Assembly (NCBI GenBank): GCA_964643955.1
Contig: CAZXUO010000001.1
Coordinates: 171,828-235,827, forward strand
Origin: an uncultured Candidatus Saccharibacteria bacterium
Lineage (GTDB): Bacteria > Patescibacteriota > Minisyncoccia > Phycocordibacterales > UBA918
Length of the DNA: 64,000 nucleotides
Direction of reading: 5' to 3'
How positions within the stretch are numbered: the first letter of the stretch is position 1; the number at the start of each line of letters is the position of its first letter. Both the position numbers and the translations under genes were made by a program. Below the pieces are notes generated by a model. That model made no database searches and had not been told where the DNA came from. It saw only the letters and a list, made by a program, of their open reading frames with translations. Shown piece by piece: positions 1-64,000 of the stretch.

Positions 1-140
1 CGGTGCGTGACCAGGTCCCCATCGGCACCTTCATGGTCGGTGGCACGGGCGACACGCCGGACGTCGCCGGCAGTCGTCTCGCGGCCTGACGAGCAGTCGG
101 CGGCTTCTCGGCCAATCGGCCGGAAGGCCTCACCAACACC

Positions 141-168
141 GGGGCCGGCGCGCTTGCGCGCCGGCCCC
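141..168 (+). other. Perfect 13-bp GC-only hairpin (ggggccggcgcgc / gcgcgccggcccc) in a high-GC patch
   Basis: Inverted repeat read directly in the sequence. Local GC is far above the window average. Confidence 0.5.
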
Positions 169-175
169 CACTACC

Positions 176-197
176 CCACCTTCACCGGTGGTTTTTT
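176..197 (+). terminator. Rho-independent terminator-like hairpin (ccacc-ttcacc-ggtgg) followed by T6. A near-identical copy lies at 900-920.
   Basis: Stem-loop followed by a T-run. A 21-bp motif, ccaccttcaccggtggttttt, is repeated 720 bp downstream. Confidence 0.45.
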
Positions 198-311
198 GTT
201 TTCAAATCACACGATCGACATTGACCAGTACGAGCCCGTGTCCTAGAGTAAATCTCATTCGAGAGGACCCACAGTGGATGCTTCTCGATCGCTCTTAAGG
301 AGGAACGCATC

Positions 312-482
312 ATGCTGAAGGACAACAACGGCAAGCCGATCGCACCGCGCGACTGCCAAGGCGAGCAGCCGCCATACACCTATCCGGTACTGCGGGAGCT
401 TCCGTCCGACTATCCCGCCGCCAATCCCAGGGAGATCGCACACACGAACGGCGGCACCGTTCCTGTAAAGACGACGCCTTGA
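312..482 (+). CDS. Small hypothetical protein (56 aa, Pro-rich) with a strong Shine-Dalgarno. It falls under the ORF-track length cutoff.
   Basis: An AAGGAGG motif at 297-303 sits 8 nt upstream of the ATG. A tandem terminator follows immediately (491-543). The codon usage is high-GC and atypical for the rest of the window. Confidence 0.4.
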   Translation: MLKDNNGKPIAPRDCQGEQPPYTYPVLRELPSDYPAANPREIAHTNGGTVPVKTTP

Positions 483-490
483 AGCCGAAC

Positions 491-543
491 GGCGGGCGCT
501 CATTTGAGCGCCCGCCGTCACCCACTCATCCGAGTGGTTTTTT
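491..543 (+). terminator. Tandem terminator: an 11-bp GC stem at 491-517, then a ccactc/gagtgg hairpin followed by T6 at 521-543.
   Basis: Inverted repeats with a T-run, located directly after the stop codon of the small ORF. Confidence 0.6.
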
Positions 544-899
544 AATATTCAAATAGTGTATCTGATGCTCGAACATTGACTTTTTATATATCTGTACTAT
601 TATGTCCACCAGTAGTTCCGAATCGATGAGCGACCTAAGTTGCTCATCGAGCAGGAGCATGTGGTATTCAACGGGTATCCCCACCCGTGGTTCAATCTGC
701 CCATCGATCCCCGGGCGCCCCAAGAGCGAATCAAGACTGCCACATGTGCCCTGCACAAGAAGGCGTTAAAGGTCAAAAACCTTTGCGCGATGCTCCCAAA
801 CCTTCGACGCCTTCTGCTAAACGGCCACGAGGTCTACAGCCAATTCGCATGACCCCCCTCAGTGCGAAAAAGCAAGGCCTCGTGGCCGTCCCTACCAAC

Positions 900-920
900 C
901 CACCTTCACCGGTGGTTTTT
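900..920 (+). terminator. Second copy of the ccaccttcaccggtgg-T-run terminator module
   Basis: About 30 bp of similarity to 169-197, including its flanking sequence. Confidence 0.4.
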
Positions 921-1365
921 ATTTTTTTGTACAAGGATTGACAAACTAAAAAAATCGTACTATCGTTGCCTTTAGTCAGTTCCCCTTGGAGGAGACGTGT
1001 GAAACGGGTGCTGCCTTTGCCCCCAGAGCAGTTCACGCCACACTATTCTCCAGGCATGGAGCACCTCGTTGCTTTCAAGCCGCCGCTCGCCCACATGGGT
1101 TGTCTGCGGTCCCCCGACGATGTGTTCCGTGGCGGCGCACGGGAAAGCCATATGCCTCCTCTTGGCAGACCCGTGCGCCGCACCCATCCTTCCTCGCATT
1201 ACCTGCGGGGATTTTCTATACCAAGAACCTAGACGGATGCGCTTTTTTGTAGTACATTGGCCACGTTCCAATTTATTAGTTCTCGGAGCGTATCGAGTAA
1301 TCCCGCGCATATGCGCACGGCCACGAGTATCGGCTGCGCGGAGCGATACGTTTCAGAAAAAAATC

Positions 1366-2508
1366 ATGAACACCACAACAGACGAGCAAATGCTCGCCGC
1401 AGAAGAAGCGTTGGACGCGAAGGAAGAATTAAAGAAGAACAGCCCGATGCATGCACTCGTGGCTGAGAGCCCAATGCCGCCAAAAGTAGGCGACGTTGTC
1501 GAAGGTACCGTCGCAGCCATTGGCCGCGCACGTGTCTTTGTCGATTTGCCACCATTTGGCTCAGGTATTATCTACGGTCGCGAGTACATGAATGCGCGCG
1601 ACATTCTCCGCAAAGTATCGGTTGGAGATACGATTGCCGCAAAGATCGTAGACGCCGGCAATGCCGACGGACATATCGAGCTCTCCCTCAAGGAGGCACG
1701 ACAGGCGCTCATCTGGAGCGATGCTGAAGAGGCTGCAAAGAAGCAGACTGTCCTCAACCTCGCTGTAAAAGAAGCAAACAAGGGTGGTCTCATCCTTATG
1801 TGGCAGGGCGTGTCAGGATTCCTTCCTGCCTCACAGCTTTCCGCAGAACACTACCCACGCGTTGAAGATGGCGACAAGGACAAGATCTTTACCGAACTCC
1901 AGAAGCTCATCGGTACACATCTCAATGTCGTTGTAATCACGGCAGATCAGAAGGAAGGCAAGCTCATCTTCTCTGAAAAGGGTCCGCAGGAAAAAGAAGA
2001 GAAGGAAGAGAAAGTCAGCAAGTACTCAGTGGGTGATGTTCGCGAGGGCACGGTCACCGGCGCTGTCGACTTCGGTATCTTCGTGAAGCTCGAAGAAGGT
2101 CTCGAAGGTCTCGTCCACATCTCTGAACTCGACTGGGGACTCGTCGAAGATACACGCGCACTCTACAAGGTTGGCGACAAGGTAAAAGTGAAGATCATCG
2201 AAGTGAAGGACGACAAGATCTCACTCTCAATCAAGCAACTTGAAGAGAATCCATGGGTGTCAGCAGGCAAGAAGTACAAGAAGGATGAAATCGCACAAGG
2301 CGTTATCATCAAGTACAACAAGCACGGCGCACTCGCCTCAATCGAAGAAGGTGTTGCAGGTCTCGTCCACATTTCTGAGTTTGAATCTGAGCAACAGCTC
2401 AAGAGCACACTCGAACTTGGTAAGAGCTATCCATTCAAGATCACGCTCTTTGAACCAAAAGAACAGCGCATGACGCTCTCATACAAAGAGGCACTCGCTG
2501 CAAAGTAA
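1366..2508 (+). CDS. rpsA: 30S ribosomal protein S1 (short form with four S1 domains)
   Basis: S1-domain repeats are visible (VGDVVEGTV..., GLVHISE twice, VGDKVKVKI). The in-frame region upstream (1069-1365) is non-coding leader. Confidence 0.85.
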   Translation: MNTTTDEQMLAAEEALDAKEELKKNSPMHALVAESPMPPKVGDVVEGTVAAIGRARVFVDLPPFGSGIIYGREYMNARDILRKVSVGDTIAAKIVDAGNADGHIELSLKEARQALIWSDAEEAAKKQTVLNLAVKEANKGGLILMWQGVSGFLPASQLSAEHYPRVEDGDKDKIFTELQKLIGTHLNVVVITADQKEGKLIFSEKGPQEKEEKEEKVSKYSVGDVREGTVTGAVDFGIFVKLEEGLEGLVHISELDWGLVEDTRALYKVGDKVKVKIIEVKDDKISLSIKQLEENPWVSAGKKYKKDEIAQGVIIKYNKHGALASIEEGVAGLVHISEFESEQQLKSTLELGKSYPFKITLFEPKEQRMTLSYKEALAAK

Positions 2509-2523
2509 TCGGAAGTAAAAAAT

Positions 2524-2564
2524 AAAAACCGCGCGCCCCTTTCGGGGCGCGCGGTTTTTATTTT
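2524..2564. terminator. Bidirectional rho-independent terminator (ccgcgcgcccc tttc ggggcgcgcgg, with an A-run on one side and a T-run on the other)
   Basis: Perfect 11-bp stem located between the convergent rpsA and tyrS genes. Confidence 0.8.
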
Positions 2565-2568
2565 CACA

Positions 2569-3840
2569 CTACTCCATCTTCAAGAACGCAGTCTTCTTCC
2601 CTGCGCGCATAAAAAGAATGCCGCGCGTAAATGTATCGGCAGTAACCATGAAGTCAGGTCCGCTCACAGGCACACCATTGACCGACACCGCACCACTCTC
2701 CACGAGCCGTCGCGCTTCGGATTTTGAAGGCGCAAGCCCTGCATGCACGAGTGCGGAAGATATACCAAAGCCCTGTTCAAGCTCCGTGTTCGTAACACTA
2801 TTAGGGCGCAACGAATTGACGAGCGCATGCAAGTCATCATCTGAGAGATCAGTGACAGAGAAATCTCCGCCAAAAATAATATCTGAGATACGCTCCTCCC
2901 TCCCTGCAGCATCCGCACCATGGACGAGTGACGTTACTGCGCGTGCAAGCGCACGCTGGCCGACACGTTTCTGCGGTTCCTTCGCATGCTCAACCATGAT
3001 CTCGGCAATCTCCGTGCGGGACATCAGGGTAAATATGTTGAGGTACTCCTCGAGACCATCGTCGGGCAAGTTAAACCAAAATTGATAGAACGCGAATGGG
3101 GAAGTCTTCTCCGGATCGAGCCAAACCGCATTCCCTTCTGATTTTCCAAATTTCTTCCCTGTCCGTTTATCTTCAATAATCGGCGTCGTAAGCGCGTACG
3201 CAGATGCGCTTTCCTTCCGTCGGATGAGATCAACACCTGAGATGATATTCGCCCACTGATCAGACCCACCGACCTGCAGGTCGACACCTTCAGTTTTGTA
3301 GAGATGAAGAAAATCGTATCCCTGCAAGAGTGAGTACGAAAACTCCGTAAATGAGAGCGCATCTTCTGCCTCAAGGCGCTTCTTGATGATGTCGCGCTTC
3401 ACGAGCTGATTGACCGTGAAGTGTTTTGCAATGTCGCGCAAAAATTCAATGATGCCGAGCTTCGTAAGCCAATCGGCGTTGTTGAAAATCTCGTACTGTT
3501 TATCACCGAAGATGCCGCTCAATTGCTTTTTGATCGCACTCGTATTTTTTGCAACGGTCTCATCATCGAGGAGCACGCGTTCGCCGCTCTCGCGTGGATC
3601 GCCGATCATACCTGTGCCTCCACCAACGATAAACACAATCTCATGCCCCGCGTCTGCAAGGCGCTTCAAGAGTAATACGGGCACGAGATTACCGACCTGA
3701 AGAGAATCTGCAGTTGGATCGATACCGAGGTACGCCTTTCGCTTTTCAGCGAGAAAAGCATTTGCCTCACCACCCCCTTCCTGACTTATGAGACCTCGAT
3801 CACGGAGATCCTGTGCGATATTTTCGACTGACATAGTCAT
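2569..3840 (-). CDS. tyrS: Tyrosyl-tRNA synthetase
   Basis: Class I aaRS with a HIGH-like region, the motif KFGKSEGNAVWLD (the KMSKS equivalent) and a C-terminal S4 domain. The start is probably at MTMSVENIAQDLRDRGL. The ATG at 3864 is an alternative. Confidence 0.85.
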   Translation of the reverse strand: MTMSVENIAQDLRDRGLISQEGGGEANAFLAEKRKAYLGIDPTADSLQVGNLVPVLLLKRLADAGHEIVFIVGGGTGMIGDPRESGERVLLDDETVAKNTSAIKKQLSGIFGDKQYEIFNNADWLTKLGIIEFLRDIAKHFTVNQLVKRDIIKKRLEAEDALSFTEFSYSLLQGYDFLHLYKTEGVDLQVGGSDQWANIISGVDLIRRKESASAYALTTPIIEDKRTGKKFGKSEGNAVWLDPEKTSPFAFYQFWFNLPDDGLEEYLNIFTLMSRTEIAEIMVEHAKEPQKRVGQRALARAVTSLVHGADAAGREERISDIIFGGDFSVTDLSDDDLHALVNSLRPNSVTNTELEQGFGISSALVHAGLAPSKSEARRLVESGAVSVNGVPVSGPDFMVTADTFTRGILFMRAGKKTAFLKME

Positions 3841-3908
3841 ACTATAGAAGATATGCCGCACCACAGCAAGAAATCAGCCAGATGCTCCTGATGGTATAAT
3901 CGAAACCA

Positions 3909-4817
3909 ATGACTGCTTTTGTACGCCCCCTGAAGCTCGGATCGATCCTCCTCCTTGCCGTCCTCACCTTTTTTGCGTGGACGATCTCCGCCGCTGCCGC
4001 AGGCACTGCGCTTGAGGACGCAACCGTCAATCTCTACTGTCAATTCAAAACAGGGAACAAAACCTTTAGTTCAAGCGGCAGCGGCGTCTTTGTAAGCGAG
4101 CGCGGCGTCATCCTCACCAACGCCCATGTTGCAAAATACTTTCTTCTGCAAGGCAAAGAAGGGAAGACAACCGGCACGTGTTCGGTCCGCACCGGCTCTC
4201 CTGCAAAAGCCACCTACACTGCCTCGGTCCTCTACATCTCTCCACAGTGGCTCGCTTCCTCTGCAGCAAAGACAAGCGGCACTGGTGAGCACGACTTCGC
4301 GCTCCTCTATGTCACCGGCACAACAAAGGGCGCACTTCCCTCCTCATTTCCAAAACTTCTGATGGAGCTCTTTTCTGACGCGCGCGAAGGAGAGACGGTC
4401 GCCATCGCCGGATACCCAACCGAAAAGCTCGATTTCAAAAAAGTACAAAACAAGCTCGCATTTGTGACCGCGTCCTCGACCATCACGAGCATCCGCACCT
4501 TTAGCACAAACGCATCCGCTGATGTTCTCAGCATCGCATCGTCCGCTGCAGGAAGCGCCGGTGTCTCAGGCGGACCAATCATCAATAAGGCTTCAGAAAT
4601 CGTCGGCATTGCAACAGCGCTCAGTAGTGGAAAGAAAGATCGCACGCTTCGAGCGATTACGCTGCCGTACATAAATAAGACGATCCAATCAGAGACAGGA
4701 CTCCCCCTCAATCTCATTCTCTGGGGCGACCTCCACACACGCGCGCTAAAAACAAAAGATTCAATTTCGTCCGAAACCCTCAAAACTCTCCGCACCTCCC
4801 TCTTCAAGAAAAAATAA
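3909..4817 (+). CDS. Secreted trypsin-like serine protease (S1 family, Trypsin_2-like)
   Basis: N-terminal signal/TM segment. Catalytic triad contexts are present: TNAHV, DFALL, and SGVSGGPI (a GDSGGP-like motif). Confidence 0.65.
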   Translation: MTAFVRPLKLGSILLLAVLTFFAWTISAAAAGTALEDATVNLYCQFKTGNKTFSSSGSGVFVSERGVILTNAHVAKYFLLQGKEGKTTGTCSVRTGSPAKATYTASVLYISPQWLASSAAKTSGTGEHDFALLYVTGTTKGALPSSFPKLLMELFSDAREGETVAIAGYPTEKLDFKKVQNKLAFVTASSTITSIRTFSTNASADVLSIASSAAGSAGVSGGPIINKASEIVGIATALSSGKKDRTLRAITLPYINKTIQSETGLPLNLILWGDLHTRALKTKDSISSETLKTLRTSLFKKK

Positions 4818-4822
4818 TACGA

Positions 4823-5266
4823 CTAAAAATTCCCAGGAAAATCTTCTGGATTAAAGATCTCTACGAGAGGCGTCATTTGTCCGGCAAGTTTTAGTGTTTT
4901 CAATTCCTCAGGCAAAAAGAATCGAATTTCCGCACACTCCTCAGACGGAGTAAAATCAAGATGTTCAAGCTCAATGCGGTACGCGACCACAAACGAATAA
5001 AACCAATTTTCAGTACGTTCATTTTTATGACTCCACACATATACGGGAGATTTGGACATCTTCACCGTCTGCAAACCCATCTCTTCCTCAGTCTCTCGAT
5101 TAAAACCTTCTCGGATGTCTTCACCAAAATCCAAGCCGCCGCCCGGCAATTCCCACTGGTCCTTACGACGTGTCTCGCGAATCATGAGCAGCTTTCCATT
5201 ACGAACACACAAACCTTTGATAGTCACTCTATAGAAAGCATCAGGAAAGAGAGGTGATTGCGCCAT
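4823..5266 (-). CDS. NUDIX hydrolase
   Basis: Nudix box GGGLDFGEDIREGFNRETEEEMGL. Confidence 0.7.
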   Translation of the reverse strand: MAQSPLFPDAFYRVTIKGLCVRNGKLLMIRETRRKDQWELPGGGLDFGEDIREGFNRETEEEMGLQTVKMSKSPVYVWSHKNERTENWFYSFVVAYRIELEHLDFTPSEECAEIRFFLPEELKTLKLAGQMTPLVEIFNPEDFPGNF

Positions 5267-5271
5267 GAATA

Positions 5272-5847
5272 CTAGTTGAACTGATTCATCGCCTGTACGT
5301 GTCCTTCAGCCATGATGATGTCGATTGCTTCAGTGATCTTTTTTGAAACTTTTTTAAGAACGTCGAGCTCAGCTGTTTTGAAATCTCCCATAAGAAAATC
5401 AAGGATCTTCTGCTCACCTTTTGGCTTGCGGAGTTTCCCTGTCGGCGTCGCCGGACAAATACCCACGCGAATACGCACAAAGTCTTTTGTCTTCAGCGTC
5501 TTGATGATTGACTCCACGCCATTATGACCGCCCGAGCTACGCCCAAACGAAATCTTGATCGAGCCGAGTGGAAGATCCATGTCGTCGTATACGACGACGA
5601 GATTCTTTGCTTTTTTTGCGCTCGTCACTATTTTTGCGACCGCGCTCCCCGACTTATTCATAAATGTTTCAGGGAACATGAGAAAAGCGTCATCAGCTTC
5701 TGAAATAAGTGATACATATTTTGCAGACGCAACAGGCGCGGGCATATCATGCGCCTTGAGGAATGCCGCAAGGACAATCCTGCCGGCATTGTGACGCGTC
5801 ATTTCATATTTTTCTCCTGGATTTCCTAATCCAACGATGTAGTGCAT
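5272..5847 (-). CDS. pth: Peptidyl-tRNA hydrolase
   Basis: MHYIVGLGNPGEKY...HNAG...GGHNGV motifs. The start is set at the internal Met. Confidence 0.85.
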   Translation of the reverse strand: MHYIVGLGNPGEKYEMTRHNAGRIVLAAFLKAHDMPAPVASAKYVSLISEADDAFLMFPETFMNKSGSAVAKIVTSAKKAKNLVVVYDDMDLPLGSIKISFGRSSGGHNGVESIIKTLKTKDFVRIRVGICPATPTGKLRKPKGEQKILDFLMGDFKTAELDVLKKVSKKITEAIDIIMAEGHVQAMNQFN

Positions 5848-5920
5848 ATCCGAAACATTGTACCTCAAATGCCAAAAACTTGTCTCGATCAAAACTTAGG
5901 AATATACTAGTGCCAATCGT

Positions 5921-6559
5921 ATGGATAATCACTTCACATCGTCGCGTGATACCAACGTCCCTCCTCCTTCAGAGTCGCAGCCCGAACCAAAAAACAAGAA
6001 AAACGAAAGCTTCTGGGGCGAGCTCGCACGTTTTGCGATCATTGCTGTGATTGTCGTGTTTCCGATTCGCATGTTTATCGCGCAGCCGTTTATCGTCTCG
6101 GGCGCATCGATGGAGCCAACCTTCCAAAACGGCCAATACCTCATCGTTGATCAGATCAGCTACCGCATGGAAGCACCACAGCGCGGTGACGTCGTCATTT
6201 TCCGCTATCCGCGCGATACCTCAAAGTTTTTCATCAAGCGCATCATCGGCCTCCCGGGAGAAACGATAAAAATAGAAGGGGACAGCATGCTCATTTATAA
6301 TCTCGCGCATCCAAACGGATTTGCTATCGACGAAACGTACGTCGAGCACATGGAAAAAGAATCATTTGTGACCCAGACGCTCGGCCCTGACGAATATTTT
6401 GTGCTCGGCGACAATCGCGACGCGAGCTCGGATTCACGCATCTGGGGCATCTTGCCGCGCGAAAATATCGTCGGTCGCGCATTCATCCGGCTCTTCCCTG
6501 TCTCTGAACTTGAGGTGTTCCCGGGACACATCGTGCCCGAAGAAGTTAATCGCTCTTAG
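5921..6559 (+). CDS. lepB: Signal peptidase I (P-type, Ser/Lys dyad)
   Basis: GASMEPTF, KRIIGLPGE and GDNRDASSDSR boxes. Confidence 0.8.
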   Translation: MDNHFTSSRDTNVPPPSESQPEPKNKKNESFWGELARFAIIAVIVVFPIRMFIAQPFIVSGASMEPTFQNGQYLIVDQISYRMEAPQRGDVVIFRYPRDTSKFFIKRIIGLPGETIKIEGDSMLIYNLAHPNGFAIDETYVEHMEKESFVTQTLGPDEYFVLGDNRDASSDSRIWGILPRENIVGRAFIRLFPVSELEVFPGHIVPEEVNRS

Positions 6560-6571
6560 TTCCTGAAACAC

Positions 6572-7741
6572 ATGTCTACACTTTCTCCCGTCGATTTTCT
6601 TAAGCTTGCACACCAGACCGCATACCATTTTGGATTTACGCACATCCAATCACTCAAAAGTCCTGAGCGTGCAAAGAAAATGGCGCGTATCCCGAAAGTG
6701 GGTATGCAAGAGCGACGCATCGACGCATTTGGCGGAGCGCTTGTGTGTGGTGTGACGAACTACCTCGAGAAAGCACTCCATGCAAGCGAGCCTGCATTTT
6801 TCTTCTCAACACAAGAAATGCCGCGCACGAAAGAAATCGCGCTCAACCTCCAGATTGTCGGCGTTAAAAAGAGTATTGCAGAATCGATTCTCATCCAGAC
6901 CATTAGGTCGCTCATCCGTGACGCAGGGTATCCAAATACCTCTATTCGCATCAATTCTCTCGGCGACAACGACTCGACCACGCGCTACCTCCGCGAGCTT
7001 ACGAGTTTTTTCAAAAAACGGCTCGAAGACATGCCGCCGCACGCGCGCGAACTCATGAAAGAGAGTGTACTCACGACACTTCTATATCTGATCGAACACG
7101 ATCACGAGATTGCCGCAAAGAGCCCGAGCCCGCTCGAGTATCTGAGCGACGCGAGCCGCCGACACTTCCGCGAGATCATCGAGCATCTCGACATGACGGA
7201 AACTCCGTACGAGATTGACACGCGCCTCGTCGGACACAACCACTGCTACTCAGATGCGATCTTCTCGCTCGATGTACGAGATGAGGAAAACAACCCGATT
7301 GCCGAGGCACCATTTACCATCCGCGGCGGACGTATCGACGCATTCACCAAGCGCATCCTCAAAGTCGATGTCCCTGCAACGGGCGCCGTCATCATCTTGA
7401 ATAGCAAGAAAGCGCCTGCCCGTATGCCGCAGCCGAAGATCGCTGCATGCCCTTCGGTATTCCTCGTACAGCTCGGTTTTGGTCCAAAAATACGAAGCCT
7501 AATGCTCGTCGATACGCTCCGGCACGCCGGTATCCGCGCGCACCAGGCCTTTGCGAGCGATTCACTCGGTGAGCAGCTCCGCCAGGCAGAAACCCTCGGC
7601 GTGCCGTATTCTCTCATCCTCGGCCAGAAAGAATACGTCGAAAATAGCGTGATTGTGCGCGATATGACCTCCCGTTCCCAGGAACACGTCCCATTCCCCG
7701 ACCTCGTACCCCACCTCCGCCGCACCCTCAAAATACGCTAG
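6572..7741 (+). CDS. HisRS-like class II aaRS paralog. It has HisRS architecture with an anticodon-binding domain, but its motif 2 is degenerate.
   Basis: IRINSLGD matches the HisRS LELNSLG region. The C-terminal about 100 aa match the class II anticodon-binding fold (VFLVQLGFGPK...GVPYSLILGQKE...VIVRDM). The FRHERPQ.GR motif-2 arginines are replaced (FFFSTQEMPRTKE). Confidence 0.5.
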   Translation: MSTLSPVDFLKLAHQTAYHFGFTHIQSLKSPERAKKMARIPKVGMQERRIDAFGGALVCGVTNYLEKALHASEPAFFFSTQEMPRTKEIALNLQIVGVKKSIAESILIQTIRSLIRDAGYPNTSIRINSLGDNDSTTRYLRELTSFFKKRLEDMPPHARELMKESVLTTLLYLIEHDHEIAAKSPSPLEYLSDASRRHFREIIEHLDMTETPYEIDTRLVGHNHCYSDAIFSLDVRDEENNPIAEAPFTIRGGRIDAFTKRILKVDVPATGAVIILNSKKAPARMPQPKIAACPSVFLVQLGFGPKIRSLMLVDTLRHAGIRAHQAFASDSLGEQLRQAETLGVPYSLILGQKEYVENSVIVRDMTSRSQEHVPFPDLVPHLRRTLKIR

Positions 7742-7800
7742 AAACAGAGCCCTATCCCCGCTTGCAGGAGGCTGTACTTCGTGGTATTCTCGTTGGCACT

Positions 7801-8040
7801 ATGGCTATAAACGTAGAAGTAGCAAAAAACGGATCTGAAAGCACAGCGAACCTCATTCGCCGCTTTACGAAGCGCATGCAAGGCGCTGGTATTGTCCAAA
7901 AAATTCGCGGCGGTCGCTATTTCAAGCGCATCAAGTCTGAAAACGTAAACCGCAAGGCAAAGCTCATCAAGCTTTCAAAGCAGGAGAAATACGAAACACT
8001 CCTCAAGCTCGGCAAGATTCAGGATCCACGCAGTCGCTAG
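7801..8040 (+). CDS. rpsU: 30S ribosomal protein S21
   Basis: A MAINVEV start, then RRFTKR...G...KR..YF.K....R+ in a basic pattern typical of bS21. Confidence 0.65.
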   Translation: MAINVEVAKNGSESTANLIRRFTKRMQGAGIVQKIRGGRYFKRIKSENVNRKAKLIKLSKQEKYETLLKLGKIQDPRSR

Positions 8041-8041
8041 T

Positions 8042-8434
8042 TTGTGTCTCGTGATGCCTGGATTCTCCATCGCACATACGACCCGCAGCTACCCGCGACT
8101 CCCCTACGAAGCAATCAAAAACGACGTCCTCGGGACGTCGTATATGCTTTCTCTCGTCTTCGTCGGTCCACGTCGCGCACAGGCACTCAACAAGCGCACG
8201 CGCAACAAAGACTACGTTCCCAATGTCCTCTCATTTGAGATAGATAGCGATCACGGAGAAATCTATATCACTCCTGCAATTGCAAAAAAAGAAGCGCGTC
8301 TTCGCGGCATGACGGTGCGCGGATACATCGGTTTTTTATTTATCCACGGATTACTTCATTTGAAAGGAATGCCGCACGGAGATAGAATGGATGAAGCCGA
8401 GCAACACTATTGCACTCGGTACAACCTCGCGTAG
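8042..8434 (+). CDS. ybeY: rRNA maturation endoribonuclease YbeY
   Basis: HGLLHLKGMPHGD zinc-binding motif (H..H.....H). The start codon is uncertain (TTG at 8042 or ATG at 8054). Confidence 0.7.
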   Translation: MCLVMPGFSIAHTTRSYPRLPYEAIKNDVLGTSYMLSLVFVGPRRAQALNKRTRNKDYVPNVLSFEIDSDHGEIYITPAIAKKEARLRGMTVRGYIGFLFIHGLLHLKGMPHGDRMDEAEQHYCTRYNLA

Positions 8435-8485
8435 CATCGGCACGAGAGATACACCTCTCGTGCATGCTCGTATGTTCAACATCTC

Positions 8486-9655
8486 ATGGCAGATCGTACC
8501 ATCACAGGCATCGACGTCGGCACCTATCAGGTGAAGGTCGTTATTGCGCGCCACCCAAAAAAGGCGGGGCCGCAATCGCTCCCGCACATCATTGGTACCG
8601 GCTACGCAGAATCACGCGGCATGCGCCACGGGTACATTATTAATGAGAGTGATGTTGTAAAGAGTGTTCGTACCGCAGTCTCTCAAGCAGAAAAAGCCGC
8701 CGGTATCGAGGTGAAGCGCGCCTACCTCTCGATCGGCGGTATCGGACTCGATGAAATCCGTTCATATGGCGAGGTCATCACCTCGCGCGCTGACTCAGAA
8801 ATATCGCCGATCGACGTAGAAAAAGCGATGGCTGACAGTGAGGAGCGCATCCAAGAAAAGATCCCCAATCGTAAGGTCCTCCACGCAATCCCACTTTCCT
8901 TTTCAGTCGACAACGAAAAGGCGCTCGGTCGAGTCGTCGGCCTCAAAGGCACTAAGCTCGAAGTCGAATCACTTTTCATCACCTGTTTCGAGCAGCACTT
9001 GAATGACCTCGTGAGTGCAATCGAGTCGACCGGTATCGCAGTTGACGACGTCATGGCATCGCCACTTGCCGGAAGTCTTGTCATGCTGACCAAGGCTCAG
9101 AAACGTGCCGGCTGCGTACTCGCCAACATCGGCGCAGAGACCGTCTCGATCGTCGTGTTTGAAAACAACACACCGATCTCGATGAAAGTCTTTCCGATCG
9201 GATCAACCGATATCACCAACGACATCGCGCTCGGCCTCAAGATTCCACTCGAAGAAGCAGAGAAGCTGAAGCGCGGACATTCTGCCGGTGTCACCTACTC
9301 AAAGCGCAAACTCGATGAAATCGTCGGTGCGCGCCTTTCAGATATTTTTGAACTCATTGACGCACACCTCAAGAAGATCAAACGTGACGGACTCCTTCCT
9401 GCCGGCATCATCATCACTGGCGGCGGCTCAGGTATCGCCACTATCCAAGACCTTGCAAAAGCATCACTCCGCCTCCCCTCACGTATCGCTACACTCGATC
9501 CCGGACAAAACGGAAAGGTCCGCGATGCTTCATGGGCGGTCGCATACGGACTCTGCATGTGGGGCTTCAGCGGCGAAGAAGAAGAGAGCGGCATCCGCAT
9601 CGCGCGCAACACCGGAAGCTCGATCCTCACGTGGCTCAAGCAATTCCTCCCGTAA
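8486..9655 (+). CDS. ftsA: Cell division protein FtsA
   Basis: Actin-fold motifs ITGIDVGTYQVKVV, SIGGIGL and IITGGGSGIA. Its position immediately upstream of ftsZ supports the call. Confidence 0.85.
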   Translation: MADRTITGIDVGTYQVKVVIARHPKKAGPQSLPHIIGTGYAESRGMRHGYIINESDVVKSVRTAVSQAEKAAGIEVKRAYLSIGGIGLDEIRSYGEVITSRADSEISPIDVEKAMADSEERIQEKIPNRKVLHAIPLSFSVDNEKALGRVVGLKGTKLEVESLFITCFEQHLNDLVSAIESTGIAVDDVMASPLAGSLVMLTKAQKRAGCVLANIGAETVSIVVFENNTPISMKVFPIGSTDITNDIALGLKIPLEEAEKLKRGHSAGVTYSKRKLDEIVGARLSDIFELIDAHLKKIKRDGLLPAGIIITGGGSGIATIQDLAKASLRLPSRIATLDPGQNGKVRDASWAVAYGLCMWGFSGEEEESGIRIARNTGSSILTWLKQFLP

Positions 9656-9800
9656 CTACGCGGTTTTTCTAACACGAAAGCTTTAAAAGGCAAACACACG
9701 GAAGTGGATATCTGTCAACGCCATGACAGATATTTTTTGTTCCTGTATGATAGGCAACGAGACAGATTACGAGCCTTTGCGAGGTATTCTTACGACTTAT

Positions 9801-11030
9801 ATGGAACAGGTAAAATCAGAAGTTGAATCATTCGCACGCATCCGCGTGGTTGGTGTCGGCGGTTCTGGTAACAATGCCGTCAATCACATGATCGCAACAA
9901 AAGTGAGCGGCGTTGAATACATCGCGGTCAACAGCGATGCGCAAGATCTCCACCACTCGCTCGCAAAAAAGAAAATCCATATCGGAAAAAATCTTACCCG
10001 CGGACTTGGTGCTGGCGGCAATCCCGATATGGGACGACGCGCTGCAGATGAGACGCGTGAAGAAATCGCAAACGCGCTCAAAGGTTCTGACATGATTTTC
10101 ATTACCTGCGGCATGGGCGGCGGTACCGGTACTGGTGCAGCTCCTGTTGTTGCAAAGATTGCGCGCGACAGCGGCGCACTCACCGTCGGAGTCGTGACTA
10201 AACCATTCTCCTTTGAAGGACAAGAGCGTATGCGCCTCGCGCTCGCCGGCATCGAACAGCTCAAAGCTGAAGTAGATGCACTCATCACCGTTCCAAACGA
10301 TCGCCTCCTTGCCATCGTCGACAAACAAACGACCGTCCAGAGCGCATTTGCAATGTGTGACGATGTCTTGAAGCAAGCCGTCCAGGGTATCTCTGACCTC
10401 ATCACGATGCCTGGTATCATCAACGTCGACTTTGCCGACATCCGCTCTGTCATGGAAAACGCCGGCTCAGCACTCATGGGCGTCGGTGTTTCCGCAGGCG
10501 ACAAGCGCGCAGAAGAAGCTGCACAAGCTGCGATCAACTCCCCACTTCTTGAAGTATCAATCACTGGCGCAAAGGGCGTACTCTTTGCAATCGCCGGCAA
10601 CGACGACCTCGGCATGCTCGAAATCCAAGACGCTGCCCGCACTATTACTGAGTCGATCGATCCACACGCGAAAGTTATCTTCGGTGCTGTTCGTGACGAA
10701 AAACTCAAGAAAAACGAAGTTAAAGTCACCGTTATTGCAACCGGTTTCCCTGAAGTGGGACCACGCGGCGCGCATCACTCAGTCGTCTCTGCTCCGCACA
10801 TCGAAGAGTCGCCGATCGCTGAAGACGAGCCGGTCCGCGGTCGTATCTTCAATTCCCTTTCACTCCCTCGAAAAGAAGTCCGCGAGCCTGTTGAAGAGCC
10901 TGTCGTAGAAGACAAGCGCCCTCCAGCACCTGCTCCGCAGACCGATTCACGTCCCGTCGATGAGGATGAAGACGATGATGACGACTGGGGCGCCGTTCCT
11001 GCGTTCTTGCGACGATCAAAACTCAAGTAG
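9801..11030 (+). CDS. ftsZ: Cell division GTPase FtsZ
   Basis: [12 protein letters not shown] and [13 protein letters not shown] (tubulin signature) with an acidic C-terminal tail. The upstream ATG at 9723 is an alternative start. Confidence 0.9.
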
Positions 11031-11133
11031 CATTTCCTGATACGCGTCACTCCTTTTCGTGATTATTCACGAAGTATTTCTTTGATGTGGTATTCTGTAC
11101 GCACATCTTTGTTTTATTTATCGACCTTAATAC

Positions 11134-12066
11134 ATGACTGATATGTTGGATCTTATTATCATCGGCGGTGGTCCTGGTGGCGTTGCAGCAGGCGTATACG
11201 CATCGCGCAAGCAGCTCCAGACCGAATTTATTACGAAAGATTGGGGCGGTCAGAGTACCGTCTCAACCGATATCCAAAACTGGATCGGTACGATCTCAAT
11301 AAGCGGCGATGATTTTGCGAAATCACTGAAAGCGCATCTCGAGGCGTACGCAGGAGAATTTGTAAAAATTACTGAAGGCGTCCTCGCAACTAAAGTCGAA
11401 AAGGCCGCAGACGGTTTTACAGTCACGCTCGACAACGGCCAGACGCGCTCTGCGAAGACCGTCCTCATCACGACTGGCTCAGAGCGTCGCAAGCTCACCG
11501 TCCCGGGCGCGGCAGAATTTGATAACAAAGGTCTCACATATTGCGCATCATGTGACGGCCCACTCTTCTCTGGTATGGATGTCGCTGTGATTGGTGGCGG
11601 CAACGCAGGCTTTGAGACCGCCGCACAGCTCCTCGCATACACCAAGAGCGTCACACTCCTCAATCGCGGCGATGCATTTAAGGCAGATCCTTCGACCGTC
11701 GAGAAAGTTCTCTCGCATCCCAACATGAAAGCACTCATGAATGCAGAGCCAACGGCGATTATCGGAGACAAATTTGTATCAACACTCAAATATAAAGATG
11801 CGAGCACAAACGAAGAGAAAGAGCTCGCTGTAAACGGCATCTTCGTTGAGATTGGTCTCGTACCAAACACTGACTTTGTAAAAGACATTGTCAAAGTCGA
11901 TCAGTACGGCCGTATCGAAATTGATCCGTGGACGCAGCAGACGTCAGTACCCGGCATCTGGGCTGCGGGCGACTGTACCAATATCAAGTACCACCAAAAC
12001 AACATCTCTGCAGGAGATTCGGTGAAGGCACTTGAAGACATTTACGTTCATCTCCACGCAAAATAA
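11134..12066 (+). CDS. trxB: Thioredoxin-disulfide reductase-like flavoprotein
   Basis: FAD site GGGPGG, a CASC redox motif (canonical is CATC), NADPH site VIGGGNAG, and GDCT. Confidence 0.75.
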   Translation: MTDMLDLIIIGGGPGGVAAGVYASRKQLQTEFITKDWGGQSTVSTDIQNWIGTISISGDDFAKSLKAHLEAYAGEFVKITEGVLATKVEKAADGFTVTLDNGQTRSAKTVLITTGSERRKLTVPGAAEFDNKGLTYCASCDGPLFSGMDVAVIGGGNAGFETAAQLLAYTKSVTLLNRGDAFKADPSTVEKVLSHPNMKALMNAEPTAIIGDKFVSTLKYKDASTNEEKELAVNGIFVEIGLVPNTDFVKDIVKVDQYGRIEIDPWTQQTSVPGIWAAGDCTNIKYHQNNISAGDSVKALEDIYVHLHAK

Positions 12067-12087
12067 TTTATTGCACAGGGTACACAT

Positions 12088-12118
12088 AAAACCGCTCAAT
12101 TGAGCGGTTTTATGTGTA
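12088..12118 (+). terminator. Rho-independent terminator (aaaaccgctcaattgagcggtttt)
   Basis: Perfect hairpin followed by a T-run, located after trxB. Confidence 0.7.
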
Positions 12119-12205
12119 TAACTATGGGGATAACACTGTGGAAAACCACGGGATATTTCTGTGAATTATCGAAAAATATGATGCTTTTCAACCCTGCTAT
12201 ACTTT

Positions 12206-13015
12206 GTGTACATGAAAATTATCTCGCTTAATACGTGGGGTGGCAGGGGCGGAAAAGAAGGACTCCTCGACTTCTTTAAACATCATCGAGAAGATACTGA
12301 CGTATTTTGTCTGCAAGAAATATGGTCCGCTCCATATAAAGATCATGAGGGTCAGTATGCTGGCGGACGACCGATTGAGCATGCTGAGATACTCATAAAT
12401 GGTGTTCGTGATATTTCAGAAATTCTTTCCGATCACACACCTTTCTTTCACCCTCACTACCTCGACAACTACGGCCTTATGATGCTCGTCAAAAAGGAAT
12501 ACACGATTCGCGAGAGCGGTGACGTATTTGTGTACCACGAGCGCGGCTATATTCCCACGGGAGACGTCGGCAATCATGCGCGCAACATCCAGTATGCCAC
12601 CTGCACCGTGGATGGAAATGACATCACGTTCATCAATTTTCATGGTCTGTGGACCGACAAAGAAGAGGGTCGCGGGAAGCAAGACATTCCCGAGCGTATC
12701 AAACAATCTGAGAACATTCTCGCTTTTACTCGTACACTCAAAAATCCTTTCATACTCTGTGGTGACTTTAATCTCCTTCCGACCACCGAAAGCATCAAAA
12801 AAATTGAAGAAGCGGGTCTAAGAAATCTCATTAAGGAATACAACGTAAGCTCAACGCGCACGAGCCATTACACTAAGCCAGAAAAATTTGCAGACTACGC
12901 ATTTGTTTCTCATGGACTCACCGTCAACGATTTCAAGGTCTTGCCGGATGTTGTCTCAGATCACTCACCGCTCTTCATAGACATCGAATTTCCCAAAGCA
13001 ACTTCCCTTGCGTGA
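12206..13015 (+). CDS. Endonuclease/exonuclease/phosphatase (EEP) family protein
   Basis: Motifs ISLNTWGG, FCLQEI, CGDFN and SDHSPL. Confidence 0.6.
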   Translation: MYMKIISLNTWGGRGGKEGLLDFFKHHREDTDVFCLQEIWSAPYKDHEGQYAGGRPIEHAEILINGVRDISEILSDHTPFFHPHYLDNYGLMMLVKKEYTIRESGDVFVYHERGYIPTGDVGNHARNIQYATCTVDGNDITFINFHGLWTDKEEGRGKQDIPERIKQSENILAFTRTLKNPFILCGDFNLLPTTESIKKIEEAGLRNLIKEYNVSSTRTSHYTKPEKFADYAFVSHGLTVNDFKVLPDVVSDHSPLFIDIEFPKATSLA

Positions 13016-13027
13016 TAGAATCGCAGC

Positions 13028-13831
13028 ATGGCATATATTTTCTTTATTCTCCTTTTCGCGCTTTCATATGCGACAGCAACGCCCGGAGATGCGCCATACG
13101 AAGCACCTCGAGAGGAATCCCGAGAGACCGCTTCACAATCTCACCAAGAAGTATCCGTTAACCCAGTTCGTGAAGAACGTGAGGAGGCACCAGTCCCCAC
13201 TGGAGAGGTGTACGCGGTCATCCGCGCAATCGACGGCGACACCATCGAAGTACTCATCAACGGCGAGAAAAAGACGATTCGGTACATTGGCATCAACACA
13301 CCCGAGACCGTACATCCTTCAAAGCCTGCGGAATGTTTTGGAAAAGAAGCATCTGATAGAAATAAGGCGCTCGTTGAAGGGAAAGCTGTCAGACTTGAAA
13401 AAGATGTAAGCGAAACCGACAAGTACGGCCGGCTTTTGCGGTACGTGTATGTCGGCGACATGATGATAAATGAAGCGCTCGTTGAAGGAGGATACGCATT
13501 TGTCTCTACCTATCCACCAGATGTCGCACACACCGAAACATTTCGTGCAGCTGAAGTACGTGCGCGAGAAGCAGCACGCGGGCTATGGGGTGATACTTGT
13601 ATAGACACAACAACATCGAGCGCGCCGGTAAGCGCGCCCGCTTCAGAAGCAACACCTTCTGGTCAATGTACGATCAAAGGAAATATCAATGCCGAAGATG
13701 AAAAAATCTACCACGTCATCGGATGCCAGTCATACACAAAAACAGTGATCGACGAGAGTACCGGAGAGCAATGGTTTTGTACTGAAAAAGAAGCACTCGA
13801 CGCCGGTTGGCGCAAAGCACTTAATTGTTGA
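13028..13831 (+). CDS. Secreted thermonuclease (SNase-like) with a Cys-containing C-terminal domain
   Basis: Signal peptide. SNase core: IDGDTIEV...RYIGINTPE...YGRLLRYV. The C-terminus reads CTIKGNIN...IYHVIGCQSY...FCTEKEA..AGWR. Confidence 0.7.
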   Translation: MAYIFFILLFALSYATATPGDAPYEAPREESRETASQSHQEVSVNPVREEREEAPVPTGEVYAVIRAIDGDTIEVLINGEKKTIRYIGINTPETVHPSKPAECFGKEASDRNKALVEGKAVRLEKDVSETDKYGRLLRYVYVGDMMINEALVEGGYAFVSTYPPDVAHTETFRAAEVRAREAARGLWGDTCIDTTTSSAPVSAPASEATPSGQCTIKGNINAEDEKIYHVIGCQSYTKTVIDESTGEQWFCTEKEALDAGWRKALNC

Positions 13832-14218
13832 TTGACAAGATATAGGCGCTACTCTAATCTACTCCTGTTCTTTACGTTTATCAAAGAGGAGGCCAGTGTG
13901 ACCAAACACCATCCCTTCCATGAATCTCTCGTCATGGGAATTCACAACCTGAGACAGGAGCTGCCTCGCGATGTCGAGGAAGCACGCGTCTACAAGAAGC
14001 TTCTGGGGTGCACCGCGATTCCGCCTGAACAATTTCGCGTCGTTCGCACTGCACTGGACGACAAGATCAGGGAGCTCAACACCGACGGTGGATCGTTCGC
14101 AACATCAATGCGGATCGAGTTGGTCGGTGCTCGGGACGCGCTCGAGCTACAGATCGGAGAACACAGAATTCGCTACTCCGCTAGCGATCTTTCATGGAAG
14201 GGTCGTGCTGTATCCTAA
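13832..14218 (+). CDS. Hypothetical protein
   Basis: ORF only. A GTG near 13898 preceded by AAGAGGAGG is an alternative start. A hairpin follows the stop. Confidence 0.3.
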   Translation: MTRYRRYSNLLLFFTFIKEEASVTKHHPFHESLVMGIHNLRQELPRDVEEARVYKKLLGCTAIPPEQFRVVRTALDDKIRELNTDGGSFATSMRIELVGARDALELQIGEHRIRYSASDLSWKGRAVS

Positions 14219-14276
14219 GCTTTTCATTTGATGAACGCAGGCCGTCTCGGAACCACTTTTCCGGGGCGGCCTTTGC

Positions 14277-14996
14277 TTATTCACCTCTCATTTCTTCCAT
14301 CTCCAAAATCTCGTGGATTGAACTATTGCGATGAATGATCTCATCATTTCGTACCATACAGAAAAACTCATACTGATTGCGCGGATAGCGACCATACCAT
14401 TCAAGAAACTCACTACTCACCCGTCGATCCTTTAATTTTTCTTCATGCAACTTGAGAAACTCGCTGTATGAATCAAAGGCATGCTGTTCAAAGATATAAT
14501 TAAGCTCAAACGAATAGCGCGGATTGATGAAGTAAAGGATATACGACCACCAGAAATAAAAGAATGCGAAGAGGAGCGGGATGAAAGTGTGTCGAATGAA
14601 GCCTGCCTTCCCTGCTTCTTTCGCAAGATGCGAGATCACGACGACGTGCATGGTCTCATTGTCTTTTGCAAGTCGTGCAAATCGAGAAAGGTTTGAGAGA
14701 TCAATCGCTTTCTCTTCTTTTGTATAGAAAAACGTAAGGAGCGTAAACATCGCCGACTCCCATGAGTGATATGGGACACGCGCGATCACCTCAATAGCGC
14801 GGAATTTCAGATACGTGGGCGCGTGTCCATACACCACATTCCCTGCAGATACCAAAAACTTCCCGAGCATTCGAGGAACAAACGAAATGTGGTAATTGTC
14901 GTATGGCTCTTTGTATGCACGAAGCGCCTCATCGTCACAGAGCGCAGCCGCAAGCTCTTCAAACGCATCCTGATCTCGTCGATGTTCCATACGCAA
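14277..14996 (-). CDS. Alternative-oxidase-like di-iron carboxylate protein (AOX/PTOX family)
   Basis: Four AOX-like motifs appear in order: AIEVIARVP (compare LETVAGVP), DNETMHVV (compare NERMHL), FEQHAFDSY (compare LEEEA.HSY) and RNDEIIHRN (compare RADEAHHRD). Together they give the 2x(E...ExxH) iron ligand pattern. Confidence 0.55.
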   Translation of the reverse strand: MRMEHRRDQDAFEELAAALCDDEALRAYKEPYDNYHISFVPRMLGKFLVSAGNVVYGHAPTYLKFRAIEVIARVPYHSWESAMFTLLTFFYTKEEKAIDLSNLSRFARLAKDNETMHVVVISHLAKEAGKAGFIRHTFIPLLFAFFYFWWSYILYFINPRYSFELNYIFEQHAFDSYSEFLKLHEEKLKDRRVSSEFLEWYGRYPRNQYEFFCMVRNDEIIHRNSSIHEILEMEEMRGE

Positions 14997-15002
14997 AAGA
15001 GA

Positions 15003-15443
15003 CTACGCAGCAGATACTGCGCCACGAGCAGCGTGTACTTTACGCAAATAGATGTGCCCCAAATACGTACCAATAATAAAGACTGGAAGTCCGACGACAC
15101 TAAAGAGATAGTGGTGGCCGATCATGAGATTGTTCATGATGCCAAGGAGCGACAAAATAATACCTACCACAAACGAAAGTCGGTACGCGTGCTCTCGCGC
15201 AAGATATGTGGTTACGCATCCCGCTTTAAATGACCCAAACGCCCATCCCAAAAGAACGAGGATGTACGCAGTCCACGGGAGTGAATTGGTAAACGCCACC
15301 ACTGCATCTCGATCCATCACGTCGAGTCCTTCGGGAATTGGATATAGAAATGAATTTGCGTACTCAAAAACCATCATCACGATAAACGCTGTCAAAAGCC
15401 CGGCTACCACCGGCCACACCTTCCCCGTAAGAAAATTTCTCAT
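15003..15443 (-). CDS. Hypothetical multi-pass membrane protein, co-oriented with the AOX-like gene and ending 7 bp upstream of it
   Basis: Four predicted TM helices. No family recognised. Confidence 0.4.
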   Translation of the reverse strand: MRNFLTGKVWPVVAGLLTAFIVMMVFEYANSFLYPIPEGLDVMDRDAVVAFTNSLPWTAYILVLLGWAFGSFKAGCVTTYLAREHAYRLSFVVGIILSLLGIMNNLMIGHHYLFSVVGLPVFIIGTYLGHIYLRKVHAARGAVSAA

Positions 15444-15479
15444 AGCTTTATGATAGCACTTCAAAAGGATACTTTTACC

Positions 15480-15845
15480 TTAAAATTCTGTATATTTTGC
15501 GTTACTACCTTTTGCTTTCTCAATAGGATATTTCTTAGCACTTTTTTCAAGCTTCTTTTCAAATGACTGTGGGAGATTGATCTCCAAATCATGAGCCATA
15601 AGCAATACCCAGTACAAAACATCAGCAAGTTCATCGGCGATATCCTCTCGATGTGTACCAATATGTGCCTGCATCTCCACTTCGGACTTAAACAAAAAGT
15701 GCTCCATAACCTCGGCAGCTTCGAGAGCTAAACCTATAGAAGAGTCTTTTGGGTTATGAAATTTTTTCCAGTCTCTTTCCTCTCTAAACTTCAAAACCAT
15801 CTGTAATAAATCATCGAGTGTTTTGTGTTCTTTTGGTGTACCCAT
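15480..15845 (-). CDS. MazG-like nucleotide pyrophosphohydrolase
   Basis: EAAEVMEHF...EDIADELADVLYWVL motifs. Confidence 0.7.
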   Translation of the reverse strand: MGTPKEHKTLDDLLQMVLKFREERDWKKFHNPKDSSIGLALEAAEVMEHFLFKSEVEMQAHIGTHREDIADELADVLYWVLLMAHDLEINLPQSFEKKLEKSAKKYPIEKAKGSNAKYTEF

Positions 15846-15859
15846 ATCTTATTTTTATG

Positions 15860-15946
15860 CGGAGGAGGAGGGATTTGAACCCTCGATACGGTTTCCCGTA
15901 TGCCGGTTTTCGAAACCGGTGCCTTCAACCACTCAGCCACTCCTCC
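15860..15946 (-). tRNA. tRNA-Ser (anticodon CGA) with a long variable arm
   Basis: Acceptor GGAGGAG/CTCCTCC. D-arm GCTGAGTGGTTGAAGGC. Anticodon loop TTCGAAA. T-loop TTCAAAT. Confidence 0.8.
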
Positions 15947-16023
15947 CTTGGTTTGTAGACCCTAATAACCTAGCATTTTTGCGACTTTTTCGGTAGTATA
16001 GCAAGGTCCGAAAGGACTGTTTT

Positions 16024-16095
16024 GGCCCTATCGTCTAACGGTTAGGACGGAGGCTTTTCAAGCCTTAAATCGGGGTTCGATTCCCCGTAGGGTCA
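16024..16095 (+). tRNA. tRNA-Glu (anticodon TTC)
   Basis: D-loop TCGTCTAACGG (typical of Glu). Anticodon loop TTTTCAA. T-arm GGGGTTCGATTCCCC. Confidence 0.85.
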
Positions 16096-16106
16096 TGGGT
16101 TTAGGA

Positions 16107-16146
16107 AAATAGCTCTCAAACGTTTTGTTTGGGAGCTATTTTCGTA
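16107..16146 (+). terminator. Hairpin terminator after tRNA-Glu (aaaatagctc...gagctatttt)
   Basis: 10-bp outer stem with an inner caaac/gtttg stem, followed by a T-run. Confidence 0.55.
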
Positions 16147-16240
16147 GACCCAACTATGATGCCTGGGAGGCAAATCGAACGGCCGGAGGAGACTTGCTTT
16201 CCGAGGCGGGCTCGCGACCGAGCGAAGCGAGAGTTGTGAG

Positions 16241-16259
16241 TCGATTCCCCGTAGGGTCA
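16241..16259 (+). repeat. Perfect 19-bp direct repeat of the tRNA-Glu 3' end (tcgattccccgtagggtca; original at 16077-16095)
   Basis: Exact match. No cloverleaf can be folded around the copy. Confidence 0.8.
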
Positions 16260-16265
16260 CATGAG

Positions 16266-16300
16266 ACAAACAGACACTCCCTGCGGAGTGTCTGTTTGCG
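16266..16300 (+). terminator. Strong terminator hairpin (acaaacagacactcc ctgc ggagtgtctgtttg)
   Basis: 14-bp perfect stem. Confidence 0.7.
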
Positions 16301-16425
16301 TATGTGAAGGCGGAGCCATGTCGCTTCGCGACAGGCGAGCCGAGATCGACAAGTACTTAGTTAAAATCTGCCGGAGGACTGATTTTACTTAGTAACTTGT
16401 GACCACAAGGACAGCTGGAGAAAGC

Positions 16426-16443
16426 TTTTGTTATAATCAATCC
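16426..16443 (+). promoter_or_regulatory. Extended -10 promoter (TGtTATAAT) directly abutting the ATG at 16444, implying a leaderless transcript
   Basis: TATAAT at 16432-16437 with TGn immediately upstream. There are 6 nt between the -10 element and the start codon. Confidence 0.45.
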
Positions 16444-16974
16444 ATGAACTTTGAAAACCCCTCGGAAAGCATCCGTTTCCCAAAAATTGCACAGGAGCTA
16501 CAAGAGATGGTGACTGTTGATCAAGACATGCGCAAGCGCAGTCTTACTGAAGACTACTGGGACGAAACTGTTGATGCGAGGAACACCGAGCGGATGAAAG
16601 AAATAATCGCAGAGATTGGGTGGCCAACAGCATCAAAAGTCGGACCGCAAGGAGTAAGTGATGCATGGCTCTTAGTGCAGCACGCTGACCATGATGTCGA
16701 TTTTCAGGAACGATGTTTAGAATTGATGAAAAAAGCACCTGCGGGTGAGATCGATATGATTGATGTTGCCTACCTGACAGACCGAATACGTGTAAATCAA
16801 GGCAAAGGACAATTATACGGTACGCAATTCACGCAGGAAGACGGAAAGCACATCCCGCGGACAATCGAAGATGAAGCAAACATAGACGCGCGAAGGGCTG
16901 AAATGGGGATGGGTCCTTTATCGGAACAAGTACAGCTCATGTACGATCGGTACCCATTTGAGAAAGAGGTATGA
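16444..16974 (+). CDS. Hypothetical protein (176 aa)
   Basis: ORF with a leaderless-type start. The upstream ATG at 16399 is an alternative. No family recognised. Confidence 0.4.
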   Translation: MNFENPSESIRFPKIAQELQEMVTVDQDMRKRSLTEDYWDETVDARNTERMKEIIAEIGWPTASKVGPQGVSDAWLLVQHADHDVDFQERCLELMKKAPAGEIDMIDVAYLTDRIRVNQGKGQLYGTQFTQEDGKHIPRTIEDEANIDARRAEMGMGPLSEQVQLMYDRYPFEKEV

Positions 16975-17031
16975 TCCGTCGCTACGTGAGCCGCGAAACC
17001 AAATGGGCGTCTCCGTAGTTTCTATCGGTGT

Positions 17032-17586
17032 ATGCTAAAAAATAACTTTGTTCGAATCGCCATCGGAACGGTGCTTTTATTACTTATTCCCCTCGTACTC
17101 ACTCTCACCGGCAGCGGTGTAGACGGGATCGGCTGGCACTGGACCCTCATGGACTTTGTTTTTATGTTCGTGCTCATTTTCGGCACCGGATCGCTCTTTG
17201 AGCTTGCACGGACGCACTACACGGGAAACAGCACCTACACCATCGCCGCCGGCCTCGCGCTCGCAGACACCTTCCTACTCGTGTGGATCAATGCCGCAGT
17301 CGGCATCATTGGTGACAGTGACATTAATGCTCTCTATTGGCTTGTCGTAATTACGCTTTTTCTCGGAGGCGCTGCATCGCGCTTCAAGCCACAAGGCCTC
17401 TCCCTAACCCTCTTCGCTGCAGCGGGGGTACAAATGCTCATTCCCGTCATCGCATTCATCATCAACCAACCCGATTTCTCACCGGGAGTTGTACACGTAT
17501 TCATGATCAATGCGACCTTTGCTGCAGTCTTCATTGCGTCAGGACTTCTCTTTCGAGCACGTGCACAGGCACCGAAGATCGCATAG
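17032..17586 (+). CDS. Hypothetical integral membrane protein
   Basis: 5-6 hydrophobic helices. Confidence 0.4.
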   Translation: MLKNNFVRIAIGTVLLLLIPLVLTLTGSGVDGIGWHWTLMDFVFMFVLIFGTGSLFELARTHYTGNSTYTIAAGLALADTFLLVWINAAVGIIGDSDINALYWLVVITLFLGGAASRFKPQGLSLTLFAAAGVQMLIPVIAFIINQPDFSPGVVHVFMINATFAAVFIASGLLFRARAQAPKIA

Positions 17587-17631
17587 CAAATAGAATGTCG
17601 GCTCCACACCGATGCGCTACACTAGGGAGGT

Positions 17632-18135
17632 ATGGGAAAAATCATCGTTGTCCGCGACAGCATCCAAAAGGGATATCAGTACGAGCTTGCGGAGCCTATA
17701 GGAAAGCATTTTGATCCCAGCTTCAAGCCACAGCTTACTCCGAAAGAAATGCTCAAACTCGGTGTCTTCGATGGCCTCTACCTCAACGACTGCACCGACG
17801 AGTTTCCTGAAGACTGGTTTACCCACGCAAAACTTGCTGACGGAAAACCAGATCCCTCGCTCAACTATTTCGGCATCCACGCATCCCAACCGCTTTCCGT
17901 ATGGCAGAAAAATGGATGGATTCATCGCGATGATCCCCGCGGGTGGTTTCAGTGGTATTGCCGATATTATCTAGGGCGAAGACACAGCGATGATGAGCGA
18001 CAAATAAAACGCTGGCGCGCAATCCATCGCCACATCGCACAGATCATCAACAACTGCATGAAAGCGGATCTCACCTGTCGACCGCGCCAGCGACAAGCGG
18101 TCTTGCACTGGGCGTACGATAGTCGGAAGTTCTAG
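17632..18135 (+). CDS. Conserved hypothetical protein containing a GWFQWYCRYYLGRR motif
   Basis: ORF with a Trp/Tyr-rich conserved-looking block. Family not recognised with confidence. Confidence 0.4.
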   Translation: MGKIIVVRDSIQKGYQYELAEPIGKHFDPSFKPQLTPKEMLKLGVFDGLYLNDCTDEFPEDWFTHAKLADGKPDPSLNYFGIHASQPLSVWQKNGWIHRDDPRGWFQWYCRYYLGRRHSDDERQIKRWRAIHRHIAQIINNCMKADLTCRPRQRQAVLHWAYDSRKF

Positions 18136-18185
18136 CTCCACAGCCTCCCCTTTTATCACGCGCGTGAGTGATATGATGTACGCAT

Positions 18186-18845
18186 ATGCCAATAGCAGCA
18201 GATGAACAAAAAAACGTAGCGACGAGTAGCACACCAAATGGTGCGCCCATGAAAAGTATATTATTCGGTGTAATAGGTGTCCTCATCCTCGCAGGTATTG
18301 CGTTCTATTTTACAAGCATGAAAAATGACGGATCACCACTCATGCCAGGTGGCGGCTCCGAGGTCGTAGACGAAAATCAGAATGATCACATCATACTCGG
18401 ACAAACATTTGAAGGTCCCGTCGCGACAGTTGCGAAAGCCGAATTTCCCCGACCCGGCTTCGTCGTCATTTATCGACTCGACAATGACGGCGTCATCTAC
18501 CTCTCAGGCCGCTCGGACCTCCTCGATGTAGGTACTCACCAAAACATCATCATCCCGCTCAACCAGCCACTCACTGACGGCGAGTCAGTCGGCGCAGTAC
18601 CACACCTTGACGATGGTAATAGTGAATTTGAATTTCCCGGCAATGATCGTCCCGCTGCGATCGATGGCGCTGATATCTATGACATCAGTATCGTGAATGC
18701 CGCAGACGACATGGGCGATATGACCTTTGCGATGACACTCGAAGCATTCCTCGCTACCGGCGCACCGATCGATACCTCAATACAAGAAAATATGACCGCA
18801 GAAGAAGGAACTGAAGTCGACATGAGTAATGACATGATTGAGTAA
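18186..18845 (+). CDS. Hypothetical membrane-anchored acidic protein
   Basis: An N-terminal TM segment (MKSILFGVIGVLILAGIAF) and an Asp-rich C-terminus. The start may be the Met at 18249. Confidence 0.4.
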   Translation: MPIAADEQKNVATSSTPNGAPMKSILFGVIGVLILAGIAFYFTSMKNDGSPLMPGGGSEVVDENQNDHIILGQTFEGPVATVAKAEFPRPGFVVIYRLDNDGVIYLSGRSDLLDVGTHQNIIIPLNQPLTDGESVGAVPHLDDGNSEFEFPGNDRPAAIDGADIYDISIVNAADDMGDMTFAMTLEAFLATGAPIDTSIQENMTAEEGTEVDMSNDMIE

Positions 18846-18851
18846 TACTGA

Positions 18852-18890
18852 ATACAAAAAGAAAAAGCGCCGGCCTCTGGCCGGCGCTTT
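18852..18890. terminator. Bidirectional terminator (aaaaagcgccggcc tctg gccggcgcttttt)
   Basis: Perfect 11-bp stem located between convergent genes. Confidence 0.8.
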
Positions 18891-18903
18891 TTCTTTCCCC
18901 TCT

Positions 18904-20679
18904 TTACTCCTCCTGCAAAAATCCTCCCGCCTGATGCTGCCAAAGTCGGGCATACAATCCCTCAGACTTAAGAAGCTCATCGTGCGTTCCGTCCTCGACG
19001 ATCACTCCTTTATCGAGCACGATGATACGATCCATTTCGCGGAGCGTTGAGAGTCTATGCGCGATCGCAACCACTGTCTTACCCTCCATGAGCACCCGAA
19101 GTGCCTTCTGAATAGCGACCTCGCTCTCGCTATCGAGTGCTGAAGTCGCCTCGTCGAGGACAAGTATCGGAGCATCTTTCAGCATGGCTCGCGCGATTGC
19201 TATGCGCTGTCGCTGCCCGCCTGAGAGCTTCACACCGCGCTCGCCCACGAGCGTCTCATACCCCTCCGGCAGTGTCGTGACGAAGTCATGTATTTGTGCC
19301 ATCGCGGCAGCACGTTCAATTTCTTCCAATGTTGCATCCGGCTTTCCATACGCAATATTTTCTCGAATGGTGCGGTGAAAGAGCATCGGCTCCTGCGGCA
19401 CAATAGTGATTGCTTCGCGGAGCGAGTCCTGCGTAACTTCTGCAATATTTTGTCCGTCAATCTCAATCACTCCTCCATTGAGATCATGCTGACGCAACAT
19501 AAGCGAAACAAACGTCGTCTTACCTGCACCACTTGGGCCCACAAGCCCCACCCGCTGCCCTGCAGGAATCTGGAGCGAGAAATCTCGAAAGACATCTGCT
19601 TCACCGTATTTAAACACCACATCCTTCCATTTGACCTCACCACCTGAAGCCTGAAGCTTCTGCGCTCCAGCAACTTCTGTAATCTCGTGTGACGAAAGGA
19701 GGGCCTCAAGACCTTCTTTCATTTCACCATATGACTCCGCCGTACTGTTGAACGCTTGCGATATAAAGATAAGTGTTCCAGCGAGATTGGCGACGAGCGA
19801 AAGCACAAGTACAAACTGACCTGTTGAAATACTACCGGCACTCCATCCTGTAATAAGGAAATAGAGCATTCCTGAAGTAAAAAGAAAGAGCATTGTACAG
19901 TTTATAAAAAGCATGTACTCCGAATAGCGCCAGTTCATTTGTTGACGCTTTTTTCTATATTCAATACGTTCCTTTATCGCTGCAAATTCGCGCCCGCGCA
20001 TACTAAATTGTCTGACGGCGGACATGTTTGTGAGCACGTCGACCGTATGTCCGCGCAGTGCCGTCACCGCTGCAGCACTTTTTTCAGAAAGCCGTCGTTT
20101 TTGTGGGACTAAGTAGGTGTTCAATACCAGCAATACACCGATAAAGACCAAGAAGGTCAGGCCGACGCGCGTATCTACACTCATCAAAAGTCCACACGTC
20201 ACGACAAGCGAAACAATCGTCGAGAGATGAGTCCACAGATAATTCTCAACAAAACTGCCGGTGCTATCTATGACATTATTCATATTGCTCAACAGCGATC
20301 CTGCAAATCTGTTTGCAAAAAAATTATGGCTGTGGTCCAAAAGATATTTTGTAAGTTCTTCAGTCACATACGCCCTACTCGTCGTAGACCACCGCATACC
20401 CAAGAGACCCGACACACGCCAGAGAAGCTGGATAAAATAGACGACGAGCGGATAGCCGATTCCGAGAAGTATCACCAACGTCGTATTTCCGGTTCCGGCA
20501 GCATCAATGATTTTTTGAAAAATAATGTAGGAAAGTTGTCCTAGAGTCTCTGCGAGCACCACCACAAACGTCGCAAAAACTGCCCACCATTTAGCAGGTC
20601 CTGCCGCATAGAAAAAGAAGCCGAGCGGCTTCTTCGGCATTTCTCCTATCTGCTGTTTTGGAGGCATTTCTTTAGCCAT
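18904..20679 (-). CDS. ABC transporter, fused permease and ATP-binding protein (MsbA-like exporter)
   Basis: Six-TM N-terminal domain. Walker A GPSGAGKT. Signature LSGGQRQRIAIARA. Walker B ILVLDEATSALD. Confidence 0.85.
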   Translation of the reverse strand: MAKEMPPKQQIGEMPKKPLGFFFYAAGPAKWWAVFATFVVVLAETLGQLSYIIFQKIIDAAGTGNTTLVILLGIGYPLVVYFIQLLWRVSGLLGMRWSTTSRAYVTEELTKYLLDHSHNFFANRFAGSLLSNMNNVIDSTGSFVENYLWTHLSTIVSLVVTCGLLMSVDTRVGLTFLVFIGVLLVLNTYLVPQKRRLSEKSAAAVTALRGHTVDVLTNMSAVRQFSMRGREFAAIKERIEYRKKRQQMNWRYSEYMLFINCTMLFLFTSGMLYFLITGWSAGSISTGQFVLVLSLVANLAGTLIFISQAFNSTAESYGEMKEGLEALLSSHEITEVAGAQKLQASGGEVKWKDVVFKYGEADVFRDFSLQIPAGQRVGLVGPSGAGKTTFVSLMLRQHDLNGGVIEIDGQNIAEVTQDSLREAITIVPQEPMLFHRTIRENIAYGKPDATLEEIERAAAMAQIHDFVTTLPEGYETLVGERGVKLSGGQRQRIAIARAMLKDAPILVLDEATSALDSESEVAIQKALRVLMEGKTVVAIAHRLSTLREMDRIIVLDKGVIVEDGTHDELLKSEGLYARLWQHQAGGFLQEE

Positions 20680-20788
20680 TCTTCATGAAGACGTGCGGAT
20701 AGCTCAAACCTTTCTAAGCCTTAAACTAAGGGCTTGACTTTGTATATAAAATATATTATAGTTTTAACTGGTCTTAAAAGGAAGAGCA

Positions 20789-21007
20789 ATGAACGCTCAT
20801 CTGCTTCGGGAGCAATTCGCGGCCGAGATGGCCGCCATTTTCATCCTCAACCAAGAGCTGAAAGGGGCAGAGAAACTCCGCATATTCGAAACTGAAGAGT
20901 TCAAGCGAATCCTGGCGGCCATCAGAGCCGTGGATCGGCACGCACCGAAACTAACGGTGCTAAAGTTCATTCTAAGAGAGTACAGTGACATGCTTCGGCA
21001 TGTCTAA
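20789..21007 (+). CDS. Small hypothetical protein (72 aa)
   Basis: An AAGGAAG motif 7 nt upstream of the ATG. Confidence 0.35.
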   Translation: MNAHLLREQFAAEMAAIFILNQELKGAEKLRIFETEEFKRILAAIRAVDRHAPKLTVLKFILREYSDMLRHV

Positions 21008-21022
21008 GGGGGTGCCAGTTAC

Positions 21023-21811
21023 TTACTTGGCATCCCCTTTTGCGTTTTGTATCTGCTCAATTTCATCGATCTGACTATGGAGATTTACACTCACTGCCCA
21101 ATCTTGTATGAGACGTCGATCCGAAAGAAAACGTGGCGAAAATGTAATAAATGTTTTTGAACTAGCGCTTGGCATCGAAGTATCCTGACTTGGAAACCAC
21201 GCATACGCAGAAAAACCATCAAGTAAATCTTCTTTTTTAATCCACTCTAACGTCTGCGCATATACATTGAGCGACTCGATCAAACCATCGTGCGCCGTGC
21301 GCCGCCGTCGATCAATTTCTCCAATCTTTTCAGAAAATTCTTGAGGGTCCATTCGACTACGCCTTTGCGCAAGTGCATGAAATTGCGACAGGAGACCAAC
21401 GTACCGACGCACCGCGAGAGATATTTCTCGCCCACGAGAAGAAAGGAGGGCTAACTTCTTTGAAACTTCTTGTTTATATTCATCATCAAGTCCCTCAAGC
21501 TCTTTTTCTACAGATTGCCGCACGACTAAAATAGTTGCATCAATATCTGCAACCACTACTCCGCGATGCTCATGGATATGGTTGTACATTTCTGAAACTT
21601 CCGTCTCGCCCACGAGTGCATGCAGTGTCGATGGCTCCACTGGTACTGTATCAGGATGTGTCTTATGAAGCATGTGTATCTCATTAATTTTTGAGACCAC
21701 TTCTTCAACTGGCTTTAAACCCTTGCCTTCAGCCACCTCCTTCTGATCAGCCGGTACTGAAAAATTTTCATTCATATTCTCTATGATACGGCTCGAGACT
21801 CGACAGCTCAA
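21023..21811 (-). CDS. Hypothetical protein
   Basis: ORF only. The internal Met at 21775 is an alternative start. Confidence 0.4.
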   Translation of the reverse strand: MSCRVSSRIIENMNENFSVPADQKEVAEGKGLKPVEEVVSKINEIHMLHKTHPDTVPVEPSTLHALVGETEVSEMYNHIHEHRGVVVADIDATILVVRQSVEKELEGLDDEYKQEVSKKLALLSSRGREISLAVRRYVGLLSQFHALAQRRSRMDPQEFSEKIGEIDRRRRTAHDGLIESLNVYAQTLEWIKKEDLLDGFSAYAWFPSQDTSMPSASSKTFITFSPRFLSDRRLIQDWAVSVNLHSQIDEIEQIQNAKGDAK

Positions 21812-21856
21812 GACGGTGACTCGGGCAACTTTTTTTGATACTATGCGATTCTTAAT

Positions 21857-21932
21857 GCGCGGTTAGCTCAGCTGGTAGAGCATTACATTGACATTGTAAA
21901 GGCCATAGGTTCAAGTCCTATACCGCGCACCA
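21857..21932 (+). tRNA. tRNA-Val (anticodon GAC), CCA encoded
   Basis: GCGCGGT acceptor. TAGCTCAGCTGGTAGAGCA D-arm. Anticodon loop TTGACAT. GGTTCAAGTCC T-arm. Confidence 0.9.
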
Positions 21933-21992
21933 TTTAAATCCTAGCTTCGCTAGAATTTTGTACACAACACACTTACTCGTGAAATAAAAGCG

Positions 21993-22024
21993 AACCCCGA
22001 CGCTGGAAAGCGTCGGGGTTTCAG
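21993..22024. terminator. Hairpin terminator (ccccgacgc tggaaa gcgtcgggg ttt)
   Basis: 9-bp perfect stem followed by a T-run. Confidence 0.7.
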
Positions 22025-22038
22025 TTTGAGAGACAGAA

Positions 22039-22356
22039 TCATGGGCGGCGCAGTGCCCTCACGAGGCCAAGTGTCGTATAGCGGACTGCTTGGAGCGCAG
22101 TCTGTACTACGACCACGCCTTCGAGCAGGATCATTGCGCGATCGGCCATGAGGCCACCACGGAGCGCCGACTCGACGCGCGCTGCGTCTTGCGGCGAAAG
22201 GAAACTGCTGAGCCATTTGATGGCCCGTAGATTCCAGTCGAAGACCTCGACCAGCGTCTGCGGGTGGTAAAACCACGCGTAGACGACAACCACGATACCG
22301 ATGATGTTCACGAGGACAGTCCCCGTGAATTTGCCGACAAACTTTAAAAAGTTCAT
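22039..22356 (-). CDS. Small hypothetical membrane protein
   Basis: Two hydrophobic helices. Confidence 0.3.
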   Translation of the reverse strand: MNFLKFVGKFTGTVLVNIIGIVVVVYAWFYHPQTLVEVFDWNLRAIKWLSSFLSPQDAARVESALRGGLMADRAMILLEGVVVVQTALQAVRYTTLGLVRALRRP

Positions 22357-22448
22357 CCTGCGCCTCCTCTTATCCTGTATGTATTATGACATATTTTTTA
22401 CTCTAAATCAACTATCATTGCGTAGGGCTGTCGCGCATGTTTTGATAC

Positions 22449-23636
22449 GTGTGCATGATCATACTTTCTATCGAGACAAGCTGTGACGAGACCGCTGTGA
22501 GCATCGTGCGCGCCACGGGCGATTTCCCGCATGCCACATACGAGGTGCTCGGCAACGCCCTCTTCTCCCAGATCGACATCCATCGCGAGTTTGGCGGTGT
22601 CTTCCCTGCTGTCGCTAAGCGCGAGCACGCGAAGACCCTCGTCCCCATGCTCGAGCGCGCCCTCGAAGAATCAAAGCTCGAGTATCATCCTTCATCTCTT
22701 TCAGAATCGAAGACCGCGCTTCTTGAAGAAATCCTCTACCGCGAACCCGGTCTCACCGAAGCACTCCTCACTTTTTTAGGTAAACAAGGGACACCAGCTA
22801 TTGATCTCATCGCCGTTACCTCAGGACCCGGACTTGAGCCCGCGCTCTGGGTTGGTATCAATTTTGCAAAAGCACTCGCAGTCGCATGGGACATATCGCT
22901 TGCACCAATCAACCACATGGAGGGTCATATTTTTTCTTCACTGTTTGATGGAGAGCGATTTGGTCCACTCAAGTTTCCTGCGCTCGCACTCCTCATCTCA
23001 GGCGGCCACACTGAACTCGTCTTGATGCGCGACTGGTGCCAATACGAGCTCGTCGGACAGACCCGCGACGACGCAGTCGGCGAAGCCTTTGATAAAGTCG
23101 CGCGAACACTCGGACTGCCGTACCCAGGCGGCCCTGAAGTGTCAAAACTGGCCGAGGCGGGGCGCAGTGACGGGCTCGTGCCTTCGCTCACGCTCCCCAG
23201 ACCCATGCTCGCTACCGAGAGCTGTGACTTCTCTTTTTCTGGCATCAAAACCGCCGTGCTCACGGCAGTAAAAAAAGCAGAGGAACAGGGTGTGCCGCTC
23301 GAAAAGACCGCGCCTGAAGTTGCGCTTGATTTTGAAAATGCAGTTACTGAAGTACTGATTGCAAAAACAAAGCGCGCAATGGATCTCCATGATGTACAGA
23401 CCGTCATACTCGGTGGCGGCGTGTCAGCAAACACCAACATCCGCCGAGCTTTTAGAGAACTTTTTGAAACCGAATATCAGGATCGGGCGCTCTACCTCCC
23501 AGAACCAAAATTCACCACCGACAACGCCGTGATGATTGCACTTGCTGCACACGCACGCTTCTCGGTACTCAAAGAAGATGCGGTTGACGAGACACGTTCC
23601 TTCCGTGCCGACGGCAATCTCTCACTTCACTCGTAA
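22449..23636 (+). CDS. tsaD: tRNA N6-adenosine threonylcarbamoyltransferase
   Basis: LSIETSCDETAVS, NHMEGHI and GGGVSAN motifs (Kae1/TsaD family). Confidence 0.85.
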   Translation: MCMIILSIETSCDETAVSIVRATGDFPHATYEVLGNALFSQIDIHREFGGVFPAVAKREHAKTLVPMLERALEESKLEYHPSSLSESKTALLEEILYREPGLTEALLTFLGKQGTPAIDLIAVTSGPGLEPALWVGINFAKALAVAWDISLAPINHMEGHIFSSLFDGERFGPLKFPALALLISGGHTELVLMRDWCQYELVGQTRDDAVGEAFDKVARTLGLPYPGGPEVSKLAEAGRSDGLVPSLTLPRPMLATESCDFSFSGIKTAVLTAVKKAEEQGVPLEKTAPEVALDFENAVTEVLIAKTKRAMDLHDVQTVILGGGVSANTNIRRAFRELFETEYQDRALYLPEPKFTTDNAVMIALAAHARFSVLKEDAVDETRSFRADGNLSLHS

Positions 23637-23727
23637 ATTAGACAAAAGCTAGTCCGCTGCGAATTCCTGCTTTACATATTTAAGATTAATGTTATAGTGC
23701 CCGCGCATCTATTTTTTAAAATTTCTC

Positions 23728-24672
23728 ATGAAAGACCTCCAATCTGTGGCTTATTCTGTCGTAGTTCCTATATATAATGAGGAAGGCAATGTTGCTGAAC
23801 TCCATAACCGTATTAAGACAGCCTGCACTGCGCTAAATAAACCTTTCGAAATCATCTTTGTTGATGATGGTTCTACGGACAATACCCTTGCTGCATGTCG
23901 TGATCTCTCGCCTCTTGTACTTATTGAGCTGCGCAAAAATTTTGGCCAAACAGCGGCATTTGATGCAGGACTTAAACAAGCGCAAGGTGAAATTATTATC
24001 ACCCTTGATGGAGACCTCCAAAATGACCCCGCTGACATCCCACTCCTGCTCAAGAAACTGGACGAAGGATATGACGTGGTTTCAGGTTGGCGCTTTGACC
24101 GAAAGGATTCTCTGGGTAAACACATATCTTCCCGCATTGCGAATATGCTTCGCAAACTCCTTTTCAAAGATTCCATTCATGACTCTGGATGTGCGCTTAA
24201 AGCCTACCGACGTGAGTGTTTCGAATTTCTTGATTTGTACGGAGAAATGCATCGCTTCATCCCTGCACTCCTTGCGATTCAAGGTTTCAAAATCGGAGAA
24301 GTAAAAGTGAGTCATCACCCACGTACCCGCGGAAAGAGTAAATATAATTGGCGCCGTTATCTCAAAAGCATCGTCGATATGATATCGGTGTGGTTTTGGG
24401 GAAATTTCTCTCATCGACCACTCCACCTTTTTGGTAGTGCCGGATTTGTACTTATCGGCATCGGAGGAACATTTATTCTATGGATGGCGATCGAAAAAAT
24501 ATTTTTAGGTACTGAGCTTGCAAGTAAAATTTGGCCACTCATGGGAGTATTTATGGTAGTTGCAGGTCTTCAGCTCTTTACGGTGGGTATTATTACCGAT
24601 ATCCTGGTAAAGACATATTATCGTGGTCATAACCGGATGAACTACTCCGTCCGCACCACGAAAAACCAGTAA
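23728..24672 (+). CDS. GT2 polyprenol-phosphate glycosyltransferase (GtrB/ArnC-like)
   Basis: VVVPIYNEEGN, IIFVDDGSTDNT and DGDLQNDP motifs, plus two C-terminal TM helices. Confidence 0.8.
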   Translation: MKDLQSVAYSVVVPIYNEEGNVAELHNRIKTACTALNKPFEIIFVDDGSTDNTLAACRDLSPLVLIELRKNFGQTAAFDAGLKQAQGEIIITLDGDLQNDPADIPLLLKKLDEGYDVVSGWRFDRKDSLGKHISSRIANMLRKLLFKDSIHDSGCALKAYRRECFEFLDLYGEMHRFIPALLAIQGFKIGEVKVSHHPRTRGKSKYNWRRYLKSIVDMISVWFWGNFSHRPLHLFGSAGFVLIGIGGTFILWMAIEKIFLGTELASKIWPLMGVFMVVAGLQLFTVGIITDILVKTYYRGHNRMNYSVRTTKNQ

Positions 24673-24680
24673 AATATCAT

Positions 24681-24974
24681 ATGGAATTTGTAGTCAAAGT
24701 TTTTGCTGCGTTCCTTGATCCCTGGGTAATCTTTGGATTTGCTGCACAGTTTATATTCTTCGGCCGCTTTGTCATTCAATGGCTTGCGTCTGAACGAACA
24801 GGTGTCGTGACCATTCCTCGATCTTTTTGGCACCTCTCCATCGTCGGTGCCATCATGATTCTGATATACGCCATACACAGGGAGGATATCGTCTTTATAG
24901 CGGGCCAGCTTATTGCACTTGCAATTTACCTACGCAATCTCGTACTCGACAAAAAGCGCTCAAAATCTGTTTAG
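24681..24974 (+). CDS. Small membrane protein of the lipid-A-disaccharide-synthase N-terminal-like type (partner of GtrB-like GT2)
   Basis: 97 aa with three TM helices. It sits immediately downstream of the GT2, a common two-gene arrangement. Confidence 0.45.
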   Translation: MEFVVKVFAAFLDPWVIFGFAAQFIFFGRFVIQWLASERTGVVTIPRSFWHLSIVGAIMILIYAIHREDIVFIAGQLIALAIYLRNLVLDKKRSKSV

Positions 24975-25127
24975 ACCACAAAACTTTACGAGTATTGAAT
25001 AATGTGCTATAGTCACTCTCGTAAGAAAGCTCTGGTCACTGAACGACTCCAGCGTTGTTAAGCCTCACAAGCCCTAAACCCTGGAGTGCTTTTTTTTGTA
25101 AAAAAAGAAGAATTAAATAATTACAAT

Positions 25128-26339
25128 ATGAAGAAGTACACCCGCATACTCACCATACTTGTTGCAATCATAATATTTGTAGGAATAGTATTTTCTGCAT
25201 GGCTTTTCGTGTTCAAAGACGAGCGAAACTACTCATCGATATTTCTCAACACATACCGAGCTGCAGTAATTGACTCAATCTGGGTAGCGTATCGAGAAAC
25301 CATTCAGGAAGATGGGCGTACGATCGATCGTGGGCGAAATTACCTCACCACATCAGAAGGACAATCATATTCACTGCTTCGATCTGTCTGGATGGATGAC
25401 CGAGATACATTTGAACAGGTGTTAAAATGGACAAAGCATAATCTTCAAAAACGCGAAGAAGACCAACTTTTTGCTTGGCTGTGGGGACAGCAATCAAATG
25501 GTCGATGGGATATCATCACCGAAGAAGGCGGACGAAACAGTGCTTCAGATGCTGATCAAGATATTGCGCTCGCACTTATTTTCGCAGCTGTACGCTGGAA
25601 TGATAGTTACTATCTTGATGAGGCAAACGAAATTCTTGATGACATATGGCGACAGGAAGTTGTCCATATAGGAAATCGTCCGTATCTTGTTGCGGGTAAC
25701 TGGGCACGCGATGAGATTCGCCCAACGATAAATCCATCATATCTTTCTCCAGCATGGTATGAGATTTTTGCGCGCGTAGACACCGAGCATGACTGGCTCG
25801 CAGTCAAGGATACTTCGTATGAGGTATTAAACCGCGCTACATGGAATGAACTCGATCGCGGAACCGCAGTTGGACTTCCTCCTGACTGGGTCTCGATCGA
25901 TCGAACGACAGGCGCCATTGTCCCATCGATGCATGCAGACAAAACGACTAATTTCTCTGACGACGCATTTCGTACTTTTTGGCGAGTCGGCCTCGACTGG
26001 GAATGGCATCAAGATGAGCGCGCATACGAATATCTCAACCGCATAACATTTCTTAAGGATGAATGGGAAAAACGAGGACTTGTGTACGGAACATATGGTC
26101 ATGACGGCTCGCTCACAAAAACCGAGGAGAGCAGCTCTCTCTACGGAGTTTTACTTGCATATTTCTCAATCGTAGATAAGGAAATAGCACAAGAAATATA
26201 CGATAAAAAAATAGCAGAGTACTACGACACCGATACGGAGAATCTAAAAGACTATCTTGGATACTACCCACAAAACTGGGTATGGTTCGGCATGGCCTTT
26301 TACAATGACCGACTCCCCAACTTAGCGGATCCTGATTAA
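25128..26339 (+). CDS. Glycoside hydrolase family 8 (BcsZ-like endoglucanase), membrane-anchored
   Basis: TTSEGQSYSL and ASDADQDIALAL (GH8 catalytic region), with an N-terminal TM anchor. Confidence 0.65.
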   Translation: MKKYTRILTILVAIIIFVGIVFSAWLFVFKDERNYSSIFLNTYRAAVIDSIWVAYRETIQEDGRTIDRGRNYLTTSEGQSYSLLRSVWMDDRDTFEQVLKWTKHNLQKREEDQLFAWLWGQQSNGRWDIITEEGGRNSASDADQDIALALIFAAVRWNDSYYLDEANEILDDIWRQEVVHIGNRPYLVAGNWARDEIRPTINPSYLSPAWYEIFARVDTEHDWLAVKDTSYEVLNRATWNELDRGTAVGLPPDWVSIDRTTGAIVPSMHADKTTNFSDDAFRTFWRVGLDWEWHQDERAYEYLNRITFLKDEWEKRGLVYGTYGHDGSLTKTEESSSLYGVLLAYFSIVDKEIAQEIYDKKIAEYYDTDTENLKDYLGYYPQNWVWFGMAFYNDRLPNLADPD

Positions 26340-26347
26340 ACATACGT

Positions 26348-27940
26348 ATGGACGATTCGCGAACGACAAACATGTACTACATAAGCGCACAGGTGCCGCG
26401 AGTTCTTATACTTATCGCTGCTGCACTTTCGCTCTGGTACCTTACCTGGTGGTTTGACTTTTCTCGCGCGGGATCGATTACGTTGTTTGTACTCCTCTTT
26501 ATTGGTGAAATCTACCATGTATGGCAATCACTCGGTTTCCTCCATACCGTTTGGGATATGAAGAAAGTCGAACACAAAGTGAGCGTTACGAATCCTCTCG
26601 TCGATATTTTCATTACCGTCTGTGGTGAACCAGTTGATATTGTCGAGCAGACCGTACGTGGCGCACTTGCCATTAACTACCCAAATTTTACCGTTCACAT
26701 TCTTAACGATGGAAAAGTTGCTCGGAAAGAAAATTGGGAGGAAATTATCACGCTCGGAAAATCACTCGGGGTCAACGTTATTACACGCGAGATCCCTGGC
26801 GGTGCGAAAGCCGGAAATATCAACCACGCACTCAAGCTAACGTCAGCGCCATTTTTTGCGCTATTTGATGCTGACCACGTACCACACCCTGAGTTTCTTG
26901 AGCGCACCATGGGCCACCTTGAGGACCCAAAAATGGCTATCGTCCAATCGCCTCAATATTATATAAACAAGGGTGAAAATTTCTTGACGCGTGCGTCATG
27001 GGAACAGCAAGAACTTTTCTTTGGACCAATCTGTATTGGAAAGAATCGTCATAACGCTACCTTTTGGTGTGGCACCAATGCAGTCGTTCGTCGCACAGCC
27101 ATCGAAAGTATCGGAGGCGTTCCTGAGGACAATATTGCTGAAGATTTCTGCGCTTCGCTTTTCATTCATCAACGCGGATGGAAAACGCTTTTTATACCCG
27201 AGATCCTTGCAAAAGGCCTTGGTCCAACGGATCTAAAATCATTCTTCAATCAGCAATTCCGCTGGGCACGCGGATCTTTGGAGCTTGTATTTCGCTATAA
27301 CCCATTCTTTCGCAAAGGACTTACGTTTGCTCAGCGTTCACAATATCTCTACTCTGCCGGCTACTACCTAAGCGGCCTAATCATTTTGATCGATGCGGTC
27401 GTACCTCTCGTAGTACTTCTTACCGGTATTCGTCCTGTCGAAGACTCAACAGGAAACTTTATCATTTATTTCTTTCCATTCATCTTCATCACGCTCTATG
27501 TACTCATGCGTGCGACAAACTATTCGATAACATTCCGAGCTGTTCAGCTTTCAATGAGCTCGTTCTTCATCTTTATTCTTGCAGCTATCTCAACAATCAC
27601 TGGAAAAAAGTCTGCATTTAAAGTTACTGACAAACGTGCAGCGCAAGGAAACTACCTCATGTACGCACTCCCTAATATTATCTATACCGTTGCTACAGTA
27701 TTGATAATTGCATTTGCCCTATACATGCACGGACCAACTCCGCACGTCATCACAAACGCAGCGTGGGCAATCTTCAACGTTGTATTCTTCTTCCCATTCA
27801 TTGTTGTTGCGTATCCATGGCGAACTGAAGCAAACCACCTTTTGGAAAAAGCGAATCACCGCATAAACAGCACGACATTTGGTAAGTATGTAAATACTCA
27901 CACGATGATAATGCTCAATTCAGTAAAAAAACTATGGTAA
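26348..27940 (+). CDS. Cellulose-synthase-like processive GT2 (BcsA-like) with no recognisable PilZ domain
   Basis: D, DAD (FDADHVP), ED (NIAED) and QQFRWARG (QxxRW) motifs are present. The C-terminus is multi-TM and lacks the RxxxR/DxSxxG PilZ signature. Confidence 0.7.
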   Translation: MDDSRTTNMYYISAQVPRVLILIAAALSLWYLTWWFDFSRAGSITLFVLLFIGEIYHVWQSLGFLHTVWDMKKVEHKVSVTNPLVDIFITVCGEPVDIVEQTVRGALAINYPNFTVHILNDGKVARKENWEEIITLGKSLGVNVITREIPGGAKAGNINHALKLTSAPFFALFDADHVPHPEFLERTMGHLEDPKMAIVQSPQYYINKGENFLTRASWEQQELFFGPICIGKNRHNATFWCGTNAVVRRTAIESIGGVPEDNIAEDFCASLFIHQRGWKTLFIPEILAKGLGPTDLKSFFNQQFRWARGSLELVFRYNPFFRKGLTFAQRSQYLYSAGYYLSGLIILIDAVVPLVVLLTGIRPVEDSTGNFIIYFFPFIFITLYVLMRATNYSITFRAVQLSMSSFFIFILAAISTITGKKSAFKVTDKRAAQGNYLMYALPNIIYTVATVLIIAFALYMHGPTPHVITNAAWAIFNVVFFFPFIVVAYPWRTEANHLLEKANHRINSTTFGKYVNTHTMIMLNSVKKLW

Positions 27941-29676
27941 ACCTTCGTAACAACGCGCATTTCGCTTTTGCTTTTGCGGCCATCATACTCATTGGTATTT
28001 CCGTCCGACTTATCGGCATTTCTACCGAAAGTCTTCGTCTTGATGAGGCACAGAGTATTTGGCAAGCTTCTCATTCGATGGAGTTCATTCGGCAATACAT
28101 GCTGAAGAACGTGCACCTACCCCTCCACAACACACTTCTCCATGTATGGATGCAGTTCTTTGGCACAAGTGAAGCTTCGGTGCGCATGCTCGCGGCAATT
28201 CCAGGGATACTCTTTTTGCCTGCAATCTATCTCCTTGCTCGTGAATTTATGGCTCGACACTGGGCACTTGTTGCAATGACACTTGCCTCGATCGCCCCAA
28301 TCTTCGTTTGGTACAGTCGCGAAATTCGCATGTACTCTTTGCTTATCCTTATTGCTACCCTCTCGTTCTATCTCTATATCCGCATCCTTCGAGAGCCACG
28401 CATGCAATGGTATCTTCTCTACACAGCAGTAAACCTCATCGGCATTTACACACACTATTTCTTTATTTGGACACTTGTTGTTCAGCTCATTTTCTTTTTC
28501 GCAACGTGGAATATCGATTTTACGTCACACATTAAGAAAACGAAACGCCAGATCTTTATTGGACTTTCTGTTGTGGCAGGACTGCTCCTTATTGCATTTA
28601 GTCCGTGGCTTTATGGACTTTTTAGCAGCCACGGCTCCGGTTCGCTTGCTCCTGTCTTTGGTGCACCAAACAGCTTCAACATGGCGCTCACGCTGTTTGA
28701 ATTTCTGTTCGGTTTTCAGCCAGACATAATTACCGGAGGACTCTTTGCGCTCTGGCCACTTATTACGCTCTTTGGGTTTATTTTCCTCGCAAAACGAACT
28801 CCTATACCGCCCCTTGTATGGCTCCTTGTTATCGGTATCTTTCTACCCATAACGCTCACGTTCATCATTAGCGTTACAATCAAGCCGCTTTACCTCACAC
28901 GATATTTGATGATTGCCGCACCACTGGTCTTCGTGTTTATTACGTGGTTTATCAGCGAACTCCCTAAGTATCGAGTATTTTTTACTTTGGCTATTGCCAC
29001 AGTACTTGTATGTACCCTTTACACACAACAGTTCCATCCTGAAAGCCCCGCTAAAGAAAACTACCGCGATGTTGCAACATACATTAACGCAGAAGTCACC
29101 TCACGCGATATTGTTGTTCTTGCGCCTCCCTATCTTATTTACCCGTTCCAATACTATTACACGGGACAAGCTCATACGACGAGTATGCCTATTTGGGATA
29201 AACGCGAAGGCGCAATCCCGGTAATCACACCTGAACTTCTCGCGCGCGACGCCGAAATAATCAAAGGGAGTAGAAAGCGCATATTTCTTATCGTAGGATC
29301 AGATCTTGTTGGTGCAAACGAAGCAAAAGACTACTTTGACAGCAATCTTACAAAGATTGATAAAAAACAGTTTTCCAAAAATCTTTGGCTTCACGTCTAT
29401 CAAGCTGAATACCTCACCGATAATCAGGATGTTGTCACTATCCCGCCACCATCACCGTCATCAACACCTGTGCCCACCTCAGAACACACCACACAAACAC
29501 CTTCTAATTCTGTTTCAAACATCTCTGGAACATATGTTATTCAACAGGGAGACACACTAACTTCAATCTCGAAGAAGATTTATGGAGACTCGAGCAAATA
29601 CCTGTACATTGCTGAATTAAATGGCATAGTAGACCCCAACACCATTATTTTAGGCCGTACTTTGCTGACCCCGTAG
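27934..29676 (+). CDS. GT-C fold membrane glycosyltransferase (PMT_2/ArnT-like) with a C-terminal LysM domain
   Basis: N-terminus RLDEAQSIW...FGTSEASVRMLAAIPG matches the ArnT/PMT_2 signature. At least 10 TM helices. The C-terminus YVIQQGDTLTSISKKIYGD...IAELNGI is a LysM domain. Confidence 0.55.
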   Translation: MVNLRNNAHFAFAFAAIILIGISVRLIGISTESLRLDEAQSIWQASHSMEFIRQYMLKNVHLPLHNTLLHVWMQFFGTSEASVRMLAAIPGILFLPAIYLLAREFMARHWALVAMTLASIAPIFVWYSREIRMYSLLILIATLSFYLYIRILREPRMQWYLLYTAVNLIGIYTHYFFIWTLVVQLIFFFATWNIDFTSHIKKTKRQIFIGLSVVAGLLLIAFSPWLYGLFSSHGSGSLAPVFGAPNSFNMALTLFEFLFGFQPDIITGGLFALWPLITLFGFIFLAKRTPIPPLVWLLVIGIFLPITLTFIISVTIKPLYLTRYLMIAAPLVFVFITWFISELPKYRVFFTLAIATVLVCTLYTQQFHPESPAKENYRDVATYINAEVTSRDIVVLAPPYLIYPFQYYYTGQAHTTSMPIWDKREGAIPVITPELLARDAEIIKGSRKRIFLIVGSDLVGANEAKDYFDSNLTKIDKKQFSKNLWLHVYQAEYLTDNQDVVTIPPPSPSSTPVPTSEHTTQTPSNSVSNISGTYVIQQGDTLTSISKKIYGDSSKYLYIAELNGIVDPNTIILGRTLLTP

Positions 29677-29709
29677 AGACTACTTCGTTGCAGTGGTACC
29701 ATTGTCCGG

Positions 29710-31302
29710 ATGAGGAATACTCTTCTCTTTCTTGGACTTATATTCATTGGAACAATTTTTTATGCAGCACATACGTATGCGAATACTCAAAATGATCTAG
29801 GTGCGCTCTACAATGAATGGAAGGAAGAATTTGTCACGCATGAAGGTGCAGGTGGCCATGCGCGCGTACTTCAAAACAAGGATCGTCAAACCACCGTATC
29901 AGAAGGACAGGGATACGGAATGCTTCTTGCAATTTACAACAATGATCCAGAAACATTTGATAAGTTGTGGAAGTATACGAAACAGTACCTCAACGATCGC
30001 GGACTCATGCACTGGCAAATTGACAAGACGGGTGCTGTCATCGGCAGAAACGGTGCAACTGACGGCGATGAGGATATAGCCTTCGCATTACTCGCAGCAT
30101 ACAAACAATGGGGTATGTACGAGGAGGATGCTCGTGCCTATATCGATGCGATTTTTACTCACGAAGTTGAAGCGGAGACATACGTACTTAAGCCGGGTGA
30201 TGTATGGGGCGGCTCTCGCATTACAAATCCGTCATATTGTGCTCCTGCATATTACCGTGAATTCGCAGAATTTACCGGTGAGGAAAACTGGCTTCGTGTA
30301 CTCGACACTTGCTATTCAATTATTAAAAAAGCACGCAATATCAATACAGGTTTGTTACCTGAATGGACAACCATTGACGGCGGCATCGCGTACGATCTTA
30401 CACATAACAAGAATCGCGATAATTTTTCTTACAATGCAATTCGAGTACCTTGGCGTATCTCAGTTGATTGGGTATGGAACCGCGATCCCCGAGCATACTC
30501 AATCAACGACCGCATGACCAACTTTTTCGACAATGAACGAAAATTATATAGCGGGTACACGCTCTCAGGAAAACCAATTGTTATATACTTTGATGCAACG
30601 TTCGCTGCAGGAATTGCTGCAGGATCACTTGCTTCAGATAATACTAAGTTCAGGGAGGAGATGACCGAACGATTGATACAAACAACATCAAATAGCTACT
30701 ATGGTGCGACACTACGCTTGCTGTCACTCATGCTTGTCATGGAGAAATTTCCAAATCTTGCAATCGCGCCTGAAGCACCTCCTGAAAATGAGGAGGAGCA
30801 CAGCACGACTACACCTGAAGTAATCCCATCAGCTCCGCAAGAGCAAGAAATTATTCCCGATTCAGATTCTGTAGAAACAGAACCCATCCCCCAAGAAGAC
30901 CTTGCCGGAGAGGAAGCGAACGTCGGTTCGACAACTCCCGAGATACTCCCTCCTGAAGAACTAGAGGTACCTGAAATTGAGACATCCGTCATCGTTGAAC
31001 CTGAAGAAAATCATACGATAATAATCGACAGTCCTGAAGATAGCGCTACACTTTCTGGAGAGAAGAAGATTAAGGCATATATTGAGAATCTATCACTCGA
31101 CAGCTATACAATGATTTATTCTGTTGATGACAAAATGGAAGACCACATGCATGACGCCGCGGGAATGTTTAAGCAGGCAAAAATCCAATTCGATTCATGG
31201 ACATGGAATGAGAGCGGCCCCTACCGTGTCGACATCACTGCATATGATCTTTCAGGAAATACTCTTGCTACGACTCACATAGAAATCTACGTAAAACACT
31301 AG
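29710..31302 (+). CDS. Second GH8 glycoside hydrolase with an acidic linker and a C-terminal Ig-like domain
   Basis: TVSEGQGYGM and ATDGDEDIAFAL motifs. The C-terminal linker is Glu/Pro-rich. Confidence 0.65.
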   Translation: MRNTLLFLGLIFIGTIFYAAHTYANTQNDLGALYNEWKEEFVTHEGAGGHARVLQNKDRQTTVSEGQGYGMLLAIYNNDPETFDKLWKYTKQYLNDRGLMHWQIDKTGAVIGRNGATDGDEDIAFALLAAYKQWGMYEEDARAYIDAIFTHEVEAETYVLKPGDVWGGSRITNPSYCAPAYYREFAEFTGEENWLRVLDTCYSIIKKARNINTGLLPEWTTIDGGIAYDLTHNKNRDNFSYNAIRVPWRISVDWVWNRDPRAYSINDRMTNFFDNERKLYSGYTLSGKPIVIYFDATFAAGIAAGSLASDNTKFREEMTERLIQTTSNSYYGATLRLLSLMLVMEKFPNLAIAPEAPPENEEEHSTTTPEVIPSAPQEQEIIPDSDSVETEPIPQEDLAGEEANVGSTTPEILPPEELEVPEIETSVIVEPEENHTIIIDSPEDSATLSGEKKIKAYIENLSLDSYTMIYSVDDKMEDHMHDAAGMFKQAKIQFDSWTWNESGPYRVDITAYDLSGNTLATTHIEIYVKH

Positions 31303-31316
31303 CACTTGTTTTTTGT

Positions 31317-32537
31317 TTACCGCAACTCAACATCTTCCTCGATCTCTTCGTCATCACGTGACGGCATAAAAAGCAAATGTGAAATAAAGAACCAAATGAC
31401 AGAAAGAATTGTGGCAATCAACATCGGGAGGAAAAGACAATCGTACCAGAAGAAATATGAGAGTACCGCAACGACTGCATACCAACCCATATGCCAGTAG
31501 TGGTACGCCGACGGATTCCATGGGCGCATATCATGGTATCGCTCGCGGAAATCGAAGAAGAACCAGCCGATCATAAAGAGAAGTGCGAGGAGCCACCAGT
31601 CGCACAAGAGTAATAACTTATTGAGGAGCACCAGCACCACAACCATGAGTGCGGCAAAAATCGAGTTGCGTGAAAATGCACGGCGAGAGCCATACACTTC
31701 GTTTCGCAATCGCAGATCACGGATGAGAACCCAGCCATAAAAGATACCGAGCACGATGAGAAGTATCGGCATCACGCAGGCACAGTCAACCGAGATAATG
31801 TCAGAAACTCCTGCGACGATTCCGTCTGGCAACGTCGTGCTCCCTGTGCCCGTTGCTTCACCGAGCACCTGCGGCTCACCCGCACCTTCTGCTCCTGCTA
31901 CGCTTCCTGAAGGGACAAGTGGAACTGCAAACGGAAATCCGCCGCCAGTACCGAAGTCTTCAGGAGTTCCCGTGTCACCATCCCCGTCACCATCGCCGTC
32001 CCCGCTTGAGCGCGAACCACCGCCCCCTGTACTACCCCCTCCGTCACCATCCCCATCTCCGTCGCCATCACCACCCGAAGTTTCGCCATCGTCACATTCA
32101 AAATTCCCACCTGCAAACCCTATACAAAGATCAAACGAGAGCGATGCATACTGGTATTCATTTCCCGATTCAGGGAAGAATGTCATGCGATAGGTATAGA
32201 CCGTCGATGCGCCGTTTGAAAGTGTACTGAGCCCTACTTTTCCTGCTGTATCGAAATCGACAAATGATCCCGTGAAAAAATCTCCATTGTTGATGATGAC
32301 TCCCATTGCGTCGCCGAGTCCGTCGTCGTCAACCACATTGATAAGTTCGGTATATACACTCTTATCTTCACCGCTATTATTGGTGACCGTCACCGTCTTT
32401 GTGATGGTATCGCCCGGAAGAAAATTAGACTCACCGAAAAGCGGTACGGTCTCGAACTGCACCTCAAGTGGCGCGGCCTGCACACTGCCCGCAAAAAAGA
32501 AGAGTGAGACTGCGCAGATTGTAAGAAAATATTTCAT
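31317..32537 (-). CDS. Secreted and membrane-anchored protein: signal peptide, beta-rich domain, (GD)n linkers, an EPQVLGE motif and a C-terminal multi-TM domain
   Basis: GDGDGDGDGDGGG and GDGDGDGDGDTG low-complexity linkers. At least 5 C-terminal TM helices. Confidence 0.4.
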   Translation of the reverse strand: MKYFLTICAVSLFFFAGSVQAAPLEVQFETVPLFGESNFLPGDTITKTVTVTNNSGEDKSVYTELINVVDDDGLGDAMGVIINNGDFFTGSFVDFDTAGKVGLSTLSNGASTVYTYRMTFFPESGNEYQYASLSFDLCIGFAGGNFECDDGETSGGDGDGDGDGDGGGSTGGGGSRSSGDGDGDGDGDTGTPEDFGTGGGFPFAVPLVPSGSVAGAEGAGEPQVLGEATGTGSTTLPDGIVAGVSDIISVDCACVMPILLIVLGIFYGWVLIRDLRLRNEVYGSRRAFSRNSIFAALMVVVLVLLNKLLLLCDWWLLALLFMIGWFFFDFRERYHDMRPWNPSAYHYWHMGWYAVVAVLSYFFWYDCLFLPMLIATILSVIWFFISHLLFMPSRDDEEIEEDVELR

Positions 32538-32548
32538 AAATAAAATAA

Positions 32549-34633
32549 TTATTCGACCGGTGGCTCTGGCTCCGTCGTAGGTTCAGGCTCTGCGGGCGTC
32601 TCCTCTTCAGCAGGCGCTTCTTCGACTTCTTCTACAACATCTTCAACGACCATAAGATCATCTTCTGGCTGGACCTCGACAATTGGTTCTTCCTGCTCTT
32701 GCTCAACGGGTTCTACCACTGGCTCCGGCGGAAGAATATCTTCTTCACGCACGTCTCCAAGATCAGTAGAGCCGCCGGTCGATTGCTCATCGGTAGGTGG
32801 TGTCGCTTCAAGCACCGGCGCTGTCGACGATGCAGTTGAAGATGCCGTCGGCGTGACCGGTGCAATCTCCGGCGTAATCACTTCCTCTTCTGCAATGAGA
32901 AGCGCTTCAATTTCAGCATCAGTCATTTCAGGAAGTTCCTCAAGTCCTTCTGATATAGGAGCGACCTCAACACCTTCCATAGTGAAGCGAAGAATCTCGA
33001 TATCGTCTGATCCCGGATTGGTACCTGGATTTGGTGTCGCATTGAAAATCCAATCAGAAGCCGCGTCAGTGTCCCAGCCTTTCACCACGCGCGCGATCGA
33101 CTTGCCATCGAGTCCCGTGATGCCGACCGAAGGATTAAGCGCGACGGTATCGGTACCATAGCTTACTTGATCGACGACGACATCAGCGCCATCGCGGAGA
33201 ATCACGCGATCACCACCATCAGCGAGCCCATTGCCGAGCGATACGCCGAGCGCGATTTTAACCGCTGAAGCTGGGATGTCAGTCCAGTGGAGCGCAAATG
33301 TACTCGAGGCATTCGTGACGACCGCAAATCCATATGCAGGGATCGGTGTCGTAAGAAGCGGAATCATGTCGCAGCTCGTATTGTCACAAATATCCCATCC
33401 CGAAATATCAATCGGTGCAGCCGTCGGATTGTAAAGCTCTACCCACTCATTGTTTGTATCAGAGCCATGACCCGAATCTACATCATAGAAAACCTCGTTC
33501 ACGACCATGTGCGTGGTTGGTGCGACCGGCGCATCGATCGCCACCTCGAGGACTGGTCGTACATCGCTCTGACTTTGGTGCTCTGAGCTGCGGAACTTTC
33601 CCGAGCGGCTTCCGCTCTCAGGAAGCGCGTCGACATCCGCAAGCTTCCATCCATAGTTTGAGAAACTTCCATTTACAAAACCTGCGACATCACTCGTGAC
33701 ATCCCAGGACATCCACTTCGCATTCCCATCACCCGTACTCTCAGTGTCGGTCGGCGCAACCACCGCAGGCTTGCTATTCCACGTCACACTTCCCTCGCTC
33801 CACACTGCTGTCGCACGCGAGACTGCGTAATTGGTATTTGGCGTTGGTGCGGTGTAAAGATACGCCTTTAATTGTGCATCAGTGATGATCGAGCCGGGAG
33901 GAAGTGCGAAGTTGAATCCAACGAGCGCCTCAGAGTCCTTCGCACCAGACTGTCGACGAAGCTCAAGCTGCTGACTCGTGCCATTGTTGGTATTTGGCTG
34001 CTGCTCGTTTACATCAGTATCCATAATCGCTGCGATGTCAATCGTCGAAGTGCTTGTGTCGGACATGTTTTCCCACTGCGCTGTGGTGACGGCAAACGAT
34101 TCAGTCTCGACATCGTGATATGCCTTTCCTGAAGCAAAGCCAAACTGCCAACCATCAAACGTAATATCAAAATCGCAGGTCAGATTTGCGTATGAGCTGT
34201 CGACCGGCGGAAGCGAGGTGATGAAATCCCATGAGTTACCATCACCGGGGAAACTTGAGGTGCTGTGTGAGAAGCTTGCGAGCGGCCCCGTGTACACCGT
34301 GCTCGTTGCACGTTTTGCTTCGAGATTGAGTACGCCACAGAGTGGGCTCGTCGTCGCTGAAGTGAAAACGCGATATTCAAATGGCAATGAGTCGGTCGTG
34401 GTCGAAAGCGAGACAGGAAATGCCGGTGCACTGTTTTCAGGTGTGAGTCCGATGAATTCAGTCGTTGTGGTTGCGAGCATAAAATCAAGCTCTGCAGCAT
34501 CAAAAGAATTCTCTTCAGAAATTTCCGTATCGCTATAGTACGCCTGTGTGACACCCACTTGTGCGCAGCCGACCGTCGCAATGAGCGCGAATGCGAGTAC
34601 TTTTATTCCAAATTTATTTCTGAAGTTATGCAT
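32549..34633 (-). CDS. Large secreted protein (694 aa) with a SipW-cognate (TasA/camelysin-type) N-terminal signal
   Basis: The N-terminus ...GVTQAYYSDTEISEENSFDAAELDF matches the A[FY][FY]SDTE..(x)N.F.AG.LDL signature of SipW substrates. The C-terminal tail is Glu/Pro/Thr-rich. Confidence 0.55.
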   Translation of the reverse strand: MHNFRNKFGIKVLAFALIATVGCAQVGVTQAYYSDTEISEENSFDAAELDFMLATTTTEFIGLTPENSAPAFPVSLSTTTDSLPFEYRVFTSATTSPLCGVLNLEAKRATSTVYTGPLASFSHSTSSFPGDGNSWDFITSLPPVDSSYANLTCDFDITFDGWQFGFASGKAYHDVETESFAVTTAQWENMSDTSTSTIDIAAIMDTDVNEQQPNTNNGTSQQLELRRQSGAKDSEALVGFNFALPPGSIITDAQLKAYLYTAPTPNTNYAVSRATAVWSEGSVTWNSKPAVVAPTDTESTGDGNAKWMSWDVTSDVAGFVNGSFSNYGWKLADVDALPESGSRSGKFRSSEHQSQSDVRPVLEVAIDAPVAPTTHMVVNEVFYDVDSGHGSDTNNEWVELYNPTAAPIDISGWDICDNTSCDMIPLLTTPIPAYGFAVVTNASSTFALHWTDIPASAVKIALGVSLGNGLADGGDRVILRDGADVVVDQVSYGTDTVALNPSVGITGLDGKSIARVVKGWDTDAASDWIFNATPNPGTNPGSDDIEILRFTMEGVEVAPISEGLEELPEMTDAEIEALLIAEEEVITPEIAPVTPTASSTASSTAPVLEATPPTDEQSTGGSTDLGDVREEDILPPEPVVEPVEQEQEEPIVEVQPEDDLMVVEDVVEEVEEAPAEEETPAEPEPTTEPEPPVE

Positions 34634-35186
34634 GCGTATCAGTCTTTTCTGGTTCCTCTTTTGCTTCTTTTTTTGTTCGCAACTTTCTCAATTCATTCCA
34701 GAGTGCGACTCCCTCATCAAAAAGGACAAATCCTGCGGGAATGCCGATGAGTAATACGAAACCGAGCGGCTTCTTAGCAAAATCGAGGATGAATCCCATG
34801 TACGGAATCGAGAAGAAGACTTCTCCAAGTACCTGAGTACGCGGTATCGGCCGCGGATCAGGCGCGTTGTTGGCATCGCCTTTCGTGAGATACGAGATGC
34901 CACGACCGATCTCATCTACCTCGACGATGCGGTGCGTCGTCGGCACCTGATCGCCACGTTCAAAGTAGAAGGTGATGATATCACCCACTTGATAATCACC
35001 CGTTGGTCGCATCACAATGAGCGAGCCCGTCTTGATCTCAGGCTCCATCGAGCCGGACTGCACAATCTTTACTTCGAAGTTGCCTGGTACGGGCACGAGC
35101 GGCATGAGCAGCAGAAGACCAAGGAGAACCACTCCCACGATGAGTCCGTAATAGAGAATTGCGAAGAACTTTCCGATCATAAGCAT
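34626..35186 (-). CDS. sipW: Signal peptidase I, ER/archaeal type (SipW)
   Basis: SGSMEP box, a His-containing TTHRIV box (no Lys general base) and a TKGDANNAPD box. This differs from the P-type lepB at 5921. Confidence 0.75.
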   Translation of the reverse strand: MLMIGKFFAILYYGLIVGVVLLGLLLLMPLVPVPGNFEVKIVQSGSMEPEIKTGSLIVMRPTGDYQVGDIITFYFERGDQVPTTHRIVEVDEIGRGISYLTKGDANNAPDPRPIPRTQVLGEVFFSIPYMGFILDFAKKPLGFVLLIGIPAGFVLFDEGVALWNELRKLRTKKEAKEEPEKTDTHA

Positions 35187-35270
35187 ATCGAGGCTTAAAG
35201 ACTTAAGGCCTCATCCCTCCCCGCGATACTTCGCAGGGAGGGTGAGCCATCAAGACTTTAAAGAATTTCT

Positions 35271-37145
35271 TTAAAAGCCGAGAACGTCTCCGTTCAACAT
35301 GACGTCATCTACTTCAACAACCTGAGCTTTGTTGTACGTACCCATTCCTACTGATATACCGACAACTTTTGCTCCTGGATAAGCCGCAGCAAGCTGCTGA
35401 AGTGTGAAGTTGGTTGCGTATGCGCCACCTCCACCACTCACTCCGGCAGCTGTGGTAACTCCACTTGCCCACCACTTACCTTTTGTTTGATCGGCGCTCC
35501 ATGTCTGCTCAACACCAGTCATGATTGATGGTGGGTTGAGGTCATTGTGAGCGAAGATGTTGTAGTACGGTTCAAAGGTGATGTCCTTTGTAGTCGTACC
35601 CACACCATCTCCGTCGAGGTCAACAATGAGGCGAAGGCTCGCGTTTCCGTTTATAGGATCAAACGCTGAAACTTGCTTTGAGTCATACCTCACCATCGTG
35701 ACATCCTCTACATCGATATCTACACCGTAGTTGGTATAGCGAACGCGTGAGTTTACATCATCTGCAGTAACGAGCGTGATGAATCCATCCTCAACAACCA
35801 CATCTCCACCAGCTGATGATGTCTCAATCCACTCGTCCTCTTCTTCACCACCACCATTGTATTCTGCGATCACATCGGCGCATGAGAAGTCTGCGTTGTT
35901 GCGCTGCTGTACTGCGTATGCAGTGATGTCCGCAATGAGTGAGTCTGACTGTGATGCGTTGTCTACCGTAGAGCCATCACATTCGATCTCTCCATCATTG
36001 TTTGTCTGTGTACCTGCGCACCATGCGAGACCGAGGTATGCAGTTGTTGATGCAGTAAGACTGATCTCTTCTGGATTCCATGCATCTGCAAATGATGCGC
36101 CAGGACCAGCAATCACCGTCTCATCTCCTGCATCATATTCTCCATCTCCATTATCAACCCACGCGAAGAATTCAAGGACGCTGCCGAGCTCTCCAGTTGT
36201 AAGTCCATCTTCATCATCCTGTGATTCTGGCTCCGTCTGTGTATTGTCATCTTCCTCAATGTTATATGGGAAGACACACGCAAACGCATCATTGTCGAAC
36301 ACATGGAGTGAAATCACGTTTGTACCCCAGTCACCCGGCTTAATGTCGTTGAAGTTGAAGAACTTGTCTCCATCCGCAAGATCTTTTTCAGCCCAAAGGC
36401 GGCACATATTTTGGAAGTCTGTATCTGCAGCACATTCCTGTTCTGGACGTTCAATATTCAATTTGAACATCAAGCCTGCAGGGTTTGCTTCTGGTGTGCC
36501 GCCCTGTACTGCTTTGTTGCGAACGGTGATTTCAAGCACGTTCTCGCCAGTCTGTACCTCGGCCTGAAGTGCAGCTTGGAATGGCGCAGTATTTACAAGG
36601 TCGCCATAATTAAATTCAGTACCAAGATTGTTCACAATTTCTGTACCGTTGAGGACAATCTTGTAACCATTGTCAGCCGCAAGCGCAAGCGTAAGCGAGA
36701 TACCCGAAACGCCGCCATTCCACTGAAACTTGTTTTGGAATGTGTACTCTGCGTCTGTTGTGGTATCTGCCTGAAGCACTGGATTGGTTACCCAAATCCA
36801 CTGAGCAGGTGCAGCAGAAGCCTCTGGCTCCCATGCAGGGTGAACAAAACTCAACTCGACTGCATCCGTAGGAATTGGTCCTGCGTATGCACCATTGTCT
36901 GCAACAACGTCAGTACTTGCAGCAGACGAAAATACCGTCACGCTACATGTCTCACAGTCTGCGCCATTATACGTTTGCATTGCATGGTCTACCTTAAGAT
37001 CAATCGATCCAGCGGTAAACACGTTTCCTGCTGATGTCTCTGTATCACTGAAGAATGCGCCCGTTCCTGAGATCACAATCGCTGCGATTGCAGTGATGAG
37101 TCCGAGGCTCAAGAGCACTCGCTTTGTGTTAATAACTCCTGTCAT
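35271..37145 (-). CDS. Large secreted protein (624 aa) with a SipW-cognate signal (TasA-like)
   Basis: N-terminus ISGTGAFFSDTETSAGNVFTAGSIDLKVD is a near-canonical match to the SipW-cognate class. Confidence 0.6.
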   Translation of the reverse strand: MTGVINTKRVLLSLGLITAIAAIVISGTGAFFSDTETSAGNVFTAGSIDLKVDHAMQTYNGADCETCSVTVFSSAASTDVVADNGAYAGPIPTDAVELSFVHPAWEPEASAAPAQWIWVTNPVLQADTTTDAEYTFQNKFQWNGGVSGISLTLALAADNGYKIVLNGTEIVNNLGTEFNYGDLVNTAPFQAALQAEVQTGENVLEITVRNKAVQGGTPEANPAGLMFKLNIERPEQECAADTDFQNMCRLWAEKDLADGDKFFNFNDIKPGDWGTNVISLHVFDNDAFACVFPYNIEEDDNTQTEPESQDDEDGLTTGELGSVLEFFAWVDNGDGEYDAGDETVIAGPGASFADAWNPEEISLTASTTAYLGLAWCAGTQTNNDGEIECDGSTVDNASQSDSLIADITAYAVQQRNNADFSCADVIAEYNGGGEEEDEWIETSSAGGDVVVEDGFITLVTADDVNSRVRYTNYGVDIDVEDVTMVRYDSKQVSAFDPINGNASLRLIVDLDGDGVGTTTKDITFEPYYNIFAHNDLNPPSIMTGVEQTWSADQTKGKWWASGVTTAAGVSGGGGAYATNFTLQQLAAAYPGAKVVGISVGMGTYNKAQVVEVDDVMLNGDVLGF

Positions 37146-37214
37146 AACAGTTTGTAAAATTAATCTTTAAATAAATTTGATAAACCCACGCGCAGCTCTG
37201 GTGCTGAGCTGGTC

Positions 37215-37262
37215 TGGGTATAGAAAAAACGCCCCGCGCACGAATTACGTGCGAGAGGCGTT
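37215..37262. terminator. Long imperfect hairpin terminator (aacgccccgcgcacg aatta cgtgcgagaggcgtt) with A- and T-runs, embedded in a longer imperfect palindrome
   Basis: Located downstream of the sortase gene and upstream of the 624-aa gene. Confidence 0.55.
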
Positions 37263-37389
37263 TTTCCATACATCCAAACCAGACCAGCAGTACTTCAGAG
37301 TCATTATCATAGCTGTGGTAATCGCATACTAGCGCACCGCAACCGAATGTACATATTGACGTGTGGACTAGTTTGTATCGTGCCGCTCT

Positions 37390-38022
37390 TTATTTATCCT
37401 TGAGCGCCGCGTAAACAACCAGATTATGGCTGTATCGCTGCACGCCACGATCAAACGTACCCGTGCAGGTCACGAGGCGCAAACCCGCATGGTCGATGTC
37501 TCCATAGACTAATTGTGTCGGAAAATTTTCCTGCGCATATCGCTCCAGCGCAGTGACTTCAAATACTGCAATACTGCCGTCCTCTCGCACAATCTCAATC
37601 TCATCGCCGAGCGAGAGTTGTCCGAGTGAATAAAAGACTGCAGGACCCGCAACTGAGTCCACGTGCCCGAGCACAACCGCAGGACCAAGCTCACCGGGCG
37701 TCGGACCATGTTTGTACCATCCGACTTCCTCATAGCCTTTTGGCACTTCCACTTCACCATTTTCTGAGAGGCCGAGCGGGTCGGTAAATGATGCATCGAG
37801 ATCAATCGCAGGAATACGCAATTGAACTGGGAGAGACTCCTCGAGGTACGCGGCACTCGAAGATGCATATGGATCACCCATCTGTTCAGGTGAATACGCT
37901 GGCGCAGGGAGAAAAAGGTACATCACCAATGCGCCTATTACGAGGCCACATACGGCATACGCCGCCACGGTACCGTGGCGGCGTATGCATGATCCGAGTC
38001 GTTGTCTTGGATCAATACTCAT
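37390..38022 (-). CDS. Sortase (class E/F-like transpeptidase)
   Basis: An N-terminal TM anchor, a VVLGHVD His motif and an LVTCTG catalytic Cys motif (TLxTC). Confidence 0.7.
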   Translation of the reverse strand: MSIDPRQRLGSCIRRHGTVAAYAVCGLVIGALVMYLFLPAPAYSPEQMGDPYASSSAAYLEESLPVQLRIPAIDLDASFTDPLGLSENGEVEVPKGYEEVGWYKHGPTPGELGPAVVLGHVDSVAGPAVFYSLGQLSLGDEIEIVREDGSIAVFEVTALERYAQENFPTQLVYGDIDHAGLRLVTCTGTFDRGVQRYSHNLVVYAALKDK

Positions 38023-38027
38023 AAGTC

Positions 38028-39815
38028 CTAGTTGGCGAATCGTCGGAGTGCGAAGCCTGCGCCAAGAATTGCGAGGAGTGCGAAGACTGATACAAGTGAT
38101 GTATCACCTGAAGTGCCTCCTGCACCCGCATTTGGTGCGCCAATCGGCATAATTTCCGTCTGCACGCCGAGAACCTGCGGTACTGGCTCGTCATCGTCAG
38201 AGCTTGAAGACGAGCGACGTGAACCTCCACCCCCACCTCCTCCGCCGCCACCTGAGTCATTGAGACCAAAGTGTGCAACGAGGTCAATATTTCCGCTCAT
38301 AACCACCGTACATGGCGTCGTATTGCCGATGCAGGTACCTGAGCCCGTTGTCCAGCTATTATCGAAGTTTGAGCCTTCGTTTGGAGTCACCACAAGCGTA
38401 ACTTCGGTTCCTTCTGGGTATGTTTCAGAGCAGTCATTCTCTTCATTTTCGCCCGTAAGACAGAAGATTGTCGTCGTCGCCACTTCGGTCTCATTACCCT
38501 CGATTTTTCCGTGACCATCGCCCGTTGTCGTAATCGTGAGTGTATAGCGACCATCACCGTCTCCATCACCGTCTCCATCTCCGTCGCCACCACCGTTTGT
38601 TGGCACCTCAGTACAGTCTACTTCGGTATTGCCGGTAAGTGTCATCTTGTAGAGGAGACCTGCTGGATTTGATTCAGTTGTCCCCCCTTCAAGCGCCCAG
38701 TTTTTCACTTCGATTGAGAGCGTATTTTCGCCCATAATTATTTCGCCACCAAATCCAGTGTAATTGGTCGATGTTCCGAAGTTATCTTCAACGCCACTCG
38801 ATGCAATCTCTGTACCATTAAGCTTCACCGAGTATGAGTTGTCAGCTGCTATATCGAGCACAGAGGCTGTCACGGGACCGTTCCAATCGAAGGTTTTCGT
38901 AAATGTCTGAATCGTCTCGTTGACCGGATCGACAACGGGATCATCACCCCAGATCCATGATGCACCATCGATTACTGCGTCCCATGCATCGTGGATGAAT
39001 GAAACAAGTACTGCCGCAGCACCATCTTCAGTATTTGTCGTGTCACTCACGATCGTGACCGAACACATCTGTGGTTCTGGATCGGTGTCATCAGGCTGTG
39101 CAATGAGACAAAGTTCGACATGATCAAGCAATGTACCCGATGCATTTGATACACCCTGATCCTCAAACGCGATCTCAGTTGACAAGCCGTCAGCAACAAA
39201 CGTCTCCTCATAGAATGACCAATCTGTATCAGAATTACCGGTACCGTCTGCTGTTATTGAGTTTTTCTCAATACCATCTATAAATACACCGAGAATGTTT
39301 TCACTCTCATCCGTTCCGGGTAGTGGAGAAAAAAAGAATTTCAATGCATACGTACCACCCAAAATCGTAGGGACGTCTTGCATAATTCGAACCGATGGCT
39401 GCTCATTCGGACCGTCATCAATACCGGGACCACTCCAATCTGAATCAAGTTCAGTGTAGTAATCACCATGATATGCGCTCCACCAACCTGTATTCCCATT
39501 GTCGATCTCAATATTTGCGGTCTCCGGTGCGCCATCAACATCATGCACCCATCCTGCCTCCCACTCGACACCGTTAGTACCTGATGGTATTACCTCCCAC
39601 TCCTCAATCAAAATATCATCGTCATCAAATGTCTGATCTTCAAAAGAACCGTTTTTGATAAGATTCTCTCCATACACGAGACACTGTGTGCCTTCGGTCT
39701 CGTGCTGCACGCCGGCGTAAACCGGATTAGAGAAAGTACCAGAAAAGACCATCGCAGATACCAGTAAAAATACTCCTACCTTCCGGACTCCAGAGGAAAT
39801 CATAACCGTATTCAT
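38028..39815 (-). CDS. Cell-surface protein (595 aa) carrying a (GD)n linker, a poly-Gly/Ser tract, a PQVLG motif, and a C-terminal hydrophobic anchor followed by a basic RRFAN tail
   Basis: The C-terminal architecture (hydrophobic segment followed by RR) resembles a sortase sorting signal, but no canonical LPXTG is present. Confidence 0.5.
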   Translation of the reverse strand: MNTVMISSGVRKVGVFLLVSAMVFSGTFSNPVYAGVQHETEGTQCLVYGENLIKNGSFEDQTFDDDDILIEEWEVIPSGTNGVEWEAGWVHDVDGAPETANIEIDNGNTGWWSAYHGDYYTELDSDWSGPGIDDGPNEQPSVRIMQDVPTILGGTYALKFFFSPLPGTDESENILGVFIDGIEKNSITADGTGNSDTDWSFYEETFVADGLSTEIAFEDQGVSNASGTLLDHVELCLIAQPDDTDPEPQMCSVTIVSDTTNTEDGAAAVLVSFIHDAWDAVIDGASWIWGDDPVVDPVNETIQTFTKTFDWNGPVTASVLDIAADNSYSVKLNGTEIASSGVEDNFGTSTNYTGFGGEIIMGENTLSIEVKNWALEGGTTESNPAGLLYKMTLTGNTEVDCTEVPTNGGGDGDGDGDGDGDGRYTLTITTTGDGHGKIEGNETEVATTTIFCLTGENEENDCSETYPEGTEVTLVVTPNEGSNFDNSWTTGSGTCIGNTTPCTVVMSGNIDLVAHFGLNDSGGGGGGGGGGSRRSSSSSDDDEPVPQVLGVQTEIMPIGAPNAGAGGTSGDTSLVSVFALLAILGAGFALRRFAN

Positions 39816-39891
39816 ACAGAAATATTATAAGTGGTTAACCCAAACGTGACGCCGTTCTAGCATATTTTGGGTTAACCCGCAACACCAAGGA

Positions 39892-41292
39892 TCAGATGTC
39901 GAAAAGACGCTCGACCAAACCGCGATTTGAAAGCGACACGAGGTATACAGTATCAGGATCAACAAAAATACCCGCTAGACCCATGTATTGCCAGCGATAC
40001 GAATCTTGGATGGTACGACGCATGGTAATTGAACTACGGGTAAGGTCGTAGACAATCAGGCCAGTTGGCGCCGTCGCTTGTACGACCGTTGAGCCACGTA
40101 CAACTGAGTCTGATTCCCGCACAATAGAGGGAAGATCAGTACGCGCTACGATGGTGCTTCCCGAATTATTTATTACATACCCGAAACCACCACCTGCTGC
40201 GTATGATCCCTGCACAAAAAATGCATCGATACCAGGGACGTACGCGACGTTATAAGTGTAATACTTCACTCCCGAAGTAATCTTTGTTGGAGCTTTTGTA
40301 AGCATACCGGTTGCAGGATCAAGTGCTGCAACATAGAGATCAACTGCAGTCGACCCAGGGACGAATCGTTGCCAGACAAGTAGGGCAGTTTGAGGTGATC
40401 CTGCAACAACAGGCCACCAATCACGTTCGTTACCAACAGAAACATTCACGGTGCGCTCAAGAGAACCATCGTTCTTTATGATTGCCGCATAGACGTCGTC
40501 TCCTGAACCGAGCCCATCGACACCTCCACCATCTACCCATCCTTCAGAGAAAAATACGACAAATTTATTACCGACTGCAGAGACGTGCCCCGAATGACCT
40601 CCCTCCATTACTGTTTGCGGGTATGATTTACGTACTCCAAGTTCCGAATCAAAAACCGCGTATCGTTGAGAAACTTCATACGAAGTATCCCACCCATCTT
40701 CGGTTGTAACGAGAATATTCCCATTTTGTGCAATGGCTGCGCTTGCTGGCTCCTGTGCTTCAGGCTTTGAGATGAGTGTTTGGGGAATAATTACTGGAGC
40801 ACGAGGATCAATAATGGACGCGTATATATCGTGAGTCCAATTCCAATCCTGTTTCGGATCTGCTCCTTTCGGAGGATTCCCCGAACTCGACCAAATGAGA
40901 TAGTGAGTTCCATCTGATCGAGGAAGAAAAGAAATTCCATGCTGAAACTCTCGAAGATCATCAGATGAAGGAGCGTCTTTTGCATTGTTGTAATAAGAAC
41001 TATTGTTACTGAGCTTTACCGAGATATGTGAGCCTGCAGCATCGGGCATGACATTAGGCGCAGCTTCTTCGGTATCTGATGTTTCCGTCATAATAACTTC
41101 CGTAGGATTCTCTACATTTTCCTCGACCTCAGTTTCAATCTCGCTCTCTGGAAGAATCGGTACAACCACAGACAAATCTTCTGCCGTATCTACATACTCC
41201 TCTCCCGGTGCATTCAATCTCTCATAATATGCAAAGGCACCCACCAAAACAGTGGATGCCAATACAATGCCGAGTGCTGCTTTTCGTACCAT
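39892..41292 (-). CDS. Hypothetical secreted or membrane-anchored protein (466 aa)
   Basis: An N-terminal TM segment with a Gly/Ser/Thr-rich body. No family recognised. Confidence 0.4.
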   Translation of the reverse strand: MVRKAALGIVLASTVLVGAFAYYERLNAPGEEYVDTAEDLSVVVPILPESEIETEVEENVENPTEVIMTETSDTEEAAPNVMPDAAGSHISVKLSNNSSYYNNAKDAPSSDDLREFQHGISFLPRSDGTHYLIWSSSGNPPKGADPKQDWNWTHDIYASIIDPRAPVIIPQTLISKPEAQEPASAAIAQNGNILVTTEDGWDTSYEVSQRYAVFDSELGVRKSYPQTVMEGGHSGHVSAVGNKFVVFFSEGWVDGGGVDGLGSGDDVYAAIIKNDGSLERTVNVSVGNERDWWPVVAGSPQTALLVWQRFVPGSTAVDLYVAALDPATGMLTKAPTKITSGVKYYTYNVAYVPGIDAFFVQGSYAAGGGFGYVINNSGSTIVARTDLPSIVRESDSVVRGSTVVQATAPTGLIVYDLTRSSITMRRTIQDSYRWQYMGLAGIFVDPDTVYLVSLSNRGLVERLFDI

Positions 41293-41339
41293 GAGTACTT
41301 ACGATACCGCACCTGTAGGTATCGTCAACGGAGTAGGTC

Positions 41340-43286
41340 CTATTCAACAAACATTTCCACACCATCAATATACGCATGCCCAACTGAACCTGCAGTGAGG
41401 TACACCTGGAGGGAAGCCTGAGTGACTTCTGCAGATGTCGGAGTATACACGTACGATTCATCAATGGTGAAACTGGTGCCTGTCTGACCGAGCCATTTTC
41501 CAGAAATCCAGTTGTCGTCCATATCGTATTCATCCATGTAGAATCCGAGTTCTCCTGACGTAAGATCGTTTGCGTTCGTGACGAAACGGACACCGTAGCG
41601 CGTGTTGAAGTCAACATCAATCTTCTTGCCGAAGACATGCGTCGCAGCATCATTACCTGTCATTTTTAATGCTGCATCCGGAGTTGGATATGCACCATTG
41701 CGTCCCATATCTATTTCAGCAAAATCAGCGTCACTCACCATCCATGAATCAGAGAGTCCATCCTCAAAACTTCCGTTCTCTACCATATTTGACCCAAACT
41801 CAAGCATCTCCTTCACTGTCTTTGCCTTAATACCGCGTGCTTCAAAAGCCTCCATGAGTGTCTCGAGCTTCTCAGTCGTCCATACATACTCGTATAGATT
41901 CTCCTCAGGAACAGTCACCGCAAATTCATGGAAGACAAGGACGAGCCAATGATCATTCTCAACGGCCGCATCAATGTGTACTTCAATCTCTTCAACTGTC
42001 GTACTGGTATGTACAGGGACAACATGGAGAAGATACTTATTGAACGGCCATTTGTTGAGGGAAACATGATTGAACGTTCGGTGGGAGTTGAAATTCTTTA
42101 TGACTTCAGCGAGCACATTTATGTCATATGCCCCATATGGTGAAGCGAAATTTTCTCCCAAAAATCCGTGATCTTCAAGATCCTCAATACTTTGCTCAAG
42201 TTCCTGGGTCACCTCTTCGGGCGATAGTGTCGGCAATTCCGCATGGGTGACGGTATGTGCACCCATTTCGACGTCAATCATGTGGAGACTGTCGAGGTCT
42301 GCCCATGTCATATGCCCTTCGGTACCGATTTGGCCTGTTGGAACATAAAGTGTCGCCTTCTGCTTGAACTGCTGAAGAACCGGAGCTGCGTACAGATATT
42401 GCGAAATGACCGCATCGTCGAACGTCAATGTGACGCCACCCTTTACAAACGGATTCTCAACAGGATCTACGTCAGGCGTATTGTCGAACGTAAGTGTAAC
42501 AATAGACGTCGTTGCCACATTAAGCGCATGATCGATTGCTGAAGCGTAAATAGTGTACTCACCGTCCGCAAAGAAAGCGGTATCAAGCGAAACGCTTGAT
42601 GGAGACGTGGTAGCAGCATCCCCAAAAGTAACTCCACCGACGAAGAATTGAATCTCTTTAAGGCCGCTCGTCACCTGACCAAGTACCACTGGATCAGTCG
42701 AAGACGCTTCGAGCGAAATAACTCCCGAGACCGTAGCACTTACCGAAGGAGCGATAAGTGTAATGATAGGTGTGGTCGTATCAGCATCATCAGTAGGGAC
42801 AGGCTCTTCTTCACCGCCAGAGTCAGTTGTTGTGCCGGTATTAACCTCTTCATTTGAACTTGAGCCACCACCTCCACCCGAACGTCGGCGCGGCTTCTTT
42901 TCCCCGGTCGTATCATCAGAAGTATCACCCGCATCCGCTACTGTCGTTGTTCCTGCAACCGTAGGAACGGGAGAATTCGCAAAAAAATCAAAAGGTTCTT
43001 CAAAAAGTGGACCATTCAATAGCGTAGACGAAACGTCAGACGGATTTGAAGACTCTTGTTCTTCTTCCACATCTTCATCGTCTGTTTCTTCTGAAGCTGG
43101 ATCTACATCGTTAACATCTGAAAATTCAACTGAAGCAGTCTGATCATCCGACCTCTCGAACATACCTGCATTAAGAAACAGGAAACCTACAAAAAACAGT
43201 ATCGCGACAGAGAGTGCTCCTGCCGTATACCACAACTTCTTATTATCTTCTTTTTTAAAAATATTATTCATAGCTTCTTTGTACAC
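41340..43286 (-). CDS. Polysaccharide deacetylase (CE4, NodB homology; IcaB/PgaB-like) with an N-terminal TM segment and a C-terminal beta-sandwich domain
   Basis: NodB motifs TLTFDDA, HTVTHAEL and ASPYG. The acidic linker near the N-terminus is rich in Asp and Thr. Confidence 0.7.
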   Translation of the reverse strand: MYKEAMNNIFKKEDNKKLWYTAGALSVAILFFVGFLFLNAGMFERSDDQTASVEFSDVNDVDPASEETDDEDVEEEQESSNPSDVSSTLLNGPLFEEPFDFFANSPVPTVAGTTTVADAGDTSDDTTGEKKPRRRSGGGGGSSSNEEVNTGTTTDSGGEEEPVPTDDADTTTPIITLIAPSVSATVSGVISLEASSTDPVVLGQVTSGLKEIQFFVGGVTFGDAATTSPSSVSLDTAFFADGEYTIYASAIDHALNVATTSIVTLTFDNTPDVDPVENPFVKGGVTLTFDDAVISQYLYAAPVLQQFKQKATLYVPTGQIGTEGHMTWADLDSLHMIDVEMGAHTVTHAELPTLSPEEVTQELEQSIEDLEDHGFLGENFASPYGAYDINVLAEVIKNFNSHRTFNHVSLNKWPFNKYLLHVVPVHTSTTVEEIEVHIDAAVENDHWLVLVFHEFAVTVPEENLYEYVWTTEKLETLMEAFEARGIKAKTVKEMLEFGSNMVENGSFEDGLSDSWMVSDADFAEIDMGRNGAYPTPDAALKMTGNDAATHVFGKKIDVDFNTRYGVRFVTNANDLTSGELGFYMDEYDMDDNWISGKWLGQTGTSFTIDESYVYTPTSAEVTQASLQVYLTAGSVGHAYIDGVEMFVE

Positions 43287-43295
43287 TTGGTAATG

Positions 43296-43538
43296 TTATT
43301 GATTTATCTGTAAACCCAGGTCGTGTATGCTCACCTGACGCAACGCACCCTTATATTTCCTGAGATTTATAAAAAATCTGATGAGCATGAGTACTGAGAG
43401 CCCAAACGAGATTATTGTAAAGATTAGAAATATCCGTGCCAAAATGATATTGCCGGAAGAGTTTAGCAAAAAAGCCGTCGCGACCGCGAGCGGCATCGAT
43501 GACAAAGTTGAGATCACTGTCCCTCCGTGCAGATTCAT
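43296..43538 (-). CDS. Small two-TM membrane protein, positioned like IcaD/PgaD
   Basis: 80 aa with two hydrophobic helices, lying between the processive GT2 and the CE4 deacetylase. Confidence 0.35.
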   Translation of the reverse strand: MNLHGGTVISTLSSMPLAVATAFLLNSSGNIILARIFLIFTIISFGLSVLMLIRFFINLRKYKGALRQVSIHDLGLQINQ

Positions 43539-43607
43539 AGTCGTACCGAATTACTACACGACCTGTGTATCATGCTTTCTTGGCTTTGGCAAGTTTTAGA
43601 AAGTATT

Positions 43608-44846
43608 TTACCCACTTCGTGTGCCCCATCCTTTTGTATATCCCACTTTAAGGAACATCTTCCTAAGACCACGCATAAATGACGTATCCGGGATTGATAC
43701 GCTCACTACATTAAACAACCAAAATAGATATGACCCCAGTAACACAAGCGTTAATAAATTCGCATATATAAATTCCGGCACGAGTGATATTCGAAGCAAC
43801 CAATCTATACGATCCTTATCAGCATAAAACTTCATGAGCCAAAGCTGGAAACTATACCAAAGAATAACTTGAGCGAGTGAGAGCGCAATAATACATTGAA
43901 ATATCACATGTGACATCACCCCTCTTTCTGCAAACATATACGACACGATAATAAGAAAGAGTGTCCCCACAAACATGACATGCCCGATAATATCCTGGAT
44001 GATACCCGGTGCGAACTTCATCTCCGACACAACGGTTACACCTCCATAGACCCATCGTGTGCGTTGTCTCCATAGATGGGAAAATCTTGCAGGCACTTCA
44101 GTCCATGCGTATGCATGTGGCGCAAGGCGGACATGCCAACCGAGAGACTTAATACGAGAAGTAATCTCATAATCCTCGATAAGGTGCCCTTCTTTAAAGC
44201 CTCCGACCGCATAGAGCACGTCCGCACGAAATGCCGTAAGCATACCGTGCATAACGAGCGGACCATAAAAAAATCCTTCGTCGGCAAGGCGTGTTGCGTT
44301 AAAACCAAGGTATTCAAGCCCCTGAAGGCGGGTCAAGAAATTAGCATTCTTATTGAGCACGCGACATTGCGAACATGCTGCGCCGATACGCTCATCGGAA
44401 AGCACGCCATGTACGAGTGCCTTCACTGTGTTTCTATCGACAACGACATCATCATCGAGTGTAAGAATAATATCGGGACGCACGCCGGCATCTCGCATAG
44501 AAAAAAGTGCATAATTTATTGCACCTGCCTTCATCTTATTAACAGGAGTCCGAAGCAATGTCACCCGATCCGACATCTTTGCTATTGAAGCAAAATAAGC
44601 GTACTCATGTTCATACGACTCTGGAGTACAGTCATCAACAACGTAAATGCACAATTCGTCGTTCCAACGAAGAAGGTCAGAAACGAGCTTTACAGTGAGT
44701 GGACCGGGCTTAAATGAAGGAATGATGGCGACAACAGCACAAGGATGTGATGTTGCTGACTGCACCTTGTTTTGAAATCGGTGAGGAACAACAAAACTCG
44801 CAATATGCTGCATTGACGAAATTGAGTTTTGTGAAAAATCACCCAT
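43608..44846 (-). CDS. Processive GT2 polysaccharide synthase (IcaA/PgaC/NodC-like)
   Basis: VVDDC, LDDDVVV, EDYEIT and RQRTRW (QxxRW-type) motifs, plus C-terminal TM helices. Confidence 0.7.
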   Translation of the reverse strand: MGDFSQNSISSMQHIASFVVPHRFQNKVQSATSHPCAVVAIIPSFKPGPLTVKLVSDLLRWNDELCIYVVDDCTPESYEHEYAYFASIAKMSDRVTLLRTPVNKMKAGAINYALFSMRDAGVRPDIILTLDDDVVVDRNTVKALVHGVLSDERIGAACSQCRVLNKNANFLTRLQGLEYLGFNATRLADEGFFYGPLVMHGMLTAFRADVLYAVGGFKEGHLIEDYEITSRIKSLGWHVRLAPHAYAWTEVPARFSHLWRQRTRWVYGGVTVVSEMKFAPGIIQDIIGHVMFVGTLFLIIVSYMFAERGVMSHVIFQCIIALSLAQVILWYSFQLWLMKFYADKDRIDWLLRISLVPEFIYANLLTLVLLGSYLFWLFNVVSVSIPDTSFMRGLRKMFLKVGYTKGWGTRSG

Positions 44847-44966
44847 ATAAATATAGATAAAAGAAAGATTGGCTTCGACACGACGGTACAGATTTTTTTG
44901 TAAAAGTCAAGAGACGGTGTCGGAAAATACTGACAAATTGGCGCTCATACAAAGAGCGAAGGAGGT

Positions 44967-47210
44967 ATGCTACTATCGAGAAATATGGACGAAAAAAATA
45001 CGCTGGCAACTCCGCCAATCCCCGAAGAATTCCTCAAACCGTACGATGCACGTGCGCTTGAAGATGCCACCTATGTTGCATGGGAAGAGAGCGGGTACTT
45101 CAACCCTGATATTTGTATTGAAAAAGGCGTGACAAAGCCCGACGCCGAGCCATTTGCGATTGTCCTCCCTCCTCCAAATGTCACTGGAATCCTCCACATG
45201 GGACATGCAGCGATGCTCGCGGTCGAAGATATTTTCATCCGTTTCGCGCGCATGCAGGGTAAGCGCACGCTCTGGATTCCTGGTACCGACTCCGCGGCAA
45301 TCGCTACCCAGTCGAAAGTTGAAAGCATCATATATAAAGAGGAAAACAAGACCCGCTACGATTACGGTCGCGAGGAATTTCTCAAGAAAGTAAATGCTTT
45401 TGCGCTCGAAAGCCAGAGTATGATCTTGAGCCAGCTCCGCAAGATGGGCTCATCGCTTGATTGGTCGCGCCTCGCGTACACACTTGACGACACCCGCTAC
45501 AAAGCGGTAATGGAGGCGTTTGTTCGAATGTACAACGCCGGGCTCATCTACCGCGGCATGCGCATCGTCAACTGGGATCCAAAAATGCAAACGACCGTCT
45601 CTGACGATGAGGTTGATCATGAGGAAGTCACTGAGTCCCTCTACTATCTAAAATACGGACCATTTACGATCGCGACCGCGCGACCTGAAACAAAGTTTGG
45701 AGACAAGTATGTCGTGATGCACCCAGAGGACGAGCGCTATAACGCATGGGAGCATGGCCAAAAAATAGAACTCGAGTGGATTAACGGCCCCATTACCGCA
45801 ACCGTCATAAAAGACGCGGCGATTGATATGGAATTTGGTACGGGCGTCATGACGATCACCCCTTGGCACGACCTCGCTGACTTTGAAATTGCTGAACGTC
45901 ACAAACTTGAAAAAGAGCAGGTGATCGACTACAACGGCAAGCTGCTTCCCATTGCAGGAGAAGAATTTGCAGGGCTCCACATCAAGAAAGCGCGGCCACT
46001 CATTGTCGAAAAGCTCAAGGAAAAAGGCCTCGTTGAGAAAATCGATGAGAAATACACGCACAACGTAGCGACCAACAGTCGCGGCGGTGGCATGATCGAA
46101 CCACAAATCAAAATGCAGTGGTTTGTTGCGGTTGATAAAGAGTTCACTATTCCCCATTCTGAAATCGCAGGAATCGAGAGTGGTTCGATGACCACACTCA
46201 AGCGCCTCATGCGCGCTGCAGTAGAAGGGGGACAAGTAAAAATCACGCCGGACAATTTTGAAAAAATCTACTATCACTGGATAGAAAACCTGCACGACTG
46301 GTGCATCTCACGCCAGATTTGGTTTGGACACCGCATCCCGGTGTGGTATCGCGGTGATGAGATCTTCTGCGGAACAGGAGCGCCCGATGGCGACGGATGG
46401 GAGCAAGACTCCGACACGCTCGATACGTGGTTCTCCTCTGGTCTTTGGACATTCTCGACACTCGGCTGGCCAGAAAAAACACTTGATCTTGAGACCTATC
46501 ACCCGACCGCGATCCTTGAGACCGGCCACGATATTCTTTTCTTCTGGGTTGCACGCATGGTCCTTATGTCGGGCTTTCACCTTGGTACCGTACCGTTTAA
46601 AGATGTGTACCTCCACGGCATGGTGCGCGACGGACAAGGACGCAAGATGTCGAAATCCCTCGGTAACATCATCGACCCTGTCGATATGATCACAAAGTAT
46701 GGCGCTGACGCGACCCGCCTCTCGCTCATTATTGGCGCGACGCCCGGCACGGACATCAAACTTTCTGAAGACAAAGTCCGCGGCTACAAACATTTTGCAA
46801 ACAAGCTCTGGAATATCACACGCTTTGTTCTCACCAATACCGCCGGTGCCTCACTTCAAAAACCTGCGGCACTTCCGGCACGCGATGAAGAAATACTTGC
46901 GACACTTGGCGCAACAGTTGCTGAAATCACTAAAGACATCGAGGAATATCGCCTCTACATGGCAGGAGAAAAAGCGTATCACTATGTCTGGCACGAATTT
47001 GCCGACATCATCCTCGAAGAATCAAAGGCGATCCTTCAGAGCGAAGATGCAAATGCAAAAGCTGCGCGCCAGTATGTGCTCTACACATGTCTTACCACCT
47101 CACTCAAACTCCTCCACCCTTTCATGCCGTTTGTGACCGAAGCAATCTGGCAACGACTTCCCAAAAAAGACGCCGACATGCTCATTGTTGCGCCGTGGCC
47201 AAAAGCCTAG
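44967..47210 (+). CDS. valS: Valyl-tRNA synthetase (short form, lacking the C-terminal coiled-coil)
   Basis: PPPNVTGILHMGHA (HIGH) and RKMSKSLGN (KMSKS) motifs. The CP1 insertion between the two motifs has typical ValRS length. Confidence 0.75.
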   Translation: MLLSRNMDEKNTLATPPIPEEFLKPYDARALEDATYVAWEESGYFNPDICIEKGVTKPDAEPFAIVLPPPNVTGILHMGHAAMLAVEDIFIRFARMQGKRTLWIPGTDSAAIATQSKVESIIYKEENKTRYDYGREEFLKKVNAFALESQSMILSQLRKMGSSLDWSRLAYTLDDTRYKAVMEAFVRMYNAGLIYRGMRIVNWDPKMQTTVSDDEVDHEEVTESLYYLKYGPFTIATARPETKFGDKYVVMHPEDERYNAWEHGQKIELEWINGPITATVIKDAAIDMEFGTGVMTITPWHDLADFEIAERHKLEKEQVIDYNGKLLPIAGEEFAGLHIKKARPLIVEKLKEKGLVEKIDEKYTHNVATNSRGGGMIEPQIKMQWFVAVDKEFTIPHSEIAGIESGSMTTLKRLMRAAVEGGQVKITPDNFEKIYYHWIENLHDWCISRQIWFGHRIPVWYRGDEIFCGTGAPDGDGWEQDSDTLDTWFSSGLWTFSTLGWPEKTLDLETYHPTAILETGHDILFFWVARMVLMSGFHLGTVPFKDVYLHGMVRDGQGRKMSKSLGNIIDPVDMITKYGADATRLSLIIGATPGTDIKLSEDKVRGYKHFANKLWNITRFVLTNTAGASLQKPAALPARDEEILATLGATVAEITKDIEEYRLYMAGEKAYHYVWHEFADIILEESKAILQSEDANAKAARQYVLYTCLTTSLKLLHPFMPFVTEAIWQRLPKKDADMLIVAPWPKA

Positions 47211-47265
47211 GGATATCCTCCATTGATCCATATCCCGCACAAACCCTCTGCTACAATACTAGTGC

Positions 47266-47949
47266 ATGGACTGGTTCTATATCTCAATTGCACTTGCTGC
47301 AGGTTTAGTTCCTGCGCTTTTTTGGCTCTGGTTTTGGCTTCGTGAAGATAAAGCACGACCCGAGCCGCGCACACTCATTATTTCCTCATTCCTCGCAGGC
47401 ATGCTCGTCGTTCCTGCAGTGTTGCCACTACAAAAATTTGCCACACAACGTTTCTCGGGTGACGAACTGATTTTTGTATGGGTCGTTATCGAAGAAGTGC
47501 TGAAATACAGCGCAGCGCTCATTGTTGTGCTTTGGAACAAAGCGGTCGATGAGCCAATCGACGCAATTATCTACATGATTACGATTGCACTCGGCTTCTC
47601 TGCACTTGAGAATGCGCTCTTCATTTTCAATCCATTGGTCGCCGGACAATTTATCGAGTCAATCATCACCGGACATTTCCGTTTTCTTGGTGCAACTTTG
47701 CTTCACGTACTCGCATCCGGCACCGTTGGTGTGTTGATGGCATTTGCATTTTATAAACGAAAAGCGGTGCGTATTGCGTATGCAACGTTTGGGTTATTCA
47801 TAGCCATTGCATTGCATGCGCTATTCAACTTTTCTATAATGGGAGCACGCGGAGAGACTATACTTTCGGTCTTCCTACTTGTCTGGATTGGCATCATCAT
47901 ACTCTTCCTTATTTTTGAAAAAGTTAAGCGCATCGCGCGACCTCGATAA
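47266..47949 (+). CDS. PrsW-family intramembrane protease-like protein
   Basis: A multi-TM protein with an EEVLKY (EExxK) motif and a conserved His-containing helix. Confidence 0.45.
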   Translation: MDWFYISIALAAGLVPALFWLWFWLREDKARPEPRTLIISSFLAGMLVVPAVLPLQKFATQRFSGDELIFVWVVIEEVLKYSAALIVVLWNKAVDEPIDAIIYMITIALGFSALENALFIFNPLVAGQFIESIITGHFRFLGATLLHVLASGTVGVLMAFAFYKRKAVRIAYATFGLFIAIALHALFNFSIMGARGETILSVFLLVWIGIIILFLIFEKVKRIARPR

Positions 47950-47956
47950 CATAGCT

Positions 47957-48442
47957 ATGGCTCGAAAACCTTCATTCATCCAACGTCTCACTGGTGCAGT
48001 GTCTATTCGTGAATATGACGATGAGATAGAAGATGACCTCGATGAGGATATGCGCGACGATGACGCGCGCGAAAGTGCATGGCAAGAGCCTGCACAAGTC
48101 CAAGAAGAAGGTGAACTCCCTATCGATATGTACCAGACCGGAGAAAAGATTGTCATTCGCGCACTCATTGCCGGTGTAAGTCCAGATGACCTCGATATAG
48201 CGATCACACGCGACATGGTGACTATCAAAGGAGGACGCGAGGAAAACCGCGAGGCACCGGACGAAGACTATTACCATCGCGAGCTCTACTGGGGTGGATT
48301 TTCACGCACCATTCTCCTTCCCGAAGAGATTTTGATTGACGAAGCAGAAGCAAAAGAGAAGCACGGTATGCTCGAAATTATTTTGCCAAAAGTAGACAAG
48401 GACCGCAGTACGAGACTCAAGGTAAAGACAAAGGCGGGATAA
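47957..48442 (+). CDS. Hsp20/alpha-crystallin small heat-shock protein
   Basis: Alpha-crystallin domain (DMYQTGEKIVIRA...GMLEIILPK) with an acidic N-terminus. Confidence 0.8.
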   Translation: MARKPSFIQRLTGAVSIREYDDEIEDDLDEDMRDDDARESAWQEPAQVQEEGELPIDMYQTGEKIVIRALIAGVSPDDLDIAITRDMVTIKGGREENREAPDEDYYHRELYWGGFSRTILLPEEILIDEAEAKEKHGMLEIILPKVDKDRSTRLKVKTKAG

Positions 48443-48447
48443 GAAAT

Positions 48448-48482
48448 AATAAAACCGCCGGCCTAAAGGCCGGCGGTTTTTT
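48448..48482 (+). terminator. Terminator (aaaaccgccggcc taaa ggccggcggtttttt)
   Basis: Perfect 11-bp stem. Confidence 0.8.
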
Positions 48483-48483
48483 G

Positions 48484-48502
48484 GTGCTTGGGGCCGGGTT
48501 CG
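48484..48502 (-). repeat. 19-bp direct copy of the tRNA-Phe 3' end (gtgcttggggccgggttcg; original at 48670-48688)
   Basis: Exact repeat lying 168 bp beyond the tRNA 3' end. Confidence 0.8.
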
Positions 48503-48670
48503 GTCACGAATCACTAAGTCTTTTGTTCACTTCGTTCCAAAAGACTAAGTGTTCGCGACCCCACCTTGGCGCTTCATCCCGCAACGCGGGCGCACCTCCG
48601 GCTTTCTCACCCAGCCAGCAATACATGAGAATAAAAAAGGCCTGCTCGAAGCAGGTCTTTTTTATTCTTG

Positions 48671-48743
48671 TGCTTGGGGCCGGGTTCGAACCGGCGACCC
48701 CTTCCTCTTCAGGGAAGTGCTCTACCAACTGAGCTACCCAAGC
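48671..48743 (-). tRNA. tRNA-Phe (anticodon GAA)
   Basis: Reverse complement is GCTTGGGTAGCTCAGTTGGTAGAGC...CTGAAGA...GGTTCGAACCCGGCCCCAAGCA. Confidence 0.85.
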
Positions 48744-48796
48744 GTCGCTCTATGCTATCGCAAAAAGAGCCTCTAAACAAGGCAAAAAAGCCTTAT

Positions 48797-49087
48797 TTAC
48801 TCCATCATCGAGTCAAAAGCCTTGAACCCCGGCAATTCCCCTATTCCGAGACGAAACTGCTCGTACGAGCCTCCAAAGGCCTCAAAATAGGGCTCAAGGA
48901 CGTAGAAGTAGACTGCAAATGGCAGACCGATGAGGAGCGCAAACCAGATGATCCTGATCCAAAAATCAATAATGCTATTACGGTAGAGTTTCTTAACGAG
49001 AGCAGTGTTCTCGCGCACCAAATCGCTGTTCTCCTTGATTAAACGACCAAGCTCACTGTGAATATCAGATTCCATAGTGCTATTCAT
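48797..49087 (-). CDS. Small hypothetical membrane protein
   Basis: ORF with two TM helices. Confidence 0.3.
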   Translation of the reverse strand: MNSTMESDIHSELGRLIKENSDLVRENTALVKKLYRNSIIDFWIRIIWFALLIGLPFAVYFYVLEPYFEAFGGSYEQFRLGIGELPGFKAFDSMME

Positions 49088-49217
49088 TATATCAAAGCAG
49101 CTCTCATTTAAGCCAAAAGTTGTTCAGTAGCATTGTTAAAAAGCAGATACTTGACTTTTCTTGAAATTTATAGTTAAATCCTCGACAGGAAACGCACCTA
49201 TACACGGAGGATCTCGC

Positions 49218-49916
49218 GTGGAAACATCACGCATCTATGGGTCGAAGAGCAATCTGCGACCCATCTACGTCATGCATGAGGAGGGTCTGGAGTCATCACA
49301 TCTCCAGGCCGTCCTCGATGGTGTCTCTGCGGTCTGCAGGATCGCGGGCGTCGCCGACAAGGTCGGGATCCACAATCTCGGCGCTTGGAGGGGTTCCGGT
49401 TGGCGCGCGGGCAACACGCTCACCAGCTGGAACAGCATCGACTGGTATCTTGCGCATACGCGCAACGCCAGTCGGAACGACCGCCAGCTCCACGGCGGCC
49501 ATCTCATGCAACTGCTCTACAACGAGCCGTGGCAGGAGCTTGCGCCGCACTACGATATCGTGGTGACCCATTCGGATCTGTACGACGACGGGTGCAACTT
49601 CTGCATCGGTCTCGCGATCCGTGGGCTCGGCACGGTCATCTCGACCAACCGGTTCATGGGGCTGGATGCCCGCGCCGCGCGCGAGTGCATCATCACAGAG
49701 ACAATGCACGAGGTCGGTCACGTCTTCGGGCTCGTTCCCGAAGATCGCACCGACAACGTGGAGATGTCGCTTGGGTTGCACTGCACCAACCGGTGCATCA
49801 TGCGGCAGGGGCTCTCGGTGCCCCATGACTGGGTCACGATTACGAACGATCGGCTTGCGGGACATGAGTTCTGCTCGACCTGTCGTCGTGATCTCCGTCG
49901 TTTCTTCTGTACCTAG
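49218..49916 (+). CDS. Archaemetzincin-like zinc metallopeptidase (M54-like), high-GC
   Basis: HEVGHVFG, then GLHCTNRCIM (GxHCxxxCxM), then CSTC about 23 aa later. Upstream is CNFCIGLAIRGLGTVISTNRF. A GTG start is preceded by GGAGGA. Local GC is about 65% against about 48% for the flanks. Confidence 0.55.
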   Translation: METSRIYGSKSNLRPIYVMHEEGLESSHLQAVLDGVSAVCRIAGVADKVGIHNLGAWRGSGWRAGNTLTSWNSIDWYLAHTRNASRNDRQLHGGHLMQLLYNEPWQELAPHYDIVVTHSDLYDDGCNFCIGLAIRGLGTVISTNRFMGLDARAARECIITETMHEVGHVFGLVPEDRTDNVEMSLGLHCTNRCIMRQGLSVPHDWVTITNDRLAGHEFCSTCRRDLRRFFCT

Positions 49917-49974
49917 CGAGCTTCGGCTCAACCCGCTACGTCTTCGGACCTCTGGCGGGCTTTCTTTTGTCTTA

Positions 49975-49996
49975 GTGCCCTCGGCAGGAATCGAAC
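49975..49996 (-). repeat. 22-bp direct copy of the tRNA-Arg 3' end (gtgccctcggcaggaatcgaac; original at 50116-50137)
   Basis: Exact repeat lying 118 bp beyond the tRNA 3' end. Confidence 0.8.
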
Positions 49997-50113
49997 ATTA
50001 CATGTTCAGTACAGGTTGCCGATAATTTTTTCACACGTTCAAAATTATCTGGCAACCTTTTCGATTCCGTGCGACCAACACAAAAAGCCGGACGGGAGTC
50101 CGACTCTTTATGT

Positions 50114-50188
50114 TGGTGCCCTCGGCAGGAATCGAACCTACATCTTTCCCTTAGGACGGGACTGCTCTATCCATTGAGCTACGAAGGC
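50114..50188 (-). tRNA. tRNA-Arg (anticodon CCT), CCA encoded
   Basis: Acceptor GCCTTCG/CGAGGGC with one G-U pair. D-arm GCTCAATGGATAGAGC. Anticodon loop GTCCTAA. T-arm GTAGGTTCGATTCCTGC. The anticodon stem has one mismatch. Confidence 0.7.
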
Positions 50189-50221
50189 AAAACATCGCTC
50201 GGTGGTTCGTTCAAGCGTACT

Positions 50222-50262
50222 TTAGCACAAAACCGCCTCGCGGATGCGAGGCGGTTTTGTGC
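50222..50262. terminator. Bidirectional terminator (aaaaccgcctcgc ggat gcgaggcggtttt)
   Basis: Perfect stem. Confidence 0.8.
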
Positions 50263-50267
50263 GTACC

Positions 50268-50504
50268 TTATGCCATTCCGAGCAGCTCTTTTACCTTTCC
50301 CTGATCAAAACCAACCACCACATCATCACCAATCTTGATGACGGGTACGCCCATTTGTCCGGTCATCTCGATCATCTCCTTTCGTTTTTCAAGATCCGAA
50401 GCAACATCGAAATCCTGAAATGATACGTTATTTTCGGTGAAAAATTCTTTAGCAGCGTGGCAGAAGTGACAAGATGGCGTGCTGTAGATAGTTACTTGTT
50501 CCAT
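50268..50504 (-). CDS. Glutaredoxin-like protein (NrdH/thioredoxin fold, CHFC active site)
   Basis: TIYSTPSCHFCHAAKEFF...GVPVIKIGD motifs. Confidence 0.65.
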   Translation of the reverse strand: MEQVTIYSTPSCHFCHAAKEFFTENNVSFQDFDVASDLEKRKEMIEMTGQMGVPVIKIGDDVVVGFDQGKVKELLGMA

Positions 50505-50585
50505 ATGATGTGGGCTAAAACTCGTAAGTGCACCGTAGTATACCAAATGAATGCACGCTGGGAAATAAAATGTAGGGCTGCGTTT

Positions 50586-50945
50586 TCACGCAGCCCTGTC
50601 GAAAAACATTTTTGCATGCGGTCCATTGATGAGCATGCCGCGACGCCCCTCCCAGTATCCTGGGATCACTGCCCACATGACTATCGCGATCGGAATCGCT
50701 CCGTGTCGCTCCACATTCAGAACCTCAACTTCAAGACGCGTATCGGGGTAGCAAATGAATAGGTCGGCGCCGCGAGTCTCAAAGAGCACTCTCTGTAGGA
50801 GTGTAGACTTTCGGCGAAACCAAAAAGCCCACACTGATTGCCGCTTCTGCATCTCCGTTTCAAACGCCATGTATTCACGCACGCGCCATTCTGGCTGCGG
50901 TGCTGCACGACGGATGAATGGTTCATCCGTAAAAATGTCATTCAT
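50586..50945 (-). CDS. Hypothetical protein
   Basis: ORF only. Confidence 0.3.
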   Translation of the reverse strand: MNDIFTDEPFIRRAAPQPEWRVREYMAFETEMQKRQSVWAFWFRRKSTLLQRVLFETRGADLFICYPDTRLEVEVLNVERHGAIPIAIVMWAVIPGYWEGRRGMLINGPHAKMFFDRAA

Positions 50946-51029
50946 TCTCTCCTCCCGAGAACAGATCAAAGCATACTATTGCACGGAATATATCGGTATT
51001 CAATATATGTCACGCACAAAATGTCTGCC

Positions 51030-51413
51030 CTACCGCCAAAAAAGTAAACGTGAGAAAAAACCTCGTTCCTCTTCTGGTGGCGGCGGGAGCGGAGTGGTTG
51101 TCGCCTTCTCTTCATCCATAATAATGACTGCACGCTCGCCTTCCTTTACGACATCATACCGATGCCGAATCTCGTCTTCGATGCCGCGCGTACTTTGCAT
51201 GTATGCAACCTTCGTCTCAAGTGCCGCGGCGCGCGCATTGAGCTCAACGAGCTCAGCCGAACGTTCAGCGTACTTCACCGCCGTCTCTCGCTCCTTCTGA
51301 TACCGCTCAAATACACTTACACTCAAAAGTCCTGACGCGACGAGGAGAAGCGCAATCGAGGTGCGCGAAAACAACCAACTCTTAATTTTTCTTTTTTCGT
51401 GAAAGTCGAACAC
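51030..51413 (-). CDS. Septum-formation-initiator-like protein (FtsB/DivIC-type: TM segment plus coiled coil)
   Basis: An N-terminal TM segment is followed by a coiled coil (ELNARAAALETKVAYMQ). Confidence 0.45.
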   Translation of the reverse strand: MFDFHEKRKIKSWLFSRTSIALLLVASGLLSVSVFERYQKERETAVKYAERSAELVELNARAAALETKVAYMQSTRGIEDEIRHRYDVVKEGERAVIIMDEEKATTTPLPPPPEEERGFFSRLLFWR

Positions 51414-51579
51414 GTATGATATTATAGCCCCTGAAACGGCCCCTCAGGCCTTGTCCATAATACCAACGCACTATGCTTTTTCATAAAAACACCAAGACTG
51501 CCGTGAAGTGGATCTGGATTATCCTTTCAATCCTGATCATCATCAGTATGGTCTTTGCGTACTCCGCAGGCTACTAGCG

Positions 51580-53376
51580 CTATTCTGAGCGCACCATCTT
51601 CATAAAGACATCCTGCGGGATGTTTACCTTTCCCATTTCTTTCATACGCTTCTTTCCTTTCTTCTGCTTTTCACGGAGTTTCATTTTTCGCGTAATATCG
51701 CCGCCGTAGAGATAGCCGGTCACATCCTTTTTAAGCGCAGAAAGCGTGCGTGAGGAAATAATGCGACCACGCGCTCTTCCTTGAATCTTTGTAACAAACA
51801 TCTGACGAGGGAGAATGGTATAAAGCTTTTCAACCACCGCTTGTGCCTCGAGCTCCGTGCGGCGCGCACCAACAACACGCGCAAACGCAGGGACGATCTC
51901 GTCAGCAACAAGTATGTCGAGTCGCTCCACGTCCGCAGGACGCATACCGGTAATCTCATACGAAAGCGAAGCATACCCTGAGGTCGCATTTTTGAGCTTA
52001 TCGAAAAATGTACGCATGAGTTCACGGAGTGGCATGTCGACATGAAGCAAAGTACGTCCGTCGCCAAACACTTCTGTGTTGGTGATCTCTCCTTCGTGGT
52101 CATAGAGAAGCGTCATGGTCGGACCGAGATAATCCGGTGGAACAATGATCTGCACATCGACCCACGGCTCACGCACCGATGTGGCTGCGCCATGATCAGG
52201 AAAACGCGACGGCGCATAGATGAGCTCGGTATTGCCCTGCGGCCACGTGACCTCGTACGCGATCGATGGCGAGGTGATCACAAGCTCAATATCAAACTCA
52301 CGCTTCAGACGCTCGGTAATAATCTCGAGGTGGAGCATACCGAGGAAACCGCAGCGGAAGCCACGCCCGAGTACACCCGAAGATTCTTCTTCATATGAGA
52401 GCGAAGAATCAGAGAGCTTGAGACGATCGAGCGCTTGGCGGAGCATCGTAAAATCATCCTGACTCTCAGGAAAGACTGACGCCCACACCACGGGCTTCGG
52501 TTCGAAATATCCTGCGAGCGCTTCGGAGCCGCTCTTCGTGCCGATGAGCGTGTCTCCGACTGAGGCAACGCCCGGCTCTTTGATACCCGTCACAATGTAC
52601 CCGATCTCTCCTGCGCCGAGCTTTGGTACCGGATTTTCTTCGGGCGAAAGCATGCCCACTTCAAGCGCGGTAAATGATTTCTTCGCAGCGGCGAACGAAA
52701 GCTGATCACCTTTTTTCACTGCGCCATCAAACACGCGCAAGAACACGATAATGCCGCGATGATTTGAATATTGAAAATCAAAAATGAGACCTCGAAATGC
52801 GTCAACACTCGGCGCGCGTGGCGGCGGAATGGTCGCGCAGATATAATCCAAAAGTTCTGAGACGCCCTCGCCTGTTTTTCCCGACACGCGGCGGACATCT
52901 TCTTTTGCACATCCAAGCAGCGTCACGAGCTCACTCGTCACCTCGTCAATGCGCGCATGCGGCACATCAATTTTTGAAAGCACCGGGATGATCGTGAGGC
53001 CTTCGTCACGTGCCATCTGGAGCGTGGTGAGTGTCTGTGCCTGCACGCCTTGCGTAGAGTCAACGAGCAGGATCACGCCCTCGACAGCTTTGAGTGCACG
53101 CGAAACCTCGTAGGAGAAATCGATGTGTCCCGGCGTGTCGATGAGATTGAGTTCATACTCACCTTTTGCCATAGAGCCCACGGGCGTATACCGCATACGA
53201 ACCGGCTGCATCTTGATCGTGATGCCGCGTTCGCGCTCGAGCTCCATAGAGTCGAGCACCTGCTCTTTCATCTTGCGCGCCTCGACAGTCTTTGTGACCT
53301 CAAGCATGCGGTCAGCCAAGGTCGACTTGCCGTGGTCGATGTGCGCAATAATACTGAAATTACGAATGTGTTCCAT
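51580..53376 (-). CDS. lepA: Elongation factor 4 (LepA)
   Basis: NFSIIAHIDHGKSTLADR, DTPGHIDF and the C-terminal LepA domain. Confidence 0.9.
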   Translation of the reverse strand: MEHIRNFSIIAHIDHGKSTLADRMLEVTKTVEARKMKEQVLDSMELERERGITIKMQPVRMRYTPVGSMAKGEYELNLIDTPGHIDFSYEVSRALKAVEGVILLVDSTQGVQAQTLTTLQMARDEGLTIIPVLSKIDVPHARIDEVTSELVTLLGCAKEDVRRVSGKTGEGVSELLDYICATIPPPRAPSVDAFRGLIFDFQYSNHRGIIVFLRVFDGAVKKGDQLSFAAAKKSFTALEVGMLSPEENPVPKLGAGEIGYIVTGIKEPGVASVGDTLIGTKSGSEALAGYFEPKPVVWASVFPESQDDFTMLRQALDRLKLSDSSLSYEEESSGVLGRGFRCGFLGMLHLEIITERLKREFDIELVITSPSIAYEVTWPQGNTELIYAPSRFPDHGAATSVREPWVDVQIIVPPDYLGPTMTLLYDHEGEITNTEVFGDGRTLLHVDMPLRELMRTFFDKLKNATSGYASLSYEITGMRPADVERLDILVADEIVPAFARVVGARRTELEAQAVVEKLYTILPRQMFVTKIQGRARGRIISSRTLSALKKDVTGYLYGGDITRKMKLREKQKKGKKRMKEMGKVNIPQDVFMKMVRSE

Positions 53377-53430
53377 AGATACGATAGGTACCCACTGTAC
53401 CGAAAAGAACGCCTCTTTACCAGCGTCGAG

Positions 53431-55104
53431 CTATTCGGTCTCCTGTGGAGCGATCGGACGACTCTTCCAAAATCGATGATGAAGTGAGGTGCTTACTTCC
53501 GTCAATTCTGGGCTTCGCGCACTTGCGAGGAATGCAATTCCGGCAGCAATTCCGATAAGTCCTGCAATCACTCCCTGCATAAAGATACCCATGAAGGTCT
53601 CTACACGGAAACCATCAACGAGTGCGTTGAGTGCGATATATGCTGCGGCAGACGCGGTGATTGCGCCACCCACTGAGCGCAAAAATACACCACCGAGATC
53701 GCTCGCGATGCCACGCCCGTACTGATATACAAAAAGACCCGTAAGCACAAATCCATGGATAAGGAATACTGAAGAAAATGCGAGCGGAATGATAAGAATT
53801 TCTGTTCCGGCAACATCCTCAACACGGAAGAAGTCACTGAGGAAGCGTGCAAATGCCGGATGTTGTTCGTAGAAAATAAAGAGGTACCCTGCAAGGAAAA
53901 TAGTGAGTGTCGAAGAAAGCGCGGTTACTAAAAGTGGTGTACGCGTATTGCCTGCCGCGTAGTATGCGCGCACCACAAGTAGATGAACCGCTTGAGACGC
54001 GAGCGCGACGATGAAGAGCGCAAGCGCAGCAGCAGTGAGGCGCGTATCATCCCAATCAAATGCGCCTGAGCCAAGCACGACGCGCACGAGCTGTGCGCGC
54101 AGTACAACGACGAGCGCAAGCGCAGGAATTGACCAAAAGATAATGTGCCTAAGTGCCGTGTAGACGTGCTGCACAAACGCAACACGATCTCCTTCAGAAA
54201 AAAGTCGCGCGAGCGTAGGGAACGCCGCAACTGAGTACGACACGCCGATGATTGCGAGCGGCACAGATTGTAGATTGTACGCAAACTGCATGACCGCGAC
54301 CGAGCCGGTCGCCATAAATGTCGCGAGGCCCGTGAGCGCAAGCAGTACGAATTGCTGCAGCATGAGCGTGAGTGCACGCGGCACCGACACCTTGAGAATC
54401 CTGCCGAGAAGCTCGGTATCAATCTGCATAAGCAAGCGTGGCGAAAGTCCGCTGTGGTGTACAAATGGAATCTGCACGGCCATGTGTGCGAATGCACCAG
54501 CTACCACACCGATTGCCAATCCTTGAATACCCCAAATCGGATAGAGCCACGCGATTCCGACAATAATACCGACGTTGTAGAGGAGCGGACTGATCGCGTA
54601 CAGTACAAACTTTCTATGGAGCTGGGTCACGACACCAAACAAGCTCGAGAGGCTGAGCAGGAATGGCTGTATAAGCATGATGCGCATCATGCTTACGAGG
54701 TGTTGTTGCTCAAGCGGCGAAAAGCCCGGAAAGAACACGTGGCTGATGAGCGGCGCAAACATAAAGATAACGAGTGCAACCGTTGCGTACCAAATGAGAA
54801 ACCACGTGAAGACCGTCGAGATCAGCTCGCGCGCACGCTCAGTGCCTTCGAGGATTCGATCGGCAACAAACGGAATCAATACGTACACCGAGAGCATCGA
54901 CGCAAACGCAACAAACAAAAGATCAGGAATGCGAAACGCAGCGTAGTACACGTCGAGCGTCGCATCAGCACCAAACTGATGCGCCATCAATCGATCTCGA
55001 ATGAGCGCGAGGATTTGAGATCCAAATGCAAAGAGTGCCAAGATATACGCTGCCTCATGGAGGCCACGTATTTCTCGGTACAACACTTGCAGTACGCCGC
55101 GCAC
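53431..55104 (-). CDS. murJ: Lipid II flippase MurJ (MviN)
   Basis: 14-TM MOP-family protein whose N-terminus is conserved with MurJ. Confidence 0.8.
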   Translation of the reverse strand: MRGVLQVLYREIRGLHEAAYILALFAFGSQILALIRDRLMAHQFGADATLDVYYAAFRIPDLLFVAFASMLSVYVLIPFVADRILEGTERARELISTVFTWFLIWYATVALVIFMFAPLISHVFFPGFSPLEQQHLVSMMRIMLIQPFLLSLSSLFGVVTQLHRKFVLYAISPLLYNVGIIVGIAWLYPIWGIQGLAIGVVAGAFAHMAVQIPFVHHSGLSPRLLMQIDTELLGRILKVSVPRALTLMLQQFVLLALTGLATFMATGSVAVMQFAYNLQSVPLAIIGVSYSVAAFPTLARLFSEGDRVAFVQHVYTALRHIIFWSIPALALVVVLRAQLVRVVLGSGAFDWDDTRLTAAALALFIVALASQAVHLLVVRAYYAAGNTRTPLLVTALSSTLTIFLAGYLFIFYEQHPAFARFLSDFFRVEDVAGTEILIIPLAFSSVFLIHGFVLTGLFVYQYGRGIASDLGGVFLRSVGGAITASAAAYIALNALVDGFRVETFMGIFMQGVIAGLIGIAAGIAFLASARSPELTEVSTSLHHRFWKSRPIAPQETE

Positions 55105-55115
55105 GGTATGGATGA

Positions 55116-57587
55116 TTATTCGACCGGAGCTCCTTCACTCGGTGTATTTACGGGTGTAACGAGCGGCGTGTCGGTATCTTCATCGGTCGTGACTGATCCA
55201 TTCTCTTCGCTGACCTGTGGTTCTTCTGGTACTGCTTGCACTGCAGTATCCACGGTATTTACCAGACGTTCACCACGATCAAGTTTGCCGAGTAGCTCCG
55301 TTACGAGCGCATTGTCAGAATTTGTTTCAAGAAGCGTATTGAGCTCAGCGCGTGCGTCTCCCGCTCTATTGAGCTCACTATAGGTGAGTGCAAGGTAGTA
55401 ACGCGCATTTGCATACTGTGCATCAAGCGCTAGTGCCTGCTCAAGATTGGCTGCTGCATCAGCATATCGACGATCCGAGAACTGGAGGAGTCCGAGCTGG
55501 AAAAAGCGAAGCGGATTTTGCGGCTCAAGAATAGTGATTGCGCGCGCTGCATCAATCGCTCCAGCAATATTTCCCGCATCGACATCGAGCTGTGCGAGGA
55601 AGAATATCGCGTCGCTGTAGTTACGCTTCATCGCAAGTGATTCTTCAGTAAACGGACGCGCCTCGTCTTTTCGATCAGCAGCAAACGCGAGCTGTCCGAG
55701 TGAGAGTACTCGGAGCGGATTGTGTGGATCAAACTCGCGTGCCTTATCGAGCGCTTCACGCGCACGATCGTACGAACCCTCTACTTTTGCAGGCACGAGC
55801 GCAGCGTACATATTTGCAAGTACATTCCAGTTGCGCGGATCAGTCTTGTCGGCATTCACTGCTACCTGCGCTGCGTTGATACCGGTGCTAAATGCGTTGC
55901 TAAATTGCTGGCGTTGCTCTTCGGTTGGCTCAGGCACACCCATGAGCGCCTCCATGCGCGCGACTTGATATTCGGCGAGCCGTCGAGCAAAAAGATCATC
56001 GCGAGAAAACTCAAACGCTGCGACTGCTTTTTGCTCAACTTGTTCGAGCGAGCCACCGCTCACCATCGCAACTAATCCCTGATTGAAGGTGTACACGCCT
56101 ACGTAGTGTCGTCCTACAGTATAGAGCGTAAACACTGAGCCTAAGATCAGCACGAGAAATCCCACGACAAAGACAAATGCCATGCGACGATTACCACGCG
56201 TAGCCAGCTCACGCACGCGCTGCGGCATCAAGACATGCGACGACGCAGCAACGAGTCCTGTACAGAGCGCGGCCGTAAGCAGCAGTACCGCACCCGGAAC
56301 ATACACCACCGTCATACACCATATATAGAAGCCTCCGACAAAAGATGCAGTACCAATGAAATACCACGTACGGTCCGTCATGGTCGTACGCAACAGCATA
56401 CGTAATCCCGTAAAGAGATACATGCCAAAAAATACAAGCCACATGATGCCTCCCAAGATGCCGGTGGTCACGAAGAATGTCGGTACGTACCCGAAACCTG
56501 AAGGAAAGTCAGTTGCCCAGAAAATACTATCGTTGATTGAGGCATCCTTGTGAAGTCGCCACGCGTCAGTAAATCGATTTGGTCCGATACCAAAGAGTGC
56601 TTCTGAAGCGTACACGTTGCGTGTGATATCAACCGTTGCTGTAAAGGAAGGACGGACTTCGGTATACGTAATGCCCGTCATGCGCGAGACAGCACCACCA
56701 ATCGTTGCTCCACCGAGCACAAAGACGATCGACGCAACGAGTACTGCGAGCGAGATACCGATAGAGACACCTGAGACAGCCGGACGCATCTCAGTATGTG
56801 CTGCGGCAAATCGATCTTTCGTGAGGCCATAAATAAGTACCGCAAGCGAGATGAGTCCGAGGATGACCCATACTGCAAAAAAATTGATTACAGCAAGCAT
56901 GATGAGCGCGACCGCTACAACGAGACCGAAAAGCGTTTTACCAACCGTTGTAAGTCGTAGTTGCTCAAGCGCAACAAGCGAGAGGATGATGACGAGACCG
57001 AAGAAAATACCGAGGTCATTCCAGCTGCCAAGTGGTGAGAGAAGCGCACTTCCGTCAAAGACACCAAACGAGAGAAATCCTTGACCAAAGACGAGTCGCA
57101 ACACATGGAAGAATGAGAGTACGAAGGTGCTGAGCGCGAGCACAATGAAAAGGTGCATGATTGCTGCGCGGTTATCAACAAGATATGTCCATGCAGATGC
57201 TGCGAGCGCCATGAGCGCAAGAAACGCCACCGTATGTACCTCAAAAGCTTCTCCGACGAGCGCATCACGTATATCACCCGAGAGGAGTGCTGAGACAAGT
57301 GCAATAAATGTCGTCATCCAAAGCGTGACCGGAAGCCATGAAAACCACAACCGCACATTCCCACTCCGAAGTAGTGCAAAACCTGAAAGGAAGAGCGCTG
57401 CAAAGACACCGATGACCACCAAAAATATCTTTGAGTAAATAAACGGCGCAGCGGCAGTTGGGATGAAAAATACTGGGAGGAGACCAAAGACTCCGACAAG
57501 CACGTACTGAGCGATTAATGTAAACTTTGCGCCAAGCGCATCAGCAGCAGCTCCACGTTCGTGTGATGACATATGCAATGAACCCAC
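55116..57587 (-). CDS. O-antigen-ligase-like polytopic membrane protein with C-terminal TPR repeats
   Basis: At least 12 TM helices, a Wzy_C-like loop, and about 6 TPR-like repeats (ALDAQYANARYYLALTY...). Confidence 0.5.
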   Translation of the reverse strand: MGSLHMSSHERGAAADALGAKFTLIAQYVLVGVFGLLPVFFIPTAAAPFIYSKIFLVVIGVFAALFLSGFALLRSGNVRLWFSWLPVTLWMTTFIALVSALLSGDIRDALVGEAFEVHTVAFLALMALAASAWTYLVDNRAAIMHLFIVLALSTFVLSFFHVLRLVFGQGFLSFGVFDGSALLSPLGSWNDLGIFFGLVIILSLVALEQLRLTTVGKTLFGLVVAVALIMLAVINFFAVWVILGLISLAVLIYGLTKDRFAAAHTEMRPAVSGVSIGISLAVLVASIVFVLGGATIGGAVSRMTGITYTEVRPSFTATVDITRNVYASEALFGIGPNRFTDAWRLHKDASINDSIFWATDFPSGFGYVPTFFVTTGILGGIMWLVFFGMYLFTGLRMLLRTTMTDRTWYFIGTASFVGGFYIWCMTVVYVPGAVLLLTAALCTGLVAASSHVLMPQRVRELATRGNRRMAFVFVVGFLVLILGSVFTLYTVGRHYVGVYTFNQGLVAMVSGGSLEQVEQKAVAAFEFSRDDLFARRLAEYQVARMEALMGVPEPTEEQRQQFSNAFSTGINAAQVAVNADKTDPRNWNVLANMYAALVPAKVEGSYDRAREALDKAREFDPHNPLRVLSLGQLAFAADRKDEARPFTEESLAMKRNYSDAIFFLAQLDVDAGNIAGAIDAARAITILEPQNPLRFFQLGLLQFSDRRYADAAANLEQALALDAQYANARYYLALTYSELNRAGDARAELNTLLETNSDNALVTELLGKLDRGERLVNTVDTAVQAVPEEPQVSEENGSVTTDEDTDTPLVTPVNTPSEGAPVE

Positions 57588-58042
57588 TTCGATTACTTAT
57601 ACCTCGTAATACATATCAGCATATCATGAACGAACAACAGCCCCCGAAGGGGCTGTTGTTTTCTGGTGCCGATAAGCCGAATTCTGTACGCAGATATACT
57701 CTGCGTGATAGTCATTTATCTGGGATGATTGTTACCAATCACCTCAAGCGGCACTTCTTTTGTAGGCATATGCTGCTACAAAAGACACGGCCTTGCGCGC
57801 AGGTAGGAATTTAGCCGTTTCACCTCGCACGTCGCCATGCAAGCTCATCTCATCATTGCTGATGAGATGCTCTCATCCTTTCGTAGAGAGCGTCTCTGCT
57901 CGCATCCCGAAGATTTCTCTCGATGGGCGTTACCCACTACCGTCCTCCTCTATTGCTAGAGGGCGTGTTCGGACTTTCCTCCCGCACCCATATTAGGTAC
58001 GAGCGACTATCTGGCACAACAATATTATACAATACGAAACAA

Positions 58043-58531
58043 TTATCGCAAGTCTTCAGGAATGAGGTACTGCGGAAGAGTAAGCGTATCCCCTATCTTA
58101 ATTCCAAATGATTCTGCGTACGTGCCGTTGGTCTCAATCACGAAGCGTGCGGGTGTGCGCGGCTCAAATGCTTGTGGAAATGTATCAGGACGCATCTCGC
58201 TTTTTATATCAACCACTTTGAAATTTTCATCAATCCAAATAACATCAATCACGATCAGCATGTCTTTCATCCAGATGCGATGATAATCGCTTTCATCAAA
58301 AATAAAGAGCATGCCCTCAGTCGGTCCGAGCGCTGTGCGGCCACTAAGACCTTGCGCACGCAACTCAGGTGTATCAGCAATCGATACTCGTATCGGAACA
58401 TTCTCAATACGAATCACTGGATTTTCACTATTTGAAGGAGGTGTCACAAACGGTATTGTCCCACCAGAAAAATAAACAAACGCACCACCAATAACAACTA
58501 AAACGACGACGAGAATAAGTGCCTTCTGCAT
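58043..58531 (-). CDS. DUF192 family protein (COG1430)
   Basis: GLSGR...GMLFIFD...IWMKDMLIVIDVIWID signature. The Met at 58579 falls inside the terminator hairpin, so the internal Met is used as the start. Confidence 0.6.
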   Translation of the reverse strand: MQKALILVVVLVVIGGAFVYFSGGTIPFVTPPSNSENPVIRIENVPIRVSIADTPELRAQGLSGRTALGPTEGMLFIFDESDYHRIWMKDMLIVIDVIWIDENFKVVDIKSEMRPDTFPQAFEPRTPARFVIETNGTYAESFGIKIGDTLTLPQYLIPEDLR

Positions 58532-58575
58532 ACCCCTCAATAATAGCACGTGTATTTTGGTGGTGCGCAAACTAT

Positions 58576-58608
58576 ACACAAAAGCGCCCGTACGGGCGCT
58601 TTTGTGTA
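58576..58608. terminator. Terminator (acacaaaagcgcccg tac gggcgcttttgtgt)
   Basis: Perfect 15-bp stem. Confidence 0.8.
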
Positions 58609-58622
58609 TCTACGCATCAAAC

Positions 58623-61600
58623 CTACGGACACGAGTACGAGAAGGTCGACCCTGCAAACGCTTCGTGTACAAGGTTGTAGAGATTAAGATCGTATTGCTG
58701 CAACTCGGACTTTGTATTTACGTAATTGTGAATACCATTTGGATTTGTTGCTTGGAGATTTGTGTTGAAGTACGACTGCACACCCTCTGCCCAATATTCT
58801 TCGTGATTAGTGCGTGCGTACGTATTTGCCCACAAGCCTGCTGACATTGCTACCTGGTATGCCTGCTGTACTCGACCGACAAATGATCCATCGAGACCGA
58901 GATTGAGAATTGAGTGTGCAAATTCGTGCACAAAGACGCTCTCTCCGCGGTATCGATCAGCGGTATAACAGAGGAGATTTTCTTCAGCTGCTGTTGAGTA
59001 CGGCATAAACGTGGTGCCGCCGAGACCACGTGCGCGGTTGTCCCAATCCGTTCCTGGGAACTGCGAGTAGAGATTGCGGTGCTCTGGAATATCAGTCGTC
59101 ACTTCATTCTTTGACATGATACCCACGCGATGTCCGTTTCCGTTCATCGTGACAAATACATCAGCGCGCTTCTCGAGCATACGTGACGCAAGTCGAGCGG
59201 CTTCAGCAACCGCAGCATTTGGCGTAGCCGAAGATGCGGCAAAACGCATACCCTTATAATCGCAATACTTGTCGTACCACGGATCAAGTCCGAGACCCTG
59301 TGCTTCACTATCACTAATCGTTCTCACCGTACACACTGCTGATGCCTGCGGTGTCTGTGGTTGCGTCGGAGTGGTTGGTGTCGTTGGTTGTGTTGGTACC
59401 GTCGGCTGCGTGACCACGGGTGCAGTTACCTTAAACGAGATCGAGCTACAGTTATTATTTTCGTTTGACTCTCCGACAAGATTGGTCACATCTGCGCAGA
59501 AATAGACGCGATGATCTCCAGCGGTCGGCGACCATACGATAGACACCGGTGCCGAGAGACCTCCTGCGGTAATTCCGGTTACAAGCGGATCAATTCCACC
59601 AATACGACCACTCGAAGATGTACATGATTCATTGTTGAGACAGAACCGTGTGTAGAAGACATCCGCAATACCCCCTGTGTTACGCACATTCGCCATAAAT
59701 GTGATTGGCGTACCTGCAACGAGCGTGTTCGTGAGTCGTGTAAGACCTTCAGGACGAAGTTCTGGCAATACTGGTGCCTGAACGGGTGGTACATAGATTG
59801 GCTGCTGCGGCGTCTGCGGTTGTTGTGGTGCTGATGGCGCTCCTACTCCCGTACCATTTCCTGAAAGATAATTCATGACCGGCGTGTACGCAGGCTTTCG
59901 TGAATCACCTCCCTGACGCACCAGACCAAAACTATTTTCGGTGGTCTCAAAGTCAGCATTACCAATACCCGACCAATCAGAATCACGATATTCGTATACA
60001 AGCACTGGCGAGATACCAACTGCTGAGATTGCCTGCACTGACTTCAAGATAATGTCAGTCTGCTGCGATTCACTTCTTCCTGGACCTTGTGATGCCATTC
60101 CCGTCTCAGCGGTGTAGATACGCTTTTCAGGATAGCGATTCTTTAGTTGGCCAAAGAATGACGGAATCTGATCGAATGCGCGCTGATAGTTTGCGTCAAT
60201 TCCCTGCCCAGGCAGATACACGTCCATACCGATCCAGTCGATTGAAGGACGTACTGCGTCAATAAATGCGAAGAGTCGATTGAGATTTTGTGCGGTCATT
60301 GCCTCAGTGACGCCAGGTGCGCCTGAGATAGACATCGTGATTGGCGCACTGCTGTGAGCGCGGATAGCCGAGCGAGCAACCGCCATCGTCTCACCAAGCT
60401 CTGAGAGATACGACGTGCGCATCGCGAGCGTGTCGGCAGAATCCCAATTTGAGAAGGTGCGATTTGCGAGTGCACCAGGACGGAGATCAGGGAGTGTCCA
60501 ATTTGGCTCCCACAGATGATTACCCGTTCGATAGTCGGTGATGTTTGCTTCGTTGGTCACCTGCCAGAGATCGACATTGCCCGCAAACTGTCGCGCGAGG
60601 TAGTCCATGTGTGTACGCGTGAGTTCAAGATATTCACTATGAGTGAATTGTTGTGAACGCGCATTCAAACGCGGAATAAGGTTGAGCTGTACTTTAAGTC
60701 CTTTTGATTTTGCGTACGCAACGGCTTCCTTGTATCGATCGATGTGCGCTTGATTGAAGGTGATGTTTGTTGGACTTGCGATGTTGAGCATCGTGTCCCA
60801 CTCCTGTACATAGAGACGCACCCACGCAACCTCACCTGCGATATCATCGATTGCGCGCTTGAAGTCAGCAAGTACGGGGCCGTCTGCGGTATTACTTGAG
60901 CCTTGCATCTGTACTGTAAATCCAAATTCTGCGCTACCTCCAACAACCGGAGGAATCACCGGCTCAACAGGAACAACCGGTACTACAGGCACGACAGGAG
61001 GAACGACAGCTCCTGAGACCTCAAGCTCGATTGAAGCGCAGTTATTGTCTCGATTTACCTCAGGCACATCATCGTCTGTGTTTACACAGAAATAAAGTGT
61101 GTGGTCTCCCGCTTCTGCAGTCCATGTGCGCGATACTGGCAACGACGTCTCTCCTGACTGGAGTGGCAAACCTTGTGCAGAGACACGATGACCCGGATTA
61201 AGTCGGCCATTTGCATTCGTCAAACAATTTGGATTGTCGATACAGAAACGCGCCCATGAGTCTGGTGCAGGAGCATTACCGATATTTCGAATGTACGCGA
61301 TAAATGTCACGTACGAACCTGTCGTGATTGGCCCCGTGCCAATACGAGCAACTCCTGTTGGTACAAGATCGTGCTGGCCTATCGGCGTTGGAATGATTGG
61401 TGTTTCAATATCAGGAACTTCTATCGGATACGTAGGGACGACTGGGACCGTCGGCGTCACGGGTACGATCGGCACTTGAGCAGCAGTTCCCTCCACATAC
61501 ACCGGAAATGAGGTGCAGTTGTTGTCTTCGTTTGATTCAGTGACTGCCCTGCTTACATCTGCACAGAAATAAATCGTATGTGTACCTCCGGTCGCAGTCC

Positions 61601-63953
61601 ACGTGGCTGCAACCGGAGTTGAGACGGTGTTTTGACTCATTATTCCGATCGTATGGCTTGAACCGATCGTACCTGCTGAACTATCGAGACACTCGTCGTT
61701 GTCAACGCAAAAACGTGCCTGCGATGTACCTGCGACGCCGCCGAGATTGCGCACATTTGAGAGAAATGTCACGGGATCGCCTGCGCGAATAATGCCTGTG
61801 CCTAGGCGTGTGAAATTGACTGGATTGAGATCAGGCTGGATGGTAGTAACCGGAGGTACTACCTGTGTTTGAGAGACAACCGTAACAGTAACGTGCGCGC
61901 AGTTGTTATTTTCGTTTGATTCACTAAGTGCTCGAGTAACATCGGTACAGAAATATACCGTGTACGTTCCTGCGCTCGAAGGGACCCAGCTACGAGTTAC
62001 GAGGCCATGAGTCTGAGATTGCTGGAGTGATGGGATGCTCTGATCAGTACCAAGACGTCCAGACGTACTTGTCGTGCAGTTTTCATTATCAACGCATATA
62101 CGTGCGAATGATGAATTTGCAACTCCACCAGCATTCCCGACATATCCCATCACACTAATCGGTGTACCGAGGTACACCGCACCCGCAGGTGACGCAGAGA
62201 ATCCAGAAACATAGAGATCGGGCTGGATCGTCGTTACCGGAGGTACGATAGGCTCAGAAACAGTCGCCGCGTTTACACTAAAAGTGAGTGACGTACAGTT
62301 GTTGTCTTCGTTTGATTCAGTCACCTGTGCACTTGGACTTGGATCTGCGCAGAAATAAATCGTGTGCGTACCCGCGGTCGCAGCCCACGTACTTGAAGTC
62401 ATCGTGCGACTCGTTTGATTGCTTCCGAGCGATCCACCTGAAGTCGAGAGTCGATGTCCGTCGCCAAGTCGCGTATTTGCCGAACCATAGCAATCTCCTT
62501 CCCCTCGACTATCGATACAAAAGCGCGCCCACGAGTCAGGGGCTGTTGCATTACCGTAGTTGCGGACTGCAGCAGAAAATACGACCGGCTGCCCCGCAGT
62601 AATTGCTCCCGATGGCGAACGCATGAGGTTGATCGGAATAAGATCCGCACGCAATGTCGGCGCTTCTACCGGCGCATTCACGCTGAAAGAAAGTGACGTA
62701 CAGTTGTTTGAAAGGGATCCTTCTGCTACGCGCGGGTTACCAGTATTGGCACACATATAGACCGTGTGATTGCCTGCGACTGCTGTCCACGTGCGTGCTT
62801 GTGACGCAGAACTATTTGGATCGAGCGCGGGAATAGTCTGATCTGAACCGATGTACCCTGCGTCATTGTTAAGACAATCTGCATTGTTGAGACAGAAACG
62901 CACCCACGGCCCACCCACCGAACGAGTCGCGCCTACGTTGCGCACTGAACCAGAGAAGGTCATGAGCTGGCCAGCGGTTATCGTCCCTGATGGCGAACGC
63001 GTGAGATTGATCGCAGAAAAATCAGCAGGAGTTGCGACAGGTGCAGTGCCTACGCTAAACGTCATTGACGTACAGTTGTTACTTTCGTTTGACTCATTGA
63101 CCTGCGGACTTGGACTTGGGTCTGCACAGAAATAAATCGTGTGCGTGCCTTGCGTTGCGGTCCATGTACGTGATGCAGACGAGGACGTCTGACCTGCGGG
63201 GAGCGGACTTCCCGATTCAGAAAGTCGATGACCAGGATCGAGACGGCCGTTTGTTGACGTGAGACAGCTTGAATTATCGATACAGAAGCGTGCCCATGAG
63301 TCGGGTGCTTCTGCGGTACCTTGGTTGCGCACCGCCGCGGTAAAGGTTACTTCTGTACCCGCAGTCAATGTGCCTGATGGTGAGCGCGAGAGACCAACAG
63401 GAATGAGGTCTGCACGCGCTGAAGAAGACGTATCGGTTGCTGCATTCACGGTAAACGTGAGCGAAGCACAGTTGTTGTTGAGTGTACTTTCTGGTACAGG
63501 AGGGTTACCAGTGTTTACACAAAAGTATGCCGTATGAGTACCGGCAGTCGCATTCCATGCACGCGTGTATGTATCTGACACCTGATCAGCATTGAGTGCC
63601 GTTGTCGACGGATCAAAACCTATGTGACCCGTATCGCTCGTCAAACAATTTGGATTATCGATACAGAAGCGTGCCCATGGTGCGTATGGATTGTCACCAC
63701 CTTGATTGCGTACTGCCGCAGAAAAATAAACCTGCGACCCTTCAGTGATCGTGCCCGAAGGATTGCGTGAGAAGTTTGCAGGCACAAGATCAGGTGTACC
63801 TGATGTCTGCGCCACCATACTTCCCTGCAACAGCTGCACCAAACGCTCAAGAAGCGACACCTGCGTCACGAGTGACGACGATGTCTGTGCGAACGCAGGC
63901 ATTGCGATAGCAAAAGCGAGTGTGAGCGAAAGGATTCCGGTAGTTAATCTCAT
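58623..63953 (-). CDS. Giant secreted surface protein (1776 aa): signal peptide, about 10 CARDB-like repeat domains, a clan GH-A-like glycoside hydrolase domain, further CARDB repeats and a C-terminal HEFAH zincin-like domain
   Basis: The repeated unit reads DL.P.....P.G.I..G..V.F...VRN.G...A.....ARFC.DN..C...(T/S)G..TIYFC.D....V.ES.E.NNC. The GH domain contains WQVTNEAN. The zincin-like motif is VHEFAHSIL. Confidence 0.7.
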   Translation of the reverse strand: MRLTTGILSLTLAFAIAMPAFAQTSSSLVTQVSLLERLVQLLQGSMVAQTSGTPDLVPANFSRNPSGTITEGSQVYFSAAVRNQGGDNPYAPWARFCIDNPNCLTSDTGHIGFDPSTTALNADQVSDTYTRAWNATAGTHTAYFCVNTGNPPVPESTLNNNCASLTFTVNAATDTSSSARADLIPVGLSRSPSGTLTAGTEVTFTAAVRNQGTAEAPDSWARFCIDNSSCLTSTNGRLDPGHRLSESGSPLPAGQTSSSASRTWTATQGTHTIYFCADPSPSPQVNESNESNNCTSMTFSVGTAPVATPADFSAINLTRSPSGTITAGQLMTFSGSVRNVGATRSVGGPWVRFCLNNADCLNNDAGYIGSDQTIPALDPNSSASQARTWTAVAGNHTVYMCANTGNPRVAEGSLSNNCTSLSFSVNAPVEAPTLRADLIPINLMRSPSGAITAGQPVVFSAAVRNYGNATAPDSWARFCIDSRGEGDCYGSANTRLGDGHRLSTSGGSLGSNQTSRTMTSSTWAATAGTHTIYFCADPSPSAQVTESNEDNNCTSLTFSVNAATVSEPIVPPVTTIQPDLYVSGFSASPAGAVYLGTPISVMGYVGNAGGVANSSFARICVDNENCTTSTSGRLGTDQSIPSLQQSQTHGLVTRSWVPSSAGTYTVYFCTDVTRALSESNENNNCAHVTVTVVSQTQVVPPVTTIQPDLNPVNFTRLGTGIIRAGDPVTFLSNVRNLGGVAGTSQARFCVDNDECLDSSAGTIGSSHTIGIMSQNTVSTPVAATWTATGGTHTIYFCADVSRAVTESNEDNNCTSFPVYVEGTAAQVPIVPVTPTVPVVPTYPIEVPDIETPIIPTPIGQHDLVPTGVARIGTGPITTGSYVTFIAYIRNIGNAPAPDSWARFCIDNPNCLTNANGRLNPGHRVSAQGLPLQSGETSLPVSRTWTAEAGDHTLYFCVNTDDDVPEVNRDNNCASIELEVSGAVVPPVVPVVPVVPVEPVIPPVVGGSAEFGFTVQMQGSSNTADGPVLADFKRAIDDIAGEVAWVRLYVQEWDTMLNIASPTNITFNQAHIDRYKEAVAYAKSKGLKVQLNLIPRLNARSQQFTHSEYLELTRTHMDYLARQFAGNVDLWQVTNEANITDYRTGNHLWEPNWTLPDLRPGALANRTFSNWDSADTLAMRTSYLSELGETMAVARSAIRAHSSAPITMSISGAPGVTEAMTAQNLNRLFAFIDAVRPSIDWIGMDVYLPGQGIDANYQRAFDQIPSFFGQLKNRYPEKRIYTAETGMASQGPGRSESQQTDIILKSVQAISAVGISPVLVYEYRDSDWSGIGNADFETTENSFGLVRQGGDSRKPAYTPVMNYLSGNGTGVGAPSAPQQPQTPQQPIYVPPVQAPVLPELRPEGLTRLTNTLVAGTPITFMANVRNTGGIADVFYTRFCLNNESCTSSSGRIGGIDPLVTGITAGGLSAPVSIVWSPTAGDHRVYFCADVTNLVGESNENNNCSSISFKVTAPVVTQPTVPTQPTTPTTPTQPQTPQASAVCTVRTISDSEAQGLGLDPWYDKYCDYKGMRFAASSATPNAAVAEAARLASRMLEKRADVFVTMNGNGHRVGIMSKNEVTTDIPEHRNLYSQFPGTDWDNRARGLGGTTFMPYSTAAEENLLCYTADRYRGESVFVHEFAHSILNLGLDGSFVGRVQQAYQVAMSAGLWANTYARTNHEEYWAEGVQSYFNTNLQATNPNGIHNYVNTKSELQQYDLNLYNLVHEAFAGSTFSYSCP

Positions 63954-64000
63954 ACGAAAATTATTAAATGGTTATGCTGATCATGTATCTTCTTCTACTT

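What the first reader, a model, noticed from the sequence alone, without database searches (positions are those of the whole stretch)
41340..44846. icaADB-like poly-N-acetylglucosamine module
Three adjacent genes: a processive GT2 with D, DDD, ED and RQRTRW motifs (43608-44846); an 80-aa two-TM protein (43296-43538); and a CE4 deacetylase with TFDD and HTVTH motifs plus an extra C-terminal beta-sandwich domain (41340-43286). The gene order matches staphylococcal icaA-icaD-icaB. The small ORF would be easy to miss in automated annotation, yet IcaD is required for full IcaA activity.
Basis: partly seen in the sequence, partly recalled or inferred. Interest (0 to 1): 0.6.

Follow-up and report, generated by a model that had tools for sequence, protein, structure and literature searches.

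The report
PNAG-synthase-like sugar-polymer module with missed micro-protein
A tiny-genome (Patescibacteria) bacterium carries a three-gene set that most likely makes and partly de-acetylates a sticky N-acetylglucosamine polymer. Its middle gene, an 80-residue membrane protein that always accompanies the synthase, was missed by automatic annotation and belongs to no described family.

Summary
Three co-directional minus-strand genes sit at the stated coordinates, and every quoted motif is present.

- **Synthase (GT2).** It is a membrane-embedded processive synthase. Its family scores best against PNAG synthases (MatB-like 117 bits, PgaC 92, IcaA 85). NodC (59), hyaluronan synthase (33), chitin synthase (29) and cellulose synthase (21-32) score lower. 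It still falls far below NCBI's PgaC/IcaA cut-off (98 against 422 bits) and lacks the N-terminal membrane helix that the reference PgaC, IcaA, NodC and MatB-like sequences have.
- **80-aa ORF.** It is real. A homologue follows the GT2 in 39 of 39 related Patescibacteria loci, it shows a coding substitution pattern, and R54 and N58 are invariant. It has no detectable similarity to IcaD or PgaD and matches no Pfam or NCBIfam family. Gene callers called an antisense ORF in its place.
- **Deacetylase.** It is a generic, membrane-anchored CE4 with intact catalytic motifs and a C-terminal CBM-like β-sandwich. It is not IcaB- or PgaB-type.

So this works like icaADB but is not a member of that system, and the sugar linkage is unproven.

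One unexpected finding: in sister lineages a sortase gene sits between the small ORF and the CE4, and there the small protein carries an LPxT sorting-signal-like motif.

The parts
43608..44846 (-). Processive family-2 glycosyltransferase (412 aa). It has a cytoplasmic GT-A domain, interface helices and three C-terminal transmembrane helices, and no N-terminal transmembrane helix.
   Evidence: Pfam GT2 families. The best NCBIfam match is PgaC_IcaA at 97.7 bits, below the 422.3 cut-off. The AlphaFold2 model has pLDDT 90.9. Foldseek top hits are hyaluronan synthases, PcManGT, chitin synthases and BcsA. Profile ranking is MatB-like > PgaC/IcaA > NodC > BcsA.
44052..44069 (-). RQRTRW, the Q-x-x-R-W motif of processive GT2 synthases. 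The other catalytic motifs are VVDD at 44631-44642, LDDDV at 44445-44459 and IEDYE at 44166-44180.
   Evidence: Positions are. The residues are invariant in 79 homologues.
43296..43538 (-). 80-aa small membrane protein, the obligate genomic partner of the GT2. It has an N-terminal GGT, a weakly hydrophobic segment with a conserved Pro (MPLAV), an NSSGN turn, a strong transmembrane helix, and the invariant R54-x-x-x-N58 (RFFIN at 43365-43379) followed by a basic tail.
   Evidence: Present directly after the GT2 in 39 of 39 loci. Differences per codon position are 0.34/0.21/0.58. Mantel r = 0.855 against GT2 distances. No Pfam or NCBIfam family matches. No similarity to IcaD or PgaD.
41340..43286 (-). 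Membrane-anchored extracytoplasmic CE4 polysaccharide deacetylase (648 aa, or 643 aa from the ATG at 43271).
   Evidence: Pfam Polysacc_deac_1 at 59.2 bits. The best NCBIfam match is HfsH at 51.7, below its cut-off, and IcaB scores 17 bits. Homologues follow the GT2 and small ORF in 20 of 39 loci.
43158..43232 (-). N-terminal transmembrane anchor of the CE4 (about aa 19-43). An acidic, low-complexity linker follows, to about aa 165.
   Evidence: Hydropathy and the sequence itself.
41787..42449 (-). CE4 catalytic domain (about aa 280-500). Motifs are in canonical order: TFDD (42414-42425), HTVTH (42243-42257), ASPYG, and LVFHE (41925-41939).
   Evidence: D, H, H and the acid His are invariant in the family alignment.
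41343..41777 (-). C-terminal β-sandwich carbohydrate-binding-module-like domain of the CE4 (about aa 504-648).
   Evidence: The AlphaFold2 model matches CBM16, CBM4, CBM22 and CBM61 with TM-scores of 0.6-0.76 relative to the target. Homologues carry Pfam CBM_4_9.
39892..41292 (-). 466-aa membrane-anchored protein of unknown fold, the next gene on the same strand. It may be an accessory protein, but membership of the module is uncertain.
   Evidence: No Pfam, NCBIfam or PDB match. It is conserved after the CE4 only in the nearest relative, L001 (64% identity).

Best explanation
This is a synthase-dependent exopolysaccharide module of a Patescibacteria (Kaiserbacteria/Parcubacteria-like) bacterium. 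It works like icaADB, pgaCD-B or matAB.

- **Synthase.** The cytoplasmic GT-A domain of the 412-aa GT2 polymerises a UDP-sugar, most likely UDP-GlcNAc. It threads the chain through a channel formed by its three C-terminal transmembrane helices and interface helices.
- **Small protein.** The 80-aa membrane protein is an obligate partner subunit. It probably supplies in trans the membrane helices that lie N-terminal to the catalytic domain in the reference PgaC, IcaA, NodC and MatB-like sequences, and so stabilises or activates the synthase.
- **Deacetylase.** Outside the membrane, the anchored CE4 holds the polymer through its CBM-like domain and removes some N-acetyl groups. The result would be a cationic, adhesive poly-GlcNAc, PNAG-like or chitosan-like.

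Shown here: the gene structure, catalytic motifs, fold, family ranking, and strict co-conservation of the GT2 and small ORF. Inferred: the sugar and its linkage, the physical GT2-small protein complex, and the adhesive role.
For: - All GT2 catalytic motifs are invariant.
- The confident model has a processive-synthase fold.
- With one family profile on one scale, the scores are MatB-like 116.6, PgaC 91.6, IcaA 85.1, NodC 58.5, PcManGT 42.3, HAS1 32.6, BcsA 32 or 21, and chitin synthase 28.8 bits. hhalign gives broadly the same ranking, with IcaA above PgaC, and PgaC_IcaA is the top NCBIfam match.
- MatB, a bifunctional CE4/GT2 protein, is shown experimentally to make PNAG (PMC5972031).
- The small ORF follows the GT2 in 39 of 39 loci across GT2 identities of 37-62%. 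It has a coding substitution pattern, invariant R54 and N58, and correlated divergence with the GT2 (r = 0.855, 0 of 2000 permutations).
- The GT2 lacks an N-terminal transmembrane helix. PgaC has two, and IcaA, NodC and MatB-like have one before the GT-A domain.
- The CE4 has an intact metal triad and acid/base residues, an N-terminal anchor and a CBM-like domain.
- The genes are tightly packed (gaps of 69 and 9-24 nt).
- A separate cellulose-synthase-like GT2 with GH8 neighbours exists in the same window, so this GT2 is not the cellulose enzyme.
Against: - The GT2 is only about 25% identical to PgaC over the catalytic core. It reaches less than a quarter of the PgaC/IcaA equivalog cut-off.
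- No PgaC or IcaA structure appeared among the PDB matches, and the nearest folds are hyaluronan synthases.
- The small protein has no similarity to IcaD, PgaD or the N-terminal helices of PgaC, IcaA or MatB-like.
- The CE4 is as close to NodB as to PNAG deacetylases. It is missing near the GT2 in 19 of 39 loci.
- There is no IcaC or PgaA counterpart.
- Correlated divergence can arise from shared vertical descent alone.
- No complex model or experiment was possible.
Confidence: 0.55

Rival explanations
1. The architecture is the same, but the product is a β-1,4 GlcNAc chain (chitin or chito-oligosaccharide) that the CE4 converts to chitosan-like material. This would be a NodC/NodB-like pair rather than a PNAG system.
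For: NodC is the second-best characterised relative (54 bits, 58.5 bits). Pfam chitin-synthase families also hit. NodB is among the best reference matches for the CE4 profile (score 86.5, against 70-73 for IcaB and PgaB). The MatAB authors likewise could not tell the 1,4 from the 1,6 linkage by bioinformatics (PMC5972031).
Against: All three PNAG synthases tested outscore NodC by 27-58 bits. They also align further into the membrane region: 309-313 columns for IcaA and MatB-like against 217 for NodC.
Confidence: 0.2
2. The small protein is primarily a sortase-related element, a sorting signal without a passenger domain, rather than an IcaD-like activator. In the window lineage it would be a relic of a four-part GT2, small protein, sortase and CE4 machine that links a peptide or the polymer covalently to the envelope.
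For: In 14 loci from sister lineages a sortase-like gene lies between the small ORF and the CE4. These lineages include WWE3, Dojkabacteria, Microgenomates and Levybacteria. All 10 sortases with an intact His/Cys/Arg triad are paired with a small protein carrying VLGAA..LP[AMT]T[STA][AG], then a hydrophobic stretch and a basic tail. One protein fuses the small protein to a sortase-like domain (P0247).
Against: The window's small protein and those in the other Kaiserbacteria-type loci have no LPxT motif (MPLAV or TPLG instead). They also have no adjacent sortase. The class F sortase about 5 kb downstream has its own neighbouring substrate with a different motif, APNAGAGG. In four loci and in P0247 the sortase-like protein has lost its catalytic residues yet is retained. 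This argues for a structural role rather than a transpeptidase role. The invariant part of the family is the transmembrane helix plus R-x-x-x-N, not the LPxT motif.
Confidence: 0.15
3. The GT2 is not an exopolysaccharide synthase. It would be a lipid- or cell-wall-directed transferase, for example a polyprenyl-phosphate or lipid glycosyltransferase like PcManGT or ceramide glucosyltransferase, and the CE4 would act on peptidoglycan.
For: PcManGT is the best PDB match by sequence (42 bits) and a top structural match. The structural neighbours of the CE4 include peptidoglycan deacetylases. In L053 the module lies beside mraY-ftsW-murG.
Against: The Q-x-x-R-W motif and the channel-forming helices are invariant. 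PNAG synthases score two to three times higher than PcManGT. The CE4 carries a polysaccharide-binding-type CBM.
Confidence: 0.08
4. The 80-aa ORF is not a gene, and the antisense 72-aa ORF called by gene finders (43381-43599, + strand) is the real one.
For: Automatic gene calling chose the antisense ORF. No obvious ribosome-binding site precedes the 80-aa ORF.
Against: The same-strand ORF is open in 39 of 39 loci, with conserved residues and a third > first > second codon-position substitution pattern. Its homologues are annotated as proteins in other genomes. The antisense open stretch is as short as 36-53 aa in several loci.
Confidence: 0.02

Closest known systems
icaADBC of Staphylococcus (PNAG/PIA synthesis)
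   Same: The gene order is synthase, small membrane protein, CE4 deacetylase. The GT2 has all processive-synthase motifs and aligns to IcaA over 309 columns including the membrane helices (hhalign E = 2e-21). The organism most likely has no outer membrane (inferred from established knowledge of Patescibacteria), so no outer-membrane porin is needed.
   Different: The GT2 falls far below the equivalog cut-off and lacks IcaA's N-terminal transmembrane helix. The small protein is unrelated in sequence to IcaD. The CE4 is 648 aa with a transmembrane anchor, a probable Ig-like region (by homologue Pfam hits; poorly modelled) and a CBM-like domain, whereas IcaB is 291 aa. It scores only 17 bits on the IcaB model. 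There is no IcaC.
pgaABCD of E. coli
   Same: PgaC plus the small two-helix PgaD form the synthase, and PgaB is a CE4 deacetylase. PgaC is among the top relatives of the GT2 (91.6 bits, and 25% identity over 153 aa).
   Different: PgaC has two N-terminal transmembrane helices. PgaD shows no similarity to the small protein. There is no PgaA porin and no C-terminal glycoside-hydrolase domain like that of PgaB. The gene order differs, since pgaB precedes pgaC.
MatAB of Streptomyces (PNAG synthesis by the bifunctional CE4-TM-GT2 protein MatB)
   Same: A MatB-like bifunctional protein is the best-scoring characterised-type relative of the GT2 family (116.6 bits and hhalign E = 4e-25 over 313 columns). 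The same CE4 and GT2 activities are combined. Streptomyces also has a separate cellulose-like synthase, as this window does (PMC5972031).
   Different: Here the CE4 and GT2 are separate proteins with a micro-protein gene between them. That the S. viridifaciens protein used as the reference is an orthologue of MatB was not verified.
NodC/NodB chito-oligosaccharide synthase and deacetylase
   Same: A GlcNAc-polymerising GT2 lies next to a CE4. NodB is one of the best reference matches for the CE4 profile.
   Different: NodC scores clearly lower than the PNAG synthases. The nod system has no small membrane partner. NodB is a small cytoplasmic single-domain enzyme.

Membership tests
PgaC/IcaA PNAG synthase (NCBIfam TIGR03937 equivalog) | Whole-protein score above the curated cut-off (422.3 bits) | tested here: not met
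   97.7 bits, although this is the best-scoring NCBIfam family.
PgaC/IcaA PNAG synthase (NCBIfam TIGR03937 equivalog) | GT2 catalytic motifs D, DxD, ED and Q-x-x-R-W, with a membrane channel | tested here: met
   The motifs are present and invariant in 79 homologues. The model has a processive-synthase fold.
PgaC/IcaA PNAG synthase (NCBIfam TIGR03937 equivalog) | Closer to PNAG synthases than to cellulose, hyaluronan, chitin or Nod synthases | tested here: met
   MatB-like 116.6, PgaC 91.6 and IcaA 85.1 bits, against NodC 58.5, HAS 32.6, BcsA 21-32 and chitin synthase 28.8. hhalign likewise puts all three PNAG synthases above NodC and BcsA.
PgaC/IcaA PNAG synthase (NCBIfam TIGR03937 equivalog) | Transmembrane helix or helices N-terminal to the catalytic domain | tested here: not met
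   Hydropathy finds none in the window GT2 or the L053 GT2. PgaC has two and IcaA has one.
PgaC/IcaA PNAG synthase (NCBIfam TIGR03937 equivalog) | The product is β-1,6-linked poly-GlcNAc | not testable with these tools
   This needs biochemistry: dispersin B sensitivity, mAb F598 binding or NMR.
IcaD / PgaD accessory subunit | Sequence homology to IcaD or PgaD | tested here: not met
   hhalign of the 26-member profile against S. hominis IcaD and E. coli PgaD gives probability 0.2%. No Pfam or NCBIfam family is shared.
IcaD / PgaD accessory subunit | A small integral membrane protein encoded directly after the synthase gene and always found with it | tested here: met
   39 of 39 loci. Two hydrophobic segments. 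Mantel r = 0.855.
IcaD / PgaD accessory subunit | Binds the synthase and is needed for full activity | not testable with these tools
   No multimer prediction or assay was available.
IcaB / PgaB PNAG deacetylase | Score above the family cut-off (IcaB TIGR03933, 248 bits) | tested here: not met
   17.1 bits on the IcaB model, and the best NCBIfam match is HfsH at 51.7 against a cut-off of 400. hhalign scores are IcaB 70, PgaB 73 and NodB 86.5. Neither IcaB nor PgaB is among the top 50 structural matches.
IcaB / PgaB PNAG deacetylase | CE4 fold with an Asp-His-His metal site and catalytic Asp and His | tested here: met
   Pfam PF01522 at 59.2 bits against a cut-off of 23.1. TFDD, HTVTH and LVFH are invariant.
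Complete ica / pga operon | IcaC-type acyltransferase/exporter, or PgaA porin | tested here: not met
   No such domain occurs in any neighbouring gene between 31317 and 47949.
Sortase-coupled GT2, small protein, sortase, CE4 variant (unnamed; seen in sister Patescibacteria lineages) | A sortase-like gene between the small ORF and the CE4, and an LPxT motif in the small protein | tested here: not met
   In the window the small ORF abuts the CE4 and reads SMPLAVA at the motif position. The only sortase, 37390-38022, is class F and is paired with its own substrate.

The most novel reading that the evidence does not exclude
The small-protein family is a sorting signal without a passenger domain. 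In its LPxT-bearing members, the adjacent dedicated sortase would cleave it and transfer the strongly conserved N-terminal ~19-residue peptide (MTDYGKGxVLGAAxxLPAT) onto an amine. One candidate acceptor is the free glucosamine amines that the neighbouring CE4 creates on the polymer. Another is the cell wall, which would tether the exopolysaccharide machinery or its product covalently to the envelope. Under this reading the window's version is a derived form that keeps only the synthase-binding transmembrane core. This would be a new way of coupling sortase chemistry to polysaccharide secretion. The closest precedent is the attachment of type IX secretion cargo to a linking sugar (PMC7468200, listed; not read here, recalled from general knowledge).
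Probability: 0.12. Interest if true: 0.85.

Novelty: new variant of a known kind. Interest (0 to 1): 0.5.

Why it matters
Patescibacteria (CPR) are ultra-small bacteria, many thought to live attached to other cells, and how they stick to hosts or surfaces is poorly known. A conserved module for a cationic GlcNAc polymer would be an obvious adhesin candidate.

The module also shows that a PNAG-synthase-like enzyme can lack its N-terminal membrane helix and instead always travel with an unrelated micro-protein. That gives a third, independent example, after IcaD and PgaD, of a small membrane partner for this class of synthase, and a clean system to ask what such partners do.

In practical terms, the partner gene is mis-annotated here, with an antisense ORF called in its place, and it has no family model. 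A Pfam or NCBIfam entry would be needed to annotate it consistently. Profile searches found 65 cluster representatives and 71 clusters.

The sortase link seen in sister lineages is unreported in the literature I could search. It is directly testable with peptides and purified enzyme.

Tried and rejected
- **AlphaFold-database fold search.** The afdb50 library would have held PgaC and IcaA models, but it was not available. No PgaC or IcaA structure appeared among the PDB matches, so fold search could not separate PNAG synthases from hyaluronan or chitin synthases.
- **Homologue search with the full CE4.** Low-complexity candidates swamped it and only 13 hits came back. This limited the alignment depth for the CE4 model, and the N-terminal Ig-like region was not modelled.
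- **Small protein as a split-off N-terminal helix.** hhalign of the small-protein profile against the N-terminal segments of PgaC, IcaA and NodC, an internal segment of MatB-like and the full PgaC, IcaA and MatB-like proteins found nothing. The 'helices supplied in trans' idea therefore rests on architecture only.
- **Promoter and terminator scan.** Counts did not exceed the shuffled expectation, so operon boundaries rest on gene spacing.
- **Window small protein as a sortase substrate.** I considered MPLAV or MPIG as a sorting motif. I rejected it because the apparent substrates in this lineage use [VA]PN[AT]G[AF]G.
- **Literature.** Searches for PNAG synthesis or sortase-linked EPS in Patescibacteria found nothing relevant.


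Full report
**Observation**

- GT2, 43608-44846, 412 aa.
- Small ORF, 43296-43538, 80 aa.
- CE4, 41340-43286, 648 aa from a GTG. Gene callers start at the ATG at 43271, giving 643 aa.

The gaps between them are 69 nt and 9-24 nt. Every quoted motif is there:
- GT2: VVDD (aa 69-72), LDDDV (130-134), IEDYE (223-227), RQRTRW (260-265).
- CE4: TFDD (288-291), HTVTH (344-348).

Pfam assigns the large proteins to GT2 and CE4 above the gathering thresholds. The window comes from a Patescibacteria genome. The GT2's relatives, at 48-62% identity, are from Candidatus Kaiserbacteria, Parcubacteria and related bins.

**The synthase**

D72, D131-133, E224, D225, Q261, R262, R264 and W265 are invariant in 79 homologues. 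An AlphaFold2 model is confident (pLDDT 90.9, pTM 0.90). Foldseek places it among membrane-integrated processive GT2 synthases: hyaluronan synthases, the archaeal PcManGT, chitin synthases and BcsA.

No PgaC or IcaA structure appeared among the PDB matches, so fold alone cannot decide the substrate. Sequence profiles can.
- NCBIfam's top family is PgaC_IcaA (97.7 bits). NodC (54) and CelA (20) follow.
- I fetched reference sequences from annotated records: E. coli PgaC, PgaD, PgaB and BcsA; S. hominis IcaA, IcaD and IcaB; R. leguminosarum NodC and NodB; and a Streptomyces bifunctional CE4/GT2.
- One family HMM then gives MatB-like 116.6, PgaC 91.6, IcaA 85.1, NodC 58.5 and E. coli BcsA 21.4 bits.
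- On the same scale, PDB entries give PcManGT 42.3, HAS1 32.6, BcsA 32 and chitin synthase 28.8.
- hhalign agrees that all three PNAG synthases outrank NodC and BcsA (it places IcaA above PgaC). It extends the IcaA and MatB-like alignments through the membrane helices, over 309-313 columns.

MatB is experimentally tied to PNAG production (PMC5972031).

It is nevertheless not an equivalog. It scores 97.7 against a cut-off of 422.3 bits. It is about 25% identical to PgaC over 153 residues. It has no transmembrane helix N-terminal to the GT-A domain, whereas PgaC has two and IcaA, NodC and MatB-like have one.

**The small ORF**

A scan of one genome per species for relatives of the GT2 returned 39 Patescibacteria loci with GT2 identity of 37-62%. 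In all 39, a 51-81-aa ORF with the same layout starts within a few dozen bases of the GT2 stop. The evidence is, with L003 and L027 checked by eye.

The layout is:
- a short N-terminus with a near-invariant Gly;
- a weakly hydrophobic segment with a conserved Pro;
- a polar turn;
- a strong transmembrane helix;
- an invariant R-[YFL]-x-x-N followed by basic residues.

Among pairs at least 50% identical, differences per codon position are 0.34, 0.21 and 0.58, which is a coding signature. GT2 and small-protein distance matrices correlate (Mantel r = 0.855, 0 of 2000 permutations; r = 0.73 within the Kaiserbacteria-type set). That fits co-inheritance and possibly co-evolution, but it does not prove contact.

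The family matches no Pfam or NCBIfam model. Its profile has no similarity to IcaD or PgaD (probability 0.2%), nor to the N-terminal helices of PgaC, IcaA or NodC or to any part of MatB-like. An exhaustive profile search of 1.84 billion cluster representatives found only 65 members, almost all of them stand-alone proteins of 47-87 aa.

In Logan assembly contigs that carry this same locus, the gene caller called a 72-aa antisense ORF (window 43381-43599, + strand) instead. The 80-aa sequence is absent from a 15-billion-protein collection, although homologues in other genomes are listed as hypothetical proteins.

**The deacetylase**

The CE4 has these parts, in order:
- an N-terminal membrane anchor;
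- an acidic low-complexity linker;
- a poorly modelled Ig-like region;
- a canonical CE4 domain, with TFDD, H-x-x-x-H, a conserved Arg and the LVFH acid invariant in the family;
- a well-folded C-terminal β-sandwich that matches CBM16, CBM4, CBM22 and CBM61 modules. Homologues carry Pfam CBM_4_9.

It is a generic CE4. Its best NCBIfam match is HfsH at 51.7 bits against a cut-off of 400, and IcaB scores only 17 bits. hhalign scores are NodB 86.5, MatB-like CE4 90, PgaB 73 and IcaB 70. A homologue follows the GT2-small ORF pair in 20 of 39 loci. The invariant core is therefore the GT2 plus the small protein, and the CE4 is a frequent third member.

**An unexpected relative arrangement**

In 12 of the 39 loci, and in two further contigs, a sortase-like gene of about 200 aa sits between the small ORF and the CE4, often overlapping its neighbours. 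These loci come from WWE3, Dojkabacteria, Microgenomates, Levybacteria and others.

There the small protein reads MTDYG[KR]G.VLGAA..LP[AMT]T[STA][AG], then a hydrophobic stretch and R-Y-x-x-N with a basic tail. In other words it looks like a cell-wall sorting signal with no passenger domain.
- All ten adjacent sortases with an intact His/Cys/Arg triad go with an LPxT small protein.
- Two pseudo-sortases (N/S/Q at the triad positions) keep LPATSA.
- Two others (T/T/G or S) go with a small protein that has lost the motif.
- One database protein fuses the small protein to a degenerate sortase-like domain.

These sortases fit no curated class; class E is the closest but falls below its cut-off.

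The window lineage lacks both the adjacent sortase and the LPxT motif, reading SMPLAVA at that position. The class F sortase at 37390-38022 sits next to its own substrate, the 595-aa protein ending in APNAGAGG, a transmembrane helix and RRFAN. The same motif occurs in substrates in L011 and L018. I therefore treat the sortase link as a property of the wider family, not of this locus. It does open a more novel reading of what the small protein does.

**Mechanism and confidence**

The most likely mechanism (about 0.55) is a two-subunit synthase working with an extracytoplasmic deacetylase. The GT2 and the small membrane protein would polymerise and export a GlcNAc homopolymer. The anchored CE4-CBM protein would then partly de-N-acetylate it into a cationic adhesive polymer. 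That is functionally an icaADB, pgaCD-B or matAB analogue.

The steps shown are gene structure, motifs, fold, family ranking and co-conservation. The steps inferred are the substrate and linkage, the physical complex, the idea that the small protein replaces the missing N-terminal helices, and the biological role.

The rivals are:
- a β-1,4 chitin or chitosan-type product (0.2);
- a primarily sortase-related role for the small protein (0.15);
- a non-polymerising, lipid- or wall-directed transferase (0.08);
- a spurious ORF (0.02).

**Comparison and novelty**

The module works like icaADB, but it fails the membership tests for IcaA/PgaC (score and N-terminal helix), IcaD/PgaD (no homology) and IcaB/PgaB (score). 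It also lacks IcaC and PgaA. JGI already labels some of the GT2 homologues as cellulose-synthase/PNAG-synthase-like, so the enzymes themselves are unsurprising.

What is new is the uncharacterised, universally linked micro-protein family and its sortase-coupled form. I found no paper describing either. I rate this a new variant of a known kind, with interest 0.5.

Noticed in passing
window 25086-31302 (+): A second polysaccharide cluster: GH8, then a 530-aa cellulose-synthase-like GT2 (Pfam Cellulose_synt hit), then a PMT_2 protein with a LysM domain, then another GH8. It suggests the organism makes a separate cellulose-like polymer, as Streptomyces does with CslA alongside MatAB.
   Followed up: partly
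window 43381-43599 (+): A 72-aa ORF antisense to the small membrane-protein gene. Automatic gene calling on Logan contigs that carry this same locus reports this ORF. It is probably a mis-call.
   Followed up: yes
window 37390-39815 (-): A 595-aa 'choice-of-anchor C' surface protein with GDGDGD and poly-Gly linkers. It ends in APNAGAGG, a transmembrane helix and RRFAN, and a class F sortase follows 5 nt later. The same [VA]PN[AT]G motif ends putative substrates in L011 and L018, which suggests a non-LPXTG sorting motif in this lineage.
   Followed up: partly
window 32549-37145 (-): A 624-aa protein with a SipW-dependent (TasA/camelysin-type) signal peptide, a 186-aa weak S26/S24-like (below the Pfam cut-offs) putative signal peptidase, and a 694-aa CBM96 + lamin-tail-domain protein. 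This looks like a fibre or matrix-protein module next to the sortase module.
   Followed up: no
window 39892-41292 (-): A 466-aa membrane-anchored protein with no detectable family or solved relative. It lies directly after the CE4 and is conserved there only in the closest relative, L001 (64% identity).
   Followed up: partly
L024, L026-L028, L031-L037, L039, L053, L054 (sortase-like gene right after the small ORF): Sister lineages have the order GT2, small protein with an LPxT motif, sortase-like gene, CE4. Ten of the sortases keep the His/Cys/Arg triad and four are degenerate pseudo-sortases. P0247 fuses the small protein to a degenerate sortase-like domain.
   Followed up: partly
L053 1-12195: In a Levybacteria contig the four-gene module lies between mraY-ftsW-murG-ftsA and genes for a nucleotidyltransferase/hexapeptide-repeat protein and an EPSP-synthase-fold protein (possibly GlmU- and MurA-like; my inference from the Pfam domains). 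This hints at a link to cell-wall and UDP-GlcNAc metabolism.
   Followed up: no
window 43617-43631 (-) (GT2 aa 406-410): The GT2 family has a near-invariant extreme C-terminal tail, G-Y-x-x-x-W-G-T-R. The PgaC and IcaA alignments do not extend to it. Its function is unknown, but it could contact the small protein.
   Followed up: no
P0002; L001: The closest GT2 and CE4 homologues are labelled 'Acetobacteraceae bacterium' in NCBI. The same contig is titled Candidatus Parcubacteria in GTDB-derived records, so this is probably a taxonomic mislabel or mis-binning.
   Followed up: no

What the first reader, a model, noticed from the sequence alone, without database searches (positions are those of the whole stretch)
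48484..48743. tRNA-Phe with the same architecture: a 19-bp 3'-end copy 168 bp downstream (instance 2)
gtgcttggggccgggttcg occurs at 48670-48688 (the tRNA 3' end, minus strand) and again at 48484-48502. The spacer contains a 13-bp inverted repeat (actaagtcttttg / caaaagactaagt) and a terminator hairpin. The geometry is identical to the tRNA-Glu case, pointing to a recurring process rather than coincidence.
Basis: seen in the sequence. Interest (0 to 1): 0.6.

Follow-up and report, generated by a model that had tools for sequence, protein, structure and literature searches.

The report
tRNA-linked structured repeat cassette, RtT-like
The 19-base copy of the tRNA-Phe 3' end is the outer arm of a roughly 190-base folded element sitting behind the tRNA gene, one member of a widespread, fast-changing and so far undescribed family in Patescibacteria whose only known look-alike is the poorly understood RtT repeat behind the E. 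coli tRNA-Tyr genes.

Summary
GTGCTTGGGGCCGGGTTCG occurs exactly twice (48484-48502 and 48670-48688), and the second copy is the T-loop-to-3'-end of tRNA-Phe. It is not an isolated scar. In order, the layout is: tRNA 3' end (X), terminator hairpin, degenerate antisense copy (Xbar), Y-shaped structured insert (P2 and P3), then a second X.

The same layout recurs behind about 13% of tRNA genes (Phe, Glu, Val, Arg, Gly, Ser, Leu) in related Paceibacteria loci. It has a covarying three-way junction that folds only on the tRNA-sense strand.

The elements are:
- patchy among orthologous tRNAs;
- replaced by another subtype in tandem copies in an ~89%-identical relative;
- decayed at the far end of arrays;
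- in one case, carrying 3.1 kb of cargo between X and Xbar.

No Rfam family matches and no recombinase lies nearby. The E. coli RtT/tyrT 178-bp repeats have the same logic, but no covariance-model similarity in either direction.

Best reading (about 0.4): a non-autonomous insertion cassette whose Xbar:X stem mimics its target. Main rival (about 0.3): a processed tRNA-trailer RNA like rtT. I rate it a new variant of a known kind.

The parts
48671..48743 (-). tRNA-Phe(GAA) gene, no encoded CCA
   Evidence: ARAGORN; Rfam tRNA 72.2 bits
48670..48688 (-). X copy 1 (S1): T-loop C56 to discriminator +1, part of the functional tRNA
   Evidence: Exact 19-mer; register worked out
48628..48669 (-). Terminator-type hairpin with A-tract and U-tract directly after the tRNA. 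It belongs to the unit: in relatives it is duplicated together with X.
   Evidence: duplicated with X in L047, L052, L091/L092
48606..48621 (-). Xbar (A): degenerate antisense copy of the tRNA 3' end (UUGCUGGCUGGGUGAG). It is the 5' arm of the closing stem with X copy 2. The copy is perfect over 18-21 nt in relatives L119 and L133.
   Evidence: MFE fold
48563..48602 (-). P2: 3-bp closing stem (GCC/GGU), conserved RSA/GA internal loop and variable hairpin, preceded by junction J1 (AAA)
   Evidence: The closing stem is paired in 15/15 members, with 4-5 pair types.
48502..48560 (-). P3: 59-nt hairpin GGUCGCGAA-CACUUAG...CUUAGUG-AUUCGUGACC with a conserved U.U mismatch. Its last pair uses the first base of X copy 2.
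48484..48502 (-). X copy 2 (S2): the 19-nt repeat of the finding, and the 3' arm of the closing stem
   Evidence: the model R1 match 48493-48616 covers its inner part
48451..48482 (.). Bidirectional terminator shared with the convergent hsp20 gene (47957-48442 +). It directly follows X copy 2.
16097..16260 (+). Sister element behind tRNA-Glu (subtype B): terminator 16104-16143, Xbar 16166-16179, P2 16182-16207, P3 16209-16240, X copy 16242-16260
   Evidence: R1 51 bits
16307..16404 (+). Second element in tandem behind tRNA-Glu. P2 and P3 are intact, the closing stem has decayed, and there is no X copy.
   Evidence: R1 34 bits, model positions 13-102
49975..50116 (-). Sister element behind tRNA-Arg (simpler subtype C): terminator 50075-50116, Xbar GGAAUCGAA 50060-50068, one bulged hairpin 50013-50058, X copy about 49975-49997 with weaker homology back to the variable loop
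   Evidence: identical in L091/L092

Best explanation
SHOWN. The 19-nt repeat is the outer arm of a discrete unit of about 190 nt. Its order is X (tRNA T-loop to 3' end), terminator hairpin, Xbar (antisense of X), Y-shaped insert (J1, P2, P3), X. This unit defines a family that is common behind tRNA genes of Paceibacteria. It folds on the tRNA-sense strand into a covarying three-way junction closed by Xbar:X. It varies between related lineages in presence, subtype, copy number and state of decay.

INFERRED (about 0.4). The unit is a non-autonomous insertion cassette, that is, selfish DNA moved by an enzyme encoded elsewhere in the genome. As a single strand it folds so that the Xbar:X stem reproduces the duplex sequence of its target. 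P2 and P3, with their conserved unpaired bases, act as the protein-recognition handle. Strand exchange with the chromosomal X inserts the unit and yields X - cargo/terminator - Xbar - insert - X. This is the topology of an integrated CTXphi genome or an integron cassette.

The tRNA stays intact because the unit supplies X plus its own terminator. New units enter next to the tRNA, and older ones are pushed outward and decay. Recombination or replication slippage between the X copies can amplify or delete units. The folded strand could be DNA or RNA; that is not resolved here.
For: Recurrence and specificity. 24/182 tRNAs have a downstream copy of their 3' part, against about 1 expected by chance. 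Model R1 gives 32 hits in 1.25 Mb of related loci, 27 of them 36-240 nt behind a same-strand tRNA, against 1 weak hit in 638 kb of unrelated DNA.

Structure. 18 MFE folds converge on the same three-way junction. RNAalifold on an unbiased MAFFT alignment gives the same fold, with 21/23 pairs showing double changes. The hand-trimmed alignment is 89.8% paired, with 0/500 shuffles as good. The sense strand folds better than the antisense strand in 18/18 cases. G.U pairs outnumber A.C by 18 to 3, so it is a single-strand structure, not a duplex protein site.

Turnover.
- Only 8 of 41 orthologous tRNA-Phe loci carry an element. Empty sites are seen in L218-L223.
- L091/L092 have an identical Hsp20 protein and about 89% nt identity in the flanking region. 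They carry a different subtype in at least 2 tandem 190-nt units at tRNA-Phe. The tRNA-Arg element 1.5 kb away is identical to the window's.
- L224 has one full unit plus two truncated remnants, each ending in a P3 arm plus X.
- Distal units without a closing stem occur in the window's Glu locus, L002, L006 and L059.

Cargo version. At L023 tRNA-Ser, four co-oriented ORFs (one an HNH homing endonuclease, one an ORFan) lie exactly between X and hairpin-Xbar-insert-X.

Target matching. Xbar and X match the local tRNA for 7 tRNA species, while P2/P3 modules are shared across tRNAs. Examples are L092 Phe vs L119 Glu with a compensatory change, L017 Glu vs L047 Arg, and the L224/L119 P2. T-loop bases are paired in Xbar:X, which mimics the gene duplex, not the tRNA fold. 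X can also be the tRNA end plus trailer (L006/L007) or a non-tRNA site (L033 18214-18320).

Mirror-image units occur at tRNA 5' ends.

The DNA mini-hairpin motif GCGAAGC is 18-fold enriched on the sense strand. No GCGAAAGC and none of the other GNRA-type test motifs occurred.
Against: - No recombinase is identified. The small units have no ORF, the L023 cargo has no recombinase domain, and a XerC tblastn finds no tyrosine recombinase in 1.3 Mb of related loci.
- No free (excised or plasmid/phage-borne) copy was found.
- No empty site could be aligned base-for-base with a filled one, because the relatives with empty sites have different gene order.
- A mobile element would need both Xbar and X retargeted for each new tRNA, and I can offer no demonstrated mechanism for that.
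- The only studied analogue, E. coli rtT, is known as a processed RNA, not as a mobile element.
- Tandem arrays and deletions can arise from plain unequal crossing-over.
- In the window's own Phe copy the Xbar arm is degenerate (7 of 9 inner pairs).
Confidence: 0.4

Rival explanations
1. A processed tRNA-trailer RNA, the functional analogue of E. coli rtT. Read-through from the tRNA promoter transcribes hairpin-Xbar-insert-X. The Xbar:X stem plus discriminator imitates the acceptor/T helix of the neighbouring tRNA, so the tRNA 3'-end machinery (RNase Z or exonucleases, CCA-adding enzyme) trims and stabilises the RNA. The Y-shaped insert would carry an unknown regulatory or protein-binding function. 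Identity to the tRNA is kept by gene conversion and unequal crossing-over.
For: The element is always co-oriented with the tRNA and immediately downstream of it. Folding is strand-specific on the tRNA-sense strand, with G.U tolerance. X copy 2 is normally followed by a terminator. E. coli RtT (RF00391) has the same closing stem, GGGGAAGGAU:AUCCUUCCCC, whose 3' arm is the tRNA-Tyr 3' end. It is annotated as sRNA RttR, reported as a processed product of the tyrT transcript (PMC3318445; 10.1101/2024.07.17.603846). The insert is 95.5% conserved between the window and L001, against 84-87% for neighbouring genes.
Against: A strong intrinsic terminator sits between the tRNA and the element in nearly all units, and no promoter-like site follows it. 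X copy 2 is truncated to 12-15 nt, losing the acceptor end, in L001, L002 and L091, so a tRNA-like 3' end is not conserved. T-loop bases are paired, unlike in a tRNA. The element is patchy (13% of tRNAs), replaced by another subtype in a close relative, and leaves decayed remnants, which is unlike a housekeeping RNA. The conservation excess is small, because the adjacent orf92 is also 93%. None of the tested GNRA-type loop motifs occurs.
Confidence: 0.3
2. Products of local replication errors only: unequal crossing-over or slippage between short repeats, plus hairpin-templated strand switching at the tRNA terminator. This would extend the terminator palindrome (X-hairpin-Xbar) and duplicate X. 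There would be no dedicated enzyme and no function, as classically assumed for the tyrT 178-bp repeats.
For: X-hairpin-Xbar is a long palindrome centred on the terminator loop (L119, L133, L007). In L047, L052 and L091 the direct repeat extends through the terminator (56-66 nt), as expected for tandem duplication. RtT copy number varies from 1 to 9 places per E. coli genome.
Against: It cannot explain a conserved, covarying P2/P3 insert shared by elements behind seven different tRNAs in many genomes. It also cannot explain the replacement of one subtype by another at one locus.
Confidence: 0.1
3. Ordinary attL/attR scars: what is left after a large tRNA-integrated island or prophage (tyrosine integrase) lost its interior.
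For: A direct repeat running from the T-loop to the tRNA 3' end is the classic signature of integrase-mediated insertion into tRNA genes (established knowledge). One 3.3-kb island is flanked this way.
Against: Spacer sizes are tightly clustered: the 16 exact-copy cases are 141-239 nt start to start, and there is one at 3303. Random decay would not leave the same covarying fold every time. No integrase or integrase remnant is present in any locus. The island's cargo has no integrase.
Confidence: 0.07

Closest known systems
RtT RNA / tyrT-distal 178-bp repeats of E. coli (Rfam RF00391; sRNA gene rttR)
   Same: It lies directly behind tRNA genes in the same orientation. Each unit ends with the last 19 nt of the tRNA (from T-loop A58). 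An upstream antisense segment pairs with that copy to close a multi-hairpin domain. The units are tandemly repeated (4 units in K-12). Copy number and presence vary among strains: 4726 of 5426 genomes, 1-9 places each. Even the 'U-GAGAA' replacement of 'UUCGAA' after the antisense arm is shared with the window's Phe unit.
   Different: There is no covariance-model similarity in either direction: RF00391 finds nothing here at E<=5-10, and R1 finds nothing in the tyrT locus at E<=1. RtT has no terminator hairpin between the tRNA and the unit, includes the CCA, is restricted to tRNA-Tyr of enterobacteria, and has a different inner fold. The present family serves at least 7 tRNA species, comes in several subtypes, and has a cargo-bearing version.
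Integron gene cassettes with folded attC sites
   Same: The topology is X - cargo - Xbar - structured loop - X. The site is a single-strand, structure-defined hairpin with conserved unpaired or mismatched bases and little sequence conservation. Cargo is co-oriented and often an ORFan. Arrays grow at one end. Units are non-autonomous.
   Different: There is no GTTRRRY/RYYYAAC core. The repeat is 12-29 nt and target-specific. No IntI, attI or Pc is nearby. Most units carry only a terminator. The folded strand is the sense strand of the adjacent gene.
CTXphi-type IMEX elements (single-stranded attP folded to mimic dif, integrated by host XerCD)
   Same: An inverted and a direct copy of the target sequence, separated by about 90 nt, fold into a duplex that mimics the chromosomal target. 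The element encodes no recombinase. Integration gives the same order of copies.
   Different: The target here is a tRNA end, not dif. The element is 150-200 nt rather than a phage genome. No Xer involvement was tested.
tRNA-targeting genomic islands and their integrase-less derivatives (CIMEs, satellite tycheposons)
   Same: A direct repeat of the tRNA 3' part flanks the insert, the tRNA is restored by the element, and accretion in tandem at one tRNA occurs.
   Different: Those are kilobases long, rely on duplex att sites with an integrase, and have no conserved single-strand fold or antisense copy.

Membership tests
RtT RNA (RF00391) | Unit lies directly 3' of a tRNA gene, same strand, and ends with a copy of the tRNA's 3'-terminal ~19 nt | tested here: met
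   E. coli reference
RtT RNA (RF00391) | Closing stem between an upstream antisense segment and the tRNA-end copy, enclosing a multi-hairpin domain | tested here: met
   RtT consensus structure. The stem is weak in the window's Phe copy (7/9 inner pairs).
RtT RNA (RF00391) | Match to the Rfam covariance model at or near the gathering score | tested here: not met
   No RtT hit at gathering or at E<=10 / E<=5. The reciprocal model R1 has no hit in the tyrT locus.
RtT RNA (RF00391) | Transcribed with the tRNA and processed to a stable RNA | not testable with these tools
   No expression data. The terminator upstream of the unit and the lack of a promoter-like site argue for low expression.
tRNA-integrating island (tyrosine integrase) | Direct repeat of the tRNA 3' part flanks the inserted DNA | tested here: met
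tRNA-integrating island (tyrosine integrase) | Integrase gene (or remnant) inside the element | tested here: not met
   The 167-nt spacer has no credible ORF. XerC tblastn finds nothing in 1.3 Mb of related loci. The L023 cargo has no recombinase domain.
Integron cassette / attC | Imperfect single-strand hairpin with conserved unpaired bases at the 3' end of each unit; units in arrays | tested here: met
Integron cassette / attC | R''/R' core sites (RYYYAAC ... GTTRRRY) and an intI-attI platform | tested here: not met
   By inspection, the junctions read ...GUGAC|CGA.. or ..GACGC|CGA... No tyrosine recombinase is nearby.
CTXphi-type IMEX | Inverted plus direct target copies able to fold into a duplex mimic of the target; integrated order X-genome-Xbar-loop-X | tested here: met
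CTXphi-type IMEX | Target is dif and recombination is by XerCD | not tested
   The dif site of this organism is unknown. The target here is a tRNA end.
MITE / IS derivative | Terminal inverted repeats and a fixed-length target-site duplication | tested here: not met
   The ends (terminator side vs ..GUGAC) are not inverted repeats. The repeat length varies from 12 to 66 nt.

The most novel reading that the evidence does not exclude
Patescibacteria harbour a previously unrecognised class of miniature, target-programmable insertion cassettes. A conserved Y-shaped single-strand handle (P2/P3) would be joined to a stem that carries both strands of the target sequence. An enzyme encoded elsewhere would insert the unit next to gene ends, mostly in tRNA T-loops, while regenerating the gene and supplying a terminator. 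The enigmatic E. coli RtT/tyrT repeats would be a relic or relative of the same principle.
Probability: 0.25. Interest if true: 0.85.

Novelty: new variant of a known kind. Interest (0 to 1): 0.66.

Why it matters
If the cassette reading is right, this is a new way for DNA to home to essential genes without harming them: a stem that copies the target, attached to a structural handle. It would be found in the smallest bacterial genomes known, and it would finally give a rationale for the 45-year-old puzzle of the tyrT repeats.

If the RNA reading is right, it is a large new family of tRNA-mimicking trailer RNAs, one per tRNA species, in a phylum with almost no characterised non-coding RNAs.

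Either way the family is absent from Rfam. It affects about one tRNA gene in eight in these genomes, marks hot spots of strain-level variation, and will confuse island finders and tRNA annotation.

Tried and rejected
- Rfam at gathering and permissive thresholds on the window and 16 related loci: only tRNAs and RNase P.
- Pattern scans of viral contigs with two conserved motifs: all hits were chance matches inside coding sequence.
- The single metagenome scan, with a two-anchor pattern: too unspecific in GC-rich DNA. About 117 of 120 hits were chance matches, and only L119, L133 and L179 were real.
- A hand-written structure descriptor: 49 real hits against 35 in shuffled sequence, so it was abandoned in favour of a covariance model.
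- Hammerhead, HDV or other ribozymes, group I/II or bulge-helix-bulge introns in the T-loop. These are rejected because there is no Rfam hit, the junctions have no omega-G or GUGYG ends by inspection, and a strong terminator follows the first copy.
- A retro-copy of mature tRNA. This is rejected because most copies lack CCA.
- Homing by the HNH endonuclease of the L023 island. This is unlikely, because the tRNA target stays intact after insertion.
- The L023 cargo proteins: no Pfam, PHROG or PADLOC recombinase hit, and ORF1 is an ORFan.
- Hsp20 relatives, searched for an alignable empty site: empty sites exist, but the gene order differs.
- RtT in phages and plasmids: none in phages. The plasmid hits are all non-mobilizable records, some of chromosome size, which I read as misfiled chromosomal sequence.
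- Literature searches: no description of such elements in CPR bacteria.

Full report
**Observation.** The 19-mer GTGCTTGGGGCCGGGTTCG occurs exactly twice in the window, at 48484-48502 and 48670-48688. Nothing else matches within 3 mismatches, and no dinucleotide shuffle gave two matches. The second copy is the 3' end of tRNA-Phe(GAA), 48671-48743 on the minus strand. Read on the tRNA strand, the repeat runs from T-loop C56 to one base past the discriminator.

The 167 nt between the copies hold, in order:
- a terminator-type hairpin with A- and U-tracts (48628-48669);
- a degenerate antisense copy of the tRNA end (48606-48621);
- a short junction;
- a hairpin with a 3-bp closing stem (P2, 48563-48602);
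- a 59-nt hairpin (P3, 48502-48560) whose last pair uses the first base of the second copy.

The second copy is followed at once by the bidirectional terminator of the convergent hsp20 gene. The same sequence is found in four independent assemblies (L093-L096), so it is not an artefact. tRNA-Glu and tRNA-Arg in the window have the same layout. tRNA-Ser and tRNA-Val do not.

**Organism and recurrence.** The neighbouring ValRS is 93% identical to that of an uncultured Patescibacteria MAG. The best 80 related loci are Paceibacteria (Kaiserbacteria-like) MAGs. In these loci plus the window, 17 tRNAs have an exact copy of at least 15 nt of their 3' end downstream. One of these (L037) lies across an assembly gap. 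The other 16 sit 141-239 nt away start to start, a strikingly narrow range.

Allowing 3 mismatches in 15, 24 of 182 tRNAs qualify: Phe 8/41, Glu 5/20, Val 4/42, Arg 3/33, Gly 3/17, Ser 1/14. About one would be expected by chance. The copy nearly always starts in the T-loop, at positions 54-59.

**A conserved fold.** Spacers from different tRNAs and genomes share the following:
- an antisense segment (Xbar) complementary to the tRNA's T-loop, T-stem 3' strand and acceptor 3' strand. It is perfect over 18-21 nt in L119 and L133, and sometimes interrupted by a small hairpin;
- a junction GAAA;
- P2, with a 3-bp closing stem that covaries (GCC/GGC, GUC/GAC, GGC/GCC, AGC/GCU, AAC/GUU), a conserved RSA/GA internal loop and a variable hairpin;
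- P3 in several subtypes: CACUUAG...CUUAGUG with a U.U mismatch, GGGCAGGAGG...CCUGACGC, or GCGACCGAGGUGAGCGAC...;
- P3 abuts the sense copy X.

Minimum-free-energy folds of 18 units converge on one three-way junction. RNAalifold on an unbiased MAFFT alignment of 15 untrimmed units predicts the same junction. In that prediction 21 of 23 pairs keep pairing through changes on both sides. A trimmed, hand-fitted alignment is 89.8% paired, with 0/500 shuffles as good. All slid controls fall below 42% paired.

The tRNA-sense strand folds better than its complement in 18/18 units, by 9 kcal/mol on average. G.U pairs outnumber A.C by 18 to 3. The selected structure is therefore a single strand, RNA or DNA, of tRNA polarity.

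A covariance model (R1) finds 32 members in 1.25 Mb of related loci. Of these, 27 lie 36-240 nt (one at 3183 nt) behind a same-strand tRNA. Most of the rest are at contig ends. In 638 kb of unrelated metagenome DNA it gives one weak hit. No Rfam family matches at any threshold tried.

**Dynamics.** The family is patchy among orthologous tRNAs. Relatives with about 80%-identical Hsp20 have empty tRNA-Phe sites. Contigs L091/L092 have an identical Hsp20 protein and about 89% nucleotide identity in the flanking genes. At tRNA-Phe they carry a different subtype, in at least two tandem 190-nt units. Their tRNA-Arg element 1.5 kb away is identical to the window's.

In L047, L052 and L091 the direct repeat extends through the terminator (56-66 nt), so the repeated unit is X + terminator + Xbar + insert. 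L224 has one full unit followed by two truncated remnants, each ending in a P3 arm plus X. Second units that retain P2/P3 but have lost the closing stem follow the first unit at the window's tRNA-Glu (16307-16404), and in L002, L006 and L059.

P2 and P3 modules are shared between units at different tRNAs. L092 Phe and L119 Glu differ in P3 by a compensatory U-A to C-G change. L224 Phe shares its P2 with L119 Glu.

At L023 tRNA-Ser, four co-oriented ORFs lie between the tRNA and hairpin-Xbar-insert-X. One is an HNH homing endonuclease and one is an ORFan, and none is a recombinase.

X is not always the T-loop. In L006/L007 the proximal unit mirrors the last bases of the tRNA plus its trailer, and L033 18214-18320 sits behind a protein gene. 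Xbar always mirrors the sequence just upstream of the terminator hairpin. Mirror-image units duplicate the 5' end of tRNA-Val and tRNA-Ser.

**Closest known.** The E. coli tyrT-tyrV locus carries four RtT units (RF00391; gene rttR), the classic 178-bp repeats. Each ends with the last 19 nt of tRNA-Tyr. The Rfam consensus closes the RNA with GGGGAAGGAU:AUCCUUCCCC, an antisense segment paired to that tRNA-end copy. RtT is reported as a processed product of the tyrT transcript with unknown function (PMC3318445). The region shows raised coverage in circular-DNA-enriched 'mobilome' libraries under stress, which is unexplained (10.1101/2024.07.17.603846). It is present in 4726 of 5426 complete E. 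coli genomes, at 1-9 places each. The architecture is therefore shared, but neither covariance model detects the other family. I treat the relation as 'works like', not as membership.

**Interpretation.** What is shown: the repeat is the outer arm of a structured, recurrent, rapidly turning-over unit.

What is inferred: the order X - (terminator or cargo) - Xbar - structured loop - X is exactly what results when a folded single strand recombines with its target. In that fold the Xbar:X stem reproduces the target duplex, as in CTXphi or integron cassettes. This reading explains:
- why T-loop bases are paired;
- why cargo sits between X and Xbar;
- why units are co-oriented;
- why arrays have intact proximal units and decayed distal ones;
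- why subtypes replace one another;
- why the tRNA is never damaged.

I give this about 0.4. Its weaknesses: no enzyme is identified, no free copy or base-exact empty site was found, and there is no demonstrated way to retarget both Xbar and X.

The main rival (about 0.3) is an rtT-like trailer RNA that is trimmed at X copy 2 by the tRNA 3'-end machinery. Polarity, strand-specific folding and the E. coli precedent support it. Several facts argue against it as the whole story:
- a strong terminator lies upstream of the unit and no promoter follows it;
- X copies are truncated in L001, L002 and L091;
- the element is patchy;
- decayed remnants are left behind.

The two readings are not exclusive. 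Purely replicative origin (0.1) and ordinary att scars of decayed islands (0.07) do not explain the conserved, covarying insert.

**Verdict.** The finding is real and leads to an undescribed family. I rate it a new variant of a known kind (RtT-like tRNA-linked repeats), interest 0.66.

Noticed in passing
window 16307-16404 (+): A second structured unit lies in tandem behind the tRNA-Glu element. P2 (GGC-GGA-GCCAUGUCGC...GCGACAGGC-GA-GCC) and P3 (GUACUUAG...ACUUAGUAACUUGUGAC) are intact, but there is no tRNA-end copy and only a 4-bp closing stem. It closely resembles the second unit behind tRNA-Leu in L002.
   Followed up: partly
window 49975-50116 (-): The tRNA-Arg instance is a simpler subtype: one bulged hairpin AGGUUGCCAGAUAAUUUU...AAAAUUAUCGGCAACCU followed by GUACUGAAC. 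It is not detected by model R1. The same hairpin type occurs in a 5'-side unit of L007 tRNA-Val and as a fragment in L002 tRNA-Val.
   Followed up: partly
L007 35-200; L023 7021-7185 (-); L133 about 780-941: Mirror-image units lie upstream of tRNA genes. The first 18-24 nt of tRNA-Val or tRNA-Ser are duplicated about 160 nt upstream, after the native promoter, with a hairpin, an insert and an antisense copy in between. tRNA-Ser of L023 and L133 carry units at both ends.
   Followed up: partly
L023 3639-7020 (-): A 3.3-kb version of the element: tRNA-Ser(GCU), four co-oriented ORFs (a 241-aa ORFan, a 217-aa ORF, a 227-aa HNH homing endonuclease with PF18780 repeats, and a 105-aa ORF), a hairpin, then Xbar-insert-X.
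   Followed up: yes
L033 18214-18320 (+): A good model hit (46 bits) that is not behind a tRNA. It follows the terminator of a protein-coding gene, and its Xbar mirrors the short sequence GUUCGCUUUA just after that terminator.
   Followed up: partly
L179 756-1000 (-): A strong family member (67 bits) lies behind a 58-nt tRNA-like sequence that ARAGORN does not call. It may be a degenerate tRNA or another small RNA gene.
   Followed up: no
window 48483-48502 (-): The distal copy reads ...CCCAAGCA-CCA, an encoded CCA, whereas the tRNA-Phe gene itself reads ...CCCAAGCA-CAA. The same holds for L023 tRNA-Val. Most other copies lack CCA, so this is probably chance.
   Followed up: partly
element hairpin apices (window 16222-16228; L059, L092, L119): The heptamer GCGAAGC, known as an unusually stable DNA mini-hairpin, is 18-fold enriched on the sense strand of the elements (6 in 2.1 kb against 0.157/kb) and absent on the antisense strand. 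It also occurs in the E. coli RtT unit.
   Followed up: partly
window 57657-58022 (-): Bacterial RNase P RNA class A (134 bits).
   Followed up: no
window 58623-63953 (-): A 1776-aa ORF with internal repeats of about 380-400 nt (repeat families D1-D4, D6, D8). It is probably a large repetitive surface protein.
   Followed up: no
window 157-202 and 881-926 (+): A 46-nt direct repeat (80% identity) ending in CACCGGUGGUUUUU occurs 724 nt apart. I did not examine it.
   Followed up: no
window 44400-49200 vs L091 and L001: Divergence is mosaic. ValRS to hsp20 is 84-89% identical to these relatives, while the tRNA-Phe to orf92 side is 93-95% and the tRNA-Arg element is identical. This suggests recombination breakpoints at or near the tRNA-linked elements.
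   Followed up: partly

What the first reader, a model, noticed from the sequence alone, without database searches (positions are those of the whole stretch)
49200..49960. High-GC archaemetzincin-like gene wedged between the tRNA-Phe and tRNA-Arg footprints; likely horizontal acquisition
GC jumps from about 48% to about 65% exactly across this gene. The protein carries CNFCIGLA...TNRF, then HEVGHVFG, then GLHCTNRCIM, then CSTC. That matches the archaemetzincin HExxHxxGxxHCx4CxM...CxxC zinc-site signature, apart from a 15-aa insertion and a three-residue rather than four-residue spacer between the two Cys. Archaemetzincins are mainly archaeal and eukaryotic. The flanking tRNA genes with att-like repeats support an island origin.
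Basis: partly seen in the sequence, partly recalled or inferred. Interest (0 to 1): 0.6.

Follow-up and report, generated by a model that had tools for sequence, protein, structure and literature searches.

The report
Acquired metalloprotease gene beside tRNA-Arg
A roughly 1 kb stretch of foreign, GC-rich DNA next to a tRNA-Arg gene in an ultra-small (Patescibacteria) bacterium carries one intact zinc-protease gene of an undescribed archaemetzincin-like branch; it is a real but fairly ordinary case of gene transfer at a tRNA hotspot.

Summary
Window 49218-49916 (+) encodes a 232-aa protein in the GC-richest 700 bp of the window (0.62 against 0.49; GC3 0.78 against host 0.49±0.07). It passes Pfam Peptidase_M54, and its best sequence and fold matches are solved archaemetzincins. 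It is not a canonical member. A 14-aa loop splits HExxHxxG from the third His, and it misses the NCBIfam cut-off.

This long-loop branch (about 180 clusters at 50% identity) lies mainly in Patescibacteria (CPR) and DPANN. The window's closest relatives are CPR sequences, so a direct archaeal origin is not supported.

The assembly is sound: an independent contig matches 100% across both GC boundaries.

The gene lies in a variable slot 3' of tRNA-Arg(CCT).
- Two contigs that are 99.6% identical up to the tRNA end differ there: one has the cassette, the other a 54-bp spacer.
- More distant relatives carry unrelated genes in the same slot.
- Copies of the tRNA-Arg 3' end bracket the cassette: an exact 22-mer and a degenerate 15/18 copy.
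- No recombinase remains here, but a 79%-identical copy sits beside a large serine recombinase in three metagenomes.
- dN/dS of 0.23 shows the gene is maintained.

Verdict: a decayed tRNA-linked islet carrying a probably active protease of unknown substrate. Interest is moderate to low.

The parts
48484..48502 (-). Partial copy (19 nt, exact) of the 3' end of tRNA-Phe, 186 bp beyond the intact gene. It is an older footprint of an event at tRNA-Phe and is not part of the protease cassette.
   Evidence: The close relative L166 also has it in degenerate form.
48670..48743 (-). tRNA-Phe(GAA)
   Evidence: ARAGORN; Rfam tRNA model, 72 bits.
48797..49087 (-). Host ORF of 96 aa (92 aa from the second ATG), function unknown. 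It marks the host side of the slot.
   Evidence: 98.9% aa identity to the homologue in the cassette-free relative L166. No Pfam or PHROGs hit.
49151..49179 (+). Promoter-like element: TTGACT, 17 nt, TTAAAT. It is AT-rich and lies upstream of the cassette's 5' UTR.
   Evidence: Read from the sequence. Conserved in the sister species L167, and L006 has TTGACT-17-TATAAT at the same place. The consensus scan did not flag it because position 2 of the -10 hexamer is T.
49180..49197 (+). Degenerate direct repeat of the tRNA-Arg 3' end, CCTCGACAGGAAACGCAC (15 of 18 matching). Candidate old attachment-site remnant at the far end of the cassette.
   Evidence: three matches in the window against 0.04 expected by chance. 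L167 has a complementary remnant, AGTGCCTAGGAACCGCAC, at the same place.
49206..49210 (+). Shine-Dalgarno sequence GGAGG
   Evidence: conserved in L167.
49218..49916 (+). CDS of 232 aa: long-loop archaemetzincin-like (M54-like) zinc metallopeptidase. Key residues are H164, E165, H168, H188, C189, C193, M195, C219 and C222.
   Evidence: dN/dS = 0.23 against the L167 orthologue.
49932..49972 (+). Intrinsic-terminator-like hairpin followed by CUUUCUUUUGUCU
   Evidence: -20.2 kcal/mol, z = -2.9. Similar hairpins followed by T-rich tracts follow the gene in L167, L006 and L001.
49975..49996 (+). Exact 22-nt direct repeat of the tRNA-Arg 3' end, identical to 50116-50137. It lacks the encoded CCA.
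49997..50113 (-). 117-nt strongly structured spacer holding a terminator hairpin for tRNA-Arg and a hairpin with 17-bp arms. It is absent from L167 and L166. Interpreted as the remnant of a second event at the same site.
   Evidence: z = -6.5.
50114..50188 (-). tRNA-Arg(CCT). Its 3' end faces the cassette.
   Evidence: ARAGORN; Rfam.

Best explanation
Window ~49090-50113 is a small, decayed, horizontally acquired islet in the variable slot immediately 3' of tRNA-Arg(CCT). The host is a Patescibacteria (Parcubacteria/Paceibacteria-type) genome.

**Shown**
- The islet carries one intact, self-contained gene: a promoter-like TTGACT-17-TTAAAT, GGAGG, a GTG start at 49218 and an intrinsic terminator.
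- The product is a 232-aa archaemetzincin-like protein.
- The segment is compositionally foreign and correctly assembled.
- It is present or absent between contigs that are 99.6% identical up to the tRNA end.
- Other cargo replaces it in more distant relatives.
- It is bracketed by copies of the tRNA-Arg 3' end.
- It is under purifying selection.

**Inferred**
- It entered by site-specific recombination at the tRNA 3' end, before the window's species split from its sister species.
- The donor pool was other Patescibacteria or a GC-rich mobile element circulating among them. A 79%-identical copy lies between 264-bp inverted repeats beside a large serine recombinase.
- The recombinase was then lost from this locus.
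- A second event at the same site left the exact 22-nt repeat and the 117-nt spacer.
- The cassette-free and cassette-bearing alleles have since been exchanged between strains by homologous recombination, or the cassette was lost.

**Inferred for the protein**
- It is a cytoplasmic zinc endo- or aminopeptidase.
- H164, H168 and H188 hold the catalytic zinc, and E165 is the general base.
- M195 forms the Met-turn.
- C189, C193, C219 and C222 hold a structural zinc.
- The family-specific 14-aa loop lies beside the active site and probably shapes or gates substrate access.
- The substrate is unknown.
For: **Composition.** GC is 0.61 and GC3 is 0.78, against host GC3 of 0.49 ± 0.07. This is the highest GC peak in the window.

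**Assembly.** Logan contig L005 is 100% identical over 48707-50173.

**Slot variability.**
- L166 and L167 are 99.6% identical over 3200 bp up to the tRNA-Arg 3' end. After that L166 has 54 bp and L167 has a 925-bp cassette.
- L168 carries an unrelated 256-aa ORF in the same slot, and L170 carries a Fic gene.

**Repeats.** There is an exact 22-mer and a 15/18 copy, against 0.04 expected by chance. L167 has a complementary remnant.

**Age.** The window and L167 copies are 83% identical at the nucleotide level. Host genes between the two are 75-88% identical.

**Selection.** dN/dS = 0.23.

**Protein.**
- Pfam M54 is above its gathering score. NCBIfam archmetzin gives E = 1e-14.
- Profile search of PDB sequences gives AfAmzA at E = 6e-11, with the His, Cys and Met positions aligned.
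- The AlphaFold2 model has pLDDT 95.4, and its top Foldseek hits are the AmzA structures 2x7m, 4axq and 3zvs.
- H164, E165, H168, H188, C189, C193 and C219 are invariant in 57 homologues.

**Donor pool.**
- The closest relatives are in Patescibacteria contigs.
- The L086, L178 and L179 element, with a serine recombinase, ORF165 and the protease gene, was recovered in three samples. Its segment between the inverted repeats has GC of 0.56-0.62.
- The gene is GC-richer than its host in many other loci.

**Host identity.** Named LepA relatives are Patescibacteria, Parcubacteria, Minisyncoccia and Kaiserbacteria.

**Background.** Most detected gene transfers in Patescibacteria are between Patescibacteria (PMC12455944).
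Against: - No integrase or recombinase lies in or next to the islet in the window, so the integration mechanism is inferred from footprints only.
- The degenerate repeat (49180-49197) lies between the promoter-like element and the ribosome-binding site. That is about 40-90 bp inside the point where homology with the cassette-free allele breaks (49088), not at the junction itself.
- The cassette-free allele in L166 is not what simple excision would leave. Its 54-bp spacer is at best about 60-65% similar, by eye, to the corresponding part of the occupied allele. The direction of the change (gain, loss or allele swap) is therefore unresolved.
- Homology with the copies in other contexts (L006, L086) stops at the coding region. 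No conserved element ends define a mobile unit.
- Catalytic activity is not shown. Two solved archaemetzincins were inactive in vitro (PMC3427221).
- The predicted model could not be inspected at the atomic level, so the role of H188 as third ligand rests on alignment.
Confidence: 0.72

Rival explanations
1. The gene is native and vertically inherited, and its family simply has a high GC content. On this view there was no transfer into this lineage, and the cassette-free relative merely deleted the gene.
For: The window and L167 copies have diverged as much as the host genes. The gene is under purifying selection. Family members are somewhat GC-richer than their hosts in many genomes.
Against: - The excess lies at third codon positions (0.78, z = 3.9), so it does not come from amino-acid content.
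- More distant relatives carry unrelated genes in the same slot.
- Copies of the tRNA 3' end bracket the gene.
- The family sits in a different neighbourhood in nearly every genome.
- The L166 spacer is not a subset of the occupied allele.
Confidence: 0.1
2. The gene was transferred directly from a classical archaeon (or a eukaryote).
For: Canonical archaemetzincins are mostly archaeal (PMC3427221). DPANN archaea and one Methanosarcinales genome bin carry long-loop homologues at 36-47% identity.
Against: - The nearest relatives (62-83% identity) are all in Patescibacteria contigs or unassigned metagenome contigs.
- In a neighbour-joining tree the archaeal long-loop sequences form a subclade nested among Patescibacteria sequences. 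Canonical archaeal proteins lie outside the whole branch.
- Canonical proteins lack the 14-aa loop.
Confidence: 0.04
3. The protein is a non-proteolytic archaemetzincin-like protein, either a regulatory or scaffold protein like Myxococcus CarG or an inactive relic.
For: There is a weak hit to NCBIfam Myxo_non_zincin. The canonical HExxHxxGxxH motif is interrupted. AfAmzA and MkAmzA showed no activity in vitro.
Against: - CarG has Gln in place of the catalytic Glu. Here E165, all three His, the Met and the Cys residues are invariant or nearly so in 57 homologues.
- The Myxo_non_zincin score is 21.6 bits against a cut-off of 250.
- dN/dS = 0.23.
- AMZ-tk is an active protease (PMC4681839).
Confidence: 0.12
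4. The high-GC block is an assembly chimera joined at the repeated tRNA ends.
For: Repeats of 22 nt flank the block. The Logan assembly of one run broke at the two tRNA genes.
Against: The Logan contig spans both GC boundaries and both repeats at 100% identity. A sister species from another assembly has the same gene in the same slot and orientation, with the same left junction.
Confidence: 0.02

Closest known systems
Archaemetzincins AmzA of Archaeoglobus fulgidus and Methanopyrus kandleri (MEROPS M54; PDB 3zvs, 4axq, 2x7m)
   Same: - Best sequence and fold matches: profile E = 6e-11, and Foldseek E = 1e-9 with TM-score 0.78 on the target.
- HExxH with Glu, a His immediately before the first Cys, the C-x3-C-x-M Met-turn motif and a C-terminal CxxC all align.
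- Small, single-domain protein with no signal peptide evident.
   Different: - A 14-aa loop lies between HExxHxxGL and the third His, so the first-His-to-HC distance is 24 residues against 10.
- The spacer between the Met-turn and the CxxC is about 7 residues longer.
- The protein is about 40-70 residues longer, mostly at the N-terminus.
- It shares only about 21% identity with these structures.
- It scores below the NCBIfam family cut-off.
AMZ-tk (TK0512) of Thermococcus kodakarensis
   Same: It is an outlying archaemetzincin shown to be a zinc-dependent protease (PMC4681839). That shows divergent members of the family can be active.
   Different: The paper states that AMZ-tk has the contiguous archaemetzincin motif; the loop is absent from the Thermococcus homologue read here. 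It is archaeal, and no close sequence relationship was seen.
CarG of Myxococcus xanthus (NCBIfam NF033824, non-proteolytic archaemetzincin-like)
   Same: It is a bacterial archaemetzincin-like protein with the Cys4 zinc site.
   Different: CarG has Gln in place of the catalytic Glu and acts in transcriptional regulation. Here the Glu is invariant, and the hit is far below the cut-off.
tRNA-linked genomic islands and islets (integrase-mediated insertion at a tRNA 3' end, often stacked in tandem)
   Same: - Position at the 3' end of a tRNA.
- Direct repeats of the tRNA end.
- Foreign composition.
- Strain-level presence or absence.
- Two stacked footprints.
   Different: It has only one gene and no integrase. 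The repeat at the far end is degenerate and does not sit exactly at the junction with the cassette-free allele.

Membership tests
Archaemetzincin / Peptidase M54 (Pfam PF07998) | Score at or above the Pfam gathering threshold | tested here: met
   28.6 bits against 24.4. Only model positions 98-194 of 194 match, that is, the C-terminal half.
Archaemetzincin (NCBIfam NF033823 archmetzin) | Score at or above the curated cut-off | tested here: not met
   54.6 bits against a cut-off of 145, although E = 1.3e-14.
Archaemetzincin / metzincin | HExxH with catalytic Glu | tested here: met
   H164, E165 and H168 are invariant in 57 homologues.
Archaemetzincin / metzincin | Contiguous HExxHxxGxxH, with the third zinc ligand three residues after the Gly (PMC3427221) | tested here: not met
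   The sequence is HEVGHVFGL + 14 aa + LH188C. Position G171+3 is Pro. H188 aligns with the canonical third His only across a 14-residue gap.
Archaemetzincin | Four conserved Cys forming the Cys4 zinc site (HC..C.M ... CxxC) | tested here: met
   C189, C193 and C219 are invariant, and C222 is at least 90% conserved. They align with AfAmzA C128, C132, C151 and C154. Metal binding itself is untested.
Metzincin | Met-turn methionine after the zinc site | tested here: met
   M195 in C193-I-M195 is at least 90% conserved and aligns with the CVM of AfAmzA.
Archaemetzincin | AmzA-type fold | tested here: met
   The AlphaFold2 model has pLDDT 95.4. The top five Foldseek PDB hits are all archaemetzincin or M54 structures. 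This is a prediction, not an experiment.
Archaemetzincin | Zinc-dependent peptidase activity | not testable with these tools
   Requires purified protein.
CarG-like non-proteolytic archaemetzincin (NF033824) | Family score; catalytic Glu replaced by Gln | tested here: not met
   21.6 bits against a cut-off of 250. The Glu is present and invariant.
tRNA-targeted integrative island | Lies at the 3' end of a tRNA gene and is flanked by direct repeats of that end | tested here: met
   There is an exact 22-nt repeat at 49975-49996 and a degenerate 15/18 copy at 49180-49197, against 0.04 expected by chance. The degenerate copy is not exactly at the junction.
tRNA-targeted integrative island | Encodes its own integrase or recombinase | tested here: not met
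   The only ORFs between the two tRNA genes are ORF96 and the protease gene. Related copies L086 and L178 lie next to a large serine recombinase.
tRNA-targeted integrative island | Foreign composition, and presence or absence among close relatives | tested here: met
   GC3 z = 3.9. L166 (no cassette) and L167 (cassette) are 99.6% identical in the flank.

The most novel reading that the evidence does not exclude
The long-loop archaemetzincin-like genes may be the recurrent cargo of a family of very small, GC-rich mobile elements. These would be driven by large serine recombinases and would target tRNA 3' ends. They would shuttle between Patescibacteria and DPANN archaea, that is, across domains among ultra-small episymbionts. 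The protease would provide a selectable function tied to that lifestyle, such as proteostasis or processing of host-derived peptides. The short footprints at three of the five tRNA genes in this window would then be scars of frequent traffic by such elements.
Probability: 0.1. Interest if true: 0.55.

Novelty: new variant of a known kind. Interest (0 to 1): 0.3.

Why it matters
The physiological role of archaemetzincins is still unknown. This work defines a compact sub-branch of about 180 clusters at 50% identity. It has a conserved 14-aa loop next to the zinc site, occurs mainly in Patescibacteria and DPANN, and is under purifying selection. That gives a defined target for biochemistry.

The locus is also a clean, small example of gene flux in streamlined Patescibacteria genomes. 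It is a tRNA-Arg slot that differs between contigs 99.6% identical up to the tRNA end and holds different cargo in related species.

Neither point overturns current understanding. Transfer among Patescibacteria and tRNA-linked islets are both well known.

Tried and rejected
- **Conserved mobile-element ends.** I compared the upstream and downstream DNA of the window with L167, L006, L086 and L001. Outside the sister species, homology stops at the coding region. Only a generic promoter-like motif and terminators are shared.
- **A common miniature element behind the three tRNA footprints (Glu, Phe, Arg).** The three segments are not similar to each other.
- **RNA families.** An Rfam search of 48300-50400 found only the two tRNAs above threshold.
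- **Phage or defence origin.** There were no PHROGs or PADLOC hits. IMG/VR gave only one weak partial hit.
- **The 17-mer from the 117-nt spacer.** A scan of IMG/VR gave 4 hits. I estimate this is about what chance would give for a 17-mer in a collection of that size, so I did not pursue it.
- **Simple excision as the origin of the cassette-free allele.** The L166 spacer does not match what recombination between the repeats would leave.
- **L086 as a circular element.** There is no terminal overlap, and the recombinase reading frame does not continue across the contig ends.
- **The antisense ORF 49296..49931 (211 aa).** I rejected it as the shadow ORF expected in GC-rich coding DNA. All homology and conservation lie on the + strand.
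- **AFDB fold search.** That library was not available.
Full report
**1. What is in the sequence**

Window 49161..49916 (+) is an open reading frame. The likely start is GTG at 49218, 7 nt after GGAGG at 49206-49210. That gives 232 aa, identical to the public protein P0001.

The gene is followed by a stable hairpin and a T-rich tract at 49932-49972 (-20.2 kcal/mol, z = -2.9). It is preceded by TTGACT-17-TTAAAT at 49151-49179. I read this as a promoter, although the consensus scan did not flag it because position 2 of the -10 hexamer is T.

tRNA-Phe(GAA) lies at 48670-48743 (-) and tRNA-Arg(CCT) at 50114-50188 (-).

**2. The composition anomaly is real**

- 200-bp windows read 0.60-0.66 across the gene and 0.39-0.50 on either side.
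- It is the GC-richest 700 bp of the 64-kb window (0.62, z = 3.5).
- A two-change-point fit gives 49304-49960 (0.627 against 0.464).
- Third-codon-position GC is 0.78, against 0.494 ± 0.073 for 35 host ORFs (z = 3.9).
- The excess is at synonymous positions, so amino-acid content does not explain it.

**3. It is not an assembly artefact**

A Logan contig assembled from run SRR12762304 (L005, 1467 bp) is 100% identical to window 48707-50173. It runs from inside tRNA-Phe to inside tRNA-Arg, across both GC boundaries and both repeats. It may derive from the same reads as the window, but it comes from a different assembler. A sister species from another assembly (L167) has the same gene in the same slot and orientation.

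**4. What the protein is**

*Family hits*
- Pfam Peptidase_M54 is above its gathering score (28.6 against 24.4 bits), matching only the C-terminal half of the model.
- NCBIfam archmetzin gives E = 1.3e-14, but 54.6 bits against a cut-off of 145.
- The best solved relatives are the archaemetzincins of A. fulgidus and M. kandleri: single-sequence E = 2e-7, and profile E = 6e-11.

*Conserved residues.* An alignment of 57 homologues has H164, E165, H168, H188, C189, C193 and C219 invariant. M195 and C222 are at least 90% conserved.

*Predicted structure.* An AlphaFold2 model built on that alignment is confident (pLDDT 95.4, pTM 0.92). Its five best Foldseek matches in the PDB are all archaemetzincin or M54 structures. 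The top one is 2x7m (E = 1e-9, TM-score 0.78 on the target).

*Comparison with the published motif.* The fingerprint is HEXXHXXGXXHCX4CXMX17CXXC. Three His bind the catalytic zinc and four Cys bind a structural zinc (PMC3427221 and PMC4681839). This protein has every ligand, but a 14-residue loop separates HEVGHVFGL from LH188C. The distance from the first His to the HC pair is 24 residues, against 10 in canonical proteins. In the model the loop is ordered and partly in beta conformation.

*The 'three rather than four' Cys spacer is not a difference.* AfAmzA has C128 and C132 (HCSNNC). Both spacings occur among canonical members.

*Inferred mechanism*
- H164, H168 and H188 hold the catalytic zinc, and E165 is the general base.
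- M195 forms the Met-turn.
- C189, C193, C219 and C222 hold the structural zinc.
- The protein is cytoplasmic, because no hydrophobic N-terminus is visible.
- The substrate is unknown, as it is for the whole family.

*Rejected alternative.* A CarG-like non-catalytic role is unlikely, because the Glu is invariant and the NF033824 hit is negligible.

**5. Which branch of the family**

A word-indexed search found 66 homologues of about 230 aa at 41-100% identity over the best local alignment. The few with organism names are Pacebacteria/Paceibacterota and one Woesearchaeota.

In species-representative genomes the long-loop form (distance 23-27) occurs in these groups:
- Patescibacteria: Paceibacterota, Saccharibacteria, Moraniibacteriota, Berkelbacteria, Levybacteria, Uhrbacteria, Magasanikbacteria and Parcubacteria.
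- DPANN: Woesearchaeota and Nanoarchaeia.
- A few other genome bins.

Thermococcus, Archaeoglobus, Asgard archaea, Actinomycetes and Cytophagia have the canonical distance of 10.

An exhaustive profile search of 1.84 billion cluster representatives found 180 at E ≤ 1e-30 and 1155 at E ≤ 1e-3, so this is a small branch.

In a neighbour-joining tree without support values:
- the long-loop proteins form one clade apart from the canonical ones;
- the DPANN sequences are nested among Patescibacteria;
- the window's protein groups with L167, L086 and L006, and then with Saccharibacteria and Pacebacteria sequences.

I found no paper that mentions archaemetzincins together with these organisms.

**6. 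The host and the slot**

LepA in the window is closest to proteins named Patescibacteria group, Parcubacteria, Minisyncoccia and Kaiserbacteria (74-79% identity).

Two contigs from a sister species are decisive. L166 (JGI) and L167 (NCBI GCA_964494235.1) are 99.6% identical over 3200 bp, right up to the 3' end of tRNA-Arg. Beyond that point they differ:
- L166 has a 54-bp spacer and then ORF92.
- L167 has a 925-bp cassette with the protease gene and then ORF92.

The window is 75-88% identical to both in host genes, and 83% identical to L167 in the protease gene. The cassette was therefore probably already present before the two species split. dS is 0.49 and dN/dS is 0.23, so it has been kept by selection.

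In more distant relatives (LepA 84% identical) the same slot holds other cargo:
- L168 has an unrelated 256-aa ORF.
- L170 has a Fic-domain gene.

The tRNA-Arg 3' flank is thus a hotspot for variable genes.

**7. Footprints**

The last 22 nt of tRNA-Arg (50116-50137) recur exactly at 49975-49996, just after the protease terminator. A third, degenerate copy (15 of 18) lies at 49180-49197, just before the ribosome-binding site. A pattern search finds these three sites and expects 0.04 by chance in the window. L167 has a complementary remnant at the same place.

L167 lacks the 117-nt spacer and the exact repeat. There the tRNA joins the cassette directly and has no encoded CCA, like the window's internal repeat copy. 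I read the window as two stacked events: an older one that brought the cassette, and a younger one that left a strongly structured 117-nt remnant (z = -6.5).

Three weaknesses remain:
- There is no recombinase gene here.
- The degenerate repeat lies about 90 bp inside the break in homology with L166.
- The L166 spacer is not what excision would leave.

Gain, loss and allele exchange therefore cannot be told apart for the L166/L167 difference.

**8. A candidate vehicle**

The 79%-identical copy on L086 has GC of 0.61. It follows a 165-aa ORF of unknown function. Both genes lie between 264-bp inverted repeats that are 98% complementary. On one side is a large serine recombinase (Recombinase and Zn_ribbon_recom domains). 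On the other is a fragment of a Resolvase N-terminal domain.

The ORF165 and recombinase parts recur, with 100% identical protein sequences over the parts held, in contigs from two other samples, L178 and L179.

Other copies also point to mobility:
- One sits next to a DNA methylase on the 3' side of tRNA-Ser(GGA) (L177).
- L001/L007 lie beside tRNA-Ser(GGA), L009 beside tRNA-Asn and L180 beside tRNA-Ser(GCT).
- The gene is GC-richer than its surroundings in many loci, by up to +0.125.

This pattern fits repeated transfer within Patescibacteria, in line with a published survey (PMC12455944). The family is essentially absent from viral contigs and from the phage and defence libraries.

**9. Verdict**

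It is wrong in implying an archaeal source and in one motif detail.

The feature is a decayed, single-gene, tRNA-linked islet. It carries a maintained and probably active zinc peptidase of an undescribed long-loop branch of the archaemetzincin family. It is a variant of known things rather than a new kind of system.

Noticed in passing
window 16239-16260; 48484-48505; 49973-49994: Three of the five tRNA genes in the window (Glu, Phe, Arg) have a partial copy of their own 3' end 141-186 bp downstream. Each intervening segment starts with a terminator hairpin. The three segments are not similar to each other. They look like scars of repeated integration at tRNA genes.
   Followed up: partly
L167 11526-12206 (NCBI GCA_964494235.1, CAZBQV010000009.1): The gene called in the collection's gene table for the sister species is a 226-aa ORF on the strand opposite the protease gene. 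It is a shadow ORF of the GC-rich coding region. The real 232-aa gene on the other strand is not called.
   Followed up: yes
L086 1-4192; L178; L179: A unit recovered from three metagenomes carries a large serine recombinase, a 165-aa ORF with no known family, and the protease gene. In L086 the last two genes lie between 264-bp inverted repeats (1134-1397 and 3247-3510). A Resolvase N-terminal fragment follows at 3823-4077.
   Followed up: partly
L168 9159-9929; L170 10189-11343: In more distant relatives the same tRNA-Arg(CCT) slot holds different cargo. L168 has a 256-aa ORF with no family hit. L170 has a Fic-domain gene.
   Followed up: partly
window 49075-49100 versus L166 3245-3260: The host ORF next to the cassette has a GGAGGG ribosome-binding site in the cassette-free allele. 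In the window and in L167 that sequence is replaced, and a TATAAT overlaps the first ATG. Expression signals for this ORF therefore differ between the alleles and may give a leaderless transcript.
   Followed up: no
window 47266-48442; L001 5856-9812; L177 2968-4476: Copies of the protease gene often lie near proteostasis genes. In the window these are a PrsW protease and HSP20. In the Saccharibacteria-type loci they are an M48 peptidase, LemA and GroES/GroEL. This could be coincidence or a hint about function.
   Followed up: no
window 49997-50113: The 117-nt spacer between the two tRNA-Arg end copies folds very stably (z = -6.5). It contains a hairpin with 17-bp arms (AGGTTGCCGATAATTTT / AAAATTATCTGGCAACCT) that could be a recombinase-binding site. 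A search for the 17-mer in viral contigs gave only 4 hits, about what I estimate chance would give.
   Followed up: partly
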